Virus record (IMG/VR): IMGVR_UViG_3300044515_000029 | Location: 1-50,523 of that record | Source: a virus | Lineage: Duplodnaviria; Caudoviricetes | Strand: one strand, 5' to 3' | Length of the DNA: 50,523 nt | Shown here: piece after piece, positions 1-50,523 of the stretch | How positions within the stretch are numbered: the stretch's first letter is position 1 | Layout of the letters: each line of letters opens with the position of its first letter | Notes under the pieces: model-generated | Seen by the model: the letters and a program-made list of their open reading frames with translations, nothing else | Told to the model about the DNA's origin: nothing | Databases searched by the model: none | Position numbers and translations under genes: made by a program

Positions 1-50
1 GTGGACACTGTTCATCGTCGAGCAACGCTGCTGCTGTCAGTGTCTTCTTT

Positions 51-127
51 GCGCCCGTAGCTCAGTTGGATAGAGCGCCTGGCTACGAACCAGGAGGCCG
101 GGAGTTCGAATCTCTCCGGGCGCACCA
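51..127 (+). tRNA. tRNA-Arg (anticodon ACG)
   Basis: GCGCCCG acceptor stem, D-arm AGCTCAGTTGGATAGAGC, anticodon arm CCTGG-CTACGAA-CCAGG, T-loop GTTCGAAT, encoded CCA end. Confidence 0.97.
81..127 (+). repeat. attL core (3' part of tRNA-Arg)
   Basis: 47 bp GGCTACGAACCAGGAGGCCGGGAGTTCGAATCTCTCCGGGCGCACCA, identical to 48073..48119. Confidence 0.95.
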
Positions 128-142
128 CATTTCGCGTTTCGC

Positions 143-170
143 TGTGGGGAAAAACGATAAGTGTGGGGAA
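143..170. promoter_or_regulatory. Putative integrase arm-type sites
   Basis: TGTGGGGAA at 143..151 and 162..170; inverted TTCCCCAC at 48009..48016 near the other att site. Confidence 0.55.
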
Positions 171-173
171 TAA

Positions 174-1160
174 TCATGATGCGGGCTTCGCTTTTGTCGG
201 CTTGCGGCGATAGAAACGCTTGGTCGTTTCGGTCGATGCGTGACCCAGCCGGTCACGCGCTTCCTCAATGGTATCCGCCTCGTCAGCCGACACGCTGCGC
301 AGGTCGTGGAACGTGAACCATTGGCCTCCAGCTTTGGCGTGCTTGAGCATCAGCCGCCGCCAGTTCTGATAGAACCCGCTTCCCGAGTAGGGCTTGCCGT
401 TACCCTTGCGGATCAAATATTCTCGCGGGATCTGCGGCGACATAGCATCCGAGCGAGCAATCAGCGTCTCGACGGCCGGGCTCATTTCCATGATCAATTC
501 AGCTTCTGTCTTGCCCTGCTGAACGTAGATCCCATCCTTGCGGATATCCGAGCGCTTGAGCTTCAACAGGTCGGCGCGCCGCTGACCAATCATCACCGCC
601 CAGTCGATCGCGAGGCGCATCCGAGGATTCGCCAGTTTCTTGACCATCTCGACCTGCTCCATGGGTACGTACGGCCGCTTGCCAGCCTTCTCGGGAAGCT
701 CGATCCCAGTAACCGGATTGATGGACGCCGCACCCCATCGTTTCGCCTTTTTGTAGACGTGGCCCAGGAGCACGATCTCATGGCGGGCAGCGATCGGCAC
801 CGGCCGACCGTCCTTCGACTTTCTGGCATCCATGTAGGTGTATAGATTGACGGCGGTCACGCTGTCAGGCAGGAAATGGCCCAGTGCTATCTTGAGGCGA
901 TCGAGAGACCTTCCTTCCTCTTTGCGCGTTTTCTCGCTCTTCTTGAGCGCGAGCACTTCGATCCGGTACCGGTCGATCACATCTCCGAGCGTGCGCAGGC
1001 TCCACGTGTTTCCAATCAGCGCGCTGTATTTAGCGAGCGCCTCTCCCAAATCCCTACCCAGCGGAATCCGTGGTTTCTTGCCGTCTCGATAGTAATAGGC
1101 GCCGTGTTCGAGGTAGACCTTCGCCGGTAAGTGCCTGTCAGAGCGCCTATTTCTACCCAT
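174..1160 (-). CDS. int: Tyrosine recombinase (phage integrase)
   Basis: GQRRADL, FHDLR, LGH...TKRFY catalytic motifs; adjacent to att site. Confidence 0.95.
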   Translation of the reverse strand: MGRNRRSDRHLPAKVYLEHGAYYYRDGKKPRIPLGRDLGEALAKYSALIGNTWSLRTLGDVIDRYRIEVLALKKSEKTRKEEGRSLDRLKIALGHFLPDSVTAVNLYTYMDARKSKDGRPVPIAARHEIVLLGHVYKKAKRWGAASINPVTGIELPEKAGKRPYVPMEQVEMVKKLANPRMRLAIDWAVMIGQRRADLLKLKRSDIRKDGIYVQQGKTEAELIMEMSPAVETLIARSDAMSPQIPREYLIRKGNGKPYSGSGFYQNWRRLMLKHAKAGGQWFTFHDLRSVSADEADTIEEARDRLGHASTETTKRFYRRKPTKAKPAS

Positions 1161-1359
1161 TTATCCCCACCAAATTAACTTCTTGCGATCGCGCTGCCCG
1201 ACCGCCCACCATGTGCCGGTTGAACTCGGCAATGGCTACGACCGGCTTGTCGATGCCGCTTACAGTGAACTTCCAGCCGTGTTTTCGCAACCAGCGTATC
1301 TGCGCGGATGCTCGGGTGAAGCCGGTCACTTCAACAAGATCGGACGGCGATAGGATCAT
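1153..1359 (-). CDS. xis: Excisionase-like protein (DUF4224-type)
   Basis: MILSPSDLVEVTGFTRASAQIRWL...GIDKPVV; directly upstream of int; start trimmed to ATG 1359. Confidence 0.8.
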   Translation of the reverse strand: MILSPSDLVEVTGFTRASAQIRWLRKHGWKFTVSGIDKPVVAIAEFNRHMVGGRAARSQEVNLVGING

Positions 1360-1387
1360 ACGGCCGCCTTTTTGACGGTCACCAACT

Positions 1388-1552
1388 TCATGCCGTCTCC
1401 CGCTTGCTCGTGAGATGCCATTGACGACAGCCTGGGCATTTGTACGTTGTAAGCTCAATGCCGCGGGCACGGCCGCCGACCGCCGCCGCTTCCTTCGCGC
1501 GCTTCTGCGTGCTATAGGGACGCTTCAACGGCCTCGGGCATTCGCGGCTCAT
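1388..1552 (-). CDS. Small Zn-binding phage protein (54 aa, not in ORF track)
   Basis: MSRECPRPLKRPYSTQKRA...YKCPGCRQWHLTS; start overlaps stop of upstream gene. Confidence 0.7.
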   Translation of the reverse strand: MSRECPRPLKRPYSTQKRAKEAAAVGGRARGIELTTYKCPGCRQWHLTSKRETA

Positions 1553-1770
1553 GGCACGACCTCGACCGCATGAACGGCCGTCGTTTGCTCAATCGGGAAG
1601 CCCTCGAACGTGCGGGCGGCGCCTATCAACGAGAAAACGCGAAAGGCTTCCGGCTCTGACATTAGGTGTCTTAAAAATACCGGGTGCATTTTCAGGGCCA
1701 AAGGAAACCGCTGCTTTTCCCGGTAATGCTTGAATATCAAGCTTCGGGTGTAGTCGGCGCGCGGGCTCAT
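1549..1770 (-). CDS. Hypothetical phage protein
   Basis: ATGA-type overlaps with both neighbours. Confidence 0.55.
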   Translation of the reverse strand: MSPRADYTRSLIFKHYREKQRFPLALKMHPVFLRHLMSEPEAFRVFSLIGAARTFEGFPIEQTTAVHAVEVVP

Positions 1771-2093
1771 AGATCGCGCCTCGGGTACCGGCAGCGCCCC
1801 TCGGCGTAGTTCACGTCGTAGAGATCCTTGTGCCGCTGTCCGCGGACGTTCCAATTATCGACGGCGTTAAATTCGATCTCGGCTATTTCAGTAAACCAGC
1901 AGCAGATTCCCTCTGCCTCGGGACCATCGGCTCCGCACTCGTGACAGAACACCCACGCGCTGACAAAGACGCCATCGTCCGACGGCAGAGGCGCCGGCAT
2001 GTTGACCCATTCGACCCGCTTCTCATCGAGCCATTTTGCAATCAGCGAGGGCGGCCCGCCGCAAAAAGGGCAGGGAAGTAGGGTGACGCTCAC
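1767..2093 (-). CDS. Lar-family restriction alleviation-like protein
   Basis: LLPCPFCGG...VFCHECGADGP...AVDNWN motif; GTG start. Confidence 0.75.
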   Translation of the reverse strand: MSVTLLPCPFCGGPPSLIAKWLDEKRVEWVNMPAPLPSDDGVFVSAWVFCHECGADGPEAEGICCWFTEIAEIEFNAVDNWNVRGQRHKDLYDVNYAEGRCRYPRRDL

Positions 2094-2272
2094 TTCGCTA
2101 CCTCGAATTCGCGCCGCTCGCTGTATAGCTTGTTTCCGCCAGCATCGAAAAACGTGACGAGCGCATCCCAGTGAGGCGCGAGCCGAATGTCTGATATCTC
2201 CCAAGTCTTTGGCGTAGGCCAAGATCCTTCATGCTTGGAAGACAGTTGGACCAATTCTTCGCTGCCTCTCAC
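2090..2272 (-). CDS. Hypothetical phage protein
   Basis: Coupled overlaps in leftward operon. Confidence 0.5.
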   Translation of the reverse strand: MRGSEELVQLSSKHEGSWPTPKTWEISDIRLAPHWDALVTFFDAGGNKLYSERREFEVAK

Positions 2273-2541
2273 TTCGCGAACTCCACCACCGCACCAAACG
2301 GTAACTGCAACGCGTTAAAAGCTACGTCTGGCGGGAATTCGACCGTAACCCGCACTCGGTCACCCTTGCACTTGCGAACGGCGCAAATCGCTCCGCGTAA
2401 GCCTCCGTCGCCGTGCGCTGCAATCCGGCATTTAGGCGAGCAGAACTTTTGATGCGGCCGCCCGGGCGTGAATTCTTTCGAGCAGTGCGGGCAGACCGGC
2501 CGCGGCCCTAGAATTACTTTCAGATCTTGACTCAGGCTCAT
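2269..2541 (-). CDS. Zn-finger hypothetical protein
   Basis: CPHCSKEF...QKFCSPKC. Confidence 0.6.
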   Translation of the reverse strand: MSLSQDLKVILGPRPVCPHCSKEFTPGRPHQKFCSPKCRIAAHGDGGLRGAICAVRKCKGDRVRVTVEFPPDVAFNALQLPFGAVVEFAK

Positions 2542-2543
2542 CT

Positions 2544-2723
2544 CTAAAACCCCTCGAATTCTGTCAGCGCTTCTACTTCGTCTTGAGTCATCCAAACGTC
2601 CTCAATCTCGTACTCGGTTTCGCCATCGGCGGTCATGTCGGGAACGTCGCGCGGCTCGCAGATACACACCGGGCCTCGCGTGCCCTTGATTTTTACCCTG
2701 ACGTAGCGCTGTTTTTGCTGCAT
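2544..2723 (-). CDS. Hypothetical protein (59 aa, not in ORF track)
   Basis: MQQKQRYVRVKIKG...EYEIEDVWMTQDEVEALTEFEGF fills the operon gap. Confidence 0.55.
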   Translation of the reverse strand: MQQKQRYVRVKIKGTRGPVCICEPRDVPDMTADGETEYEIEDVWMTQDEVEALTEFEGF

Positions 2724-2749
2724 GTACGGCAGTTCGTTACGGACTGCGG

Positions 2750-2998
2750 TTATGGCTTGCGATCCGTTGCGGCATCAGACTGAGAGCAAGTGCAAGCCAC
2801 CAACCCGCCCCCGGTTTTTGTGACTTCACATTCGGGACCGTGGACGCGCCGACAGCTTTTGCACCACGCGGTTTTAGGCGTGCCGCGCGAGGCGGGAAAA
2901 TGCGCGTAGTGCCCGCAAACCAACTCGAAACAATTCGTAGCGCCGCCCCGATTGCGATGGGCTAGGTTAGGAAGCGCCCGCTTAACGGCGACTTTCAT
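2750..2998 (-). CDS. Cys-rich hypothetical protein
   Basis: LVCGH...WCKSC...HGPEC...CTCS. Confidence 0.5.
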   Translation of the reverse strand: MKVAVKRALPNLAHRNRGGATNCFELVCGHYAHFPASRGTPKTAWCKSCRRVHGPECEVTKTGGGLVACTCSQSDAATDRKP

Positions 2999-3222
2999 CA
3001 CGTGACAGTTCCTCCGCTGGCAGGAGAGGCGGCAACCGCAACCATGTGCACGTGATAAGGCGCTATTGCGCATTCAGGAAACGGGCACTTGAACGGCTTG
3101 GACCGCTCCGCATCCTCCAAGGCCAGTTGTATCAGACGCGACTGGACTATCTGCAAACACTCCCGCTCATTCGTAAGCAATTCGGTGAGCAGCGCTTCGA
3201 TGCGTTTAAGTCTTTTGAACAT
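2998..3222 (-). CDS. Hypothetical protein
   Basis: MFKRLKRIE coiled coil followed by CPFPEC..YHVH. Confidence 0.5.
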   Translation of the reverse strand: MFKRLKRIEALLTELLTNERECLQIVQSRLIQLALEDAERSKPFKCPFPECAIAPYHVHMVAVAASPASGGTVT

Positions 3223-3463
3223 CAACCTCTCCATCGACAGCAGCGCGATCTCGAGAGGCGCGAAAAACACGCTCCCGCCACTCGCGCGGGACAAGAACAA
3301 AACCAGCGTCCGCAATCTTCTTGGATGCCTCGGGGCCAAGCGCGGTAACTAGATCGTCATGGGTCATGATGATGCCGCCGCCGGCAAGTACCGACTCCAT
3401 GCCGCCATTGTCCCAAGCGGCGCGGTTCGCTTCGCGCTGCACGAATGGGTCGTTTTCGATCAT
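3206..3463 (-). CDS. Hypothetical protein
   Basis: GGAGA SD; AGFVLVPRE motif common in phage early proteins. Confidence 0.55.
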   Translation of the reverse strand: MIENDPFVQREANRAAWDNGGMESVLAGGGIIMTHDDLVTALGPEASKKIADAGFVLVPREWRERVFRASRDRAAVDGEVDVQKT

Positions 3464-3759
3464 TGCTTCTCTCCTGTTTCGGCTTTTCCATCGTTCGATG
3501 AACCTCTGCGGATTCTCTTCATGTGCTGCGCCAGTTCGCGCATCGTGACCGACACCGCGCCGGCCTCAATGGCAAGGGCCCGCTTCGATTGCGCGATGTC
3601 GTAATGCGGGAAGCTCGCGGGCGGGGACGCTTGTAACCATTTTCGAGCAATGCCGATTTTGCCGGCAATCGCGTGCAGCTCGGGCAGCGTGTCGGCGATC
3701 ATGTGACACATGAGCATCCGGCCGAACGGGTTGCGGGCCTGGTCGACGTAGACGCTCAT
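3460..3759 (-). CDS. DUF4031-family protein
   Basis: MSVYVD...MCHMIADT..ELHA.A.KIG...HYDI...RALAI. Confidence 0.8.
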   Translation of the reverse strand: MSVYVDQARNPFGRMLMCHMIADTLPELHAIAGKIGIARKWLQASPPASFPHYDIAQSKRALAIEAGAVSVTMRELAQHMKRIRRGSSNDGKAETGEKQ

Positions 3760-5390
3760 GCAACCTCCGCGGCCGCGATCCTGCCGGCGAAGTTCGCGCG
3801 CACCATGGCGCATGACATGACTCGGCAGACGCTGTTTCCGGCCATCCGCACCTGTGCCGTCTTTGATAGGTGCTTGCCGTTGATGATCGGGTCGATTTTG
3901 TAATCCGGAGGGAAGCTCTGCGCGTTGAACAGTTCGCGCGGGGTCAGCATCCGCATCCCGATATCGGCGATGTAGTATTTGTCGCCCATGACGGTTACCA
4001 GGCCAAATCGGTCTTTTGTCGTGACCGTCCCGAGCGGAATTTCTAGGCGAGGATTTTGGTCCGTCCCATAATACTTAAGCAGAAAGGCGTGGACTAAGGC
4101 GTGATGGTCAACAGAAGTTATGGTGCTCATGGGTTCGCTCGGATGCAGGCCCGGTCGTTGACCGTTGTCCCCGTAGTGCTTTGCGATGAATGCGGCGACC
4201 ACTCCGTGCTTGACGCCGCCGGCTACTGCGGTTCCGAGTGGCTTCTGCAGGTCAAGCGTGCGCGGCGCTTGGCCGTTCCGCTCGCCGTATCCGGTCTGAA
4301 TCAGCGTAGGCGCTATAAGGGCGAGCTCGCCGCGGTGGGCGCCCGTAATCGTCGGCAGCGGCTCAGCGGTAGAGTGCGCGCGGCGGTCTCCGTGATGGGT
4401 CAGCGGCGCAATGATTGGCGATACCAGGCAGAACTTTGGATCGGCGGTTTGCGTCGGCAGCGGGTCAGTCAACTGAGACGCACGCGACTCATTGCCCTTG
4501 AGCCCATGGAACGCCGATATGATCGGGGTTACTAGGGCGTGGTGTAAGCCTCCCGCGCTCACCGTGCTTAATGGTTCCTCGACCGGCTTCGCGCTGGCGT
4601 CAACGTGGGCCGTGTCCGTGCCGCGCATGGTGACAATGAACGGCTTGGGATTGTTGACCACGTAGCGCGTGATCCCTCGGGCGATCCGGCGCAACGTCGC
4701 ATCGGCCAGCGGCTTGCTGCGCTCGAATATGGACGGGCAGGGGATTGACCAGTCGATGCAGTCGGCCGCGGTCACGTAAGGTAGCAGCCCAGGTCCGTGC
4801 GTCTCCTCTGGCCATACGATCGGCCGGCCATCGCAGCGAGCGATGATGTATAGGCGTTTGCGAGTCGTGCCGGCGCCATACTTGGCAGCCACCAGCTCGC
4901 GCATGTCGAGTTCGTAGCCGAGGTTTTGGAGCATCTTGCACCAGCGACGAAAGGTGAAGCCCTTGCGGATATTGCAAGGCGTTCCGTCTTCGAGCAGCGG
5001 CCCCCATGTAGCGAACTCGCTGACGTTTTCGAGCATGATGATGCGAGGCCGCACGGCCTTTGCCCATTTAACGACGACCCAGGCCAGGCCGCGCACGCGC
5101 TTCGACACAGGCTTTCCGCCTTTCGCTCGAGAGAAGTGCTTGCAGTCGGGAGAGAACCATCCCAAGCCCACGGGACGGCCTTGCGTGACCTCCAGAGGAT
5201 CGGCCTCCCACGCGTCTTTGCAATAGTGCTTCGTGCGCGGATGATTCGCTGCGTGCATCGCAACCGCTTCGGGGTCGTGATTGAGCGCGATGTCGATCGG
5301 TCTACCGATCGCCTCTTCAATTCCGGTACTCGCACCGCCGCCGCCGGCAAAGTAGTCGATTACCAATTCGTTCGGATCTAAATCAATCAT
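3756..5390 (-). CDS. DNA (cytosine-5)-methyltransferase
   Basis: Motif I DYFAGGGG, catalytic SPDC, ENV, RKRLY, motif X AGNSV; variable region with PLxTxT repeats. Confidence 0.93.
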   Translation of the reverse strand: MIDLDPNELVIDYFAGGGGASTGIEEAIGRPIDIALNHDPEAVAMHAANHPRTKHYCKDAWEADPLEVTQGRPVGLGWFSPDCKHFSRAKGGKPVSKRVRGLAWVVVKWAKAVRPRIIMLENVSEFATWGPLLEDGTPCNIRKGFTFRRWCKMLQNLGYELDMRELVAAKYGAGTTRKRLYIIARCDGRPIVWPEETHGPGLLPYVTAADCIDWSIPCPSIFERSKPLADATLRRIARGITRYVVNNPKPFIVTMRGTDTAHVDASAKPVEEPLSTVSAGGLHHALVTPIISAFHGLKGNESRASQLTDPLPTQTADPKFCLVSPIIAPLTHHGDRRAHSTAEPLPTITGAHRGELALIAPTLIQTGYGERNGQAPRTLDLQKPLGTAVAGGVKHGVVAAFIAKHYGDNGQRPGLHPSEPMSTITSVDHHALVHAFLLKYYGTDQNPRLEIPLGTVTTKDRFGLVTVMGDKYYIADIGMRMLTPRELFNAQSFPPDYKIDPIINGKHLSKTAQVRMAGNSVCRVMSCAMVRANFAGRIAAAEVA

Positions 5391-5713
5391 GCTTCAATCT
5401 CCCGGCCCGATTTAGTGCGCAAGGTCACGTTGCGCAGTCGAAGCCTCAAATGAATTGTTTCGAGAACAGCCTCGGCGTGTGCCTGTCGAATCTGTTCTCG
5501 CGTCCAGCCTGGAAGGTCGGCGCGGCCGTCGACAACGTCATGGCAAGCGCTGCATCCGTTCGCCGTGAAAATGTCGTGCGGCTTGATGCTCGCGCCCGCG
5601 CCTAGCCTTTGGCTGCGGTAGTGCGCCCCGACGGTTGTCTCAATCTGAGAGTTGCAGCACGGTAGGCGAATCGTGCAGTGCGCGTTGCGCGCAAACTCGG
5701 TTAAGTAGCTCAT
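5387..5713 (-). CDS. DUF1364/YbcO-like nuclease
   Basis: AR..HCTIRLPCCN...ETTV.AH...CSACHDVVDGR. Confidence 0.8.
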   Translation of the reverse strand: MSYLTEFARNAHCTIRLPCCNSQIETTVGAHYRSQRLGAGASIKPHDIFTANGCSACHDVVDGRADLPGWTREQIRQAHAEAVLETIHLRLRLRNVTLRTKSGREIEA

Positions 5714-6162
5714 GCCGCTTTGTCCTGCTGTTCCTCGTCGGCCGCCTCGATATCGCGGCGATAGTTCTGATCGGGATCGGGAATGACGATCCCGTGTTCA
5801 GCCATGCGCCGCTGAATGAACGCGATGTATTCCATGAACTCGAACTTGCTCAGCTTCGAGCTGCGGCGCACGGGGCGCATGCGCTTCTTTCCAAAGCCCT
5901 CCATGATCTCCCATCCGAAATGCTCGCCCAGGCAGTAGTCGTGTATGTCGTCGGATTCCCATCCCTGCAGGTGCTTGGCGATCGTCGGGTAGACGACACC
6001 CCACAGATAGGCGTTCTGCGCGAGGCTCCGCGTTGACTTGTGCTGATGCACTTCAACGCGGAACCCCTCGACCATCGGCAAATCTTCGAGCGCGTCGACC
6101 ACCGCGCAGATCTGCTGATCGCGCGCTCGAAGTTTTGGAAGGATGAAAGTGTGGACGGGCAT
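5710..6162 (-). CDS. NinB-like recombination protein
   Basis: TRSLAQNAYLW...SSKLSKFEFMEYI...AEHGI.IPDP. Confidence 0.75.
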   Translation of the reverse strand: MPVHTFILPKLRARDQQICAVVDALEDLPMVEGFRVEVHQHKSTRSLAQNAYLWGVVYPTIAKHLQGWESDDIHDYCLGEHFGWEIMEGFGKKRMRPVRRSSKLSKFEFMEYIAFIQRRMAEHGIVIPDPDQNYRRDIEAADEEQQDKAA

Positions 6163-6199
6163 TTACTGGCTCACTTGAGGCATGTTTTTAAAGTGGTTG

Positions 6200-6640
6200 T
6201 CACGCACCCACCCGGTTAAAAGGAAAGTCGTCATCGAAGTCGATGCTGTCGGATTTCTGGCTGGGCGTACTCGCTGGCGCGTCTCCCCACTGCCGCGGCC
6301 TGTCGCTCTTGCCAGCCGGCGCCGAGTGCTCGCCGTTCCGCTTGCCGAGCAGTGTCACGCGCTGCACGTTGAGCGACAGCTCTGCGCCTGTTTCGCCGTC
6401 GCCATTTTTGTAGGTGCGCAGATCGACGTCGCCGGAGACGCTTACGGCCTGGCCCTTGTTCAGATACGGCGCGAGCTTTTCAGCGCGCTCGCCCCACAGC
6501 GCGCAGCCGACCCACAGGGTTTTTTTCTTGTCACCCCATCCGATCGTTACGCCGACGCTGAAATTTACGACATCGGTCCCGCCAGCGTTGCGAAGCTCCG
6601 CGTCCCGGCCCAGGTAGCCGGCAAATGTTCCTGTATTCAT
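6200..6640 (-). CDS. ssb: Single-stranded DNA-binding protein
   Basis: GYLGRDAELR OB-fold, acidic C-terminal DFDDDFPF. Confidence 0.92.
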   Translation of the reverse strand: MNTGTFAGYLGRDAELRNAGGTDVVNFSVGVTIGWGDKKKTLWVGCALWGERAEKLAPYLNKGQAVSVSGDVDLRTYKNGDGETGAELSLNVQRVTLLGKRNGEHSAPAGKSDRPRQWGDAPASTPSQKSDSIDFDDDFPFNRVGA

Positions 6641-7719
6641 GCTGCAACCTCGGTAGTTTTGAAAGACAAAAGCCAATAAAGAGCGGTCGAGCGGTCCACT
6701 AGGAAGTGATCCTCGATGGCGTCGATCATTTGTTCGGCGGGCGGCGGCGGCAGAGCCCTCACGCGCGGCTTGACGGTGACGGTTGCCGTGACAAGTTCCG
6801 CCGGCACGGCGGACGGAACCGGCTCAATCCTCGGCGCTTGCGCCTCGCGCAGCTTCGCCTGTTCGCGCTCCAGTTCCGCGCGTTGATCGGCCAGGCGCTT
6901 TTCCTCCGCGGCGTTCGCCTGGCGCTGTTCCTCGGCTATGCGGGCATTCTCCCGGCGCTCATCGGCGAGGCGCTTTTCTTCGGCCTCGCGCTTCGCCTTG
7001 TCGGCGGCCTCTTGTTTGCGCCGTTCCTCGGCGGCGACGCGCTCGCGCTCAGCCTGCTCGGCTTGGCGCTTCGCCAGTTCGGCGCGCTCAGTTGCGAGCC
7101 GGCGCTGTTCGGTCTCGTGGGCCACGGCAGCGCCATGAAGCCCACGAAGTCTCGTAAGGGCGTTGTCCCATACGGTAAACGCCTCCTGCTCGAACTCCTG
7201 AAAGCCGGCGTCCGGCCTGATGGCCTCAAGGTCGGTGATGTGTTCAGCAATCAGCTCGGACCCGCTGGCCGGCGTCAGCGTTTGACAGCCGCGCAATTCA
7301 TCGACGCGCTCCCGTAGGGCCTTTACGCGGTATATCTCGGCGTCAATGCGCGCCTGTTTCTCCGCTTCTTTGCGCGCTTCCTCGTTGGTTATCTGCAGGT
7401 GTATCGGCGCCTCGATCTTTTCGATGGCCTCAGTGATGCGCGCCGCAACCGCGTCGAGCTGCTTGCCGAGCGCGAGAATGGGCGCCTTTGCGGCCTTGCG
7501 GATGCGCTCGACCTCGTATCGCGGCTCGCGGATGAATGCGCGGGCTTCCTTCGCCATGTCCATGCCAGCGGTCGTTGTGACCTCGTAGACCACGCCGAGG
7601 TACCGCTCGCGCAGATCGGCGAGACCAGCCTCGATGCGGTTGATTGATTCGACGCCGGTTGTAACCCTGGATAGCTCCAGGGCCATCGCGTCCGGTGCCG
7701 CTGTCTTTTCCTCACTCAT
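6637..7719 (-). CDS. Coiled-coil phage protein
   Basis: Long E/R/A-rich helical region within recombination module. Confidence 0.7.
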   Translation of the reverse strand: MSEEKTAAPDAMALELSRVTTGVESINRIEAGLADLRERYLGVVYEVTTTAGMDMAKEARAFIREPRYEVERIRKAAKAPILALGKQLDAVAARITEAIEKIEAPIHLQITNEEARKEAEKQARIDAEIYRVKALRERVDELRGCQTLTPASGSELIAEHITDLEAIRPDAGFQEFEQEAFTVWDNALTRLRGLHGAAVAHETEQRRLATERAELAKRQAEQAERERVAAEERRKQEAADKAKREAEEKRLADERRENARIAEEQRQANAAEEKRLADQRAELEREQAKLREAQAPRIEPVPSAVPAELVTATVTVKPRVRALPPPPAEQMIDAIEDHFLVDRSTALYWLLSFKTTEVAA

Positions 7720-8358
7720 TTATGCCGCCCTCAATTTCTGAATTTCACCGACCTCGACCGAGACTTCGGCGAGGAACCGTTCGGCGTCGCGCTGATACGC
7801 GCTGATTTCTTCCTCTTTGCGCTCTAGGCGCACGCAAAGGAATTGCAGGTCAGTTGGGAAGCTCGGGTCGAAGCTGATGAAGTCGCACCAGCGCGCACCG
7901 CTCACCCACATGTTATGGATGCACTGCCAGCGGTAGTCATCCGGGATTTTGCGTGTACGCAGATACTCAAGATGCGTTGCGCTCTCGGGACACTTCGCCT
8001 CGATGATTCCCTCGAAGTCATTTATGTGCCCGTCAAGCGAGCAACCGACCATGACCGGGCCGCTGGACAGGAACCCAGTCCGCTCGACAATGCACCCCAT
8101 TCGCGCCTCGTACATGCCGAGCGCCATCGGCTCGCAGTCGATGCCCTGCTGCGTGACGCGCGTCGTAAATGCGCGCTCGTAGGGACGCTGCGTGACGCGC
8201 TCAAGCGCCAGGCCGATGCGCAAGTTGCGGCGCGCTGCGGCCTCGCCGGACTTAATCTTCGCCATCATGGCGGCGGCGCGTGAGCCAGTGAGACGGCCGA
8301 CGCGCGCCGCGCGCCATTCGTCGGAGCGCTGAGGGAAATCTATAACGGTAAAATTCAT
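7720..8358 (-). CDS. YqaJ/lambda-type exonuclease
   Basis: QRSDEWRAARVG.LTGS, CSLDG, IEAKCP, Q..HNMWVSG..WCDFISF. Confidence 0.9.
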   Translation of the reverse strand: MNFTVIDFPQRSDEWRAARVGRLTGSRAAAMMAKIKSGEAAARRNLRIGLALERVTQRPYERAFTTRVTQQGIDCEPMALGMYEARMGCIVERTGFLSSGPVMVGCSLDGHINDFEGIIEAKCPESATHLEYLRTRKIPDDYRWQCIHNMWVSGARWCDFISFDPSFPTDLQFLCVRLERKEEEISAYQRDAERFLAEVSVEVGEIQKLRAA

Positions 8359-9170
8359 GACTTCGCCCCCTTCTTGACCTTCGCCGCTTCAGCCTTGAGC
8401 GCGGTCCATTCCTCGTTGTAGTCGGCGACGATTCGGGCGCGCGTTGTTTCGGCGAGCTTCTGAAACGCTGCGGACAGTTCGGCGGTTCCCATCTCTGCCG
8501 CAACCTTCAACGCGTTGACGACGTCCTGCGCGAGCGCAGGCCGCTGATCGGCTTCGGGCGCGTCGTCGCCGGTCTTGCGGTCATCGGCGTCCGGTAGGTC
8601 CGTGGTGGACAAACCCGTCGCGCCCAGCAGCGTGTAGCGCTCCAGCAGCGTCTTTGTTGACGCAATCGCCTGTACCGGGCTCTTGCTACCCGACGTGTCC
8701 GGAGGCGCAACCATCGAGAACGATTCGGAATGGCCGAGCCGATGCGTGATGACGCATTCGACGCGCACCATCCCCTCGGGCTGAGTCGTCACCCATCGGT
8801 GCGAGAAGCCGTGCTGCGCGAGGCCAGCGATGATCTTGTACGTGACCTCGGCGTGCGTCGCGTGGTCGTATGCGGTGCTCTGCCCGGTGCGGCGAGAGTC
8901 GAAGCCGACGTGCTTGTTTTTGAAAATGACGGGCGGGGTTTTCTTGAATTCCGCCATGTCAGCAACGAAGGCTTTGCGCGCCTCGGTCGAATCCCATCGC
9001 TCTTTTACTTCGAGCAGTTGCATGAGCCGCACGGGATCAAAGTTCGGATCCGATGCGGCGCGGTCGATAATCGCCATCAGGGCACCGACGCTTGACATCG
9101 GCGGGCCGCCGTCGCCGCCCGCTGCGGCCGGCAGTTGAGAAACGGTTTCTGTTCTTACTATTGCGTTCAT
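8355..9170 (-). CDS. ERF-family single-strand annealing protein
   Basis: AFVADMAEFK, CVITHRLGHSE, QAIAST.T..ERYTL; paired with exonuclease. Confidence 0.85.
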   Translation of the reverse strand: MNAIVRTETVSQLPAAAGGDGGPPMSSVGALMAIIDRAASDPNFDPVRLMQLLEVKERWDSTEARKAFVADMAEFKKTPPVIFKNKHVGFDSRRTGQSTAYDHATHAEVTYKIIAGLAQHGFSHRWVTTQPEGMVRVECVITHRLGHSESFSMVAPPDTSGSKSPVQAIASTKTLLERYTLLGATGLSTTDLPDADDRKTGDDAPEADQRPALAQDVVNALKVAAEMGTAELSAAFQKLAETTRARIVADYNEEWTALKAEAAKVKKGAKS

Positions 9171-9197
9171 GATTTCCTCTTGGTTGATGCCGGACTA

Positions 9198-9383
9198 TCA
9201 GGCCTGTTTGCGACAGAGCGCGGGAACATCCGCGCTCAAATCAAATTCGGTTCGCTGCTGCGTGATCCGGTCTATTTCGTTTCGCTGCTCGACAACCAGG
9301 CGCCTAAGCCGGCGGTTCTCGCGGATCGAGTCGGCGAGCAGATCGCGCAGCAAGCGCGGGTTACGGGCGAGGGATGCGGTCAT
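9198..9383 (-). CDS. Hypothetical protein
   Basis: Coiled coil, C-terminal PALCRKQA motif. Confidence 0.6.
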   Translation of the reverse strand: MTASLARNPRLLRDLLADSIRENRRLRRLVVEQRNEIDRITQQRTEFDLSADVPALCRKQA

Positions 9384-9562
9384 TGCAGCTTCCCAGCGCG
9401 GTAGTAGGGGTCCGTGACCTGTCGGAAAAAAGGCGAATTCAATCGGCCTAGAATCCGTTCGCGGTCTCGCCTACGCGCTATGCGCGCACCGATAACGCAG
9501 ACCAGGATGCAAAACGAGATTGATGCGATCCCAAGCAATTCGAGCGCGTGCTGCCAGCTCAT
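9380..9562 (-). CDS. Small membrane protein
   Basis: Hydrophobic segment LLGIASISFCILVCVIGA; GGAGG SD. Confidence 0.55.
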   Translation of the reverse strand: MSWQHALELLGIASISFCILVCVIGARIARRRDRERILGRLNSPFFRQVTDPYYRAGKLQ

Positions 9563-9939
9563 GCGTATTCCTCCATTGATTCGACGGCGCGACCCCGCGC
9601 GATGTTTTCTTCCATTGCGCGCTGATCGCGGCGCTTTATGTTTTCGTCGCCCGTTACCGCTTCCAGGTGCGTAGGCTCGATGCAGAGCGAGTTGACGCAG
9701 GTATGGTCGACCTCGTGGCCGGGCGGGATCGGGCCGACGAATACCTCGTATGAGATTCGGTGCGCTCTGCGCGTGACGTGCCGGCCGCCCTTTAGGCGAA
9801 TGTTTAGACGGCCGTCCTCGCCACCGCCGCGACGCTTCGCGCGCTTGCCCGTCCAGATGCGGCAACCGGTCAGCGGGTCGAGCACGCTGTTCGCCAGAAG
9901 GCGCGCGGCGAGGCTCGCGTATTTACGCGGGACGCTCAT
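9559..9939 (-). CDS. HNH endonuclease
   Basis: GCRIWTG...AHRISYE...VDHTCVNSLCIEPTHLEAVT..EN. Confidence 0.9.
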   Translation of the reverse strand: MSVPRKYASLAARLLANSVLDPLTGCRIWTGKRAKRRGGGEDGRLNIRLKGGRHVTRRAHRISYEVFVGPIPPGHEVDHTCVNSLCIEPTHLEAVTGDENIKRRDQRAMEENIARGRAVESMEEYA

Positions 9940-10793
9940 TACTGCTGATCGGCCTTGACGAACTCGCCGCCCACCAGCGTGTAGAAAACGTCCGGCTCAA
10001 TGCCGTTGTCTCCTACCTTGCTCGCGCGAATGTGCAGCAGCTTTCCGTCGTCGTCGTGCTCGCATAGGACGATGGCGGCGTCCTTGCTGGCCTTGGCGCG
10101 ACCGTACCGGCCGATGCTCATGGCGACAGCGGCTATGCCGGTGGCGCTCGACGCTGAGCTGTCCCCGGTGGCGCTCGACGCTGATCTGTACCCGGTGGCG
10201 CTCGACGCTGAGCTGTACCCGGTGGCGCTCGACGCTGAGCTGTCCCCGGTGGCGCTCGACGCTGAGCTGTACCCGGTGGCGCTCGACGCTGAGCTGTCCC
10301 CGGTGGCGCTCGACGCTGATCTGTACCCGGTGGCGCTCGACGCTGAGCTGTACCCGGTGGCGCTCGACGCTGATCTGTACCCGGTGGCGCTCGACGCTGA
10401 GCTGTACCCGGTGGCGCTCGACGCTGAGCTGTCGGCGTCCGCATGATTCGATGTAGCCGGATTGCAATGCGCGGTCACCCAGGCAATAGCGCGCCCGATG
10501 TAATCAGGAAGCGAAATCATGGCTTTGACGTGCAGCTTTCCGCTCGCGATCTTGCTGTCATCGGAGTGCGTGGAAATAACTCCGCTGGCCTCGACCTCCG
10601 CGAACAGCGACACGCCTGGCGCGTAGTAGCGGAAAACATCGAGCGGGTTTTCGCAGGAGTGAAATCCTCCCTCGCACGCCTTGACTTCGCCATCATGCTC
10701 GAAGGTCTCGCCAACTTTGAATTGGTAACCGCGACACTGCATGTTCGCGTCGAAACCCTTGAAGGCAACTATTTTTGTGTCTGTCTCTTTCAC
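9939..10793 (-). CDS. Phage protein with 11 x 9-aa SASSATG(Y/D)(S/R) repeats
   Basis: N-terminal AFKGFD..MQCRGYQF.VG...C..GFHSCENPLDVF.YY domain; GTG start with GGAG SD (alternative ATG 10838). Confidence 0.8.
   Translation of the reverse strand: MKETDTKIVAFKGFDANMQCRGYQFKVGETFEHDGEVKACEGGFHSCENPLDVFRYYAPGVSLFAEVEASGVISTHSDDSKIASGKLHVKAMISLPDYIGRAIAWVTAHCNPATSNHADADSSASSATGYSSASSATGYRSASSATGYSSASSATGYRSASSATGDSSASSATGYSSASSATGDSSASSATGYSSASSATGYRSASSATGDSSASSATGIAAVAMSIGRYGRAKASKDAAIVLCEHDDDGKLLHIRASKVGDNGIEPDVFYTLVGGEFVKADQQ
10138..10433. repeat. 27-bp tandem repeat, 11 copies
   Basis: CCGGTGGCGCTCGACGCTGA(G/T)CTGT(A/C)C, varying at only two positions. Confidence 0.95.
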
Positions 10794-10834
10794 GGGAGTA
10801 TCTCCATTTGAATTGGTTGGAATTTGTGAGGCGC

Positions 10835-11002
10835 TCATGCGTGCACCATCGGCGCGACGCGCGCACTGCGGACGGTCTCGACCGCCTTGCACTTCGGGCA
10901 ACGAAACTTGTTCGCCGGCAGCGGGCGGCCCCACTGGTTGACAATGAAAGCCTGGTAGCCGTCGCTGTGTCCGCACTTGCAGCGGATTGTTACGGCGCTC
11001 AT
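10835..11002 (-). CDS. Small Zn-ribbon protein
   Basis: IRCKCGH...FRCPKC. Confidence 0.55.
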   Translation of the reverse strand: MSAVTIRCKCGHSDGYQAFIVNQWGRPLPANKFRCPKCKAVETVRSARVAPMVHA

Positions 11003-11274
11003 AGACCCGCCTTCGCGAGCGCGTCGCGCGCAGCTCGGCACGGGCATAGCGGCGCCTCCCGGTCTGAGTGAATGCAATCGCACTCAGCCAGCAGCGGCAT
11101 GACATCGCGCAGCGCCTCGGAAAGATCGGGCGCGGCGGATCGCTGGACACCTAGCGCGATGCACGCTGCAAGCTCGACCTCGCTTAGATGCGCCTCGCTA
11201 TGGTTGCCGCGTTTCGCGAAAACTTGGCGCGCGAGCGCCTGTCCGATTTCAACCGGCGTGCGATAGGCGCTCAT
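10999..11274 (-). CDS. Hypothetical protein
   Basis: AAPDLSEAL...ARDALAKA motif typical of phage early proteins. Confidence 0.6.
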   Translation of the reverse strand: MSAYRTPVEIGQALARQVFAKRGNHSEAHLSEVELAACIALGVQRSAAPDLSEALRDVMPLLAECDCIHSDREAPLCPCRAARDALAKAGL

Positions 11275-11585
11275 GCGCCCTCCATCAGCCGCTCTTGCTG
11301 GCGGTCCCATCGCCTCTCCGCGCAACCCTCGCAGTAGAACTCTCCGGTCGGCGCGCCCCAGGGATCGAGCTGCACGGCGTGCTTCCAGTCGGTGGGCTTT
11401 TCGCAGTCATCGCAGACCGGCGCTGCCTCGGCAGGCTTCATCCATTCGCCATGAAAGCGAGCGGTTCCCATGATTTTGCCGACGGTGAAAAAGATGTCGC
11501 CGCGGTCCATGCCTGGCTTAATCGAATCAGCCAGCGCGAGGATTTCGAGCAGCGCCTTCTGCATGCGCTTTGCGTCGGCGCTCAT
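11271..11585 (-). CDS. Hypothetical protein with CxxC pairs
   Basis: VCDDC...YCEGC; ATGA overlaps. Confidence 0.55.
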   Translation of the reverse strand: MSADAKRMQKALLEILALADSIKPGMDRGDIFFTVGKIMGTARFHGEWMKPAEAAPVCDDCEKPTDWKHAVQLDPWGAPTGEFYCEGCAERRWDRQQERLMEGA

Positions 11586-11818
11586 GCCGCCGCCTTGACG
11601 CGAGCCTTTGCCAGTGCGCGGACGCGGACGACATACAGATGGCCTTCGCAGCCTTCGCTGGACCAACTGACGACGAACGATCGAAAGCCGCGGTCACGCG
11701 CGTATGGCGTTATGGTGACGGCGTTCCCCATCTCGCGCGCTTTCTTGATCAAGTCGCGCACAACCAATGGACGCTCAGCGCGCCAATTGGCGTGCATGTT
11801 GAAAACCGCGACGCTCAT
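11582..11818 (-). CDS. Hypothetical protein
   Basis: ATGA overlaps in operon. Confidence 0.5.
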   Translation of the reverse strand: MSVAVFNMHANWRAERPLVVRDLIKKAREMGNAVTITPYARDRGFRSFVVSWSSEGCEGHLYVVRVRALAKARVKAAA

Positions 11819-12012
11819 CGCGCCACCCCGCGGCGAAGCGCGGACATTGCGGCAGTCGCGGCGGCGCGATCCGCGTCACGCGCGCGGCCTTGTTCGGCTC
11901 CCCAAAACAAGAGGGGCTTGTCGGTTTTGATTTCCAGCACGGAGCCGGTGCGCGCGGCGTGCGCGTCTGCCCAGTCGAACATTTCGCGAGCGACGGCGGT
12001 TCGTGTGCTCAT
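11815..12012 (-). CDS. Hypothetical protein
   Basis: ATGA overlaps in operon. Confidence 0.5.
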   Translation of the reverse strand: MSTRTAVAREMFDWADAHAARTGSVLEIKTDKPLLFWGAEQGRARDADRAAATAAMSALRRGVAR

Positions 12013-12203
12013 GAATTAGTCCCGGCGCGACGACCATTCAGTTCGGCCACCAGGAGGTCAGCGGCAGCGACGGCCAGCTTCGGCGCGTCAGTGGTTACGG
12101 TGTTGCGGGCCAGTAATCCCGCCAGGGCGAAGCCGGCGAAATGCTCGCGCTTCGATAGCTGCGGCGGAACTGGCGTCCCGTTCTGTTTCCTCTTGTTGGC
12201 CAT
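12009..12203 (-). CDS. Hypothetical protein, first gene of leftward operon
   Basis: LSKREHFAGFALAGLLA...AVAAADLLVAEL, common phage motif; AGGAG SD. Confidence 0.7.
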   Translation of the reverse strand: MANKRKQNGTPVPPQLSKREHFAGFALAGLLARNTVTTDAPKLAVAAADLLVAELNGRRAGTNS

Positions 12204-12241
12204 CTCGTCTCTCCTTTGGGGGTGATTCCCCGTTGAGAGAG

Positions 12242-12270
12242 ATTAAACACCATGTGTACTATGTAGTCAA
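12242..12270 (-). promoter_or_regulatory. PL-like promoter with operator
   Basis: TTGACT-17 bp-TTTAAT on minus strand; ACAC-N3-GTGT palindrome at 12247..12257. Confidence 0.75.
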
Positions 12271-12518
12271 CAGGGTGTGTAGTGTTTTTTCACAGAAATG
12301 CGCGGCGGCCTTTTGGACGCCCGGATCGGCCCCTATTTACTGATTGGTGTCCCTGACGGAATCGTCTACGTAGTGAAACGAGGCAGTTCCTCGCCCCCGA
12401 GAGCCGCGAAAACCAACAGGTGGCTAATCTGTGTTTTTATACTCATTCGTCACGCGGGGCATAGCAAGTTCTGTGAATCGCTTCCATGCGAGCTTTGCCC
12501 TGTAGAGTTCAAAATCGA

Positions 12519-12929
12519 TCAGCCGCGCAATTTTTTCCGGCCGGGATTTGCTTGAGCGGTAGATTCGCTGACCTTTCCCTCGATATATCCACGTATCTGT
12601 TCTTTTGCTGTGTCCGGTAGGTTGTCGTACTGTTCGCGCGTCACAGGAGAGAACGGCCACGCATTAGCGAGCTGAACGACGTTTGCCGCAGATCCACTTG
12701 GCAAGTGCTTTGCCTTCACTTCGCGTCCCAATAGAAAATCGACGCTGCAATGCAGAGTATCAGCCGCGTCCTCGAGCTTGTCCGTAGGCATTCCCCTTGA
12801 CTTCCAGTTGGTGATGTCCTGAGCGCCGACGTTCATTTTTTCCGCAAATTTGCTCTGGTTCATCCCGCGGGACTTCGCAAGATCAAGCGCGCGATCAATT
12901 GAGCGTTTATTTCGGTCAGTAGGAACCAC
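12519..12929 (-). CDS. cI: CI-like repressor (Cro/C1 HTH)
   Basis: GMNQSKFAEKMNVGAQDITNWKSRG...SVDFLLGR; divergent from cro; GTG 12929 inferred, 7 nt after TAGCAT. Confidence 0.8.
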   Translation of the reverse strand: MVPTDRNKRSIDRALDLAKSRGMNQSKFAEKMNVGAQDITNWKSRGMPTDKLEDAADTLHCSVDFLLGREVKAKHLPSGSAANVVQLANAWPFSPVTREQYDNLPDTAKEQIRGYIEGKVSESTAQANPGRKKLRG

Positions 12930-12965
12930 GGCCGCGATGCTAAACAATCCGTTTATGTATTTGTT

Positions 12966-13004
12966 ACACGCGGTGTTTGACATGGAGTACACACCGTGTT
13001 TAAT
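12966..13004 (+). promoter_or_regulatory. PR-like promoter with two operators
   Basis: TTGACA (12977..12982)-16 bp-TTTAAT; ACAC-N3-GTGT at 12966..12976 and 12989..12999. Confidence 0.75.
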
Positions 13005-13013
13005 ATGCGCGGC

Positions 13014-13223
13014 ATGACACCTGACGAGACTTCCGATTTGATCACTGCGTCCGGCGGCGATGTCGCTTTCGCTCGACTCCTTGGAATCGACCATGAGCCG
13101 TATGTCGCCCAGCGCGTCAACAACTGGAAGCGGCGAGGAATCCCATCGTCTGTCCTCGTTGCTCACTACGACACCATTCGATCGCTGAAGCGACGACTAG
13201 CACAGCAGCAGTCGGCCGCGTGA
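13014..13223 (+). CDS. cro: Cro-like repressor
   Basis: LITASGGDVAFARLLG...QRVNNWKRRGIP; position. Confidence 0.8.
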   Translation: MTPDETSDLITASGGDVAFARLLGIDHEPYVAQRVNNWKRRGIPSSVLVAHYDTIRSLKRRLAQQQSAA

Positions 13224-13258
13224 CCAAATTTTTTTACCACTTGGATTTGAATTAATCC

Positions 13259-13513
13259 ATGGCTGAAGACCTCAAGGACGTGAGAGCGAAGCTCGATCCA
13301 CAGGTTCATGCCGACCTCTCCGCGCTCGCGACAGCGAAGCGCACTACGCCCGGCGATCTGCTGCGCGAAGCGGTGCTCATGTATTTGGCGGATGAGGAAC
13401 GAAAAGCTCATGAGTACAAGGTATTCCTGCGCATTAAAAACGGCCAGGGAAGCAGCGGGGAAGTGCCGGGGATAGCACCCGGTGAATTAAATAAGTCAAG
13501 CAATGTTCGCTAG
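13259..13513 (+). CDS. CII-position DNA-binding protein (RHH-like)
   Basis: KDVRAKLD..VHADLSALA..KRTT.GDLLREAV. Confidence 0.6.
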   Translation: MAEDLKDVRAKLDPQVHADLSALATAKRTTPGDLLREAVLMYLADEERKAHEYKVFLRIKNGQGSSGEVPGIAPGELNKSSNVR

Positions 13514-13552
13514 CGTACCGACACGTGGTCGAATCTACCGATTGGAGTTGAC

Positions 13553-13795
13553 ATGAAAGCACTGAAAGAGGGGAGCCAGAACGCACGCATCCTCGGTTAT
13601 TTGGCGCACGGCCACACATTGACAGCACTCGAAGCGCTGGAATGGTTCGGTTGTTTTCGATTGGCCGCAAGAGTCAAGCAGCTTCGCGATCGTGGTCACG
13701 ACATCGCCTGCGAAATGGTCACGCGCGAGGAGAAGACATTCGCGCGTTACAGCCTGCGGAACGCTGTCCACGTTTCCCAGTTGAGGGCCGCATGA
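13553..13795 (+). CDS. Winged HTH protein
   Basis: SQNARILGYL..GHTLTALEAL..FGCFRLAARV.QLR..GH.I. Confidence 0.75.
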   Translation: MKALKEGSQNARILGYLAHGHTLTALEALEWFGCFRLAARVKQLRDRGHDIACEMVTREEKTFARYSLRNAVHVSQLRAA

Positions 13796-13911
13796 GCGAA
13801 CCTGTTGACGCGGAAATCGAGACCGCCGCCGAGCTGCTGCAATCCGCTGCGTCCGAGGAAGAACGCGACGCTGAGCTCAGCGCAATCGTCAAGAGGCTGG
13901 AAACGATTTGA
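13792..13911 (+). CDS. Small hypothetical protein
   Basis: MSEPVDAEIE...; overlaps with both neighbours. Confidence 0.45.
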   Translation: MSEPVDAEIETAAELLQSAASEEERDAELSAIVKRLETI

Positions 13912-14684
13912 GTATCCGGCTTATGACGATGGTGTGGGAGCTTGATCTCGCCAGTACGGACAAGCTCGTACTGCTAGCCCTCGCCGACAATGCCAACGAT
14001 GACGGCACCTGTTGGCCGAGCATCCGCAAGATTGCAGAGAAATCGTCCCTATCCGAAAGGGCGGTGCAGAACGCAATCTCAAGACTTCGGGACGCGGGAA
14101 AGCTACAAATTACTGAGCGCTATGGTCGCAGCAATCTGTTCACGATCACCCCCGCAGGAAATGCACCCCCGCAGGAAATGCACCCCGCACCAAATGCACC
14201 CACCCCCGCAGCAGATGCACCCTCACCCCCGCACGTGGTGCGCCCTGGGGGTGCACGTGGTGCACCCATAACCATCATTGAATCATCATCTGAATCTTCA
14301 AGGGAACCGTCACGCACTACGGCGCGCAAAGGCCGCGCCTCGCCAGACCCGCTTGAATTCTTTGATTTAAAAATCGCCTACCCGAATAGGGCAGGCGACC
14401 AGGGATGGCGTAAGGCGCTGCGCGCGGTCAATGCCCGCCTCGCCGAAGGTTACACGTGGATCCAAATTATCGACGGGGCCAAGCGATACGCTGCCTACGT
14501 CCGAGCGACCTGCAACGAGGACACGCAATACGTCAAGCAGGCGTGCGCGTTCGTCGGCCCTGACCTTCATTTTCTGAGCGACTGGAAGCTGCCGCAGACG
14601 AAATCCGGCGCGCGGCTCAAATCAAACATAACCGCGGCTGAGGAATTTATGCGCCGCACGGAGCCAACCCTTGAAACCGTCTGA
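13908..14684 (+). CDS. Replication initiator (O-like, N-terminal wHTH)
   Basis: KLVLLALADNANDDGTCWPSI..IA..S.LSERAVQ.AI; internal iterons. Confidence 0.85.
   Translation: MSIRLMTMVWELDLASTDKLVLLALADNANDDGTCWPSIRKIAEKSSLSERAVQNAISRLRDAGKLQITERYGRSNLFTITPAGNAPPQEMHPAPNAPTPAADAPSPPHVVRPGGARGAPITIIESSSESSREPSRTTARKGRASPDPLEFFDLKIAYPNRAGDQGWRKALRAVNARLAEGYTWIQIIDGAKRYAAYVRATCNEDTQYVKQACAFVGPDLHFLSDWKLPQTKSGARLKSNITAAEEFMRRTEPTLETV
14147..14267. repeat. Putative replication origin iterons
   Basis: About six copies of CCCCGCA-N5-TGCAC (e.g. CCCCGCAGGAAATGCAC twice) inside the initiator gene, as in lambdoid origins. Confidence 0.7.
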
Positions 14685-15207
14685 CCGTCGAGCATTCCTG
14701 GAAATCGTGATCGGCTTTGCAGAATTGCGCGGCAAGCAACTCAGCGCGCCAGCGTTGGAGCTGTATTGGAACGCGATGCAGGACTGGGAGCTTGCAGACT
14801 TCCAGGCCGCTGCGAATCGCCTGCTCAAAACCTGCGAGTGGATGCCGCTACCGCATCACTTCGAGGCGCTTCTCCGCGCCGGGCGTTCGACAGCGGCAGA
14901 GGCATGGATCGAGGCCCGCAAGTGGATCAAGTGGGGGTTGCACGGTTACACGATAGTCGAAGGCGCGCCCCCAATGATCGCTCAGTCCATCCGCGCTATC
15001 GGCGGCGCAAATGTTCTCGGCATGTGCGACGAGGACAAGCTCACTTTCCTGGAGCGCCGATTCGTTGAGCACTACCAGACCATCGAGGACGCAACCGACA
15101 CGCGCGAGGCGCTACCGCAGCTCGCCGGACCGCTGCACCCGCGGCTTGCGGCTGGGTTGAAGCGGATCGCGGCGCCGCGGCCGGCACTGGAGGCGGCAAA
15201 GTCATGA
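14671..15207 (+). CDS. Replication accessory protein (P-position, DUF6475-like)
   Basis: LYWNAMQDW.L.DF..A...L.KTC.WMP.P...AAEAW...IRAIGG. Confidence 0.65.
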   Translation: MKPSDRRAFLEIVIGFAELRGKQLSAPALELYWNAMQDWELADFQAAANRLLKTCEWMPLPHHFEALLRAGRSTAAEAWIEARKWIKWGLHGYTIVEGAPPMIAQSIRAIGGANVLGMCDEDKLTFLERRFVEHYQTIEDATDTREALPQLAGPLHPRLAAGLKRIAAPRPALEAAKS

Positions 15208-15377
15208 CCTGGCAGTGTCACGCCCATCCGGCCAGCTTAGGCGGCAAGCCATGCGGGCACATCAACACCGCTCCGCAATCGGTGCACTTTCAAGGAAAGT
15301 CGCTCGAATACTGTGATGGCTGCGGTTGCACGAAGATTGCGAGCGATCACCGGCTGAAGCTGATCGGTGCCGCATGA
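15204..15377 (+). CDS. Small Cys-rich protein (not in ORF track)
   Basis: MTWQCH...CGHIN...YCDGCG; ATGA overlaps. Confidence 0.55.
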   Translation: MTWQCHAHPASLGGKPCGHINTAPQSVHFQGKSLEYCDGCGCTKIASDHRLKLIGAA

Positions 15378-15649
15378 CCCTCGCATATCAACTCGGCTAC
15401 ACCGCCGGACTTCGCGACAGACAGGGAAAAAAGTACGTGCGGGCGTGCTGTTACGAGGGTCACAACGACGCCTCACTGAAACTGCAACTCGAATGGATGG
15501 ACGGATGGTTCGATGCGTTCACCCGGCGTCGCTCAAAGAACTTAAAGCGCAAAAATCTAAAACCGCGTCGCCCTCACGCCCGCGTGCGCTGGCCGAGAAG
15601 TGAGTATGCGCGACGTCGCCTTGAGTCGCTGCTTGAGGTGGCCGCATGA
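15374..15649 (+). CDS. Hypothetical protein
   Basis: AYQLGYTAG...W.DGW.DA. Confidence 0.55.
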   Translation: MTLAYQLGYTAGLRDRQGKKYVRACCYEGHNDASLKLQLEWMDGWFDAFTRRRSKNLKRKNLKPRRPHARVRWPRSEYARRRLESLLEVAA

Positions 15650-15882
15650 TCTGGTTACGTGGTGACGAGCACTACATTGCGAGCGCCTGCGGAAAATACA
15701 CGGTCACCCGTGACGTGAGGGCCGGCGGGGAAATTCGGTACTCGGCGTGGCGTCGAGTAAAGGCGGCGCCCCCTGGGCAATCGTTCAACCCGCCGGTCAG
15801 CCTGGGCATGCAGTTCAAGACCGCCGACGCGGCAAAGCAGGCGTGCGTTGACGATTCGATGCAGCAGCAGGCCGCGGCATGA
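15646..15882 (+). CDS. Hypothetical protein
   Basis: ATGA overlaps; FKTADAAKQAC motif. Confidence 0.6.
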   Translation: MIWLRGDEHYIASACGKYTVTRDVRAGGEIRYSAWRRVKAAPPGQSFNPPVSLGMQFKTADAAKQACVDDSMQQQAAA

Positions 15883-16310
15883 TCCACGCCTCAGACCTGA
15901 GCCCTGCCGTGCGCGCGAAGCTCGGCATCGTCGACAAGCCCAAGAAGGGGAGACCTAAGCAGGACGAGTCAGCGAACCGGGCGTTCATGATTCAGTGTCT
16001 CGGGCTCAAGATGCCGCCGATGTTGGCTCAATGGCGATTCACGAACAGCAAGCACCCGAACGCGGCATCGCACAAGTGGCGCTGCGATTTTGTGTTCCTC
16101 GAGTATTTCGTCATGGTTGAGATCGACGGCGGAATCTGGATCAAGGGCGCGCACGGGCACCCGACCGACATTATCCGCAACATGCGAAAGCAAAACGACG
16201 CGATGCTTCTCGGCTACACCGTGCTGAGATTCACGCCGGCCGAAGTTAAGAGCGGTCACGCGGTCACGTTCACGCAGCAAGTTCTCAAGGGAAAGGGGTG
16301 GAATCTATGA
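15879..16310 (+). CDS. Vsr/DUF559-like PD-(D/E)XK endonuclease
   Basis: WRCDFV...VEIDGG.W..G.H...KQNDA.LLGY.VLRFT. Confidence 0.75.
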   Translation: MIHASDLSPAVRAKLGIVDKPKKGRPKQDESANRAFMIQCLGLKMPPMLAQWRFTNSKHPNAASHKWRCDFVFLEYFVMVEIDGGIWIKGAHGHPTDIIRNMRKQNDAMLLGYTVLRFTPAEVKSGHAVTFTQQVLKGKGWNL

Positions 16311-16780
16311 GCACGGTTCGCAGCTATACGCCGCAAGTGATGCGCGATGACTACGTTCCCGAGGAAACGCGCCAGGCGCAGCGACGCCTAGCCCCGCACC
16401 TGAAGCCGATCGACGCGCTGCTGATGAAGTGGGCGCCCGAAGCTCGGCATGACGGTGCGCCTCGTTGGCCTGTCGAGACGATGCTATCGCGAATCATCGA
16501 CCAGACTGCGCTCGGAGCATCACAGAGCGGCAGCGGTGCGAGCCTGGCGGCGCCGGCTGATGTCGAGTTTGCAGACTGGGCTGTGTCGTCACTCATGCCT
16601 GACCAGCGTGAGGTTATTTTCGCCGAGTATGTGAAATACAGCGGGCTTTCGGTTGCGAGAAAATGCTCGAAGCTCGGGATGACAGAGGGGTACTGGACAG
16701 CGACGCTCAAGGAAGCGCGCGGCGGTGTTTACCTGCTTTGCAAGACCTACGGTCGAATGCTTCATCTAGAAATAGTTTGA
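16307..16780 (+). CDS. Q-like late transcription regulator
   Basis: IDALL.KWA...AVSSL...QREVI.AEY...KCSKLGM C-terminal HTH; position before late genes. Confidence 0.6.
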   Translation: MSTVRSYTPQVMRDDYVPEETRQAQRRLAPHLKPIDALLMKWAPEARHDGAPRWPVETMLSRIIDQTALGASQSGSGASLAAPADVEFADWAVSSLMPDQREVIFAEYVKYSGLSVARKCSKLGMTEGYWTATLKEARGGVYLLCKTYGRMLHLEIV

Positions 16781-16851
16781 ACCTAGGTTTAGACCCCTGT
16801 TCAATGCACCCTCATGAAAGTCATGCGTAAAATGGAAGCCACGCCAAAAGC

Positions 16852-17337
16852 ATGAGCGTAAGTTCGCTCAATCTGTATGACCAGGACGGACGGATTCACG
16901 GCCATTACGTCTACATGTTGCTTTGTCAGGATGCCAAGGTCGGGCCGATCTACGTAAAGATCGGAATTACGACAAGTCCGATCCAGAGATTCAGGGCGCT
17001 TCGTTGCGGATGCCCGGTCCAACCTAGGATTTTCGCTTATTTTGACGCGCGCACTAAGACGGCGTCTCGAAGGATCGAATCGTCTCTGCATGCCGCGTAT
17101 GCAGGCTGGAACGCTCATCTTGAGTGGTTTTGCTTCACTGAGGCCGATAAGTCTCGGTTCAACGAGATACGGCAAGCGGTCATCTCTGCGAATACCAATG
17201 GGCCGGTCCAGTGGAACAAAATTTCGGTACGTGAGTTGATCCGTATCGGCGAGAGAAACAAGCGATTCTCGCAGCGCCTTTTCGCTACTCGCGGCCCGGC
17301 GTACCAGGCTTTCATTAAGGATCAGGCAGCATGTTGA
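16852..17337 (+). CDS. GIY-YIG (T5orf172-like) nuclease
   Basis: YVYMLL...YVKIGIT.SP..RF..L..GCP...IESSLH...EWF. Confidence 0.75.
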   Translation: MSVSSLNLYDQDGRIHGHYVYMLLCQDAKVGPIYVKIGITTSPIQRFRALRCGCPVQPRIFAYFDARTKTASRRIESSLHAAYAGWNAHLEWFCFTEADKSRFNEIRQAVISANTNGPVQWNKISVRELIRIGERNKRFSQRLFATRGPAYQAFIKDQAAC

Positions 17338-17935
17338 AAGAAGACGCCCGGTACGATTACGTCGAAGTGCAGTCTGACCCGCGACCTGTTGTCGCGCGCA
17401 TGTACTCACGTCCTGCCGGGCGTTTTTCTCCACGTCGGCACGGAACGATCACGCTGCCGACCGGCAGGCCGAGGATTCTCGATTGCGCTGCGCTACCGAT
17501 GCAGTCCTACCTGCAAGAGCGTTTCTCGCACGTCGGCAGCCGCAGCCACGCTGCCCGGCTGCTGCAAGCTGAGAATAAACGCCGTTATGATGCGGCCGCT
17601 GCTAGGGGAAACCTGCCGCGGTCTCGAAGTTCCGGCGAATGGCATCCGATCACCGCCGCTGAAATTGCGGCAGGCCTGTCAACGCTACGGGACGATCACC
17701 CGAGAAACGGCCGAACGCCGCCGGCAATTGAATCCGACTTGTTGCCGATGAGGCGCAGACGCCCCAAAATTCAACACCACCGCGCGAAAGTAGGTAAGGC
17801 GTAAAGCTAAGCCTTCCCCTTCGGGGCAGAGCGGTATCAATCGCGGCGCCGGACGAACTACCGGCAGAAAAAGAACCGGCCGTAAGGTCCGGCAGCACAG
17901 CCGCAACTCATACCCGCCATAGAGCGGGTTTTTTT
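17338..17935 (+). ncRNA. Candidate ~600-nt structured RNA or late-operon leader
   Basis: About 13 consecutive stems with G-U pairs; UUCG, GAAA and GUAA loops; repeated CGA loops; ends in a terminator. Overlapping ORF 17331..17804 is unconvincing. Confidence 0.5.
17912..17935 (+). terminator. Intrinsic terminator
   Basis: ACCCGC-CATAGA-GCGGGT-TTTTTT. Confidence 0.85.
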
Positions 17936-17971
17936 ATTCCTTAATTTCAATCAACCCGCTTGGAGCAGTCC

Positions 17972-18499
17972 ATGTTCTCGAATTTCCGTAAGTCACTGAT
18001 GAGCGTGTTCGCCGCGGCCGCGGTGTTCACGATTCTGAGCCTCTCGCCGCCCCCGGCAGAAGCCGGCGCAATGTCGAATTTCCTGACGAACAAGGTTATC
18101 GACTTCATCATGCGCGGCCAGGCGTACACGCCGCCGACGACCGTGTTCGTCGCGCTCGCGACTGGCGCGGGAAGCTCTGCCGCTTGCGGCACCGAAGTGA
18201 CCGGCGGCTCTTATGCGCGCGTTGCGGTCACGAGCTCGCTCACCAACTGGGCGGGCACTCAAGGCGCGACTACGACCGCAGTCTCAAGCGGTTCCAGCGG
18301 GCAGACGTCCAATAACGCGACGATTACATTCCCATCGCCTACGGCGAACTGGGGAACCGTCATCGAGTTTTGTGTGCTGGATGCCAGCTCGGGCGGCAAT
18401 TTGCTCTGGCGCGCATCGCTGACCACGTCGAAGACTGTAAATAATGGCGATGCCGCCCCGTCCTTTGCGATCAGCGCGCTGACTTGGACTCTCAACTAG
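17972..18499 (+). CDS. Small beta-rich fibre subunit with predicted signal peptide
   Basis: GGAG SD; MFSNFRK-hydrophobic-AEA/G; mature part TVFVAL.T..GTEV.GGSYAR..V...ITFP.PTANWGTV is a recognisable phage fibre-subunit pattern. Confidence 0.7.
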   Translation: MFSNFRKSLMSVFAAAAVFTILSLSPPPAEAGAMSNFLTNKVIDFIMRGQAYTPPTTVFVALATGAGSSAACGTEVTGGSYARVAVTSSLTNWAGTQGATTTAVSSGSSGQTSNNATITFPSPTANWGTVIEFCVLDASSGGNLLWRASLTTSKTVNNGDAAPSFAISALTWTLN

Positions 18500-18518
18500 T
18501 ACATGCCGGAGAATCATA

Positions 18519-20096
18519 GTGAGCCCTCCGTCGAGACTCGAAATCTCGATTCCGACCGCATCTTTCGACGGGGTTTTTCACGGCAGATACCCTCATGGAG
18601 ATGCGCCAGCAGGCCCTGTTCTACAGGGCGCTGCGGCTGACGCTACGTCGGCCAGCGGAGTGCTAACCACTAGCGGCGGCGGCGCTCCAATACCAACGCT
18701 TTTTATCTCGACCACGGGAAGCGACTCGAACCCAGGAACGCTGGCGCAGCCTTGGGCGATCACATCGCTGCTGTCTAACAGCGCGAATCAAGCATCGATG
18801 GTCGGCCAGGTCATTGGCATGGTAGCGGGCACCTACGCGACCAGCGGCATGCAGAGCACGACATCACCGGGTTCCTTTGATACCCCGGTTCTGACTTTGC
18901 CGCAGGGCTCTGCTGGCAATATCACGACATTGGTCTCTTGCAATTCGAGCGGTGTTTACACGCAGCGCGTGGCGATCCTCGATAACTCATCGAGCACGTC
19001 TGGCAACCCGCTCATCGGCCAAGATCCAAGTCACGCAGGATTTTGGGCGCTCGACGGACTGACCATTAAGGGGAATCCGACCAATGCGGCGGCTGTCTTC
19101 ATGGTGACTGGCCGCTACGCAGCGAGTACTACGGGAGGCACTTCCTTCGCCGCATCCAACATCACGATTCAGAACTGTGAGATTTTCAGTTTCACGACGA
19201 CCAGCAACGGAGGATCGAATTCCGGCGGCGTTATCATGCAGGGAACTACCGGCACGAAGTTCCTGAACAACTATGTTCACGACATCGTAGCCACCGGCAG
19301 CGCGACCAACATAGAGCACTGTCATGGTTACGAGGAATTCGGCTGCATAAATTCCGTCATTCACTTCAACACCTTCGCCAATTGCCAGGGCGCAGCAGTC
19401 GACATTAAGACCGGATGCTCTGGGCAGGATATTGCGAACAACTATTTCTATCTGTGTGGCACGACAGATGGCGGTAACGGCTCCGGCGCAATCACGGGAT
19501 GCGATGGAGCGGAGGGAAACCCGAATACCCCAGGAACCTCCTACTCAATCCATCACAACATCTTCGATAGCTGCAACTCGGAGATCTCGACCGATGTAAA
19601 CAACGTCAGAGAGCAAAGCGGAAGCACGTTTAATAACACGATCTATAACTCTCGGGCTGGATCAATCAACCCGATCAATTTTCGAGTCTTGAACGGCGCG
19701 TCATGGCAGTTGTTCAACACCATCCTAGTGACGACCGCTAATAGCAGCGGCGGCGGAAATGCTGGCTCAGGCGGCGTAGCGCTCACCACTGGCGGATGGT
19801 CGAATGTGAAAAATAACTGCTATTTCCTGCACTCAAGCAGTTCGATGTGGGGACAAAGCGGAACAAATTTCAGTTCTCTATCCGCCTGGCAGGCCGCCAC
19901 CGGATCGCCAGATGCCAACTCGATTGCGGCAAATCCGGTGTTCTCTTCTGCCATTACTCCTGGCAATGGCACGACGCAGTTTCAACTTGGGAGCGGCTCG
20001 CCATGCTTGGGGACGGGCGTAGGTGGCGTGAACATGGGGGCGTGGGATGGAACCGTTACGCAGATCGGCTGCAACTTTGAAACTGCGGTGAGCTAA
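18519..20096 (+). CDS. Right-handed beta-helix (pectate lyase-like) spike or depolymerase
   Basis: FIST.GSDSNPGT.AQPW, repeated NN/NT stacks, C-terminal FQL.SGSPCLG.G...MGAW. Confidence 0.75.
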   Translation: MSPPSRLEISIPTASFDGVFHGRYPHGDAPAGPVLQGAAADATSASGVLTTSGGGAPIPTLFISTTGSDSNPGTLAQPWAITSLLSNSANQASMVGQVIGMVAGTYATSGMQSTTSPGSFDTPVLTLPQGSAGNITTLVSCNSSGVYTQRVAILDNSSSTSGNPLIGQDPSHAGFWALDGLTIKGNPTNAAAVFMVTGRYAASTTGGTSFAASNITIQNCEIFSFTTTSNGGSNSGGVIMQGTTGTKFLNNYVHDIVATGSATNIEHCHGYEEFGCINSVIHFNTFANCQGAAVDIKTGCSGQDIANNYFYLCGTTDGGNGSGAITGCDGAEGNPNTPGTSYSIHHNIFDSCNSEISTDVNNVREQSGSTFNNTIYNSRAGSINPINFRVLNGASWQLFNTILVTTANSSGGGNAGSGGVALTTGGWSNVKNNCYFLHSSSSMWGQSGTNFSSLSAWQAATGSPDANSIAANPVFSSAITPGNGTTQFQLGSGSPCLGTGVGGVNMGAWDGTVTQIGCNFETAVS

Positions 20097-21319
20097 TGCT
20101 TAAAAGAATTGTAGCGATCGCGTTTATGGCACTCGTGCCGGCGTTGTCATGGGCGAATTACGCCTTTGTGAGCCAAGCGCAGAATGCATCAAACGGCAAT
20201 ACGGTCACTGTGTCGCCGGCGGCTGGACATTTCCTAATTGTTGTGTCTCAGACCAGCGCCGGCGGTGGCACGCCTACCGCCTCGATATCGGACAATCTAG
20301 GAGATACCTGGACTGTTGGCAAAGCGACGTCTCAGGACGGAACTATAGCCAATAACTTTTTCTCAATATTCTACTTACCGGTCGCGCCCGCCGGCATAAC
20401 AACTATCACCCTTACCTACGCTGGCGGAACGCCTGGTGCCGCGAATATCGCCTTTGTCGAATATAGCGGTCTTTCCTCCACTGGATTCCAGGGCGTCTCA
20501 ACCTTCAATCAGCAGCAAAATCCTGGAACCGCAACCAATGCGATTACGACTAACAACATCAATGTCGCCACGCAACCTGGGGCATTGATTGGATGGTTCA
20601 ATGACGGGGCTGGCAGCGGTGGTTGGACTGCCGGAACGTCGCCGCTTACGTTTACCATGCGCGTCAACGGCAGCTTCAACATGCTGGAGGACGCGCGCGT
20701 TACGGCGACCGGCAACGCTTTGGCGAATGCGACCAGCACTCATGGTACGACCCAGACGTATATAACCTACGCGATATTCATTGCTGAGCCATCATCAGGC
20801 GGTGGTGCGGCGCTGGCATCTGCCGCAACCGATGCGGTTACCGCCGTGGGTGCGCTAACGACTGTATCATCGGCCTTCGTTCCGCTCCTGCTCGACAACG
20901 CCTCGCGCTCTGACAATCTTTTGCTTGGCACCGCGCCGGGCGACGGAACGGGAGACAGCGCTCGCATTGGCGGAACGAAGCTCAAGCAATGGGCGGCCGA
21001 TGCGAACGCCATGTTCTCGCAGCTCTACCCGAACCGCAGCCTGCAGACGCCGACGACTGGTTTCTCTATTGCCGCCTCGATTGGCGTCACTCAACTCGTT
21101 CTCAATCCGGCGGGCACGCTGGCAACGGGTACGGTCACGCTGCCGACTCTGCCCGGCGATAATCAGCCGTTCACGCTCATGACGTCTCAGACGGTCACCA
21201 CGTTGACCGTCAACACGGCGGACACAAGCACCATCAACGGCGCGCCGACCACGATCAGCGCTAATACGAGCGTCAAATTTCGGTACATAACCTCGCTGAA
21301 TAGGTGGTTCCGCGAATAG
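20096..21319 (+). CDS. Fibre-associated protein with signal peptide and DGTGD motif
   Basis: MLKRIVAIAFMALVPALSWA/NY; GTAPGDGTGDSAR...MFSQLY resembles the T4 gp9/gp10 N-terminal motif. Confidence 0.7.
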   Translation: MLKRIVAIAFMALVPALSWANYAFVSQAQNASNGNTVTVSPAAGHFLIVVSQTSAGGGTPTASISDNLGDTWTVGKATSQDGTIANNFFSIFYLPVAPAGITTITLTYAGGTPGAANIAFVEYSGLSSTGFQGVSTFNQQQNPGTATNAITTNNINVATQPGALIGWFNDGAGSGGWTAGTSPLTFTMRVNGSFNMLEDARVTATGNALANATSTHGTTQTYITYAIFIAEPSSGGGAALASAATDAVTAVGALTTVSSAFVPLLLDNASRSDNLLLGTAPGDGTGDSARIGGTKLKQWAADANAMFSQLYPNRSLQTPTTGFSIAASIGVTQLVLNPAGTLATGTVTLPTLPGDNQPFTLMTSQTVTTLTVNTADTSTINGAPTTISANTSVKFRYITSLNRWFRE

Positions 21320-21333
21320 CAGGAGCCTAAAGC

Positions 21334-22914
21334 ATGGCTTTATGGACGTTCGACTCTTCGGCGGTCACGTTTGATTCGACTTCTGCGACATTCGACGGAT
21401 CACAGGGCGGCGGGGGAGGGGCGGCGCTTGCCGGCGCATCAACCGATGCGGTCACGGCGGCAGGCGGGCTAATCAATTTCGCGAGCGTCACGCTCGTGGC
21501 GCCGCTCTACACCGGGGTAGGGGGCATATTCGACCCGAACCTCGTATGGCCGTTCTCGACGCCTGTCGTCGGGAGCGTGGTCAAGTACGATCCGGCAGCT
21601 ATCACCGTGCTGCCAGACGGCCAAATAAATGCGACCGCGAACAACGTCGCGGCTGAGATTCAGTATTTCGACGGCGTCAATCTCAATGAGATAGACGTTT
21701 TCATCACGCCGACGATGGTCGGCTACGCCTTTGACGGCACGATCGCCTCGGGCACTTTCGTAGGCGCTGCGGCCCTCGCTGCTGCTGCTGCGAATCTATC
21801 GAGCGCTGCCGGCGTACTGACGACCGGAATACCGCTACAGGCGGCAGCCTCAAACCTGACGTCGGCGGTCGGCGCGCTCAACACCGCGATCCAATTGGCG
21901 TCCGCTGCCTCGGATTCATCGAGCGCGAGTGCGCTGCTCGGTGCTGTAGGCGCGAACCTGGCGGGGGCTGCAACCGACACGAGCAGCGGGAACGCCTCGC
22001 TGACGACGCTGATCGCGGTTGCTGGTGCGGCTGCTGATGTCGCGAGCGCTGCGGCGGCTCTGTCGACCGCGATTCAACTGGCAGCCCAGGCCACTGACTC
22101 GACCACCGCGTCAGGCCCGATTCGCACGAACATCCTGTTTATCGGCGCGGCGACTGACTCTATCAGCGGCGCGGGCCTCTTGGGCTCGATACAGGTACTT
22201 CAAGCCGCGGCGAACGATGTAACGACTGCGTTCGGCAGCCTGATTACTCAGATTGCACTCGCGGCGGCGGCGAGCTCGACCAGCATCGCGGCCGGTAGCC
22301 TGACATCGCAGATCAAGCTATCCGGATCCGCGACCGATTCAGTCACCGCAAGCGGCGCCCTGGGCGTCCTCGCGCTCAACTTAAGGCCGTCGCATTTGAT
22401 AGTCACATCGTTCTACAGCAACCAGCTTCTCGGCCAGGCGGGACCGCTGCCGTATGGCGAGTTTTTCTCGAGAGTGGATGATGTCGAGATTTACGCGATC
22501 GACTGGACCGGCTGGCTCACTAATTTTTGGGAGCGCGGCGCGATGGTTGCGCCCGGCTCGGTGATTCGACCGACTGCGCCGAACGGCTTCCAGTTCGTCA
22601 CGACCCTGGGCGGGCAGTCCGGCAATGCAGAGCCGGTATGGCCGAACGCAATCGGTCAGATGGCTACTGACGGCAGTGTCGTCTGGACTTGCGAGGCGAT
22701 CGACCTCAACTCGCTTTTCGCGAACGTGCAAAGCGCCGAATGGGTAGTTCAGAGCGGCATCACCGTGAAGGGACAGGAACAGTCGGGGAATCTCACGCTC
22801 GCGGAGCTCGACGCCACGGGCGCAACGGCAGGCCAGAACTACGCGGTCAACGTCGAAACGACGATGAGCGACGGCGAAACCAAGGTAGGCCAGATCGTCC
22901 TCAAGGTTCGATAA
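21334..22914 (+). CDS. Fibre scaffold/adaptor with 12 copies of a 20-aa Ala-rich repeat
   Basis: TFDS repeats at N-terminus; LxGAATDxxxAxGxLT repeats; C-terminal YAIDW.GWL and EPVWP...TDGSVVWT. Confidence 0.7.
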   Translation: MALWTFDSSAVTFDSTSATFDGSQGGGGGAALAGASTDAVTAAGGLINFASVTLVAPLYTGVGGIFDPNLVWPFSTPVVGSVVKYDPAAITVLPDGQINATANNVAAEIQYFDGVNLNEIDVFITPTMVGYAFDGTIASGTFVGAAALAAAAANLSSAAGVLTTGIPLQAAASNLTSAVGALNTAIQLASAASDSSSASALLGAVGANLAGAATDTSSGNASLTTLIAVAGAAADVASAAAALSTAIQLAAQATDSTTASGPIRTNILFIGAATDSISGAGLLGSIQVLQAAANDVTTAFGSLITQIALAAAASSTSIAAGSLTSQIKLSGSATDSVTASGALGVLALNLRPSHLIVTSFYSNQLLGQAGPLPYGEFFSRVDDVEIYAIDWTGWLTNFWERGAMVAPGSVIRPTAPNGFQFVTTLGGQSGNAEPVWPNAIGQMATDGSVVWTCEAIDLNSLFANVQSAEWVVQSGITVKGQEQSGNLTLAELDATGATAGQNYAVNVETTMSDGETKVGQIVLKVR

Positions 22915-23502
22915 ATGACCGAATCCTACAAGACCGCGAGAGAGAAGATTGACGCAGCGCTGAGCCGTGCTCCGGTTCGCAAAGTCGTCATCCTTAAGCG
23001 CGGCTCTGACGGGTTATTCATTCAGCCGACGACCACGGGAGCCGAGTACGAGTTTGAGGAAGCGCACAGGCGCATGGCCTTCGCTGAGGGCTACAAGTAC
23101 GCGGACGAGACTACCGGCAACACCCGCACGTTCGACCCGAAAGGGAATTACATCTGCGGCGAGTGCAACAAGGCCGATGACAAGCCATACGCCCTCTGCC
23201 TGTTCGTCTGCCAGGACGGCAAGCCACTCTCCGCGATTGATATCGACCGCAAGGCCGGAAGCTGCGGGTACTGGGAGGACACATGCGCGGGAGACCCCGA
23301 GCTCAAGAATCCTCAGAAGCCCGAGACCGTGGCCGTGTACGGAGTAGCGAAGAACGGCGAGGGATTTGGCTGTCATCGTTGTCCCTTCGCTTCTGATGCG
23401 ATTGCGCCGGATAGCCGAGGCAGAAAGCTCTACTGCGGGAAGGGATCGTTTCGCGTTGCTTGGAATGCCTGCTGTGAGTTGAACGGAGCGCCGACGGTAT
23501 GA
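22915..23502 (+). CDS. Cys-rich protein with two HiPIP-like motifs
   Basis: CGEC...C...GSCGYW and CHRC...C...ACC. Confidence 0.6.
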   Translation: MTESYKTAREKIDAALSRAPVRKVVILKRGSDGLFIQPTTTGAEYEFEEAHRRMAFAEGYKYADETTGNTRTFDPKGNYICGECNKADDKPYALCLFVCQDGKPLSAIDIDRKAGSCGYWEDTCAGDPELKNPQKPETVAVYGVAKNGEGFGCHRCPFASDAIAPDSRGRKLYCGKGSFRVAWNACCELNGAPTV

Positions 23503-23696
23503 ACCTCATCCCCAAGGCGACCTTTGTCGTGGACAAGAACGGAAAGCCTAAGCGGGTATTGATCAACGGTATTGAGGTATGCGCAGGGGCCTTACTCACT
23601 CACGCAGGATTCGAGTGCGGCCCCGATGGGGTCTTTGATCTTCGCTTGACGTTTGCCGTGACGGGAATCGAGACGGTTACGGAGGCCGCATCATGA
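23499..23696 (+). CDS. Hypothetical protein
   Basis: ATGA overlap, GGAG SD. Confidence 0.55.
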   Translation: MNLIPKATFVVDKNGKPKRVLINGIEVCAGALLTHAGFECGPDGVFDLRLTFAVTGIETVTEAAS

Positions 23697-23862
23697 CCTG
23701 GGGCCTGTTCTTCGTTTTGGTCTGCGCGCTGTTCTCTGCGCGGCTCGGCCCTGTTTTCTCTCGTGATTTACCTTTCCATGCTCAATTGGATCGGACACTT
23801 TTAGCGGCGCCGACGCGCTGAATTTTCTCAAGTTTTTGTAAAACAACCCCATAGGTGGCCCG

Positions 23863-24387
23863 ATGGCTATCAAATGCGGGGCCAAGACTCGTGCTGGCGG
23901 CAGATGCCGAAAAGCCGGGATGCCTAAAAATGGGCGCTGTCGTTTTCACGGCGGATTGAGTACAGGCCCAGGAAAAGGCAATCAGAACGCTGCGACGCAT
24001 GGAATCTATGCGAAGCATCTGACCGAGGACGAACGCGAGGTTTACGCGTCGCTCAAATTCGGCAACGTCGAGCACGAGTTGAGCCTGCAGCGCATCCGCC
24101 TTGCTCGCGCTCTCGCGGCTGAGACCGCGGCGAACGGCAAGCCCGAGCTTGATGAAGTCACGACGCACGACCAGATCGGCGAGGAAGGCTCGCGCGAGGA
24201 CCGCAAGGAAAAGGTCCGCGATTACGTCGGCATCATTGACCGCATAACCGCGCGCATTGAGTCGCTTGAGAAAACTCGCGCGCTGCTAATTGAGCTTGGC
24301 GCCGATCCGAACAAGGACGCGCCGAGCGCCGATGCGCTGACGCCTGGCAAGCCCGATGAAGCGACGCCAGCAGCACCGATCCGCTGA
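23863..24387 (+). CDS. terS: Terminase small subunit (HGGxSTG domain)
   Basis: CGAKTRAGGRC...GRCRFHGGLSTG..GNQNA.THG.Y; upstream of terL. Confidence 0.8.
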   Translation: MAIKCGAKTRAGGRCRKAGMPKNGRCRFHGGLSTGPGKGNQNAATHGIYAKHLTEDEREVYASLKFGNVEHELSLQRIRLARALAAETAANGKPELDEVTTHDQIGEEGSREDRKEKVRDYVGIIDRITARIESLEKTRALLIELGADPNKDAPSADALTPGKPDEATPAAPIR

Positions 24388-25717
24388 GGTAATCAACCTT
24401 ACAGCGAAGCAAGCCAACGTCTACGCGTGGGGCTGGCAGGCTGTAGCGAGATTCCGGGATGCGGTCTGCGGTCGTCGTTTCGGCAAGACGTACCTGGGCG
24501 CTGCGGAGATGCGACGAGCTGCTGAGCTTGCCGCACGGTGGAATGTCCACCCTGACGACGAAATATGGTACTGCGCGCCGACGTTCAAACAGGCGAAGCG
24601 GGTATTTTGGCGGCGCCTCAAGCGCGCCATACCGCGCGAGTGGATCGACGGCAAGCCGAACGAAACCGAGTGCTGCATTACGCTGCGCAGCGGTCACGTT
24701 ATCCGCGTCGTCGGCCTGGACTCGTACGACAACCTGCGCGGCTCGGGCCTGTTCTTCGTCCTGATCGATGAATGGGCGGATTGCCCCTATGTGGCCTGGG
24801 AGGAAGTGCTCCGGCCGATGCTCGCGACGTGCAAGTGGTTCGTAGACGGGGTTCTGCACTTCGGCGGCCATGCTCTGCGCATTGGAACCCCGAAGGGCTT
24901 CAATCACTGTTACGACACGTACAACAAGGGTCAGTCCGGCGGCGAGCCTGACCATAAGTCATGGTTTTACTCGACCCTGGACGGCGGCAACGTGCCGCTG
25001 GCAGAGATCGAGGCCGCGCGGCGAAATCTCGACCCTCGAACGTTCCGGCAAGAGTACCTAGCGAGCTTCGAGAATTACTCGGGCCGCGTCTATTACGCCT
25101 TCGACCGCCGGGAATCGGTGCGGTCATGCCCGTATAACGCGTTGCTACCGCTGCACGTGGGCATGGACTTCAACGTCAACCCAATGTCAGCGACCATCTG
25201 GCAAGAACAGCCTGGCGGCGATCTCTGGCAGATTGGCGAAGTAGTCATTCCGACCAGCGATACGGGCGAGATGGCGCGAGAGATTGCCGCGCGGTACGGG
25301 AAGCAGATCCCAGGCACGAAGCCGGACGTTCGGCACGTCACGATCTATCCCGACCCTGCCGGCGCGCAGCGAAAGACGAGCGCGCAGGGTAAGACCGATT
25401 TCAGCATCCTTCGGGAGCACGGGTTTACCGTCTACGCCATGAACGCGCACCCGCTGGTGCGTGACAGGGTCAACCTGACGAACGGTAAGTTCTTGAGCGC
25501 CGACGGAAAGCGCCATGCGTTCGTTGATCCTTCCTGCCGCGAATCGATCAAGTGCTACGAGCAGTTGACCTACAAGGAAGGCACCAGCGATTGGGAAAGG
25601 TCGCCTGACAAGTCTCTCGGGCTCGACCATCTGCCGGATGCGACCGGGTATTACATCTACACGCGGTTTGCGTACAAGCCTGCGCACGGCGCGCAGATTC
25701 ACCACATGGGACGGTAA
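24356..25717 (+). CDS. terL: Terminase large subunit
   Basis: Walker A GRRFGKT, Walker B LIDE, IGTPKG.N, nuclease GMDFNVNP, DH..DA.GY. Confidence 0.95.
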   Translation: MKRRQQHRSAEVINLTAKQANVYAWGWQAVARFRDAVCGRRFGKTYLGAAEMRRAAELAARWNVHPDDEIWYCAPTFKQAKRVFWRRLKRAIPREWIDGKPNETECCITLRSGHVIRVVGLDSYDNLRGSGLFFVLIDEWADCPYVAWEEVLRPMLATCKWFVDGVLHFGGHALRIGTPKGFNHCYDTYNKGQSGGEPDHKSWFYSTLDGGNVPLAEIEAARRNLDPRTFRQEYLASFENYSGRVYYAFDRRESVRSCPYNALLPLHVGMDFNVNPMSATIWQEQPGGDLWQIGEVVIPTSDTGEMAREIAARYGKQIPGTKPDVRHVTIYPDPAGAQRKTSAQGKTDFSILREHGFTVYAMNAHPLVRDRVNLTNGKFLSADGKRHAFVDPSCRESIKCYEQLTYKEGTSDWERSPDKSLGLDHLPDATGYYIYTRFAYKPAHGAQIHHMGR

Positions 25718-25720
25718 TAA

Positions 25721-25912
25721 ATGCACGATCGAAACGGAACCCCGCTCAAAGTTGGCGACGTCGTCACTGTCGAGTACGTCATCACGCACGTGAGCCCAGG
25801 CCCAGACTATTGCAACGTCAGCGCGCAATCGGTGGAAAACCGCAAGCCGGACGGCGCGAAAGAACACTTTTCGGGCAACTCTGCCGTGACCGTATTGCAG
25901 CGGGCAATCTAA
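25721..25912 (+). CDS. Small SH3/KOW-like protein
   Basis: DRNGTPLKVGDVVTV. Confidence 0.5.
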   Translation: MHDRNGTPLKVGDVVTVEYVITHVSPGPDYCNVSAQSVENRKPDGAKEHFSGNSAVTVLQRAI

Positions 25913-25921
25913 GGCCGATAA

Positions 25922-27403
25922 ATGCCTGATTTTCGCACGCTCAAAGACGGGTACCAGAAAGACCCGGACTTTCCGCAGCGCACGCACCACATTCTCGCGC
26001 TGGCCCGCGTCATCGACGGCAAGCTCTATAGCGAGCTCAAGAACGCATTCAGCGAGGAAAAGAACGAGGCGGGCGAATACCTGCCGCTGGCAACTCGCAG
26101 GCCATCGGCGCGCACGCGGTTCTGTCAGACGGTCGTCAATGACTCGGTGTCGCTGCTGTTCTCGGAGGGTCACTTCCCGGAAGTGGACTGCAAGGACGAG
26201 GGCACGCGCAAGGGCCTCGCGACCATCATCAAGGAATCATCCCTAAACGGCGTGATGATCGAGGCCGCAACGCTCGGATCAGTCGGCTCGATCTGCATTT
26301 TGCTGAAAGTGCTGAAAAGCCGCGTTTTCTTCGACGTGATGCGGACCCCGTACCTCACGCCGGAGTGGGACAAGGACGCGCCCGACACGCTCAAAAAGGT
26401 CACCGAGCGCTACAAGCTCAAAGGCGCGGACCTCAAGGCCGGCGGCTACACGATCGCCGATGACGACCTTGCGTCCGATTTCTGGTTCCAGCGCATCTGG
26501 GACGATAAGGCCGAGAATTGGTATCTGCCGCAGTCGATGGAGGATGCGAAGGCAAAAAAGCCGATGCTTATCGACAGCGCGAAAACGGTCGCGCACAAGC
26601 TCGGGTTTTGCCCGATGGTGTGGGTCAAGAACCTACCATGCGGTGACAACGATATTGACGGCGCCGCGACGTTCCCGCACGAGGCGATTGATACGCAGAT
26701 CGAGGCCGACTACCTGCTGTCCCAGGGCGGCCGCGGCCTAAAATACCAGTCTGACCCGACGCTGCATATCAAAGAGCCCGCGTTCAGCGAAGGCGGTGCA
26801 GTCGTCAAGGGCGCGGCAAACGCGATCATCACGAGCGCCGAGGGCGACGCGAAGCTGCTGGAAATCAACGGCGATGCGGCCAGCGCCGTCATGGAATGGG
26901 TCAAGGCCTTACGCGAGATCACGCTCGAAGGCATGGGCGGAAATCGCTCGAATGCTGACAAGCTCAGCGCGGCACAGTCAGGCCGGGCAATGGAACTGAT
27001 GAATCAGTCCTTGATCTGGCTCGCAGACAAGCTGCGCATCAGCTACGGCGAGGGAGCGCTTCTCGAATTGCTGTGCATGATCGTGCGCGCATCCGAAAAG
27101 TTCCCGCTCAAGGACAAGCGCGGCCGCAGCATCAAGGCATTGAGCCAGGACAAGGACATCTCCTTGCGCTGGCCCGCCTGGTACGCGCCGACCTATGCCG
27201 ACAAGTCGACGCAGGCGACCACGCTCGACGTATTGCGCGGTGGTGGGCTGCTTTCGCAGGAAACCGCAGTCAAGTCGCTGGCGGATTCCTACGACATCGA
27301 GGACGTGCCGGCAGAGCTCGCGAAGATCAAGACAGACGACCCGCCGCCGAACAGCGTCGCTGCGAAGCCTGACAAGTCGCCGCTCAGTGCGGCCAATGAT
27401 TAA
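25922..27403 (+). CDS. Portal protein
   Basis: 493 aa after terL; HKLGFCPMVW..N, SG.AM, LSQETAV SPP1-like features. Confidence 0.85.
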   Translation: MPDFRTLKDGYQKDPDFPQRTHHILALARVIDGKLYSELKNAFSEEKNEAGEYLPLATRRPSARTRFCQTVVNDSVSLLFSEGHFPEVDCKDEGTRKGLATIIKESSLNGVMIEAATLGSVGSICILLKVLKSRVFFDVMRTPYLTPEWDKDAPDTLKKVTERYKLKGADLKAGGYTIADDDLASDFWFQRIWDDKAENWYLPQSMEDAKAKKPMLIDSAKTVAHKLGFCPMVWVKNLPCGDNDIDGAATFPHEAIDTQIEADYLLSQGGRGLKYQSDPTLHIKEPAFSEGGAVVKGAANAIITSAEGDAKLLEINGDAASAVMEWVKALREITLEGMGGNRSNADKLSAAQSGRAMELMNQSLIWLADKLRISYGEGALLELLCMIVRASEKFPLKDKRGRSIKALSQDKDISLRWPAWYAPTYADKSTQATTLDVLRGGGLLSQETAVKSLADSYDIEDVPAELAKIKTDDPPPNSVAAKPDKSPLSAAND

Positions 27404-27473
27404 CGGCGAGGCCGACGCCTCGACGTGACGACCGCTTGCCCGATGGCGAGCATTTCAACAAGGAGAGGGCCAG

Positions 27474-27761
27474 ATGCCCGAACACAAGCTGAGAAAAGTA
27501 GCGCTAGACGAAATCACGCTGAACAACGCAGCGGATTTGATCGCCGAGGCGCTGAAAGCCAAGGGCTGCATTGTCCTGGTGCTGAACGACGACCGCACCA
27601 TCGGCATGACGTCGAGCGGCATCAACCACTACAAAGCAAACGAATTGCTGTCAGTGGGAATTCACATCAACTTGAGCCAGCACGATGAGGCTGTGGCGAA
27701 AGGCGAGGCTGGCGAAGCCGCGCAGCGCACTCAACTCTCGATTGTCGGGGGTGACCGATGA
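27474..27761 (+). CDS. Hypothetical protein
   Basis: AAGGAGAG SD; ATGA overlap with scaffold gene. Confidence 0.65.
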   Translation: MPEHKLRKVALDEITLNNAADLIAEALKAKGCIVLVLNDDRTIGMTSSGINHYKANELLSVGIHINLSQHDEAVAKGEAGEAAQRTQLSIVGGDR

Positions 27762-28309
27762 GCCTGCTACTCAATCTGATGCGCCGCTGCATGGAAGGCG
27801 AGGGCGAGGGTGGTGGTGGTGGCGGCTCGGCAAAGAATCCGCCGCAGCCGGAAGTTTTTTCCCGCGAGTACGTGCACGAGCTGCGCGAGGAAAACAAGTC
27901 ATGGCGCCAGAAACACCAAGAGAGCGAGACCGCCAAGGCCGATGCGCTCAAGCAAGTGGAAGCCTCAACCCAGGTCGCGACCGACAAAATCAAGGAAGCG
28001 AACGCCGCCGCCGATCAGCGCGTGATTCGCGCAGAACTCAAGGCCGCAGCGCTCAAGGCCGGCATGGTCGACCTCGACGGGTTGAAACTGGCCGATCTCT
28101 CGAAAGTGAAGCTCAACGATCAGGGCGAAGTCGAGGGCGCTGACAAGCTCATGGAAGATTTGAAAAAGGCGAAACCGTATCTATTCGGCGCCGAGTCGAC
28201 CAGCAACAACGGCAAACCGCCGAAGCCTGGAGACCAGCAACCGAAGCTCGCAACCGCGATGAGCGATGATGAGTACCGCGCAGCGCGATCCGCTGCAGTC
28301 AGACGTTGA
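27758..28309 (+). CDS. Capsid scaffolding protein
   Basis: FSREYV.ELREEN..WR coiled coil, LKKAKPYLF, MSDDEY. Confidence 0.8.
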   Translation: MSLLLNLMRRCMEGEGEGGGGGGSAKNPPQPEVFSREYVHELREENKSWRQKHQESETAKADALKQVEASTQVATDKIKEANAAADQRVIRAELKAAALKAGMVDLDGLKLADLSKVKLNDQGEVEGADKLMEDLKKAKPYLFGAESTSNNGKPPKPGDQQPKLATAMSDDEYRAARSAAVRR

Positions 28310-28431
28310 TTTTGTCGCCGCCGATGCGGCGATATTGATTTTTCATTGACCACAGGCGCTTTAAGGCGCCGTGCCCATCGGGAGTCGACCTCCAGGGGTG
28401 TTCGTAAAACACACCACGCAGGAGATTCCCC

Positions 28432-29757
28432 TTGGGTATTCAATCGTTTCCGGCTGCTCTGCAGCCAATCATTCAGCAGAACTTCTTGGAGCGCGAGTTC
28501 CACGACGCGATCCAGTCGATCATCGGGTATCGAAAGATCGCGCGGCGGGAACCGTTCGCCGCGAAGATCGGCGAAACCCTCACCAAGACCCGCAATGGCT
28601 TGAAGGTTCCGACCACGACCCCGCTCGTTCCGAGCACCAACACGAACCTGGACAACGGTCTGACGCCGTCGACCTGGACCGTGGAGCAGTACACGCTGTC
28701 GATCAACCAGTACGGAGATTCGATCGACCTGAACACCGTCACGAACCGCGTCGGCATCGTCGAGCAGTTCCTCACCAATGCGAAGGTCAACGGCATCCAG
28801 GCCGCGCAGTCCTTGGACCGGTTGGCGCGCAATGCGATCTTCAACCCGTACATGGGCGGAAATACTCGAGTCCGCACGACCCTGGGCGCGCCCGCCGCGA
28901 CTATCGCGGTTGATGACGTGCGCGGGTTTCAGCAGGCGTTTTTGAACGGGCAATTGCTGCCAGTTTCCGGCGCCAACCCGATGCAGGTTCTTGTCGGCTC
29001 GACCGTGTATACCCTGAGTGCGGTTGCGGTGGACGGCGGCAACGTCAGCACCGCGCCCCTGGGTATCTCGGGCACGCTGACCTTCACCAGCAACGTGAGC
29101 ACGGCGGACGGAACCGTGCTGAATCAGGTTACCTCGTACTTGAGCGGCGCCGGCAGCGGGCCCTTCATCCTGCGACCGAGCGGACGCGCCACCACGGCGG
29201 CGATCACCGGCAGCGACCTGCTGACGATGGGCGCGGTTCTCGACGGTGTCGCGTACCTGCGTCGCAACGCGGTCCCGACGATCGACGGCATGTACAACAT
29301 GTACCTGGACCCCGTCTCGGGCCGTCAATTATTCGCGGACCCTGACTTTAAGATTCTGTTCCAGGGTCAGAGCGCCGCGAAAGAGTTCCGGCAGGGCCGA
29401 GTCATCGAACTGCTCGACGTTCGGTACATCCCGACGACTGAATCGTTCGTGCAGGTGTTGGGTGGAACTACCATCCGCCGGCCGATCCTGTGCGGTGCGG
29501 AGTCCCTGGTTGAGGGCGACTTCGAGGGCATGGGCAAGAGCGACACGCCGACCGATGCAGGGATCATCAACATGGTCGACGACATCGTTCACGTGACCCG
29601 CGAACCGATCGACCGCCTGCAGCAGATCATCGCCCAGTCCTGGTACTGGATCGGTGGATTTGTGGCGCCGACCGACCAGACGTTGAATCAAAACATCGTC
29701 CCGACCGCGAGCTTGAGCTACTACAAGCGCGCTCTGGTGTTTGAACACGCCGGCTAG
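28432..29757 (+). CDS. Major capsid protein
   Basis: 441 aa after scaffold; GGAG SD with TTG start; IGETLTKTR, QYG..I, QAAQSLDRLAR. Confidence 0.85.
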   Translation: MGIQSFPAALQPIIQQNFLEREFHDAIQSIIGYRKIARREPFAAKIGETLTKTRNGLKVPTTTPLVPSTNTNLDNGLTPSTWTVEQYTLSINQYGDSIDLNTVTNRVGIVEQFLTNAKVNGIQAAQSLDRLARNAIFNPYMGGNTRVRTTLGAPAATIAVDDVRGFQQAFLNGQLLPVSGANPMQVLVGSTVYTLSAVAVDGGNVSTAPLGISGTLTFTSNVSTADGTVLNQVTSYLSGAGSGPFILRPSGRATTAAITGSDLLTMGAVLDGVAYLRRNAVPTIDGMYNMYLDPVSGRQLFADPDFKILFQGQSAAKEFRQGRVIELLDVRYIPTTESFVQVLGGTTIRRPILCGAESLVEGDFEGMGKSDTPTDAGIINMVDDIVHVTREPIDRLQQIIAQSWYWIGGFVAPTDQTLNQNIVPTASLSYYKRALVFEHAG

Positions 29758-29775
29758 TCGATAGGGTAGGCAATA

Positions 29776-29797
29776 AGGCGGGCCTTCGGGCCCGCCT
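29776..29797 (+). terminator. UUCG hairpin after capsid gene
   Basis: AGGCGGGCC-TTCG-GGCCCGCCT; weak U-tail. Confidence 0.55.
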
Positions 29798-29817
29798 CTC
29801 TCACTGGAGTACAAGCG

Positions 29818-30063
29818 ATGCCACTAGGAACATCCCTCGTTGCAGATACCGGCGCGAGCGCGATCGGCAACGGCCAGCACGCGGAATTGAGCGCGGCGCA
29901 GATCAGCACAAAATACGGTGCTGGCAACGTCAAGACCTCATCCGTGGACTACACGTTCACCTTCAAGGGTCAGCACATCTATTTCCGCAAGGGCGTACCT
30001 GTCGTCATCACTGACGCCGCGATGCTCGCTGCTTTGACCGCTGCCGGCGCACCGGTCTCGTAA
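29818..30063 (+). CDS. Small head-associated protein
   Basis: GGAG SD; shares C-terminal motif with next two genes. Confidence 0.65.
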   Translation: MPLGTSLVADTGASAIGNGQHAELSAAQISTKYGAGNVKTSSVDYTFTFKGQHIYFRKGVPVVITDAAMLAALTAAGAPVS

Positions 30064-30257
30064 TGGCTAAGAAGTCACGCGTTGAGCCGGCCGTCTCGAC
30101 ACAGGCTGAAAATACGCCGCTGCCGCGCTTCGTCGTACTCGACGAAACCTACGGGTGGATGGAAAACGGCTGCACGATGATGTTCAAGGAAGGGCAGATC
30201 GTGCGCGACCCGAGCATCGTCAAGGTGCTGATCGATCGCGGCGCCCCATTGCTTTAA
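30063..30257 (+). CDS. Small head-associated protein
   Basis: YGW.ENG...F.EGQIV.DP..VK.LIDRGAP. Confidence 0.65.
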   Translation: MAKKSRVEPAVSTQAENTPLPRFVVLDETYGWMENGCTMMFKEGQIVRDPSIVKVLIDRGAPLL

Positions 30258-30275
30258 ATCACAAGGAATTTTCAC

Positions 30276-30578
30276 ATGGCAGACCCAAAACCAGAAACGG
30301 ACGAAGCTGCAGCAAAGCTCGCCGCCGACGCAGAGGCCGACGCGAAGCAAGTATCCGACAAGGCCGCCGCCGCCAAAAAGGCCGCCGCGGAATCCAAGTC
30401 GATGCTCGCCAAGATCAAGCACGTGGTCCTGACATCGGTGTATGGCTTCTACGACGAGGCGGGCAAGTACGTCGGCTGGGTCGAGGGTCATATCGTGACC
30501 GAGGCCGAGCACATCAAGCTGCTGATCGAACGCAAGGCGCCGGTCACCGTCGTGGAGCACGAGGAAGCGCCGAAGTGA
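30276..30578 (+). CDS. Small head-associated protein
   Basis: YGFYDEAG...W.EGHIV.E..HIKLLIERKAP. Confidence 0.7.
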   Translation: MADPKPETDEAAAKLAADAEADAKQVSDKAAAAKKAAAESKSMLAKIKHVVLTSVYGFYDEAGKYVGWVEGHIVTEAEHIKLLIERKAPVTVVEHEEAPK

Positions 30579-30883
30579 GCGACGGTCAGTATTTTCGGCA
30601 GGGCAAGAGCTCGGCACTGAACATCAGCACGCCTACGCTTGTAGTCGCGGTCAGCAAGGATCAATCGCTTGCCCAGGCTCGCGTCGTGCGCGTGAACGTG
30701 CTCGTGGCGGGAACGACTGCCGGAACCGTGAACGACAGCGCGTCGGTAGCCGGCGCGGGCGCCGCGAATGAAATCGCCGCGCTGCCGAACGTGGTCGGCC
30801 CGATCCTGATTGACTTCCCCATTCTGGCGGGCCTGGTGATCGTCCCAGGAACCGGCCAGGTCGTCTCTGTCAGCTACGACTGA
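30575..30883 (+). CDS. Beta-sandwich virion protein
   Basis: GTG start; SALNIST.TLV...GLVIVPGTGQVVSVSY. Confidence 0.65.
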   Translation: MSDGQYFRQGKSSALNISTPTLVVAVSKDQSLAQARVVRVNVLVAGTTAGTVNDSASVAGAGAANEIAALPNVVGPILIDFPILAGLVIVPGTGQVVSVSYD

Positions 30884-31305
30884 TGTCAAGCAATCCGCCA
30901 GAATTCCCCGGTGGTGTAGGCAACTTCACCACGGCGCAGAAAGTCGACATCCGTCGATTTTGCGGCTACCCGCAATTTGGCGCGACACCGTCGAGCTTTC
31001 AGAGTTACAGATTTTTCCAGTCCTACGGAACGCTGGAATATCGCATGTCCAACATGCTTCCCGAGGAAGCCGCGGTCGTGCAGAACGTGTATCTGGCGAA
31101 CCTGACCGCCCTCGAAGCGGCTATCCCGGCATCGAGCGCGAACCTGGATACAGACAAGGCGGCCGTATGGACGCACAACAAGAACGAAGTCAGCGACCGC
31201 TATGCGCTTTTCAACAAGTGGCGGCGAGACTTGTGCTCGTTTATGGGAATTCCGCCGGGAGAAGGCTTGCAAGGCGGCGGTAACAGCGTCTCGCTGGTGG
31301 TCTGA
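30883..31305 (+). CDS. Head-tail adaptor
   Basis: FTTAQKVDIRRFCGYP; position after capsid cluster. Confidence 0.65.
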   Translation: MSSNPPEFPGGVGNFTTAQKVDIRRFCGYPQFGATPSSFQSYRFFQSYGTLEYRMSNMLPEEAAVVQNVYLANLTALEAAIPASSANLDTDKAAVWTHNKNEVSDRYALFNKWRRDLCSFMGIPPGEGLQGGGNSVSLVV

Positions 31306-31952
31306 TGGACGGCCCGACGATTCAGGCTCGCATCTATGCGGGCCGAGGCAAGGCTGCGCAGCGCATCGGCCTGCCGTGCCAAGTGTTCAGGCCGACGGCG
31401 ACCGGCTCGCCATTCACGAATCAGATCGCGACGCTCAACGCCGCTTTCAACTCGGCGGATCCGAACTACGTCAAGCCGAACCTGTACGGCAAGGCGGTAT
31501 GGTTTTCCGATCTCGACGGGCGATTTACGCGCGTCGGCGATTATCTGGTGCGCCTCTCTGACAATTCGTACTGGTTTATCGCCGCGCAGCAGCAGCTTTT
31601 GCCGATTGTGGTCATCGCCTGCAATAGGATCGTGAATGTGTTCCGGCCGCAGCAGCAGAGCGGGGTCGGAGCGGTGGGCTACGGCGGCGACACCGTGGCG
31701 CAGGAAACGCCGCTCATCACCGGATACCCGGCCTCGGTGCTGGTCGGAACGAAGTCTGACAAGAGCCTCGTAAACCTGCCCGGCGATGTGCGAAATCCCG
31801 CCTGGGCGATATTGCTGCCGGTTTTGCCGGCGAACACGTACCTGAGAAACGAGGACGTGATCACCGACGACCAGAACCGCCGGTATGTCATCAGTAGCGC
31901 GGAATTGACCGATCTCGGATGGCGCATCAACGCGGCACAGGCTGAAACCTAA
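31305..31952 (+). CDS. Head closure or neck protein
   Basis: Position; LRNEDVITD...RYVISSAE. Confidence 0.6.
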   Translation: MDGPTIQARIYAGRGKAAQRIGLPCQVFRPTATGSPFTNQIATLNAAFNSADPNYVKPNLYGKAVWFSDLDGRFTRVGDYLVRLSDNSYWFIAAQQQLLPIVVIACNRIVNVFRPQQQSGVGAVGYGGDTVAQETPLITGYPASVLVGTKSDKSLVNLPGDVRNPAWAILLPVLPANTYLRNEDVITDDQNRRYVISSAELTDLGWRINAAQAET

Positions 31953-31953
31953 A

Positions 31954-32808
31954 ATGGCTGACCTTGTCGACGTGCAGAACGCGCTGGTCGCGCTGATCTC
32001 GCAGACGCTCTACCCGGGCGGAATCACGCAGCCATCGGTAACGGGCGTACCGACTATCATTTATGCGGGATGGCCGACATCTTCGCAGCTCGACGCTGAT
32101 CTCTTGGCGCTCTCGCAGAATATTCCCGCCGGCCGGATGCACGTCACCGTGTTCCCCTCCAAGATGGAGCGCAACACAACACGGTATCTGCGTAACAATT
32201 GGGTCAAGGTAACTGAGCCGGACGTGACGATTACGCTCACCGTGAGCGGGCAGCAGGTTACGGTCGGCGGGAGCGTTTCAACGCCGCAGAATGTCATGCT
32301 GCTGGTGAACGGTCAGCCGTACATCTACGGCGTGCAGCCGGACGACACGCTTCAAACCGCCGCCGCAGCGCTCGCCGCGCTCGTGCCGGGCGCTTCAAGT
32401 GCTGGCTCGATCATCACGCTTGCGCCGACCGCGAACCTGACCGCGGCGCGCGTCGGCGGATCCGGTTCCTCCGGACTTGAGATTCGCCGGCAAGAGCGGG
32501 TATTCCAAGTCACCGTATGGGGCGACACGCCCGCTCATCGGGACGTGACCTCGAAAGCGATTGACCCCGTGCTCGGCAACATCGCGTTTCTGAGCTTTCC
32601 AGATCAGTCTCGCGGATATCTGCAGTACCGCTCGACGAATGTCATTGACTTGATGTCGAAGGCGGTTGTTTACCGTCGCGACCTGAATTACAGCGTCGAT
32701 TACCCGACGATCGAGACAATCACGACGCCGCAAATTATGACGCTCGGCATTCACCCCTCCGTGGGTGTGGCGCCACCGTTTCAGCCAACCGCAACCGTTT
32801 CAATTTAA
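31954..32808 (+). CDS. Tail terminator or neck protein
   Basis: Position before sheath; IYAGWP, YRRDL.Y.VDY. Confidence 0.6.
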   Translation: MADLVDVQNALVALISQTLYPGGITQPSVTGVPTIIYAGWPTSSQLDADLLALSQNIPAGRMHVTVFPSKMERNTTRYLRNNWVKVTEPDVTITLTVSGQQVTVGGSVSTPQNVMLLVNGQPYIYGVQPDDTLQTAAAALAALVPGASSAGSIITLAPTANLTAARVGGSGSSGLEIRRQERVFQVTVWGDTPAHRDVTSKAIDPVLGNIAFLSFPDQSRGYLQYRSTNVIDLMSKAVVYRRDLNYSVDYPTIETITTPQIMTLGIHPSVGVAPPFQPTATVSI

Positions 32809-32817
32809 GAGGTTCCT

Positions 32818-32943
32818 ATGGCCCTTGTCGTTGTTCACCCATTCGGCCCCTACAAGAAGGGCGACAAAATCACCGACTCGGGAGAGGTCGAGAGGATTCT
32901 CGCCAGTTCCAACGCGCCAAAAGTCGTGAAGATCGGCGCGTAA
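32818..32943 (+). CDS. Small virion protein (41 aa, not in ORF track)
   Basis: GAGG SD; MALVVVHPFGPYKKGDKITD. Confidence 0.6.
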   Translation: MALVVVHPFGPYKKGDKITDSGEVERILASSNAPKVVKIGA

Positions 32944-32967
32944 ACCGCCGCCTCAACCCCTCATCAG

Positions 32968-32989
32968 AACCCGCCTCGGCGGGTTTTTT
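32968..32989 (+). terminator. Intrinsic terminator
   Basis: AACCCGCC-TC-GGCGGGTT-TTTT. Confidence 0.75.
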
Positions 32990-33006
32990 CATTTCTGGAG
33001 TAGCCA

Positions 33007-34548
33007 ATGGGTCAAATAGTTCCGGCCGGTTCGATCAATCTCGCCGCGCAGGTAGTGCCAGGCGTCACCGTCCAGGTGCAACCGCCTGCAACGCAGTTCA
33101 TCAACGGGGTACCGACGAACGGTCTTGGCATCGTCGGCACTGCGTCATGGGGTGCGGTCAATAGCCCCGTGAATTTCGGGACTCCCGCCGAGGGCCAGGC
33201 GCAATTCGGCCCGCTCCAGCCGCGATTGTTTGACCTAATGACGGCGGTCAGCATCGCCGCGCAGCAGGGCGCGAACAATTTCACATGCGTGCGCGTCACC
33301 GATGGCACCGACACCGCCGCCACGGTCGAAGTGCAAGTCAATTGCCTCGCGCTCACGTCGAAGCACACCGGCTCATTCGGCAACAGTACGAAAGTGACCA
33401 TCGCGGCCGGCTCCCAGGCCGGAACGTTCCAGGTGACGGTAAGCGCTCCGGGACTCGTCCCCGAGAACTTCAACAACATTGGCGCCGGATTGGCCGGCAA
33501 CGCGTTATGGGTGGCGATTGCCAATGCCATCAACAACGGCAACACCGCATTGCGCGGCCCGTCTCAGATCGTCGTGGCGAGCGCAGGCGTTGGCACGACT
33601 GTCCCGGCCCCCGCGACTCTATCCCTTGCCGGCGGCACCGATGGCGTGGCAAACATCACGACCGCCACAATGGTAGGCGTCTCGACCACGCCGCGGAGCG
33701 GAATGTCCGCGCTGCTCAATACGGGCATCAGCGTGGCAATGCTCGCCGACCTCGTCGACGAGACGAGCTTCCCCTCGCAGATCGCCTTCGGCCTCGCGAA
33801 CGGCGTTGAAATGGTTGGCGTCAGCGTCTCGGGCGATCAGATTTCGACCGCGATTGCAAATAAGGCGTCGAACGGCGTCGACAGCTTCGCCTTTAAATTG
33901 CTATTCGGCGACTGGGTGTTCTGGCTCGACACCGTGAACAATCAGCAGCGGCTCGTGAGCCCTCAGGCTTTCGCTGCTGGCGAGCTTGTGTCTCTATCCC
34001 CGCAGAATTCGCCGCTGAACAAGCAACTGCAGGGAATCATCGGCACGCAAAAGTCGATGAGCAATCAGCAGTATTCGAACGCCGACCTGCAGGCACTCAT
34101 CGGCGCCGGCATCGACGTGATCGCGAACCCCTCGCCGGGCGGTTCGTACTTCTCCTTGCAGTCGGGACACAACTCGAGTTCGAACCCACTGCAGCACGGC
34201 GATGCGTACACGCGGATGATAAATTTCCTGTCGACGACGTTCCTCGCCGGAATGGGTATTTTCGTCGGCCAGCTCGACAGCCCGACAGTGCAGGCGACCA
34301 TTCTCGCGACGTTGAGCGCGTTCCTCGACAACCTGGCGGATCAGGGAATGATCGGCAACTCTCAGGGAACCACGCCGTACAGCGTGACCATCGACCCGGC
34401 GCTCAATCCGCCCTCGCAGATTGCGCTCGGCAACCTGCAGATCAGCGCGCAGGTGCAATTCCTCGCGGTCATCGAGAACTTGATTATCAACGTCCAGGGC
34501 GGCTCGTCGGTGCAGGTCGCATCGGTCGGCGTCACCCCGCAGCAGTAA
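33007..34548 (+). CDS. Tail sheath protein
   Basis: PGVTVQ, GIVGTASWG.VN.P, CVRVTDG, LAGGTDG, sheath-type C-terminus. Confidence 0.9.
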   Translation: MGQIVPAGSINLAAQVVPGVTVQVQPPATQFINGVPTNGLGIVGTASWGAVNSPVNFGTPAEGQAQFGPLQPRLFDLMTAVSIAAQQGANNFTCVRVTDGTDTAATVEVQVNCLALTSKHTGSFGNSTKVTIAAGSQAGTFQVTVSAPGLVPENFNNIGAGLAGNALWVAIANAINNGNTALRGPSQIVVASAGVGTTVPAPATLSLAGGTDGVANITTATMVGVSTTPRSGMSALLNTGISVAMLADLVDETSFPSQIAFGLANGVEMVGVSVSGDQISTAIANKASNGVDSFAFKLLFGDWVFWLDTVNNQQRLVSPQAFAAGELVSLSPQNSPLNKQLQGIIGTQKSMSNQQYSNADLQALIGAGIDVIANPSPGGSYFSLQSGHNSSSNPLQHGDAYTRMINFLSTTFLAGMGIFVGQLDSPTVQATILATLSAFLDNLADQGMIGNSQGTTPYSVTIDPALNPPSQIALGNLQISAQVQFLAVIENLIINVQGGSSVQVASVGVTPQQ

Positions 34549-34612
34549 CAACCAACCCCGCAACCCATCGTAGGCCGCCTTGTGCGGCCTTTTAATTTTC
34601 GGAGCCGCATAC

Positions 34613-35047
34613 ATGCCCCAGGGTCAATTTAACCTCGGCCGAGATATCGGTCTGACGATCTTCACCCCGCAAGCCGGGCCGCTCACGCTCAACACGATCA
34701 AGTCGTTCAAGTCGAAGTCCGACGACAACGTGCAGAAGATCATCCTGATCAATGGAATCACCGATCACTTGCGGTTTTTTCAAGGGTGGTCTGGCAGCTT
34801 CGACATAGAGCGCGCGAACGCGGTACTCGATCAGTATTTCGCGCTGCTTGAGTCCAACTACTTCCTCGGCATCCCCGAGGCAGCGGCCTCGATCACGGAG
34901 ACCATTCAGGAAGTGAACGGCACCGTCTCTCAGTATCGCTATCCTGGCGTCATTCTGAGCTTCTCGGACGCGGGCGACTACACGGGCGATAAGTCTGTGA
35001 GCCAGTCCCTGTCGTTCGTCTCCCGTCGCCGCATTCAGATCGTTTAA
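34613..35047 (+). CDS. Tail tube protein
   Basis: Follows sheath; GWSGSFDIER beta-rich 144 aa. Confidence 0.8.
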   Translation: MPQGQFNLGRDIGLTIFTPQAGPLTLNTIKSFKSKSDDNVQKIILINGITDHLRFFQGWSGSFDIERANAVLDQYFALLESNYFLGIPEAAASITETIQEVNGTVSQYRYPGVILSFSDAGDYTGDKSVSQSLSFVSRRRIQIV

Positions 35048-35055
35048 GGGAAGCC

Positions 35056-35436
35056 ATGAGCAACAAATTGACGGTGCATGAAACGGCACCGACCCCGACC
35101 GCGCAAGTGATCGCGAAGGCCGGCGCGGAAGTGAATGTCACCGACTCAAAGGGGCGAGTGATCTCGCTAAAAAAGCCAGGCATTCTCTCGCAATACCGCA
35201 TCATCGAGACGATGGGGAAGTCAGCGGACATCGAAACCTATCGCGGCATGGTCACGCCGCTGATATGGATCTCGGCGATCGACGGCGATTACGTTCCCCC
35301 GATTGCAAGCAAATTGCAGTTGGAAGCGCTGATTCAGCGCGTCGGCGATGAGGGGCTTGAGGCGGTCGTCAAGGGCATCGTGGAAAACTTCGGCGAGCAG
35401 GACGACGAAGCCAACAGGGCCGCCATAAAAAAATAG
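35056..35436 (+). CDS. Tail assembly chaperone (G-like)
   Basis: Between tube and tape measure; ends at slippery A AAA AAA TAG. Confidence 0.8.
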   Translation: MSNKLTVHETAPTPTAQVIAKAGAEVNVTDSKGRVISLKKPGILSQYRIIETMGKSADIETYRGMVTPLIWISAIDGDYVPPIASKLQLEALIQRVGDEGLEAVVKGIVENFGEQDDEANRAAIKK

Positions 35437-35606
35437 TTTCCTGTGTTCCCGTTCGAGAGGCCCTTTGGCTGGTGAATCACGGGGTGGACTTCGATCTCGC
35501 GTTCCAACTCGATGACGTTGAGCGCACCGCCTACTGCATTATTTTCAGCGAGCAGGACAGCGGACAAGTGTTCGATTTCGATTCGATGAGCTTCAAAGAC
35601 AAATGA
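35427..35606 (+). CDS. -1 frameshift extension of tail chaperone (GT-like)
   Basis: The -1 frame reads IVSCVPVREALWLVNHGVDFDLAF...FKDK* and stops at the next ATG. Confidence 0.75.
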   Translation, partial: KKIVSCVPVREALWLVNHGVDFDLAFQLDDVERTAYCIIFSEQDSGQVFDFDSMSFKDK

Positions 35607-36082
35607 AGGAATTCTCAAGTTTCGGCAGCTTCGCGCGGCACCTTCTAGTGACCGCGGCGGTGGGCGAGGAAGTCACTCACCATCTAACCGAAAAGGCGGC
35701 CGAACTCATCAAGGATGACGCGCAGAAGCGCATCGGAGAGTACCAGGACTACACCGGGCCGTTCCCTGGTTGGGCCCCGCTGGCGGATTCGACCAAGGCT
35801 GACCGCGTAGCGCAAGGCTTCTCAGAAGATGAGCCGCTGCTGCGCACGGGCGAACTGCGGGACTCGATAACGGTCAGCGCAAAGGGAAATGAGGCGGTGG
35901 TCGGCAGCGACAGCGATATCGCGCTGTATCAGGAAGTGGGTACGGACAAGATTCCGCCGCGGCCGTTCTTGGGCCCGGCTGGTTACGACAGCAAACTGGG
36001 CATCGGAGAATTGTCTGCAAAGACTATCGTTGCGTGGATCTCGGGCCTGGGCTGGAAGCGGCCTCAGATCAAATTGCCGTAG
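35603..36082 (+). CDS. HK97 gp10-like / virion morphogenesis protein
   Basis: WAPLA.ST...PLLRTGELRDSI...YQE.GT.KIPPRPFLGPA. Confidence 0.75.
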   Translation: MKEFSSFGSFARHLLVTAAVGEEVTHHLTEKAAELIKDDAQKRIGEYQDYTGPFPGWAPLADSTKADRVAQGFSEDEPLLRTGELRDSITVSAKGNEAVVGSDSDIALYQEVGTDKIPPRPFLGPAGYDSKLGIGELSAKTIVAWISGLGWKRPQIKLP

Positions 36083-36261
36083 ATCGACAGCGCAATAACT
36101 GATCCCCAAAAGATCGCGAACGCGATCCACCAGCGCTGTTTATTGGTGAGGCCGAGCAGGCGAAAGAGCAGCCGTTTTTCTTGAGGGAAGCGCGCGTCAG
36201 GGTACTGGACCCACGGCACCCGCTCTGCGAACCATTCATGAATTCGCGTCGTTACGCGCAT
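36064..36261 (-). CDS. Antisense small membrane protein
   Basis: Fills the gap before tape measure; C-terminal TM WWIAFAIFWGSVIALSIY. Confidence 0.5.
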   Translation of the reverse strand: MRVTTRIHEWFAERVPWVQYPDARFPQEKRLLFRLLGLTNKQRWWIAFAIFWGSVIALSIYGNLI

Positions 36262-36274
36262 AGGAAGTTTCCCG

Positions 36275-38107
36275 ATGTTCGAGGCGTACTCAGTTGGCGT
36301 GACATTGCGCCTCCATAATCTGATATCGCCGCAGCTCGCGCTTTTGGCGAAAGAGTTTGAAAGACTCGACCTTCTGACCTCGACCCTAAACAAGTCGTTG
36401 GGCAAAATCGCCGTCGATTCTAGCGCATTTCGCAGCCTGACAACGGCCACGAATGCGACGAACCGCGCACTAGAGCGTGCATCGGTGAGCGCCGCGAACC
36501 TTCACCGGCATTTGTCCGCCGTGCAGTCTGCCGGCGGGGGTGCTGCTGCTGGATTGCTGGCCGGGGCAGGCGGCCGCGGCGCGTCCGGCGGGCGACATAA
36601 TAACGGCGGTTTCCACGGCGGAAACGTCCACATGGGCCCCAGCGGTATCGGAATCGGCTCGGTCGGCCTGGCGGCGGGCGATGCGTTCGTCCCTCTCGCG
36701 ATCACCGCCGGCATGATTTACGCCGGCAAGACGCTGTTTGACTCGGCGAAGGCACTCGACACCGAAAAGCAGCGATTCAAGATGTTCGGGCTTTCCGATG
36801 CTCAGAACAACGAGGCTTTCAGATTCGCGGCCGGGATGCACGTCTACGGCTCGACGCAGACCGAGAACCTTCGCAACTTCCGCGAGGCGCAAGGCGTCTT
36901 TCGCGAGGCGGGGCTTGAGGGTTCCTCGGCGCTTGAGGGCGCGAAACTCGCCGCGCCGATTCTGTCGAGGCTGAATGCGCTTGATGGCGCGCTCGATGAT
37001 GAGGCGGCATCTCACTCGCACGCCTCGAATCTTGCAATGCTGCGCTTTGTGGAGTCTGCCGGCGGCCTCAAGAGTCAGGCGGAATTCAACCGGCTGTCGG
37101 ACTTGGGATACCGGCTTAAGGTCGGTTCCGGCGATACGGTTGACTGGCAACAGTTACAGTCCTTCGCCAAGCGCGGCGGATCTGCCGCGATCAATCTGAC
37201 CGGCGAAGGCTACGCGCGCCTTGAGCCGAGCATTTCCACGCTCGGCGGCAGCACCGCGGGCACGGCTCTCTCTACAGGCTTCGGGCGCTTGCAGGGAATC
37301 ATCAAGGGCCTGCCGGTCTCGGTCATCGACGAGCTTCTCACCAACAAAATTTGGGATCGCTCGAAGGTCGAACTCAACAGCAAGGGCGGGATTGCAAAGT
37401 TTCTCGACCCGCGCGGGCCGCTGACTGGCGCGAACTCCAAGCTTCTCGCAGAGAATCCCGAGCAGTTCTATGAGCAGGTGATTCGCCCGATCTACAACAA
37501 GATGGGCTTGGACGCTGCCGGCATTGTTCGTCAAAACGCATTGATCTATGGCCGCACGGGCGGCGCGCTTGCGAACGAATGGGAAAAGCAACTCGCGACC
37601 GTTGCGCGGGCCGCAGCCGCGTTCAACAAGACAAAGGGAATCGACGACGCCACCAAGCAATTGCCGGACTCGATCACCGGCCAGCAAAAGGAATTTGAGG
37701 CCGCCTGGACTGACTTTAAAACTCAGTTCGGCACGACCGTGCTGCCGTTTTTCTCTGGGATATTGAAAGGCGGCGCGAGCTTCTTCCGCAATATCAACAA
37801 TCCTCAGCATTTTGAGGGCGGCAAGGAAGCCGAGGCGAGCTTTCAACGCAGGCTCACCAGCTCGCAAGGTCGGCGCTGGGTCGAAGACCCAAGCAAGCCA
37901 GGCAGCGGTCATTGGGAGAGCGATTACGTTGCGGGCAAGACCGGCGCACCGATTGTCATCACTCCCGCGCCCGTGATGCTCGATTCGCACAAGGTCGGCT
38001 CTGTGCTGTTCAACACCGCCGGCAAGAACGCGAACGCTCCGCAGACCGGCATAAGCCTTTTTGACAGCCAGCAGGCGCCGTATCCCGCTGGCGGCTTAGG
38101 ATTCTGA
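36275..38107 (+). CDS. Tape measure protein
   Basis: 610 aa, helical A/G-rich, MFEAYSVGVTLRL start; position. Confidence 0.8.
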   Translation: MFEAYSVGVTLRLHNLISPQLALLAKEFERLDLLTSTLNKSLGKIAVDSSAFRSLTTATNATNRALERASVSAANLHRHLSAVQSAGGGAAAGLLAGAGGRGASGGRHNNGGFHGGNVHMGPSGIGIGSVGLAAGDAFVPLAITAGMIYAGKTLFDSAKALDTEKQRFKMFGLSDAQNNEAFRFAAGMHVYGSTQTENLRNFREAQGVFREAGLEGSSALEGAKLAAPILSRLNALDGALDDEAASHSHASNLAMLRFVESAGGLKSQAEFNRLSDLGYRLKVGSGDTVDWQQLQSFAKRGGSAAINLTGEGYARLEPSISTLGGSTAGTALSTGFGRLQGIIKGLPVSVIDELLTNKIWDRSKVELNSKGGIAKFLDPRGPLTGANSKLLAENPEQFYEQVIRPIYNKMGLDAAGIVRQNALIYGRTGGALANEWEKQLATVARAAAAFNKTKGIDDATKQLPDSITGQQKEFEAAWTDFKTQFGTTVLPFFSGILKGGASFFRNINNPQHFEGGKEAEASFQRRLTSSQGRRWVEDPSKPGSGHWESDYVAGKTGAPIVITPAPVMLDSHKVGSVLFNTAGKNANAPQTGISLFDSQQAPYPAGGLGF

Positions 38108-38610
38108 TGTCCGACCTTACGCTTACGCTCGGTAACATCACGTTCACCGGTTTCGAGTTACCAGAGCGCATCCCGTTCGGCGGCGATCAAATGCTCGTCA
38201 CCCACAAGCTCGTGGGCGGACAGCGCACCGTCGACGCGATGGGCCCGGATGAGGCGCCTATTGGGTGGTCCGGATGGATCATCGGGCAAAACGCCGTCGC
38301 GCGTGCGCAGGCGATCGACGCGATGCGCGTCAGCGGCCTCCCGCAGCGGCTCACATGGAGCGGCCTCGACTACCAAGTGGTGGTTCGGTCCTTCCTGCCG
38401 TCCTTCGAGCGCTTCTACCAGATCCCGTACCGGATCGTTCTCGAAGTCATCGCGAACAACACGCAGCCGGTTACGAGCTCTGCAACGCCGCCGATTGATG
38501 AGGCCGTGAATGCCGACAACGTGACGGCCAACACTCTCGCGCAGTCGATCGGTGACCCGGAGCTGAACACGCAAATGGGGAACGTCACCTCCATGATCGC
38601 GGCGGCATAA
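38107..38610 (+). CDS. Tail tube initiator-like protein
   Basis: LTLG..F.GFELPE.IPFGG.Q.L..HKL.GG.R.VDAMG. Confidence 0.7.
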   Translation: MSDLTLTLGNITFTGFELPERIPFGGDQMLVTHKLVGGQRTVDAMGPDEAPIGWSGWIIGQNAVARAQAIDAMRVSGLPQRLTWSGLDYQVVVRSFLPSFERFYQIPYRIVLEVIANNTQPVTSSATPPIDEAVNADNVTANTLAQSIGDPELNTQMGNVTSMIAAA

Positions 38611-39066
38611 ATGGCAATCTCGACCGCATCCACAAGCACCATCAACGCGATCCGGCAGGCCATACAAGCCGCACTGGCGCGCGTTGAGGTTTTGATCGAG
38701 CAAGTGAACGAAGCAATCGGCACGCCGACGACGTTCGGCGGGGTTACTGCCGGAATACCCCCGCAATCGTCCGTTAATGCGTTATTAGCCGCTGGCGCGA
38801 ACATCATGCAGCTATTTAACCTCCTGCAGTTGCAGGCCGTCCTGGGCCGCCTGTCGGCGAACTTGGGATCTGTGAATGCTTCGGCCAGCGTGGTCAATAC
38901 GGCGGGAGGGAACCTGTTTCAGATCGCGCAGGACGAGTATGGCGACGCCACGGACTGGCCGGCTATCGCGGCGGCCAACGGTCTTACGGACCCGTTCATC
39001 CAGGGCAGCGAAACGCTGACCATCCCGCCACAGCCGGGAGATAGCGGCGGCATTCTGTCGGCCTGA
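38611..39066 (+). CDS. LysM-domain baseplate protein
   Basis: GNLFQIA..EYGDATDW.AIA.ANGL.DP. Confidence 0.75.
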   Translation: MAISTASTSTINAIRQAIQAALARVEVLIEQVNEAIGTPTTFGGVTAGIPPQSSVNALLAAGANIMQLFNLLQLQAVLGRLSANLGSVNASASVVNTAGGNLFQIAQDEYGDATDWPAIAAANGLTDPFIQGSETLTIPPQPGDSGGILSA

Positions 39067-39069
39067 CCT

Positions 39070-40221
39070 ATGTCTATCAACACGCTGCCGGTCGTCGCCT
39101 CCGGGCGGCGGCCTCGAGGAATTGTCCAACTCGGCCCCGTGGGTTCGCTGGCATCGGTACCCGGCTGGGTGACATGGTCTGTCAGCAATAATTCGTATTA
39201 CGAGGCCGATACGTTTCGGATCGTGTACTCGACCTCGGCGCTGCCGGCGTCGTTCACTGCGAATGATTTCTCGAATCAGACGGAGATTTTCGCGCAGATT
39301 TTCGGCGGCTTCCCGCAAGACCCGGCGAACCCGCAAGTCTCGGAACTTACGAACCTCATATTCGGCCGCGTCGATGACATCGGCTACAACCCTGTGACGC
39401 GCGAAATCACGCTCACCGGGCGCGACCTGACCGCCGCGTTCATCGATTCGCGCATCGGTTCGCAGTTCAAGAATAAGACATCGAGCCAGATCGCGACGCA
39501 GCTTGCACAGTCTCACGGGCTGGACACATCTAACATCACGCCGACCAAGACTCTAGCCGGCACCTACTACACGCGCGATCAGGTGCAGCTCGCATCGAAC
39601 CGCAGCGAATGGGACTTGCTCTCATTCCTGGCGCGCGAGGAAGGATTCGTTGTTTTCGTTTCAGGCAATTCGCTATTTTTCCAGCCTGACCCGCGTCCGA
39701 CCGGCGCGGCCAACCCGTATGTGATCGACTGGAAACAGCCGAACAACCAGAACGGCTCGCCGGTATCGAATGTCACTGATTTGAATTTTGGGCGCAGCCT
39801 CACGGTTGCAAAGGGGATATCGGTTACGGCGCGAAGCCCGAACCTTGTGACTGGTCGCGCGGTTGTGCAGTCGTATCCCTCGACGCCGAAGGAAATCGGC
39901 GCCGGAAAGTCCTCGCCGTTCGGGGCGACGCAACAGTATTTCTTCACGATGGCGGCCGGCAAGACGCCGACCGAAGTAGCCGCCTTCGCGCAGAAGACTT
40001 ACGAGAACATCATCTCGCATGAGATGAAGATGACGGCCTCCATGCCGGCGGATGACATCTTGAGCATATCTACGCCGGTACAGGTGCAAGGCACCGGCAC
40101 CGCGTTCGATCAGCTTTACTTTCCGCGCCTGGTCACGCGGGAAATGGGCGCCCAGGACGAAGGCTACCGCATGACGGTCGAGGCGCAGAACACGAGCCCG
40201 AGCGAGAGCCCAGACCAATGA
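39070..40221 (+). CDS. Baseplate hub (gpD/gp44-like)
   Basis: ITLTGRDLT..FID, SEWDLL.FLAREEG. Confidence 0.8.
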   Translation: MSINTLPVVASGRRPRGIVQLGPVGSLASVPGWVTWSVSNNSYYEADTFRIVYSTSALPASFTANDFSNQTEIFAQIFGGFPQDPANPQVSELTNLIFGRVDDIGYNPVTREITLTGRDLTAAFIDSRIGSQFKNKTSSQIATQLAQSHGLDTSNITPTKTLAGTYYTRDQVQLASNRSEWDLLSFLAREEGFVVFVSGNSLFFQPDPRPTGAANPYVIDWKQPNNQNGSPVSNVTDLNFGRSLTVAKGISVTARSPNLVTGRAVVQSYPSTPKEIGAGKSSPFGATQQYFFTMAAGKTPTEVAAFAQKTYENIISHEMKMTASMPADDILSISTPVQVQGTGTAFDQLYFPRLVTREMGAQDEGYRMTVEAQNTSPSESPDQ

Positions 40222-40820
40222 TGAAGGTATTACTAAACGCGGTGCGCTTGCAGGTTCAGCGCGCGATGTCCTCTATTGTCACGAGTCGGCCAGGTTCAAT
40301 AAAGAGCTTTGACCCTAACACCATGACGGCAGTCGTGGAGCTGCAGCCGGACGGCGACTTGACCGGCTGGCTACCTGTTGCCTCGGCCTGGATCGGCAAC
40401 GGGTGGGGAATGTTCGCGCCCCCAAACATAGACGACCTCGTCGACGTCGTGTTCATCAACGGCGACATCAATGCGGGCGTCATCGAGGGGAGATTTTACA
40501 ACCAGCAGAATAAGCCGCTCGCGGTCCAGTCCGGCGAATTCTGGCTCGTGCATGAGAGTGGCGCTTTTTTCAAGCTGCTCAATTCGGGCGCGCTCACGAT
40601 CTCTGACGGGCAGGGAGCGACAGTCACGCTCGACGGCAGCGGCAACATCGCCAGCAAAGGCGCATGGACGCACAACGGAACGATGCACATCACCGATAAC
40701 GTGCAGGTCGACAAGACGCTGACCGCGAATACCGATGTCGTCGGCGGTGGAAAGAGCCTCAAGACTCACGTCCATAGCGGCGTGCAGACAGGCGGCGGAA
40801 ATTCCGGGCCGCCGGTTTAA
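40218..40820 (+). CDS. Baseplate spike (gpV-like)
   Basis: TGWLP, C-terminal SLKTHVHSGVQTG metal-binding tip. Confidence 0.9.
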   Translation: MMKVLLNAVRLQVQRAMSSIVTSRPGSIKSFDPNTMTAVVELQPDGDLTGWLPVASAWIGNGWGMFAPPNIDDLVDVVFINGDINAGVIEGRFYNQQNKPLAVQSGEFWLVHESGAFFKLLNSGALTISDGQGATVTLDGSGNIASKGAWTHNGTMHITDNVQVDKTLTANTDVVGGGKSLKTHVHSGVQTGGGNSGPPV

Positions 40821-40830
40821 GAGGTAGAGC

Positions 40831-41208
40831 ATGGGAACCTTGAACGACATCGCTCATTTTTGGGGCGGCGATCTGTCTGTCTCATCGACCGGCGATCTCG
40901 CGCTAGCAAGCGGCCTGCCGCGCAGCCAGCAGCGCATTCTGCGCCGGCTCAACACGAACCCCGGCTCTTACATCGGGCAGAAGAACTATGGCGCCGGGCT
41001 CCCGCAGTTCATTGGTGAGAACGCCGACCCGGCAGAAATTGCGGCCGTAACGAAAGGGCAGATCCTCTTGGAAGACAGCGTTGCGCCATCACCGCCGCCG
41101 GTCGTCACCGTGAACCAGGCGGGGCCGAACGCGATTACAGAATCTATCCAATACACCGACCAGCCGAGCAACGCGCCGACCGTGCTTGCCTTCACCGTGG
41201 GTAACTAA
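40831..41208 (+). CDS. Baseplate gp25/W-like protein
   Basis: GDL...QQRILRRL.TNPG.Y....YGAGL..FIG. Confidence 0.8.
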   Translation: MGTLNDIAHFWGGDLSVSSTGDLALASGLPRSQQRILRRLNTNPGSYIGQKNYGAGLPQFIGENADPAEIAAVTKGQILLEDSVAPSPPPVVTVNQAGPNAITESIQYTDQPSNAPTVLAFTVGN

Positions 41209-42327
41209 ATGGCGGTTTCGACCAACACATTCTCGCAGTTCGTGCAGAACTCGGTCGCGGCGATTCAGGGAATGGCCTCGCAGCTTCTCGACCTTACCGT
41301 GGGTTCGGTGCTGCGCTCGTTTGTGGACGCATACTCGCTGCTCGCGCTCTGGCTGCAGGCGGAAATACTGCAAGTCGCGGCGCTCACGCGCTTTGCAACG
41401 AGCTTCGGTGCTGACGCGGATAGCTGGGGAGCGCAATTCGGCTTTGATCGAGAGGATGGAAATCCTGCGTCAGGAACGGTTACCTTTTCTCGCTTCACGC
41501 CGACAGCGCAGGCGACCGTCGCCGTCGGTACCGTCGTGCAGACGCAGACCGGCGTGCAATACGGCGTCATTGCCGACACGACGCAGCCGTCGTTCAACGC
41601 GACGCTCAATGCCTACGTGCTCCCGGCCTCGACCTCGAGTATCACCGCGACCGTTGAGGCCCTTGTGTCAGGCGCCTCTGGCAATGCCATCGCCGGCTTT
41701 ATCAACGTTCTCGGCTCGTCGATTCCTGGCGTCGATACGGTCACGAATGCCGCGGCGTTCCAGAACGGAAACGATCCGCAAACCGACGAGGAATATAAGG
41801 CCGGGTTTCCTGGCTTCCTGCAGTCGCTTTCAAAGGGCACGCCCGCCGCTATTGCGTTTGCCATTCAACAACTCGGCGAAAACGTCGATTTTACCTACAC
41901 CGAAAATGAGAACCGCGACGGGACATTCAACCCCGGCTTCTTCTTCGTGATCGCAGACGATGGCACGGGAAACCCATCCTCGGGATTCCTTGCGACCGTC
42001 GGCGCCGCAATCGAGGCGGTGAGAGGGGATAGCATCACTTTCGCGGTATTCCCGCCGACGATTGTTACCGCAAATGTCGCGATGGTCATCACGACTGACG
42101 GCAGCGTTGTGCACGCGGCCGCGGTTGCCGCCGTTGAGGCCGCGATCGAAGCGTTCATAAATGCGCTACCTATCGGCGCGACGTTGCCATTCAACATCCT
42201 GCCGAGCATCGCCTTCGGCGTGCAGGGGGTGACGAATGCCACCGGAATCACGCTCAACGGCGGAACCGCTGACATCAACACGACCGCGCAGCAGATTATA
42301 AAGGCCGGAACAGTAGCGGTATCCTGA
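41209..42327 (+). CDS. Baseplate J-like protein
   Basis: GSVLRS, ASGTVTFSR, VEA..SG.SGN, G.D.QTD.EY. Confidence 0.9.
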   Translation: MAVSTNTFSQFVQNSVAAIQGMASQLLDLTVGSVLRSFVDAYSLLALWLQAEILQVAALTRFATSFGADADSWGAQFGFDREDGNPASGTVTFSRFTPTAQATVAVGTVVQTQTGVQYGVIADTTQPSFNATLNAYVLPASTSSITATVEALVSGASGNAIAGFINVLGSSIPGVDTVTNAAAFQNGNDPQTDEEYKAGFPGFLQSLSKGTPAAIAFAIQQLGENVDFTYTENENRDGTFNPGFFFVIADDGTGNPSSGFLATVGAAIEAVRGDSITFAVFPPTIVTANVAMVITTDGSVVHAAAVAAVEAAIEAFINALPIGATLPFNILPSIAFGVQGVTNATGITLNGGTADINTTAQQIIKAGTVAVS

Positions 42328-42328
42328 T

Positions 42329-43240
42329 ATGGCAACGGGCGATCAGTCTGACATTCTGAACCGTTTGCAGCGGCTCATGCCGCCGGGGTGGTTTGCGCCT
42401 GGACAGACGCCGATCCGCGACGCGCTGCTGACCGGCATCGCTAACGCTCTGGCGTTCGTTTTCTCGCTGTTCACTTACCTGAAATTGCAGACGCGCATCG
42501 CGACCGCGACCGATGGGTTCTTGGACCTGATCGCATTCGATTACTTCGGAAACTCTCTGCGGCGCCTGCCGAATCAAAGCGACGCGAGCTATCAATCGAG
42601 AATTCAGTCGTCTCTATTGCCGCTGCGAAATACGCGACAGGCGATCATCAACGCCGTGGCTCTCGTCACCGGACGGCCGCCGATAGTGTTCGAGCCTCGG
42701 CGTCCCCTCGATACCGGCGTTTATAACGGCCCAGGACTTGCGTATAGCGCAGTCGGCGGGTACGGCTCTCTTGCCTATCCATATCAGTCATTTGTGACCG
42801 CATTCCGGCCCGCCGGCACTGGAATACCGAACGTTGCCGGCTACGGCATCTCGACCGGCGCTTATAACACCGGCTCGCAAGCCGAGTATGCGACTGCAGA
42901 ATTCACCAGCGGCGTGAACGATGACGACATCTACGCGGCGATAAACAGCGTCAGACTGGGCGGAACGATCGTATGGACGCGCATCATCAGCAGCTTGGCA
43001 GAGCTGAACGCTGGCAACGTCATCGACAACGGCATCCCGGCGCTTGTTGGCGCCGCCTCTGATGTCTCTGTTGCGTTCGGCAATCTGACCGGCGGCAGGG
43101 CTCAACTAAGCGGCGCTGCGACGGATACGACCACGGCCACCGCCGATCTCATCGCCGGAAGGTTCCCATTGATCGCAGGTTACGGCGTGCCACAGGGCGC
43201 CTATAACACGCCGTCGCGCGCAGCTTACGGCCCGCTTTAG
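42329..43240 (+). CDS. Baseplate wedge (I-like) with C-terminal repeat insertion
   Basis: QTRIATAT..FLDLIA.DYFG..L.R...SD.SY..RI. Confidence 0.8.
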   Translation: MATGDQSDILNRLQRLMPPGWFAPGQTPIRDALLTGIANALAFVFSLFTYLKLQTRIATATDGFLDLIAFDYFGNSLRRLPNQSDASYQSRIQSSLLPLRNTRQAIINAVALVTGRPPIVFEPRRPLDTGVYNGPGLAYSAVGGYGSLAYPYQSFVTAFRPAGTGIPNVAGYGISTGAYNTGSQAEYATAEFTSGVNDDDIYAAINSVRLGGTIVWTRIISSLAELNAGNVIDNGIPALVGAASDVSVAFGNLTGGRAQLSGAATDTTTATADLIAGRFPLIAGYGVPQGAYNTPSRAAYGPL

Positions 43241-43263
43241 TTCACTGATTTAGGCAAACAACG

Positions 43264-43286
43264 ACCCCGCTCAATGCGGGGTTTTT
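43264..43286 (+). terminator. Intrinsic terminator
   Basis: ACCCCGC-TCAAT-GCGGGGT-TTTT. Confidence 0.75.
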
Positions 43287-43303
43287 CATTTCTGGAGGCC
43301 CCT

Positions 43304-44308
43304 TTGGATAGGCAAATAGTTTACCCGTCGGCGATCCCGCAAGACTCGGACATCCTGAGCACGAATAGAAATATGTTCGTCGGCTTGGGCTATGCGTTGC
43401 TGGACATCCTTGGCAGCAACCTTTGCGTGGCGGGACTGCCGTGCACTCAGACCGTTGTGCCATCGCTTGCCGTGCTGATAGGCCCTGGCCGCATCTACGG
43501 CGTGCAGAACGTCGACAGCACGGCATATGGGTCTCTACCCGCCGACACGACCGACCAGATTATGAAACAGGGAATTCAAACCGGCTCCGTGACGCTCGCG
43601 ACTCCAGCGCCTGGCACCGTCGGCCAGTCGATAAATTATCTGGTGCAAGCCGCGTACACGGATAGCGACGCGACGCCGGTCGTCCTGCCTTACTACAACG
43701 CGTCGAATCCGGCGGTCCCTTTCTCAGGGCCAGGAAATAGCGGCACGCCGCAGAACACACAGCGCAGGGGCGTAATAAACCTGCAAGTTAAGGCAGGGGT
43801 AGCGGCTGCGACTGGCACGCAGACGACTCCAGCGGCTGACCCTGGGTTTGTCGGCATCTATATCGTCACCGTCGCCAACGGGCAGGCGAATGTGACGGCC
43901 GGAAACATAACGACGACTCCTTTCGCGCCGATAATTGGCCTCTCGCTCGGATCCTCGTCCGTCAACATCGTCAACGCAAACGGCGGCTGGTCAATTCACG
44001 CGCCCGTCGGCGGTGTATCGACTCTCTCGCTACAGGGAAACGGCGCGACATTTGGCGTGAACGACTTTCTCATCCAGCAGAATGCGGCCGGCGTCGTTCA
44101 CATCAACCAGAACGCAAATGCGCCGATGACTTTCGCAGGCTTCGGGAACGTCCAAACTCTGCAGCTTATCGTCGGCGGAATGGGGTTTAACGGAACGAAT
44201 GCCATCGCCAAGCCGACGGTGAGCGGCAGCAAGGCGGGAAATGCTGCGCTTACCAGCCTGATGAGCGCGCTATCGAGCTACGGCCTGGTGACGGATACCA
44301 CGACATGA
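43304..44308 (+). CDS. Tail fibre protein
   Basis: GGAGG SD with TTG start; MDRQIVYP baseplate-anchor N-terminus; C-terminal KPTVSGSK.GNAAL.SL.SAL..YGLV.D. Confidence 0.75.
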   Translation: MDRQIVYPSAIPQDSDILSTNRNMFVGLGYALLDILGSNLCVAGLPCTQTVVPSLAVLIGPGRIYGVQNVDSTAYGSLPADTTDQIMKQGIQTGSVTLATPAPGTVGQSINYLVQAAYTDSDATPVVLPYYNASNPAVPFSGPGNSGTPQNTQRRGVINLQVKAGVAAATGTQTTPAADPGFVGIYIVTVANGQANVTAGNITTTPFAPIIGLSLGSSSVNIVNANGGWSIHAPVGGVSTLSLQGNGATFGVNDFLIQQNAAGVVHINQNANAPMTFAGFGNVQTLQLIVGGMGFNGTNAIAKPTVSGSKAGNAALTSLMSALSSYGLVTDTTT

Positions 44309-44478
44309 TGCAAGCGGCTGTTATCACCGTAACCGAGCAGCAATGGATCGTGCTGCAGAAGGGGCTCGGGAAATTAGTCATGGATGACGCGCTGCCGGTA
44401 CTGCAGGCGCTTCAAGCACAAATCAACGAGCAGATTGCCGCACACCAGATGTTGGCAAAAGGGAATCCGCAAGCATGA
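44305..44478 (+). CDS. Small helical protein after fibre (chaperone-like, not in ORF track)
   Basis: MMQAAVITVTEQQWIVLQKGLGKL...LQAQINEQ; ATGA overlaps. Confidence 0.55.
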   Translation: MMQAAVITVTEQQWIVLQKGLGKLVMDDALPVLQALQAQINEQIAAHQMLAKGNPQA

Positions 44479-44879
44479 AAACATTCGGCTACATCGCGCT
44501 TTTTACTCTGATCCAGATCGTCTCCCTCGTGCTGACCGTCGTCGGTTTTTTCCTGATCGGTTTCCTCGCGTATTTCTACGCCTGGCAGCTCGTCGCGGCG
44601 AAGTTCCAATGGCGCGGCGGCTTGCTCACGTGGCTATGGAGCAATGAAGAGGACGGCATCGTCGGCCCAGGCATGGCGCTCAATCGGTGGAATGCCTTTT
44701 ATTGGTCAGCGCTGCGAAACCCATGCAACAACCTGCGATTCGTTCCCGGCGTCTCGGGAGTAGGGCGGCCGCTGCTGTATCGAACATGGACGATGTTCGG
44801 AAAGCAGTTTTATCTGAAATGGGGATGGATGTCTGACGGGTATCCCGCGTTTTCGGCCGGCGCCGGGCGGGGGTTTTAA
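44475..44879 (+). CDS. Membrane protein
   Basis: N-terminal TM; WLWSNEEDGI, WSALRNPCNN. Confidence 0.7.
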   Translation: MKTFGYIALFTLIQIVSLVLTVVGFFLIGFLAYFYAWQLVAAKFQWRGGLLTWLWSNEEDGIVGPGMALNRWNAFYWSALRNPCNNLRFVPGVSGVGRPLLYRTWTMFGKQFYLKWGWMSDGYPAFSAGAGRGF

Positions 44880-44881
44880 GG

Positions 44882-45043
44882 ATGAACAACAAAGTGGCGA
44901 ACTCGGGAATCGTATTTAGCTGGCTGGCGTGGTTCATGGCGCACATCGAGCAGATCAACGCGGTACTGCAATTTATCGCGCTGGTGTTCGCAATCGTCGC
45001 GAGCGCGGTCGCGATCCGCTACCACTCGAAAAAAACAAAGTGA
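44882..45043 (+). CDS. Putative holin (53 aa, not in ORF track)
   Basis: Hydrophobic segments and basic C-terminus RYHSKKTK; GTGA overlap with endolysin. Confidence 0.65.
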   Translation: MNNKVANSGIVFSWLAWFMAHIEQINAVLQFIALVFAIVASAVAIRYHSKKTK

Positions 45044-45480
45044 GCGACGCATGGAAGTCTGGCGGCGGCCAATGGCTGCCGCTGCTCGCTGCTGCGGAGG
45101 TGAAACATGGCATCCCGACCGATCTGCTCGCTCGAATCGCTTTCCAGGAATCGAGTTTTCGACCCGGTGTCATTTCTGGCGCAGTCAAGTCAAAGCCGGG
45201 CGCCGTGGGCATTATGCAATTGCTGCCTAAATATTTTCCTGGTGCCGGCGTCAGCCCTGCAGCCGATATCAATACGGCCGCCGCGTTCCTAGCGAGCCTC
45301 TATCGGACCTTCAAGGACTGGCAGGAAAGCGTCGCTGCCTACAACTGGGGCGCTGGCAACGAGCATCACTCATACGTCGAGCATGGCAGCTACGTCCTGG
45401 CTGACATGCCCACCGAAACACAAAATTATGTACGGAACGTCTTCGCAGACGTCCCCATTCAAGGAGCGTTACTCACATGA
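45040..45480 (+). CDS. Endolysin, SLT lytic transglycosylase
   Basis: IAFQESSF, GAVGIMQL, AAYNWG.G, ETQNYV. Confidence 0.9.
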   Translation: MSDAWKSGGGQWLPLLAAAEVKHGIPTDLLARIAFQESSFRPGVISGAVKSKPGAVGIMQLLPKYFPGAGVSPAADINTAAAFLASLYRTFKDWQESVAAYNWGAGNEHHSYVEHGSYVLADMPTETQNYVRNVFADVPIQGALLT

Positions 45481-46016
45481 ATTTGACCACGATCGGCACG
45501 GTTGCAAAGCAGATACTCGGCACTGTCGCGCCCACCATCCTGACGGCAATCGGCGGGCCCTTCGGTGCGCTCGCGGCGGCTGTGCTACACGCTGCCCTCG
45601 GAACCACGGGAACCGATGCCCAGGTAGATACCGCGCTGACCGGCGCGACTCAAGACACGCTGCTTAAGGTCAAACAGGCCGAACTCGACCTACAGGGCAA
45701 GCTCGCAGAGCTTGGCGTGCAAAAAGAGCAGCTACAGTTGGCCGACGTCGCCAGCGCTCGCAGCATGGAGACGGCGACGAAGAGCAGCACGCCGACGGTG
45801 CTGTCTTACTTCGTGCTTGCGGCCTCGATGGCCGCGTTCCTGGGCGTAGTCGGCGGATGGGTCAAGATTCCGGCCGATTCACAGACGGCCCTTATTTACG
45901 GATCCGTGCTGACCTACCTCGTCACCGAATCAAAGGCGGTGCTTGCGTATTGGTTCGGATCGAGCCAGGGCAGTCAGGCGAAGGACGCGACGATCGCGGA
46001 TATGGCGAAGTCGTGA
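45477..46016 (+). CDS. Holin-like membrane protein
   Basis: VAPTI.TAIGGP, D.ASAR.M, two TMs, YWFGSS.GS..K. Confidence 0.7.
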   Translation: MNLTTIGTVAKQILGTVAPTILTAIGGPFGALAAAVLHAALGTTGTDAQVDTALTGATQDTLLKVKQAELDLQGKLAELGVQKEQLQLADVASARSMETATKSSTPTVLSYFVLAASMAAFLGVVGGWVKIPADSQTALIYGSVLTYLVTESKAVLAYWFGSSQGSQAKDATIADMAKS

Positions 46017-46108
46017 TAATCGCCCTCAAGATCATTGCCGGCGCGGTCATCGGCCTAATTGTGGCCATTGTGATCCTCGCGTGTTTTTTCACGGACTACA
46101 GTAAATGA
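46013..46108 (+). CDS. 31-aa single-TM peptide
   Basis: MIIALKIIAGAVIGLIVAIVILACFFTDYSK; overlaps both neighbours. Confidence 0.45.
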   Translation: MIIALKIIAGAVIGLIVAIVILACFFTDYSK

Positions 46109-46434
46109 ACCTGTTCGGCTGGCTCGTGCGAACAGATCAGCGAATTCTCGATTCTCTCAACTCACTCAACGAAAAGGTAGGAAAAATGTCCAAGACCGTA
46201 GCCGATGTCGAAGCCGCGATTGCCGACTTGAAGGCGACCGCGCAAACCACCGCGACCGATGTCACGGCGAAGCTCACCGATCTGGAAGCGCAGATCGCCG
46301 CGCTCCAGGGCCAGGCATCGCCCGACTTCACGCAAGTGCTGGCCGATCTGGCGGCCGTCAAAACGATCGTTGCGGGCACCGACCCCGGCGCACCCGCCGC
46401 GCCTCCCGCCGATCCGTCCGCGCAGTCAGCCTAA
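46105..46434 (+). CDS. Coiled-coil protein
   Basis: Heptad-rich; possible second start at 46186. Confidence 0.6.
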   Translation: MNLFGWLVRTDQRILDSLNSLNEKVGKMSKTVADVEAAIADLKATAQTTATDVTAKLTDLEAQIAALQGQASPDFTQVLADLAAVKTIVAGTDPGAPAAPPADPSAQSA

Positions 46435-46489
46435 AGGCGCAACGCCCCCGACAAGGATGTCAGGGGCTTGTCAATCAGGTCTTTAACGG

Positions 46490-46672
46490 TCATTTTGGCT
46501 CACACGTTACTTTCGTAATGTCATTTGAATACGCATAGTAGTGAACGTGCGGCATCATGCCGGCGTCCAAGCACGATCTGGATATGGCGCTGGCTTGGCT
46601 GTAGCTAACCTTGGAACCGTCGCAGCCAGCGAGCAGCAGGGTGATGATGATTGCCTTATACATTGCGAACAA
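46490..46672 (-). CDS. Small lipoprotein
   Basis: YKAIIITLLLAG/C lipobox. Confidence 0.65.
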   Translation of the reverse strand: MFAMYKAIIITLLLAGCDGSKVSYSQASAISRSCLDAGMMPHVHYYAYSNDITKVTCEPK

Positions 46673-47600
46673 TCCGCATCAGGTCAGTCATGTAGCGCCT
46701 CTCGCCCTGCATTTTCTCGGCGTGCTTGCGGCCTTTCAGCGCGACAGAACGGCGCAGATCTAAATCACTCCACACCGATTCCACCGCGTCAGCCATGCAC
46801 CTAGGCTTCTCCGCGCATACCAGAATCGCTTCGCCGCGCAAAAGATCCTCTGCTCCAGGTCCTTCCGTCAGCACCACACACCGATGCGCAGCCATGGCGG
46901 TCAGGTAGGTGCTGATGCCATTCGGTGAGATGGCGTTGGCAAAGCGGGGGATGGCCACCACTGCCGCTCCTTTGATCCAGTTGATGAAGGTCTCTGGCTT
47001 GCCGTCAGAGTGGATTTCCAGCCTCAAATTCGGCGGCAGATCGTAGCTCGCCTCTGGCCCGCCCTCCGGCACCAGCAAAACACTCGGTAGCCCGCACATC
47101 CGCATGGCCTCGATGAACGTTTTGTGGTCCCTATAGGTTCGCCCAACGCAAATTACGTAGGAACCGTCGCCCGGATCGGCAACGTACTTGTCTAGCCCAG
47201 ATTCCCAGCCATTTACCTTGAACGGCAGGTAACGATTGCGCGCCGGATCAATTCCGAAAAGACGCTCGTAGCCGCGCGTGTCCTTGAATAGCTGTGCGAA
47301 CTGATCGACCCCCTTAAGTGCCACCCTTTTCATCAGCGCCATCGCGCGCGCGACCAGCGTTTGCGGGGCGTACAGATTGAAGTCAACCAACACCAGCCTG
47401 ACTCGCCACGGCGCCAGCATCTTGAAAAAGCAAAGGCTGATCAGGTAGCGGTACCCGTTGTCGAGAACCACTATCCCGCCTCGCGCCATCCAAAGCAGCT
47501 TCCATGGCGGCAACACATCATCGATTAGATGATGCTCGTGCCCGGATTCACGACAAATCTCTCCGAGCAAACTGAAGTTGCTCACAACAACTCGCTTCAT
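46656..47600 (-). CDS. GT-B glycosyltransferase (GT4-like)
   Basis: VICVGRTYRD.KTF, A.VVAIP...NGIST...AMA..RCVV.T; GGAGG SD. Confidence 0.8.
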   Translation of the reverse strand: MKRVVVSNFSLLGEICRESGHEHHLIDDVLPPWKLLWMARGGIVVLDNGYRYLISLCFFKMLAPWRVRLVLVDFNLYAPQTLVARAMALMKRVALKGVDQFAQLFKDTRGYERLFGIDPARNRYLPFKVNGWESGLDKYVADPGDGSYVICVGRTYRDHKTFIEAMRMCGLPSVLLVPEGGPEASYDLPPNLRLEIHSDGKPETFINWIKGAAVVAIPRFANAISPNGISTYLTAMAAHRCVVLTEGPGAEDLLRGEAILVCAEKPRCMADAVESVWSDLDLRRSVALKGRKHAEKMQGERRYMTDLMRIVRNV

Positions 47601-47700
47601 GACACCTCCCTGTGTTGGAAAGAAGAATGGTAGATGGCGCTACGCGCGAATGCGCTGCGCTTAACAAATCTTAGCGATTCTCGTCCGCGCTCCGGACTGA

Positions 47701-47904
47701 TTATGTCCGCTTCAGACGGTACTGATTCTTCTCCGGCCAGACCTCGATAACCCCTCGTTTCTCCAGCAGCTCTGCCGCGCGCTGCCACTCCGGCATCTTC
47801 CCGATGTCGTGCCAGCCCTTCGGGTGTTTCGACGCCCACTCCAGCATCGCGAGCATCAGCTCGTCGACCAGGCGTTCCTTTTGAGTGAGTTTCTTGACCA
47901 TCAA
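47701..47904 (-). CDS. Hypothetical wHTH-like protein
   Basis: QRAAELLEKRGVIEV. Confidence 0.55.
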   Translation of the reverse strand: MMVKKLTQKERLVDELMLAMLEWASKHPKGWHDIGKMPEWQRAAELLEKRGVIEVWPEKNQYRLKRT

Positions 47905-48072
47905 CCGCGCTGCGAAATCGTGCCCACATTTTTCTCCAAGTGGGCGTGGAGAATCGCTTGACTGGTACTATGCCAAACAATGGCTTATATACGAATATCC
48001 CGCATGGATTCCCCACGCCACCAACGAACATAAAGTTATATATATCAATCGCTTGAGACTTTATGAGCGCGA

Positions 48073-48119
48073 GGCTACGAACCAGGAGGCCGGGAGTTCG
48101 AATCTCTCCGGGCGCACCA
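48073..48119 (+). repeat. attR core (copy of tRNA-Arg 3' end)
   Basis: Identical to 81..127. Confidence 0.95.
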
Positions 48120-48142
48120 ATTAATCAAAAACTTACGCGCGC

Positions 48143-49225
48143 TCAATTTATCGACCGTAGCGAAAACGTAGCGTTTTTTGCTACGTTTTTCACGAACGGC
48201 GCCTCCTCGACGGGCCTCGATACCTGCCGCTCAATGCGTCCGGCCACGAAGGAGAGTTTCTCCGGGGCCAGGTGCGCATAGCGCAGCACCATCTCGTACG
48301 ACTTCCATCCGCCCAGTTCCATCAGCTCCGGCAACGAAGTGCCGCTCTGCACGTGCCACGAGGCCCAGGTGTGCCTCAGGTCGTGGAAGCGGAAGTCCTC
48401 GATGCCGGCGCGCTGTTTCGCCATGCCCCACGCAGTGGAGCTTTGCTGGATGCGCTTCCCTGAGAAGGTAAAGCACCAGCGCGGGTGCTGTCCCCGCGTC
48501 GCTTCGAGCGCTGCCACGGCGTCCGCATTCAAGGGAATGCCGCGGCCGTCACCCGACTTCGTCGTACCGTGATCGAGCCAGGCCACTTTGCGGTTAAGAT
48601 CCACGCGGCTCCATTCGAGCCCCAGGATCTCACCCGCTCGACAGCCGGTCGAGAGCGCAAACTCCACGATCGGCTTCATGTGCTCTGGCAAGGCCTCGAT
48701 CAATCGGTCAGCCTCCTCGCGTCTCAAGAAGCGCACGCGCCGCCGGGGTTCCTTCAGCATCCGAATCTTCGGCACCCCTTTGAGCCATCGCCAGTCCTGA
48801 TGCGCGACATTCAATATCCGCCGAACCACCTCGAGTGCGCGATTGACCGTCGCGTTCGAGACACCATCCTTCAATTTGCGATCGCGAATGAACGGCTGTA
48901 AGACCGTCATGTCGATCGCATCGACTTTCAGGGACCGAAGATAAGGGTCGAGCTTCTTCAGATGATCCTTATCATCCGAGAGGCTCCTCTTGTCCGCGAA
49001 CTCCTCGAGATATCGCACGACCGCTTGCTGCCATACGAAAATGCCGAGGAGCCCCTGCTGCTTCGCTTCAATTGCTTCGTTCTTCAGGCGGACTACGTAG
49101 CTTTCTGCATCGGTGCGATTGATACACCCAGTGCTTTGGCATACGCGGCGTCCATCCGGGAGAACGAGGCCAATCCACCAGAACCGCGAATCCTTGCGGC
49201 GGTAGAGTCCACGTTCACGGGCCAT
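48143..49225 (-). CDS. int: Tyrosine recombinase (integrase)
   Basis: TGCRAGE, TKSG, FHDLRHT.AS, LGGW...MVLRYAH. Confidence 0.95.
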   Translation of the reverse strand: MARERGLYRRKDSRFWWIGLVLPDGRRVCQSTGCINRTDAESYVVRLKNEAIEAKQQGLLGIFVWQQAVVRYLEEFADKRSLSDDKDHLKKLDPYLRSLKVDAIDMTVLQPFIRDRKLKDGVSNATVNRALEVVRRILNVAHQDWRWLKGVPKIRMLKEPRRRVRFLRREEADRLIEALPEHMKPIVEFALSTGCRAGEILGLEWSRVDLNRKVAWLDHGTTKSGDGRGIPLNADAVAALEATRGQHPRWCFTFSGKRIQQSSTAWGMAKQRAGIEDFRFHDLRHTWASWHVQSGTSLPELMELGGWKSYEMVLRYAHLAPEKLSFVAGRIERQVSRPVEEAPFVKNVAKNATFSLRSIN

Positions 49226-49557
49226 AAAGTCTCCTTCCAGGCCCGCCCTCGGCACTTATCCTGCTGCATTCGTGCATCGAGATCAATGCGGTCATAGACT
49301 TTGCAGCGGCCCTTGCGGATGAAGGGCAGTTCCATGCCATCGAGGAAGCGCAGACTGCAGCGGACGTAGGCTGCGGCTTCACGGCGGGTGAGATAGCGAG
49401 AGGGCGCGGCAGCTGGCGGATCTTCTTGGACGGCGCTGGAAGACTTTGGACGCGATAACGGTGACGGCAGCGCCGGCGTCGAGAAATCGAGCGGCAACTG
49501 TCCCGAAGGCGCAGAGGATTCTTGTCGTGACAGCGAAATGTTCGTCCGAGTTGGCAT
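49093..49557 (-). CDS. Excisionase-like HTH protein overlapping int
   Basis: YLTRREAAAYVRCS...LPFIRKGR..VYDRIDLDA; start uncertain. Confidence 0.6.
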   Translation of the reverse strand: MPTRTNISLSRQESSAPSGQLPLDFSTPALPSPLSRPKSSSAVQEDPPAAAPSRYLTRREAAAYVRCSLRFLDGMELPFIRKGRCKVYDRIDLDARMQQDKCRGRAWKETLWPVNVDSTAARIRGSGGLASFSRMDAAYAKALGVSIAPMQKAT

Positions 49558-49827
49558 GCCATTTAAGCGCTTGAAAGCAAATCGTGATGTGTGGTTCCGA
49601 GCGATTTCATCGACGCCTTTCCAGTATCGACTATGAGGCAAGATGAGATCTTCGTGGGAGTGAGTTCCGCGTAAATTTCAGCGGAACTCTTACCATGGCG
49701 CTACGTCGTGGTCGGCGCGCTCTCGCACGGCTGCGCCATAAATGTTTGGCTTGGTTTGAGTTACGCTGAATTTAGCGCAAATGCAGGATAGGCAACCGGT
49801 TGCTCTTGTTGAACAATTGGACCCACA

Positions 49828-50033
49828 TGAAAGCAGATCAATTCATCGTGGGTCGAGTTTCATCGGAAACGAAGGCGCGACTGCGTGCGCTTGCTGAGAA
49901 GGAACTGCTCAGCGAGTCAGCCTTGCTCAGGCGCCTGGTTGAATTGGTGCTGCTGAAGGCGGGCCTGCGGGCCTGTCGCCGATACTCACGGAGTCACCCG
50001 CCGGTGCTCGGGCGCGGAGAGGCGCTCGATTGA
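49828..50033 (+). CDS. Ribbon-helix-helix protein
   Basis: IVGRVSSETKARLRALA...SESALLRRLV. Confidence 0.5.
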
Positions 50034-50374
50034 TGATCCGTCTGCGCCCCAATGACCAGATTCTCTTGCGGGAGCGAGCGGCGGCACGAGGGATGCCAGC
50101 GGCAACGTATGTATCGGTGCTGACGCGAGCTCACCTGCGGTCGCTGACGCCACTCCCGCAAGAGGAGCTGCGAGCCCTCAAGCGCACCTTGGCGGAGCTC
50201 GGAAGCATTGGCCGCAACTTGAACCAGATTGCCCGTGCCGCCAACCAAGGTCAGCTAGTGACCAGTCCTGGGTGCGACAACCTGACGGCAATGTTGCGCG
50301 TCTGTGGGACGCTTCGCGATAGTCTGAAGCGGGTGCTTCTGGCGAATCTCAAGTCCTGGCATGGCTCTGCCTAG
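50030..50374 (+). CDS. mobC: MobC-like relaxosome accessory protein
   Basis: RHH followed by ELGSIGRNLNQIARAAN. Confidence 0.75.
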   Translation: MMIRLRPNDQILLRERAAARGMPAATYVSVLTRAHLRSLTPLPQEELRALKRTLAELGSIGRNLNQIARAANQGQLVTSPGCDNLTAMLRVCGTLRDSLKRVLLANLKSWHGSA

Positions 50375-50523
50375 CCGTCGCGTGAGCGGCTCGAATCGTT
50401 AAGGGTTGCTCGTCGTCTGCCCATGAACGCTGTTGCCGGCATGCGCGCTGAGGTGTGAGGGCAGACGTCGAGCAAGCGCCGAGGGAGGAAACCGCGGGGA
50501 CGTGCTGATGCCGATCAGCAGAT

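Follow-up and report, generated by a model that had tools for sequence, protein, structure and literature searches.

The late genes of lambdoid phages are controlled by a module that consists of the Q gene, the promoter PR', a short terminated leader (the 6S RNA of phage lambda), the terminator tR' and the late genes themselves. Late activators are found in many phages that do not belong to the lambda group. The sponge RNAs CsrB and RsmZ are non-coding and carry one short motif in many copies, which are enriched in loops. A small RNA derived from a late module is StxS of Shiga-toxin phages, which originates from the terminated transcript of PR' (PMC7547250).

We analyzed a 50,523-nt stretch of phage DNA (referred to as the window). 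A preliminary description had read positions 17338-17935 as a densely structured candidate RNA of about 600 nt with repeated CGA loops, possibly a decoy or a terminated leader. According to our results the region is most likely mRNA: a small protein gene at 17331-17804, behind it a 3' UTR with predicted structure, and at the end a strong intrinsic terminator (probability about 0.85). The relevant features are the following.

16298..16780, + strand: gene of a 160-aa protein from an unnamed family, a candidate late regulator (homologues, a C-terminal half resembling sigma region 4, a Q-like lead)
16777..16805, + strand: weak, putative promoter-like element TTGAAC-17 nt-TTCAAT just after the 160-aa gene (picked out by eye)
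16852..17337, + strand: MUG113/T5orf172-domain gene (Pfam MUG113, E = 2e-09; T5orf172, E = 1.4e-08)
17331..17804, + strand: protein-coding gene of a 157-aa, very basic protein (pI 11.2) from an unnamed phage family (protein homologues, single conserved frame, dN/dS)
17805..17911, + strand: 3' UTR of about 107 nt with two predicted stem-loops at about 17811-17832 and 17843-17904 (folding prediction)
17912..17935, + strand: intrinsic (Rho-independent) terminator with a 6-bp GC-rich stem, a 6-nt loop and 7 T (terminator scan)
17936..17971, + strand: spacer of 36 nt with a GGAG ribosome-binding site, partly conserved with the relative L081 (alignment A3)
17972..18499, + strand: first structural gene, coding for a podophage GP4 gp80-like fibre/head protein (Pfam Gp80, E = 1.6e-41; PHROG 240)

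The window is a tRNA-Arg-integrated prophage of the lambdoid type and stems from a soil metagenome. Among sequencing runs it was located in two DNA runs, both from one soil-metagenome sample that may be its source, and in no listed RNA run. The tRNA-Arg gene is located at 51-127 and adjoins an ORF of integrase size. A 55-nt copy of the 3' part of the tRNA is found near the far end (48065-48119), so that the prophage is present with both attachment sites. The right arm is read on the + strand, with a repressor-like gene (12519-13166) on the opposite strand. It comprises a replication-initiator gene (13908-14684), small genes, a DUF559 nuclease-like gene (15879-16310), the 160-aa gene and the MUG113/T5orf172 gene. 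ORF 17331-17804 is followed by the terminator, the gp80-like structural gene, long fibre-like ORFs, the terminase subunits and the portal gene. By this order, region 17338-17935 lies where the regulatory genes give way to the structural ones. The start of the gp80-like gene was set to the ATG at 17972 by comparison with its relatives, which begin with MFS... or MLS..., and 36 nt separate it from the last position of the terminator. A blastn search with 16298-17960 against 80 loci with a gp80 gene gave no match. At locus L004 the gp80-like gene was seen in another gene context, and the 80 gp80 loci were therefore left out of further comparison.

The arrangement is similar to the lambdoid late module in several respects. 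The region comes after replication and nuclease genes, and the late genes adjoin it on the other side. The boundary carries a strong intrinsic terminator, whose position is kept in L081, a metagenome contig syntenic with the window. A small putative regulator gene is located just upstream, and further terminators are present inside the late region. Unlike the lambdoid leader, however, the transcript upstream of the terminator is not a short non-coding RNA, since it carries the conserved 157-aa gene together with the MUG113 gene. In further contrast to the lambdoid module, neither a clear constitutive promoter nor a pause signal was found, the upstream 160-aa protein has no HMM match to Q families, and the next late genes are fibre-like or structural rather than lysis genes. 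With CsrB and RsmZ the region shares a large number of predicted hairpins within a few hundred nucleotides; it differs from them in coding for a conserved protein, in a CGA content at background level and in having no Rfam match.

Judged by its relatives, ORF 17331-17804 is very probably a genuine protein-coding gene. It shares 7 nt with the end of the upstream gene, and the motif AAGGA precedes its start by 8 nt. In a HMMER search against 1.84 billion representative sequences, the query and 16 further proteins (17 in total) reached E <= 0.001, 14 of them E <= 1e-10, and the best match apart from the query had an E-value of 6.6e-26. Seven further members were added by a profile search. For the alignment with the query we used 15 of the 16 other HMMER matches and omitted P0010, a protein of 1554 aa with 18 short repeated matches. 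The aligned proteins are 35-55% identical to the query (30-55% when the seven further members are counted in), and invariant motifs extend along the whole ORF (alignments A1 and A7). The conserved blocks comprise MLKEDxRYDYVE at the N-terminus as well as LPxQSYLQERF and LRAENQRRxxLAxARGNxxxSRTS in the central part; insertions and deletions are located between these blocks and are in-frame. Half of the aligned sequences (8 of 16, counting the query among the 16) stop exactly after ...SRTS, while the longer forms go on with an invariant SGDWHPITxxEI. The C-terminal tail SDLL...IQH.HR is common to four aligned sequences including the protein of the window, and conservation thus reaches the stop of the ORF at 17804. 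All 23 listed members, query included, are basic with pI values from 9.7 to 11.2.

As far as the sequences indicate, this is a small, unnamed family of uncultured, mostly soil, phages. A protein search employing a word index returned the query alone. The 157-aa protein matched no family in Pfam, PHROG, NCBIfam or PADLOC, and PADLOC reported nothing for the 160-aa protein either. The ESM Atlas model of the 157-aa protein was poor (pLDDT 0.36), with no usable feature match in that resource and with all structure matches below a TM-score of 0.4. A profile search of the PDB with alignment A1 resulted in one match at chance level (E = 1.3). The codon usage of the ORF is atypical, with a log-odds score of -0.157 compared to 0.137 to 0.486 for the 18 long training ORFs, and its GC3 (0.63) is not above its GC1 (0.65). 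Low codon-usage scores were also observed for some small neighbouring genes.

To date the family has a single relative at the DNA level, L081; the other members are gene-caller products from metagenome assemblies. Among 50,697 phage records there was no match to 16800-18500 by blastn ('distant' setting) and none to the 157-aa or 160-aa protein by tblastn. Scans of viral contigs with the MUG113 protein, the 157-aa and 160-aa proteins and the queries P0004, P0007, A2 and A6 detected no relatives, nor did scans of genome contigs with A2 and A5. The metagenome scan yielded one locus, L081, which is about 80% identical to the window in the two upstream genes. Here a tblastn comparison singled out the frame of ORF 17331-17804 (E = 8e-19), as the overlapping ORF in frame 2 and three antisense ORFs gave E-values of at least 0.066. 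The 90 codons that could be aligned between the window and L081 comprise 24 identical codons, 22 with synonymous and 44 with non-synonymous differences; 22 of the 46 identical residues are therefore encoded by different codons. We obtained dN = 0.456 and dS = 1.34, that is dN/dS of about 0.34, from this single pair with dS near saturation. The preliminary description had itself named a conserved ORF with a coding pattern of substitutions as evidence against its proposal and had called for dN/dS of ORF 17331-17804; this pattern is what we found. Protein conservation in more than 20 relatives, restricted to one frame, together with the dN/dS value contradicts a non-coding RNA of about 600 nt.

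The gene order in L081 is a DUF559 gene, a 158-aa gene, a member of the 157-aa family, a 3' UTR of 113 nt, a terminator, a spacer and a gp80-like gene. The family member has 105 aa and belongs to the short forms. The 158-aa gene stands directly before it, with no MUG113 gene between them. Since the MUG113 gene is missing at the equivalent site in L081, it has probably been inserted into the transcript ahead of the basic-protein gene.

The stems listed in the preliminary description do occur among those predicted thermodynamically. The 13-bp stem 17341-17353/17414-17426, the hairpins at 17434-17461, 17519-17582 and 17594-17623, and the 3' stem-loops at 17811-17832 and 17843-17904 as well as the terminator hairpin were present in MFE or centroid folds. 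The 598-nt region is also more stable than its dinucleotide shuffles (z = -2.99; none of 100 shuffles was as stable). The opposite strand, however, folds equally well (z = -2.92), at an energy of -269.8 kcal/mol compared to -248.3 kcal/mol for the region. In a like-for-like shuffle test the region scored -3.38, the lowest value of 14 windows of the same size; the other 13, all inside long ORFs, ranged from -2.76 to +1.2 (next lowest -2.76, -2.41 and -2.17). After regression on GC content the region was 1.4 standard deviations more stable than 34 other 598-nt windows of the phage. Local z-scores for 120-nt segments had a mean of -1.0 inside the region and -0.6 outside, and folding peaks of equal strength were observed inside ORF 18519-20096. 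ORF 17331-17804 on its own gave z = -3.26. In view of this value and of the lowest rank among the 14 windows, some excess structure in the copy of the window is real. We infer that the extra stability is a local property of GC-rich sequence and not a conserved structure.

The repeated unpaired CGA of the preliminary description does not rise above background. The region contains 18 CGA trinucleotides, corresponding to a frequency of 0.030 compared to 0.029 over the whole window. In the MFE structure, 5 of these copies have all their bases unpaired compared to 3.2 expected, so that an enrichment in loops is not apparent. The longer motif CGATCAC occurs three times in the region and 19 times in the whole window (12.0 +/- 2.8 in shuffles). 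Two of the three copies in the region encode the same x-Ile-Thr in the frame of the ORF, as read by eye. In a search for direct repeats, the terminator-like GCGGGTTTTT family was the one element of the region that was also present elsewhere. The suggested Infernal/Rfam search assigned the region to no family at the gathering score, and the only match at that level was the tRNA. The best match below threshold was isrK, with 19.9 bits (gathering score 50) and E = 0.18, at 17864-17934 over the terminator. IsrK is an Hfq-binding prophage RNA, and the 71 matched nucleotides resemble it in being proximal to a terminator and in lying in a prophage regulatory region. We rejected membership in this family (Rfam RF01394), the match being essentially a hairpin with a U-tract. 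The structural part of the preliminary description is partly confirmed: stems and terminator are present, an exceptional motif-bearing structure is absent.

The predicted structure appears not to be conserved in L081, although a comparison of two sequences is a weak test. In the alignable coding part, 43 of 85 MFE pairs can also form in L081, compared to 29-40 of 85 when the partner is slid by 1-3 columns. A change in L081 affects 52 pairs, and 10 of these are still canonical. Changes on both sides of a pair were found in 7 cases compared to 8 at a slide of +1, so the covariation that had been proposed as a check was not seen between these two sequences. The homologous transcript of L081 (457 nt) gave z = -1.24, with 12 of 100 shuffles folding at least as well. 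What is conserved, at the level of sequence comparison, is the layout, i.e. a putative regulator, the basic-protein gene, a structured 3' UTR, the terminator, a spacer and the structural genes.

The terminator at the end of the region, also part of the preliminary description, was recovered both by the terminator scan and in the predicted fold. Its hairpin (17912-17929) with the adjacent U-tract is among the strongest terminator-like sites on the + strand within 12000-25000. The equivalent position in L081 is likewise occupied by a terminator (3375-3392, followed by a T-run), which is the top + strand site of that locus. The stem sequence is a different one, which suggests that the function has been kept without sequence identity. 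The segment 17805-17935 folds with z = -2.34 (2 of 200 shuffles as good), and the 3' UTR of L081 likewise forms stem-loops and a terminator (z = -3.14). The two 3' UTRs have no alignable sequence or loop motif in common except for the terminator position. Beyond the terminator, parts of the spacer (ATTTC..TCAACCC..GGAG) are shared with L081. Additional intergenic + strand terminators are located in the late region at 28313, 32966, 34572 and 43263, two of the late-region terminators being followed alike by TTTCATTTCTGGAG. In total, 34 terminator-like sites were counted on both strands, compared to 20.7 +/- 4.3 in shuffles. We attach little weight to the promoter-like hexamers after the 160-aa gene. 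A possible counterpart in L081 (2852-2879, TTGAAC-16 nt-TATAAC, with an inverted repeat ACGGGT/ACCCGT in the spacer) was likewise found by eye. A sigma-70 scan listed neither element and no promoter near the copy in the window or in L081.

The upstream 160-aa protein, a candidate regulator of this boundary, is 73% identical to its counterpart in L081. The family comprises 27 proteins at E <= 0.001 including the query (aligned as A6), none of which is named. A PDB profile search with the family gave three matches with E-values of 0.15-0.35, all of them sigma factors over region 4. One of 26 members matched Sigma70_r4 (E = 0.0011). The NCBIfam family PA0613_fam matched the 160-aa protein with E = 2.8e-4, below its cut-off; PA0612-PA0613 are called 'adjacent regulatory genes' in a passage of PMC11871291. 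In the ESM Atlas the top feature cluster was 'Antitermination protein Q' (0.96), and 42% of the members of another cluster (0.95) carry PF06530. In size and genome position the protein is similar to Phage_antitermQ (PF06530; QuuD of the E. coli prophage DLP12), and its C-terminus aligns weakly with QuuD. Yet the PF06530 HMM had no match in the window, and hhalign of the family with E. coli QuuD, for which PF06530 was confirmed, gave a probability of 1% and E = 0.053 over 33 C-terminal columns. Taken together, the 160-aa protein may be a small late regulator that binds DNA or RNA polymerase. The longest contigs of the 157-aa and 160-aa families are equally long in six cases, window included (50523, 46521, 32936, 19643, 12432 and 3334), which suggests, if indirectly, that the two genes form a conserved pair. 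Our best guess for the basic protein, made with low confidence because it is small and charged and has a constant position next to the putative regulator, is a nucleic-acid-binding role in the same switch.

Based on these results we propose the following scheme for the boundary. The terminator at 17912-17935 would mark the transition from early to late genes, and upstream transcription would end at 17935 unless the polymerase has been made resistant to termination. With a strong terminator 36 nt before a structural gene and the same layout in L081, it is a reasonable inference that a terminated boundary transcript is made which has to be read through or bypassed. This part of the leader idea in the preliminary description stands, whereas the transcript itself is the mRNA for a protein and not a non-coding leader. 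We hold it possible, somewhat short of even odds, that late expression requires read-through by an antitermination function of the phage, because only 36 nt separate the terminator from the first structural gene. The best candidate for this function would be the 160-aa protein with its features of sigma region 4 and its Q-like lead; the basic 157-aa protein, which co-occurs with it, may join the same switch. The additional terminators in the late region fit processive antitermination as in lambdoid phages (PMC7547250).

Alternatively, the terminator could simply close the early operon, with the structural genes using a promoter of their own in 17900-17971 that depends on an activator, either the 160-aa or the basic protein, and needs no antitermination. 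The partly conserved spacer beyond the terminator and the part of the 160-aa protein that resembles sigma region 4 or an HTH are consistent with this, and late activators are common in phages outside the lambda group. However, only 36 nt are available between the U-tract and the start codon, the sigma-70 scan lists no promoter there, the several intrinsic terminators inside the late region favour processive antitermination, and for the 160-aa protein the ESM Atlas points to a Q protein. We regard a separate late promoter as somewhat less likely than read-through, but as a serious alternative. A much less probable extension of the antitermination scheme is a late-switch module of a hitherto undescribed kind in soil phages, where the 160-aa protein would act with the terminator and with the basic protein as an RNA-binding co-antiterminator or as a modulator of the regulator; the leader would be the mRNA, and its 3' end may yield a small RNA similar to StxS.

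Taken by itself, a dual use of the transcript, with a coding gene from which about 17805-17935 is released as a stable regulatory small RNA like StxS, is slightly less probable still. Both copies have a 3' UTR that is predicted to be structured, the isrK match below threshold covers its terminal part in the window, and PMC7547250 offers a precedent in by-product RNAs of antitermination control that can be turned into small RNAs. On the other hand, the 3' UTRs of the window and L081 are alike in terminator position alone, the isrK score is far from its gathering score, and good folding is to be expected of any GC-rich UTR with a terminator at its end. The reading that we consider least probable, to the point of being nearly untenable, is a non-coding RNA that titrates a factor through its CGA loops in the manner of CsrB/RsmZ, the ORF being fortuitous. 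The many predicted stems, the z-score of about -3 and the lowest rank among 14 windows would fit it, as would the atypical codon usage and the three copies of CGATCAC. It is contradicted by the protein conservation of the ORF with in-frame indels and a single conserved frame, by dN/dS, by CGA at background and not enriched in loops, by an opposite strand that folds as well, by a predicted structure that is not shared with L081 and by the lack of an Rfam family.

The region is an ordinary gene with a terminator, and the family of this gene is unannotated. A GC-rich phage gene can pass by eye as a densely structured RNA, even with a z-score of about -3 against shuffles. It was a homology search without a word index that revealed the conserved coding sequence, and the main value of the result lies in this correction. 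Beyond it, very basic proteins of an unnamed family are found together with a putative regulator, likewise unnamed, where early and late genes meet in uncultured soil prophages, before a conserved terminator. If the pair of 157-aa and 160-aa proteins controls late transcription, it would represent a further variant of phage control by antitermination or activation.

The basic protein encoded by ORF 17331–17804 belongs to a family that we aligned as A1 (16 sequences, including that of the window), and this alignment contains two length forms. The short form ends exactly after ...SRTS in 8 of the 16 sequences, and the remaining members, which make up the long form, run on into a block, SGDWHPITxxEI, that is invariant among them. 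The family member of L081, the metagenome contig that is the sole syntenic DNA relative, ends in a plain TAA stop, and by our own reading downstream similarity is absent there in all forward frames.

The family appears to co-occur with that of the 160-aa protein encoded upstream (16298–16780). The latter is an unnamed family with 26 relatives, all from metagenomes. Its likeness to sigma-70 region 4 is weak, and an ESM Atlas search gave antitermination protein Q as a lead. Between the two genes the window carries a gene with a MUG113/T5orf172 domain (16852–17337), which is missing at the matching position of L081 and looks like a mobile insertion.

Strong local folding was also observed at the start of ORF 18519–20096, where three overlapping 120-nt windows (18520–18719) gave folding z-scores of −3.0 to −3.6 on both strands, equal to the strongest values within 17338–17935. 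Farther downstream, the late region contains four intergenic terminator-like hairpins:

28313–28334, + strand, terminator-like hairpin
32966–32987, + strand, terminator-like hairpin
34572–34590, + strand, terminator-like hairpin
43263–43283, + strand, terminator-like hairpin

These may be the "late-gene hairpins" for which the preliminary description had proposed a binding factor. The hairpins at 32966 and 43263 have TTTCATTTCTGGAG in common, located 3' of each and just before the next start codon.

Repeats were also found inside genes. Eleven 27-nt units in tandem (10084–10488), 96–100% alike in the middle of the array, lie within the long ORF 9939–11150 (− strand) and encode a 9-residue protein repeat. 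Four direct repeats of ~28 nt, resembling CACCCCCGCAGGAAATGCACCC, are located at 14141–14245 inside the replication-initiator gene (13908–14684) and are likely origin iterons.

A 55-nt direct repeat (96% identical) is present at 73–127 and 48065–48119 and corresponds to the 3' part of tRNA-Arg(ACG), the tRNA itself being located at 51–127. The two copies probably represent the prophage attachment sites, in which case the sequence past 48119 would be host DNA.

In the window the gp80-like gene and fibre-like ORFs lie ahead of the terminase genes. The closest gp80 relative (73% identical) is found in L004, one of 80 loci with a gp80 gene, and we compared window positions 17972–23502 with L004 positions 2568–5556. 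In L004 the gp80-like gene is preceded by a long, unannotated 495-aa ORF (398–1885) and several small ORFs. This difference in upstream context points to a module shuffle.

Follow-up and report, generated by a model that had tools for sequence, protein, structure and literature searches.

A probable rope-and-bead fibre module in a temperate contractile-tailed phage, with its putative docking motif recurring in a baseplate protein

Gene content and distribution of a 20-residue motif

The window is the complete 50,523-nt viral record IMGVR_UViG_3300044515_000029. The features considered here lie in and next to the interval 17972..22914 and, 20 kb away, around the gene of a baseplate protein (the wedge):

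17912..17929, + strand, terminator-like hairpin with T-run (6 pairs, 5 GC; tail TTTTTTATTC)
17972..18499, + strand, bead subunit of the Gp80 family, 175 aa from the ATG at 17972 (program-listed ORF start, TTG at 17960)
17972..18064, + strand, Sec-type signal-peptide-like N-terminus of the bead
18068..18490, + strand, Gp80 domain of the bead (Pfam PF23140)
18519..20096, + strand, beta-helix-type protein (anchor, motif, Gly linker, variable body)
18519..18614, + strand, its conserved N-terminal anchor (aa 1–32)
18615..18671, + strand, its putative docking motif (aa 33–51, PVLQGAAADATSASGVLTT)
20096..21319, + strand, two-domain protein, ORF 20096
20096..20155, + strand, its signal-peptide-like N-terminus
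20807..20863, + strand, putative docking motif in its inter-domain linker (aa 238–256, AALASAATDAVTAVGALTT)
21334..22914, + strand, putative rope-collar protein, ORF 21334 (repeats and Gp77-like anchor)
21343..21402, + strand, its W-TFD x3 tag
21421..21477, + strand, its single motif (aa 30–48, AALAGASTDAVTAAGGLIN)
21478..21708, + strand, its small beta domain
21709..22371, + strand, its 11 tandem putative docking motifs (aa 126–346), head-to-tail, each of 19–21 aa
22372..22911, + strand, its Gp77-like collar anchor with inserted subdomain
42329..43240, + strand, baseplate protein (wedge), adjoining Baseplate_J, which lies upstream
42329..42994, + strand, wedge family core (aa 1–222)
42995..43237, + strand, unique C-terminal extension of the wedge
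43037..43096 and 43097..43156, + strand, its two adjacent putative docking motifs (aa 237–276)
43178..43231, + strand, copy of an internal segment within the extension
43263..43283, + strand, terminator-like hairpin directly 3′ of the wedge stop codon (8 pairs, 6 GC)

The hairpin at 17912..17929 closes the upstream unit, and the fibre module begins after it. A previous sequence-only reading had singled out a 20-aa motif shared by the module and the wedge, and translation confirmed each copy, in the form xxLxGAAxDxxxAxGxLxTx. We built an HMM solely from the 11 tandem units and searched all 1017 six-frame stop-to-stop pieces of at least 30 aa with it; its top matches outside the array were exactly three proteins: the beta-helix ORF (20.9 bits, E 1.7e-5), the wedge (17.4 and 11.9 bits, sequence E 1.4e-5) and ORF 20096 (13.6 bits, E 9e-4). 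The best unrelated piece reached 10.3 bits (E 0.018), as a partial match only. With the same HMM the N-terminal copy of ORF 21334 reached a weak 3.8 bits; its counterparts scored 16–19 bits in three of four relatives (P0122, P0124 and P0125) and 5 bits in the remaining one (P0123). The motif is specific to these proteins and it is conserved, being present in all four proteins that have the N-terminus of the beta-helix ORF and also in an fn3 protein from locus L005. No tandem DNA repeats were found in the motif copies, and a blastn comparison of the wedge extension with the rest of the window returned just chance words of 12–14 nt. With no DNA-level similarity among the copies, their likeness is therefore maintained at the protein level.

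The bead, the rope and the proteins that share the motif

ORF 17972 belongs to the Gp80 family, which comprises 5478 representative clusters. It matched Pfam PF23140 (Gp80) over profile positions 1–128 of 128 with 142.1 bits (cut-off 27); in a second search it scored 141.7 bits and was the sole Gp80 match in the record. It also matched the GP4 gp80 chain (PDB 8jou_a, E 3e-12). These Pfam and PDB matches bear out the proposal that this small beta-rich protein is a fibre subunit, and identify it as a Gp80-family bead.

The rope gene, ORF 21334, follows the bead gene at a distance of 2.8 kb. TFD repeats had been noticed in it before, and three such units were confirmed at its N-terminus; neither the rope nor the collar part has a signal peptide. 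In same-type relatives the rope has 1 + 11 or 2 + 11 repeats in three of four cases and 1 + 14 in the fourth. The repeat HMM gave 0 matches in the 819-aa rope of locus L005, which aligns to the window rope by tblastn with 39% identity (residues 29–526). The docking motif occurs in the two loci that have a Gp80 bead; in two further loci the small protein is a different one, and so are the repeats. Four relatives (L005, L006, P0126 and P0129) have a globular N-terminal domain fused to the end of the rope.

Against Pfam PF23148 (Gp77) the anchor in the window scored 24.4 bits (E 4.2e-5), under the cut-off of 27, and two of its homologues (54% and 47% identity) scored above it, with 33.3 and 31.3 bits; an hhalign comparison of the rope alignment with GP4 gp77 had a probability of just 22%. 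A structural model of the anchor had a pLDDT of 79.5. All six Foldseek matches at E ≤ 1e-3 were phage neck or collar chains, five from Milano and one from GP4 (8jou_B, E 2.2e-4, TM (target) 0.60). In VIA-align the model superposed on 8jou_B with Z 10.4, rmsd 1.8 Å and 26% identity over 86 aligned residues (86 of 89); Z was 10.0–10.6 for Milano and 8.3 for the 7-7-1 collar. Generic Ig folds gave Z up to 7.8, the 8jou_B match being 2–3 units higher; the matches to Bas63 (chain 9mt4_G, Z 8.0) and to the Sf14 neck (9c39_J, Z 7.8) are at this generic level. As modelled, the C-terminal domain of ORF 21334 has the Ig-like fold of the GP4 gp77 collar.

The first ~39–56 aa of the beta-helix ORF are 79–84% identical to those of three proteins whose bodies are unrelated (P0285–P0287), and the alignment with a further one (P0288) continues through a beta-helix body that is related (41% over 239 residues). 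At least three unrelated classes of bodies follow this shared N-terminus, and in L005 it stands on a protein of 157 aa that has two motifs and an fn3 domain. The motif thus reads as belonging to an N-terminal anchor that is conserved and can be swapped between bodies, of the beta-helix type and others, a feature that is new here. The beta-helix label is drawn from Atlas features only (0.95–0.96 to the Beta_helix, Pel9A-like and NosD clusters); Pfam returned nothing at E ≤ 1 and a PDB sequence search no match. The protein is likely a glycan-cleaving receptor-binding protein.

In ORF 20096, residues 130–231 are 40% identical to a tip domain fused to the rope of L006 (E 3e-4, in a small database), and aa 345–407 gave a weak match, under the cut-off, to the StcE beta-sandwich. 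The letters GDGTGD do occur in this protein; the likeness to T4 gp9/gp10 read from them found no support, as Pfam gave no gp9/gp10 family at E ≤ 0.01. The sole match among PDB sequences was a weak one to a glycoside hydrolase (E 0.034), and Atlas leads were weak.

The wedge gene is situated directly after Baseplate_J and ahead of a fibre-like ORF, a position that we take to be that of P2 gpI or Mu gp48. Its product matched phrog_26379 (function unknown) over 1–219 of 219 (E 3.3e-88) and phrog_7378, a ‘baseplate protein’ (E 3.1e-6); its precomputed family label is PF27728. The hairpin 3′ of the gene has a folding energy of −18.1 kcal/mol (z −1.96), and the ATG of the next ORF (43274) falls within its loop. 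The extension with its motif was found in 0 of the 119 wedge homologues listed, and this putative docking motif at the C-terminus of the wedge is new here. The wedge motif is not constant in phages with the module: among the homologues that have no extension is one (P0083) that probably lies on the same 69,254-bp contig as a same-type rope (P0122).

Docking model and probable fibre architecture

To model docking, two copies of the bead (residues 36–179) were folded with the wedge tail (residues 223–303), alongside three controls. The complex scored 0.67 and the best control 0.40; the mark used for this score is reached by 116 of 157 solved complexes and by 2 of 215 mismatched pairs. The runs agreed in at least 79% of contacts, and the pLDDT of the wedge partner was 43–45, its own fold being uncertain. 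The modelled interface comprises wedge residues 236–257, which contact both bead copies, and the contacts of lowest error join the conserved Leu of the motif (L253) to bead L154 and F169, both nearly invariant in the family. Because two bead copies only were offered, the fold covers one of the two wedge motifs, and its score may stem from solved GP4-type complexes that the model had learned. Docking by strand complementation, proposed previously, agrees with a fold that beats its controls; the assignment of a single subunit to each motif does not, since one 20-aa motif would contact both copies of a bead dimer.

We interpret 17972..22914 as probably encoding a beads-on-a-string fibre, or whisker, of the kind seen in GP4, A1002 and Bas63, here in a temperate contractile-tailed phage; that it contains a rope-and-bead core is very probable. 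ORF 21334 would be a single-chain rope, with its N-terminal 346 residues offering 12 predicted docking sites (1 + 11) of ~20 aa each. Dimers of jelly-roll-like Gp80-family beads would clamp each site, the rope strand completing their sheets by beta-sheet augmentation, and in the model each half-site of the pseudo-palindromic motif (L.GAA ... A.G.L) contacts one subunit of the dimer. The gp77-type Ig-like C-terminus would mount a ring of such ropes at the head-tail neck; since the anchor has, as modelled, the fold of phage neck collars, the neck is the most likely place for the fibre, and we consider this placement reasonably probable. The same bead dimer may be recruited by the tags on the beta-helix anchor, the ORF 20096 linker and the extension of the wedge, so that beads would decorate both neck fibres and baseplate. 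Docking at these extra tags has about an even chance; the fold with its controls backs one of them.

Rope-and-bead fibres were first resolved between 2023 and 2026, in a handful of lytic phages. The record would place such a system, with a long fused rope-collar, in a temperate phage with a sheath. The mechanism suggested from the sequence, including the role of ORF 21334 as a ruler, is largely right, as the repeat rope and its tandem sites match the architecture of GP4, A1002 and Bas63, yet it had already been published for such fibres. According to the accessible parts of the reports, chain-like fibres or whiskers have been solved in the podophages GP4 and A1002 and in the myophage Bas63 (PMC13730344, PMC12609058). 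The GP4 Fiber I complex (PDB 8JOU) contains gp80 dimers, a rope protein and the fibre-tail adaptor gp77. Its beads are of the same Pfam family as ours and, as far as the available descriptions go, several dimers are strung along one rope. GP4 differs in being a podophage whose rope, with five dimers, is separate from the collar, as related in papers that cite it, whereas rope and collar are fused here; the phage studied here further has a ~60-aa collar insertion, a sheath and the tag on other proteins. A search for the rope gene of GP4 identified none: gp79 is repeat-rich but absent among PDB sequences.

Bas63, and Sf14, share with our phage a contractile tail, an Ig-like neck collar with rope and Gp80-like whisker dimers, the Bas63 collar protein consisting of an N-terminal rope and an Ig-like collar with dimers ‘like beads on a string’ in the portions of the account available. 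Bas63 is virulent and has two dimers per collar protein, against 12 predicted sites here, and those same portions describe no rope motif on its baseplate. In the accessible text on the Pseudomonas podophage A1002, the nozzle-rope gp39 carries 11 dimers, each making an augmented beta-sheet with the rope. Its N-terminal short dock is followed by an Ig-like domain, then by a long dock and the anchor, an order parallel to that of ORF 21334, where the small beta domain takes the second place. The gp39 anchor belongs to a split nozzle instead of a collar, and there are two bead proteins, gp40 and gp41. The Anabaena myophage A-1(L) also has beaded neck fibres encoded far from other structural genes. 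Its beads are head-to-tail trimers without a rope, from other protein families, and we rejected it as an example of the same kind.

In the arrangement first proposed, the wedge anchors the fibre, every motif copy binds a single bead as a monomer, and the tips are formed by the beta-helix protein and ORF 20096. The two motif copies on the wedge and the fold favouring bead binding there (0.67 against 0.40) agree with this, but with a neck-collar-type anchor on the rope itself the wedge is not needed as one; the beads would moreover have to bridge two strands, whereas the modelled dimer is filled by one, and the single motif touches both of its subunits. The extension missing from all 119 wedge homologues listed also speaks against it. 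As for the tips, the globular domains on the rope ends of four relatives, with the L006 domain weakly like ORF 20096 (E 3e-4), are in favour; none of our results places either protein at a tip, and the beta-helix motif sits in a conserved N-terminal anchor. We regard this arrangement as improbable.

Putative export signals and possible portable tags

The putative signal peptides of the bead and of ORF 20096 are both of the n-h-c type with Ala-x-Ala ends, and a GGAG Shine-Dalgarno sequence 7 nt 5′ of the ATG at 17972 belongs to the long, signal-bearing form of the bead. A signal peptide occurs in 24 of the 150 best Gp80 representatives (about one in six), a feature of the family that current structures leave unexplained; as predicted for the bead, the Sec-type signal is new here. 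With Sec signals on these two proteins and none on the rope, assembly in the cytoplasm is hard to reconcile. The bead and ORF 20096 might then be exported by the infected or lysogenic cell rather than built into the virion inside it. Their role would be either in the envelope, through surface change or exclusion, or on particles already released, which they would decorate only once the cell has lysed. For A1002, the available text reports that the first ~30 residues of the gp41 bead lack density, for which its authors suggested cleavage, but that bead is still on the virion, and every solved Gp80-family protein in the sources accessible is a virion part. The bead gene also belongs to a module on the late strand, alongside a rope and collar devoid of signal peptide, and we find export very unlikely. 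It is hardly credible that the 20-aa units are a self-folding shaft repeat or small-residue linker, their copies elsewhere reflecting shared composition or co-trimerisation, given that their richness in Ala, Gly, Ser and Thr and the lone-rope AlphaFold model, a beta-solenoid resembling beta-helix proteins, are set against a pLDDT of about 30 in the repeats, which makes the fold matches of that model meaningless, an HMM that is specific within a genome of 60% GC, a repeat type that switches along with the neighbouring small protein, and a bead fold that beats its controls.

Returning to the rope-and-bead fibre, three tags were seen: the 20-aa L.GAA.D...A.G.L, W-TFD x3 and L-TE-G. They may form a docking code of portable strand tags that are exchanged between neck rope, baseplate protein and the N-terminal ends of interchangeable receptor-binding bodies. 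Under this proposal the mounting site of a given bead or enzyme could differ between phages, being the neck in some and the baseplate in others; the baseplate protein would have gained the tag of the rope, the rope would bear the tag of other phages' baseplate proteins, and the Sec-exported bead would clip onto exposed tags after lysis only. Taken jointly, these elements make an unlikely proposal. The record by itself suggests the docking strand as a portable means to recruit beads to a baseplate protein and to anchor interchangeable enzyme bodies; if true, a 20-residue peptide would suffice for attaching cargo to virions, with uses in the interpretation and engineering of host range.

In all four anchor-bearing loci (the window, L004, L005 and L006) the rope is preceded by a small ORF, and the gene for the terminase small subunit follows the rope or the anchor in the three that reach that far (the window, L004 and L006), two small ORFs separating both genes in the window.

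The bead, the rope and their collar domain

The record that carries the module (50,523 bases, 60% G+C) is a whole virus record, with a CheckV completeness of 100%. PHROG and Pfam scans identified a lambda-like early region, genes for portal, scaffold and major head proteins, and the terminase, sheath, baseplate and integrase genes listed below; this gene content is that of a temperate, contractile-tailed phage. The four ORFs of the module, coding for a small bead protein (ORF 17972), a beta-helix protein (18519..20096), the two-domain protein ORF 20096 and a long repeat protein, here called the rope (ORF 21334), are bordered upstream by a terminator-like hairpin and downstream by two small ORFs, followed by the terminase small subunit. 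A Cys-rich 195-aa ORF between the rope and this subunit (22915..23502) belongs to no Pfam or PHROG family.

Features of the window
174..1160 and 48143..49255, two tyrosine-integrase-like genes, one toward each record end
17912..17929, terminator-like hairpin, upstream border of the four module ORFs
17972..18064, Sec-type signal-peptide-like start of the bead (basic n-region, hydrophobic core, Ala-x-Ala end)
20096..20155, Sec-type signal-peptide-like start of ORF 20096 (basic n-region, hydrophobic core, Ala-x-Ala end)
22525..22692, inserted subdomain of about 60 aa in the collar domain (ORF 21334 residues 398-453)
23863 and 24356, terminase small and large subunits (PHROG/Pfam scans)
33007..34548, tail sheath (phrog_23, E 2.6e-39)
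41209..42327, Baseplate_J, among baseplate genes (PHROG/Pfam scans)
43263..43283, terminator-like hairpin with a T-run, immediately after the wedge stop codon

The bead belongs over its full length to the Pfam family Gp80, which is named 'Podophage GP4 fiber I protein' (142.1 bits, cut-off 27). It matches 8jou_a, a solved chain of GP4 (E 3e-12), and is encoded by the only Gp80 gene in the record. The rope consists, in this order, of a W-TFD x3 tag, one copy of a 20-aa motif (xxLxGAAxDxxxAxGxLxTx), a 77-aa beta domain, 11 tandem motifs and a 180-aa C-terminal domain. This last domain, the anchor, shows 48-72% identity in eight homologues, whose N-terminal parts vary: they contain the same motif, in 1+11, 1+11, 2+11 and 1+14 units, or, in the remaining homologues, other 19-20-aa repeats, Trp-rich repeats or acidic repeats.

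With Pfam Gp77 ('GP4 fiber-tail adaptor') the anchor scored 24.4 bits, under the cut-off of 27, which was exceeded by its relatives in loci L006 and L004 (33.3 and 31.3 bits). A fold of the whole rope was dropped as evidence, with a pLDDT of ca. 30 for the repeats and VIA matches to beta-solenoids only, and the anchor was refolded alone (pLDDT 79.5). All six Foldseek matches to the resulting model at E ≤ 1e-3 were chains of phage necks or collars, five of them Milano chains and one from GP4 (8jou_B). VIA-align superimposed the model on 8jou_B with a Z of 10.4 (rmsd 1.8 Å, 86 aligned residues, 26% identity) and on the Milano chains with a Z of 10.0-10.6, followed by the 7-7-1 collar (Z 8.3), Bas63 (Z 8.0) and Sf14 (Z 7.8); generic Ig folds gave a Z of at most 7.8. 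The subdomain inserted in the collar domain matches phrog_20658 'head decoration' (E 9e-6) and the Pam1 tailspike's C-terminal piece (Z 8.0 over 57 aligned residues). A tblastn search with the anchor against cultured phages found two records, both through the inserted subdomain only: a Bacillus phage beta-helix protein and a cyanophage ORF.

According to the available parts of the published accounts, GP4 carries five gp80 dimers on a rope that has its own gene and interlocks with an Ig-like collar (PMC13730344, PMC12609058), A1002 carries eleven dimers, each joined in an augmented beta-sheet to the nozzle protein's rope part (PMC13730344), and in the myophage Bas63 the collar protein's own N-terminal rope bears whisker dimers 'like beads on a string' and completes the sandwich that each whisker leaves incomplete (PMC12609058). 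The module of the window is of this kind: its rope and collar are fused, as described for Bas63, and its rope is comparable in length to that reported for A1002. The sequence-only reading, in which beads dock on a ruler protein by strand complementation, was thus right in its core, this being, as far as those accounts go, the published mechanism of the Gp80 family. The repeat-rich gp79 of GP4 adjoins gp80, yet it is absent from the PDB sequences, and we make no claim that it is the GP4 rope.

The docking motif and its predicted interface

Translation bore out the motif positions reported previously from the sequence. An HMM trained on the rope's 11 tandem units alone was searched against 1017 six-frame pieces of the window, and its best scores outside the array fell in the three other proteins already named as motif carriers: the beta-helix protein (20.9 bits), the baseplate wedge (42329..43240; 17.4 and 11.9 bits) and ORF 20096 (13.6 bits). 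The best unrelated piece reached 10.3 bits. No DNA similarity was found between motif copies within the window, indicating that what these copies have in common is kept at the protein level. When 16 motif copies were combined in a profile, it retrieved no PDB sequence at E ≤ 10, so the tag sequence is not recognisably that of any solved rope.

We folded two mature beads together with wedge residues 223-303. The prediction scored 0.67, with 0.40 for the best of three controls, and passed a mark attained by 116 of 157 solved complexes and by 2 of 215 mismatched pairs; this pass may reflect the model's memory of solved complexes. The runs shared at least 79% of contacts, with a partner pLDDT of at least 43. 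The confident predicted interface comprises wedge residues 236-257, which correspond to the first motif; residues 239-240 contact one bead copy and 249-253 the other, and the contacts with the lowest predicted error join L253 to L154 and F169 of the bead, both nearly invariant in the family alignment. Since the two halves of the motif lie on different bead copies, the model suggests that one pseudo-palindromic motif (L.GAA ... A.G.L) would span a bead dimer. One 20-aa site per dimer also fits the ca. 24 rope residues per dimer in A1002, calculated from the domain ranges in the available part of its description.

Motif copies outside the rope

The wedge family core extends up to residue 222, and the wedge of the window adds an 81-aa tail that contains a linker, a pair of motifs and a second copy of an internal segment. 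Tail and motif are absent from all 119 other homologues listed, of 821 found. The wedge of Ralstonia phage Hyacinthe (51% identity) has no tail, and this phage has neither Gp80 nor Gp77. Additionally, a JGI contig of 69,254 bp holds a rope of the same type (P0122), and one of this length, probably the same contig, holds the tail-less wedge P0083, so that the tail would not be a constant part of the module. The proposal that the wedge is the baseplate anchor of the fibre is not supported as it stood, and neither is that of the single-copy proteins as tips. Close relatives of the wedge were found at one locus in viral contigs and one in genome contigs; the L006 record gave no wedge match, its contig probably ending before it.

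At its end the wedge extension has AGYGVPQGAYNTPSRAAY (43178..43231), which repeats the internal conserved segment AGYGISTGAYNTGSQAEY (42833..42889) of the same protein, with no DNA repeat detectable between both stretches. After the wedge, a fibre-like ORF (43274) has its ATG inside the loop of the hairpin at 43263..43283, with a GGAGG shortly downstream.

L-TE-G tags, either N- or C-terminal, are present in other wedge homologues. A profile of the N-terminal tags of six more (W-D/T-F/A-D x3; P0005, P0006, P0029, P0013, P0021 and P0023) matched the window at one place, the rope's N-terminus (21343..21402; 16.9 bits at E 3.7e-5, the next best reaching 8.0 bits), suggesting that tags move between the rope and wedge families.

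The first ca. 39-56 residues of the beta-helix protein are common to four proteins (79-84% identity), with one motif in each. The alignment with one of them, P0288, extends into a related body (41% over 239 residues), and the bodies behind the shared N-terminus are of three or more unrelated classes. Such a pattern typically marks a virion anchor that stays conserved while the receptor-binding bodies attached to it are exchanged, and the tag forms part of this putative anchor. No support was found for a likeness of ORF 20096 to T4 gp9/gp10.

Three features of the module are absent from the available parts of the A1002 and Bas63 accounts: its tag on a baseplate protein, its tag inside a swappable anchor of receptor-binding bodies, and the signal peptides of its beads.

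Related loci and signal peptides

Scans with the rope alignment identified two metagenome loci and one viral locus, and the anchor domain is present in three loci, L004, L005 and L006. L005 has a bead with 70% identity, a 157-aa protein composed of the N-terminus of the beta-helix ORF, two motifs and fn3, and a rope of 819 aa that bears a globular tip domain and in which the repeat HMM had no matches despite homology by tblastn. L004 contains a 180-aa ORF and a Trp-repeat rope-anchor. L006, a related provirus, contains a small signal-peptide-bearing ORF without Pfam family and a rope with different repeats:

L006 8256..10510, rope (590 aa) and Gp77 anchor (160 aa) as separate ORFs with a one-base overlap

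The two ORFs may be split naturally, as they are in GP4, or may result from a frameshift. The L006 rope ends in a duplicated IEATFQDRL. The terminase small subunit directly follows the rope/anchor in L004 and L006, two small ORFs intervene in the window, and L005 stops short of this position. Both loci with a Gp80 bead (the window and L005) have the 20-aa motif, and both with other small proteins, which show no Gp80 likeness (hhalign probability <1%; L004 and L006), have other repeats. With only four loci, this pairing fits cognate bead-strand pairs.

The GGAG Shine-Dalgarno sequence belongs to the long form of the bead, which includes the signal-peptide-like start; 24 of the 150 best Gp80 family representatives have such a start, and the rope and the beta-helix protein have none. 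In A1002, ca. 30 N-terminal residues of one bead lack density and cleavage was proposed, as stated in the available part of that report (PMC13730344). The predicted signal peptides on the bead and ORF 20096 do not readily fit assembly with a cytoplasmic rope; one possibility is that exported beads decorate particles after lysis.

Many of the Gp80 representatives P0134-P0280 have two or three bead domains in tandem in one chain of 260-360 aa, which would amount to covalent dimers or trimers. In locus L002, a 628-aa signal-peptide protein (1780..3666) just upstream of a wedge homologue shares its C-terminal domain with a tail-fibre-like ORF after that homologue (4408..5613), and is probably a further fibre-like protein that this group of phages exports.

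What the first reader, a model, noticed from the sequence alone, without database searches (positions are those of the whole stretch)
22905..28393. Recurring CGA(U/C)-loop hairpin on or beside start codons of packaging and head genes
Seen in sequence, eight hairpins whose loop contains CGAT or CGAC. GGTT-CGATAAAT-GACC (22905..22920) covers the ATG of the Cys protein. GGTGGCC-CGAT-GGCTATC (23854..23871) sequesters the SD and ATG of terS. AGCGC-CGAT-GCGCT (24325..24338) lies just before the terL start. AGGC-CGATAAAT-GCCT (25912..25927) covers the portal ATG, with the same 8-nt loop as at 22905. CGAGGC-CGAC-GCCTCG (27407..27422) and GCTTGCC-CGAT-GGCGAGC (27434..27451) follow the portal. TGTCGCCGC-CGAT-GCGGCGATA (28313..28334) and GGAG-TCGAC-CTCC (28381..28393) lie in the capsid leader. 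Variants are GGGC-CAGAT-GCCC over ATG 27474 and GAC-TGAT-GTC over ATG 30883, and CCGATG is the start context of terL, scaffold and tape measure. Stems differ while loops are kept, as expected for a protein-recognised RNA element. Inference: a phage translational control code that sets the stoichiometry of late proteins, by analogy with T4 RegA or CsrA. I do not recognise it as described.
Basis: partly seen in the sequence, partly recalled or inferred. Interest (0 to 1): 0.85.

Follow-up and report, generated by a model that had tools for sequence, protein, structure and literature searches.

The report
Conserved GA(U/C)-loop hairpins in phage head operon
About half of the reported hairpins belong to RNA hairpins kept across a wide group of related phages, with changing stems and a fixed G-A-U or G-A-C in the loop, placed at the starts of the packaging, scaffold and capsid genes, so they probably control how much of these proteins is made.

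Summary
All eight strings are in the window as written. Window statistics alone are weak: CGAT is the top tetraloop at stems of 6 bp or more (5 against 1.06 expected), but 156 of 400 shuffles give some loop as extreme. The case rests on 83 non-redundant related loci.

Four conserved elements emerged:
- A2: a GC-rich hairpin plus U-tract about 19 nt before the first gene after the portal. Chosen blind to the loop, 38 of 67 loops end in GAU, against 2 of 87 host terminators.
- S: a mini-hairpin over that gene's AUG. G is at -1 in 42 of 42, and the middle pair covaries with codon 2. It also occurs at terS.
- A1: an NGAC-loop hairpin 10 nt upstream of A2 in the closest relatives.
- A two-helix motif with an NNGAC loop in the capsid leader, with 63 model hits, all in capsid leaders and none in 800 kb of host DNA.

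Window copies: 27434, 27467, 23854, 27407, 28369-28402. Hairpin 28313 has partial support. Hairpins 22905, 24325 and 25912 look incidental.

Rfam has no match. No CsrA or RegA gene was found. The best reading is phage-specific cis-regulatory RNA whose loop is read by an unidentified factor. The mechanism is inferred, not shown.

The parts
23805..23820 (+). Hairpin cggcgc-CGAC-gcgctg with a T-rich tail, about 40 nt before terS.
   Evidence: terminator-like. Relatives often have a hairpin at about -60 from terS, but with varied loops (TTCG, GATT, TCGAT, GACC, TGAC).
23854..23871 (+). S-type start-codon hairpin over the terS AUG (23863). The core is GCC-CGAU-GGC at 23858-23867.
   Evidence: (-7.9 kcal/mol). 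S-type motifs sit at the terS start in 14 of 33 non-redundant loci with a terS homologue. Among terS starts aligned from residue 1, 9 of 16 have a stem of 4 bp or more.
27407..27422 (+). A1: hairpin cgaggc-CGAC-gcctcg, 4 nt after the portal stop and 11 nt before A2.
   Evidence: -9.1. The tandem A1, 10-nt spacer, A2 occurs in L003, L013, L025, L038, L040, L041, L042 and L049. A1 loops there are ACGAC, TTGAC, TCGAC, TGAC or CTGGT, on different stems.
27434..27451 (+). A2: hairpin gcttgcc-CGAU-ggcgagc, 22 nt before ATG 27474. Relatives have a U-tract after it; the window copy has a poor one.
   Evidence: (model R2 top hit, 29.4 bits). The terminator scan does not call it in the window.
27467..27479 (+). 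S: start-codon hairpin GGGC-CAGAU-GCCC over ATG 27474, the first gene after A2 (a 95-aa ORF of unknown function).
28313..28334 (+). B: 9-bp hairpin with a CGAU loop and a T-rich tail, 4 nt after the scaffold stop. It is terminator-like.
   Evidence: -14.4; top terminator-like site. In relatives, 9 of 28 hairpins at this site have loops ending in GAT (59 loci examined).
28369..28402 (+). Capsid-leader motif. Helix P0 is 28374-28376 with 28396-28398. An internal loop AUCG lies on the 5' side and a single A on the 3' side. Helix P1 is 28381-28384 with 28390-28393, and the loop is UCGAC (28385-28389). The motif lies about 51 nt before the capsid start at 28432.
   Evidence: (E 6.6e-7; the only significant copy in the window).
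29776..29797 (+). Hairpin aggcgggcc-UUCG-ggcccgcct, 19 nt after the capsid stop. It is a conserved neighbour but not a GA(U/C)-loop member.
   Evidence: In 58 relatives the loops are TTCG 16, ending in GAT 4, ending in GAC 1.
23863..24387 (+). terS gene
   Evidence: PHROGs terminase small subunit, E 1.8e-16
25922..27403 (+). Portal gene
   Evidence: PHROGs portal, E 1.3e-10. Used to fetch 117 related loci.
27758..28309 (+). Scaffold gene (Pfam PF06810, Phage_scaffold)
   Evidence: E 5.7e-14
28432..29757 (+). Major capsid gene (TTG start)
   Evidence: PHROGs major head protein, E 1.5e-34

Best explanation
The window is a complete temperate myovirus genome of the Rahariannevirus-like group.

Its packaging and head mRNA carries phage-specific cis-acting RNA hairpins. 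Their stems drift freely but their loops keep G-A-U or G-A-C at the 3' side.

The core unit precedes the first gene of the head-assembly block. Its order is A1, a 10-nt spacer, A2 (a GC-rich stem with an (N)NGAU loop), a U-tract, the Shine-Dalgarno sequence, and S. S is a 3-5 bp hairpin whose (N)NGAU loop ends in the AU of the start codon. A second S sits on the terS start. A two-helix motif with an NNGAC loop sits about 50 nt before the capsid start.

My reading has two parts. A2 acts as an intrinsic terminator or insulator. A2 and S together form a two-site translational operator flanking the ribosome-binding site, read at the GAU loops by a factor that has not been identified.

A phage head protein such as the scaffold, regulating its own synthesis, is the leading candidate for that factor. 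This would tune terS, scaffold and capsid output.

Shown here: the existence, conservation, covariation, position and phage specificity of the elements.
For: A2.
- The most stable hairpin between the portal stop and the next gene was picked blind to its loop. Of 72 loci, 67 had a hairpin, and 38 of those loops end in GAT.
- Seven further loci carry such a hairpin as the second-best one.
- Controls: 4 of 58 at the post-capsid site and 2 of 87 host terminator-like hairpins in 800 kb. Fisher tests give 1e-9 and 2e-15.
- On the + strand 39 of 118 terminator-like loops end in GAT, against 0 of 43 on the - strand.
- Stems turn over: 6 of 7 pairs show changes on both sides in each of two alignments.
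- A2 follows the downstream gene. From its 3' end to the ATG the median is 19 nt, and 16-27 nt in 41 of 42. From the portal stop to A2 the distance is 0-2044 nt.

S.
- G is at -1 in 42 of 42 starts, against 40.7% of 11,306 ATG trinucleotides.
- A stem of at least 3 bp is present in 42 of 42, and at least 4 bp in 24 of 42 against 7.5% background.
- The middle pair covaries with the first base of codon 2: AU 14, CG 5, GC 4, UA 1 and GC 11, UA 3, AU 2.
- S-type starts fall on scaffold (25), the small ORF (19), terS (14) and others (6).
- In host DNA they are 7 of 955 candidate starts, against 64 of 957 in the phage loci.

Capsid leader.
- The motif was found in 48 of 68.
- RNAalifold predicts the same two helices independently.
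- Helix P0, which was not used for picking, is 94% paired, with changes on both sides in 3 of 3 pairs.
- The covariance model gives 63 hits, all on the + strand and all in capsid leaders, and 0 hits in 800 kb of host DNA.

Precedent: the N-terminus of the P22 scaffold is 'implicated in translational autoregulation' (passage read).
Against: - No expression data exist and no reader has been identified.
- Within the window alone, the enrichment fails correction for testing all tetraloops.
- Rows in alignments A2, A3, A5 and A6 were picked as hairpins, and A5 and A6 were split by best register. Their paired fractions are therefore partly built in.
- A terminator placed before the most abundant head proteins is awkward unless late transcription reads through terminators.
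- The window's own A2 lacks a good U-tract.
- The loop motif is not used by other late hairpins in the same genomes. Capsid and portal starts mostly lack S.
- Phage P22, the only documented case of scaffold autoregulation, has a 13-nt portal-scaffold gap with no such hairpin.
- Relatives from Alphaproteobacteria keep the scaffold gene but lack A2.
Confidence: 0.45

Rival explanations
1. These are structural elements with no loop reader. A2, B and the post-capsid hairpin would be ordinary intrinsic terminators or decay barriers that insulate sub-operons. S would simply tune initiation through weak local structure. The GAU preference would be an intrinsic folding or kinetic property, or inheritance from a common ancestor.
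For: A conserved U-tract follows A2 (two T columns at 90% or more). The same hairpin, U-tract, Shine-Dalgarno cassette precedes the sheath gene and other tail genes with different loops. The generic model R2 also hits host terminators at up to 26 bits. P22, HK97 and lambda are annotated with a stem-loop after the capsid gene.
Against: The three loop letters of A2 carry no pairing or coding constraint, yet they persist while every stem pair changes. Host terminators do not share the loop. G at -1 of S is unpaired and invariant in 42 of 42. NGAU is not among the tetraloops I recall as having special stability; this was not tested here.
Confidence: 0.3
2. The loops pair with another RNA rather than with a protein. 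Candidates are a phage or host small RNA carrying the complementary triplet, or the single-stranded 3' tail of 16S rRNA just upstream of the anti-Shine-Dalgarno sequence.
For: UGAU is the commonest loop form at both A2 and S. The capsid-leader internal loop AUCG is complementary to the CGAU loop.
Against: L005 and L053 have C in place of U in the leader internal loop but keep GAU loops. There is thus no covariation between the two sites. The first loop base varies among A, C and U. No partner RNA was found.
Confidence: 0.1
3. These are DNA-level sites: inverted repeats bound by a dimeric protein such as terminase at pac or a late activator, or cruciforms.
For: One hairpin lies on the terS start, where pac sites of some phages lie (a pac site is annotated inside P22 gene 3).
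Against: The arms vary and the spacer is constant, which is the reverse of a protein-bound palindrome. G-U pairs make the hairpins strand-specific: CGAT 20 on the + strand against ATCG 16 on the - strand, and TGAT 24 against ATCA 13. All terminator-like copies are on the coding strand.
Confidence: 0.05
4. Chance and composition: CCGATG-type strings are common in 60% GC DNA, and short hairpins abound.
For: Window-only multiple-testing result (156 of 400). CCGATG occurs 39 times on the + strand and 36 on the - strand. Hairpins 22905, 24325 and 25912 are weak, coding or junction by-products.
Against: All the comparative results above. The loci are independent sequences at 42-74% portal identity.
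Confidence: 0.05

Closest known systems
GP20-a (RF02991) and GP20-b (RF03003) RNA motifs, and six further candidate RNAs upstream of GP20 genes (PMC10690425, passages read)
   Same: They are structured RNAs found directly upstream of phage genes of the GP20 family. I take this family to be Pfam PF06810, the family of the window's scaffold; that equivalence is from recall, not from a call. They are presumed to be cis-regulatory, with unknown mechanism.
   Different: No Rfam family reached E <= 5 over 22500-30300 other than three unrelated weak hits, and only a tRNA matched at gathering score. The published motifs are 107 and 72 bp. The hosts named in the paper are Veillonella, Lachnoclostridium, Lysinibacillus and Gemmiger, with wastewater as a further source, not Betaproteobacteria. 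Here the element is a chain of simple hairpins sharing one loop motif, and it often precedes a small ORF ahead of the scaffold gene.
CsrA/RsmA two-site translational operators
   Same: Two hairpin loops carry the same short motif, one upstream of the ribosome-binding site and one at it, a layout suited to a dimer bridging both sites (the CsrA architecture is recalled, not from a call).
   Different: The loop motif here is GAU, not GGA (the latter recalled). CsrA (PF02599) was found in 0 of 5 host genomes and not in the window, while the control search found it in E. coli, B. subtilis and T. maritima.
Translational autoregulation of the phage P22 scaffold
   Same: The gene order is the same (terS, terL, portal, scaffold, capsid). 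The regulated gene would be the scaffold. One passage on autoregulation was read.
   Different: P22 has only 13 nt between portal and scaffold, with no GAU hairpin at the start. Its RNA target is, to my recollection, undefined.
Coat-protein operator hairpins of RNA phages (MS2, PP7)
   Same: A small hairpin containing the start codon of the regulated gene, read through its loop by a capsid protein (recalled).
   Different: Those are single-stranded RNA phages with a different loop and a bulged stem. No homology was tested.
T4 RegA
   Same: A phage translational repressor acting at the start regions of several mRNAs (recalled).
   Different: No RegA gene (PF01818) is in the window. RegA sites are, as I recall, unstructured and AU-rich.
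Stem-loop after the major capsid gene in P22, HK97 and lambda
   Same: The window hairpin at 29776-29797 and its counterparts in 58 relatives occupy the same place.
   Different: This one carries UUCG, not GA(U/C), in most phages. It is a neighbour of the finding, not a part of it.

Membership tests
Any Rfam 15 family (including GP20-a RF02991 and GP20-b RF03003) | Covariance-model match at or near the gathering score | tested here: not met
   Whole window at gathering score: tRNA only. Region 22500-30300 at E <= 5: three unrelated weak hits.
CsrA/RsmA regulon | GGA in the hairpin loops (motif recalled) | tested here: not met
   Loops are (N)NGAU or NNGAC. GGAT does not appear among the listed top tetraloops.
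CsrA/RsmA regulon | A CsrA protein available in the host or the phage | tested here: not met
   PF02599 found in 0 of 5 host genomes and 0 in the window. Control genomes were positive.
T4 RegA-type control | A RegA (PF01818) gene in the phage | tested here: not met
   No match at E <= 1 in the complete virus record.
Intrinsic (Rho-independent) terminator | GC-rich stem followed by a U-tract on the transcribed strand | tested here: met
   For A2 in relatives, the consensus stem is followed by TTTTT, with two T columns at 90% or more. Hairpin 28313 is the top terminator-like site in the window.
Intrinsic (Rho-independent) terminator | The same features, in the window's own A2 copy | tested here: not met
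   The tail is ATTTCAAC, and the terminator scan does not call it.
Intrinsic (Rho-independent) terminator | Transcripts actually end there | not testable with these tools
   No RNA run was listed.
Protein-read RNA operator (in the sense of MS2, boxB or CsrA) | Loop sequence conserved while stems covary | tested here: met
Protein-read RNA operator (in the sense of MS2, boxB or CsrA) | A cognate binding protein, and an effect on expression | not testable with these tools
   No candidate could be tested. Complex prediction does not take RNA as a partner.

The most novel reading that the evidence does not exclude
A phage-encoded head protein binds GAU-loop hairpins as a dimer. The scaffold is the leading candidate, and the 95-aa protein encoded right after A2 is a second. 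It would bridge A2 and the start-codon hairpin S to close the ribosome-binding site, and would also bind the terS start and the GAC-loop capsid leader. The mRNA would then sense the pool of unassembled head protein and co-regulate packaging, scaffold and capsid synthesis. This would be an RNA regulon of head assembly in double-stranded DNA phages, widespread among phages of Betaproteobacteria.
Probability: 0.25. Interest if true: 0.75.

Novelty: new variant of a known kind. Interest (0 to 1): 0.6.

Why it matters
How tailed phages set the very unequal amounts of terminase, portal, scaffold and capsid protein made from one late transcript is largely unknown. Scaffold autoregulation in P22 has, to my recollection, no defined RNA target.

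This work gives three concrete and testable RNA elements. Each has a simple loop signature, dozens of natural stem variants that act as ready-made compensatory mutants, and a clear layout around a ribosome-binding site.

If a loop reader exists, it would be a new RNA-protein recognition pair and a handle on the control of head assembly. If none exists, the elements are still new covariance-supported RNA motifs for annotating phages and prophages of Betaproteobacteria.

Tried and rejected
- Window-only enrichment as proof: rejected after the multiple-testing control (156 of 400 shuffles).
- A genome-wide late 'code': rejected.
- Host terminator habit: rejected (2 of 87).
- Host start-site habit: rejected (7 of 955).
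- Model R2 of A2 as a specific detector: rejected, because it scores host terminators at up to 26 bits.
- Pairing between the A2 or S loop and the AUCG internal loop of the capsid leader: no covariation. L005 and L053 were read by eye.
- An upstream ORF starting at the AUG in the A2 loop: the spacing to the real start varies without a 3-nt period (distances), and in the window it gives only an out-of-frame ORF.
- A terS-start hairpin of the cacAUGg type as a general feature: only 5 of 31 loci. The shorter S core is commoner (14 of 33).
Only 2 of 64 S-type starts in relatives lie downstream of the capsid gene, so it is left open.
- CsrA and RegA: not found.
- P22 as a structural analogue: no hairpin there.
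- Sampling Burkholderiales-order genomes with model R1 gave 1 of 151. The tool scores few candidates per genome, so this is a weak negative.
- RNA evidence: no RNA holder was listed.
- Five literature searches found no description of these elements.
- Supplementary tables of PMC10690425 and PMC5737381 could not be opened. They may already list one or more of these elements as unnamed candidates. The GP20 motifs are not in the main text of PMC5737381.
- No structure prediction or complex prediction was run.

Full report
**What the window is.** The window is a complete virus record (CheckV completeness 100) of 50,523 bases at 59.7% GC. A tRNA-Arg and an integrase-sized ORF lie at its left end. 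The late genes run on the + strand: terS 23863-24387, terL 24356-25717, a 63-aa ORF, portal 25922-27403, a 95-aa ORF 27474-27761, scaffold 27758-28309 (Pfam PF06810) and major capsid 28432-29757. The nearest named phages are the Ralstonia myoviruses Raharianne, Albius and Hyacinthe, at about 72% nucleotide identity over part of the region.

**The literal observation.** As drawn, the hairpins range from -1.3 to -14.4 kcal/mol. The two with 4-bp stems and 8-nt loops (22905, 25912) are marginal.

**Window-only statistics.**
- On the + strand CGAT is the commonest tetraloop at stems of 6 bp or more (5 of 174) and of 7 bp or more (4 of 68). CGAC adds 4 at 6 bp or more. The - strand has 1 and 0.
- Dinucleotide shuffles expect 1.04 and 1.12, and 0 of 300 reach the sum of 9.
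- When every tetraloop is allowed to be the 'winner', 156 of 400 shuffles show something as extreme. The count alone proves nothing.
- Nine of the 11 CGAY hairpins with stems of 5 bp or more fall within 5.7 kb. The scan probability is 1.5e-5, with the loop type chosen after the fact.

**Related loci.** The portal protein retrieved 37 genome loci and 80 viral contigs at 42-74% identity. After 34 near-duplicates were dropped, 83 loci (760 kb) remained. On their + strand, hairpins with stems of 7 bp or more are led by these tetraloops: TTCG 33, TGAT 24, CGAT 20, CGAC 17, GCGA 16 and AGAT 13. Expectations from tetramer frequency are 4.9, 4.8, 6.6, 9.8, 8.2 and 3.2. The - strand shows no excess of CGAT or CGAC.

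Among terminator-like hairpins, 39 of 118 loops on the + strand end in GAT, against 0 of 43 on the - strand. In 400 kb from each of two host chromosomes the figures are 1 of 38 and 1 of 49.

**Element A2.**
- In each locus I took the most stable simple hairpin between the portal stop and the next recognisable gene, without looking at its loop. Of 72 loci, 67 had one. Of those, 38 loops end in GAT: TGAT 10, TCGAT 9, TTGAT 7, CGAT 5, AGAT 4, TAGAT 2 and CAGAT 1.
- Seven more loci have such a hairpin as the second-best one.
- The stems are unrelated from phage to phage. In the 4-nt-loop and 5-nt-loop alignments, 6 of 7 pairs show changes on both sides. These rows were chosen as hairpins, so the paired fraction is built in.
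- A U-tract follows in most relatives.
- A2 keeps a fixed distance to the downstream start: median 19 nt, and 16-27 nt in 41 of 42. Its distance from the portal stop runs from 0 to 2044 nt because other genes are inserted in 12 of 46 loci. The downstream gene is the scaffold in 26 and a homologue of the window's 95-aa ORF in 14.
- The window copy is 27434-27451. It has a weak U-tract and is not called by the terminator scan.

**Element A1.** In the closest relatives a second hairpin lies 10 nt upstream of A2, right after the portal stop. Its loops are ACGAC, TTGAC, TCGAC or TGAC, or CTGGT in three loci. The window copy is 27407-27422 (CGAC), 11 nt before A2.

**Element S.**
- The start codon of the gene after A2 is preceded by G in 42 of 42 cases, against 40.7% of 11,306 ATG trinucleotides.
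- It always sits in a hairpin of 3 bp or more whose 4-5-nt loop ends in the AU of AUG. In 24 of 42 the stem is 4 bp or more, against 7.5% background.
- The middle pair links position -4 or -5 to the first base of codon 2, and it covaries: AU 14, CG 5, GC 4, UA 1 and GC 11, UA 3, AU 2. Rows were split by best register, which favours the structure.
- A strict S pattern with a Shine-Dalgarno sequence and an ORF of 60 aa or more occurs 64 times on the + strand of the loci and 4 times on the - strand. The 64 fall on scaffold 25, the small ORF 19, terS 14 and others 6.
- Portal starts (0 of 26) and capsid starts (4 of 31) mostly lack it.
- In host DNA it marks 7 of 955 candidate starts, against 64 of 957 in the phage loci.

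**Capsid-leader motif.**
- Aligning the leaders revealed a conserved block. A pattern search found it in 48 of 68 (47 loci plus the window), 44-58 nt before the capsid start.
- It has two helices. P0 is 3 bp and P1 is 4 bp. An invariant A and C lie in a 4-nt internal loop, an invariant A lies opposite, and the loop is NNGAC or, less often, NNGGC.
- RNAalifold predicts exactly these helices.
- All 7 pairs show changes on both sides. P0 was not used for picking and is 94% paired.
- Model R1 finds one significant copy in the window, 28369-28402 at E 6.6e-7. It finds 63 copies in loci L001-L117, all on the + strand and all in capsid leaders, and none in 800 kb of host DNA. L066 has three tandem copies and L018 has two.

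**Other sites.**
- After the scaffold gene, 28 of 59 loci have a hairpin of -8 kcal/mol or better. Nine of those loops end in GAT and five are TTCG. The window copy, 28313-28334, is the best terminator-like site in the region.
- After the capsid gene a very stable hairpin is nearly universal, but its loop is mostly TTCG (16 of 58; ending in GAT 4; ending in GAC 1). In the window it is 29776-29797.
- Hairpins 22905, 24325 and 25912 have no counterpart in relatives, by my reading. In 22905 and 25912 the shared 9-mer is an Arg codon, a stop and the next ATG. Hairpin 24325 lies in Ala-Asp codons near the end of terS.

**What it is not.**
- Rfam 15 has no match.
- It is not a property of all late hairpins. 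In Raharianne only the portal-scaffold gap has NGAY loops, and other late hairpins carry TTCG or CAAGT. The window's tail-region hairpins carry other loops.
- CsrA is absent from five host genomes and from the window, and RegA is absent from the window.
- P22 has the same gene order but no such hairpin before its scaffold gene.

**Interpretation.** The arms vary and the loop is fixed. G-U pairs and the U-tracts make the elements strand-specific. These features point to RNA rather than to a protein-bound DNA palindrome.

The GAU of A2 is free of coding and pairing constraints, yet it copies the loop of S, where AU belongs to the start codon. Two like hairpins bracketing a ribosome-binding site is the layout of a two-site translational operator. 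I therefore favour a loop-reading factor that controls initiation at the first cistrons of the packaging and head blocks, with A2 also serving as a terminator or insulator.

The elements are phage-specific and travel with the portal, scaffold and capsid genes, so a head protein is the most economical candidate. P22 scaffold autoregulation is the precedent (passage read). This step is inference.

A reader-free structural role is the main rival. The published GP20-a and GP20-b motifs and six further candidates upstream of the same scaffold family show that structured RNA at this position is a known theme (passages read). I could not check whether unnamed candidates in those papers' supplements overlap these elements.

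**Verdict.** The 'translational control' idea is plausible and now testable, but unproven. The analogy to RegA or CsrA holds only at the level of layout.

Noticed in passing
window 23845-23853; loci listed: A conserved box AACCCCAT(G/A) lies about 10-25 nt before the terS start in the window and in many relatives, for example L006, L014, L024, L025, L041, L049, L054, L058, L060, L078, L079 and L081. It could be a late-promoter or activator element, or part of a packaging site.
   Followed up: no
window 17960-22914: Genes resembling fibre proteins of the Ralstonia podophage GP4 sit directly upstream of the packaging genes rather than in the tail block. The Pfam matches are Gp80 (E 1.6e-41) and a weak Gp77 match.
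   Followed up: partly
window 32966-32987, 34572-34590, 43263-43295, 17912-17929: A recurring cassette of GC hairpin, U-tract, a CAUUUCUGGAG-like Shine-Dalgarno region and a start codon precedes the sheath gene and other tail genes. The loops are not GA(U/C). The layout matches A2 in relatives.
   Followed up: partly
window 29776-29797; 58 relatives: A very stable UUCG hairpin lies after the capsid gene, usually without a U-tract. It occupies the same position as the stem-loop annotated in P22, HK97 and lambda.
   Followed up: yes
L066 4865-4991; L018 6905-6978: The capsid-leader motif is present in three tandem copies in L066 and two in L018.
   Followed up: no
window 25700-25930: The 63-aa ORF 25721-25912 between terL and portal is absent from most relatives, where terL abuts portal. 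The junction string (an Arg codon, a stop, then ATG) appears on both sides of it, which suggests an insertion that duplicated the junction.
   Followed up: partly
window 23619-23633: A further hairpin, ggcccc-GAT-ggggtc with a T-rich tail, lies inside the doubtful 65-aa ORF 23499-23696.
   Followed up: no
window 23863-23970: The N-terminus of terS is Cys-rich and basic and contains an HGG-x-STG string. The same N-terminus recurs in terS homologues of relatives.
   Followed up: no
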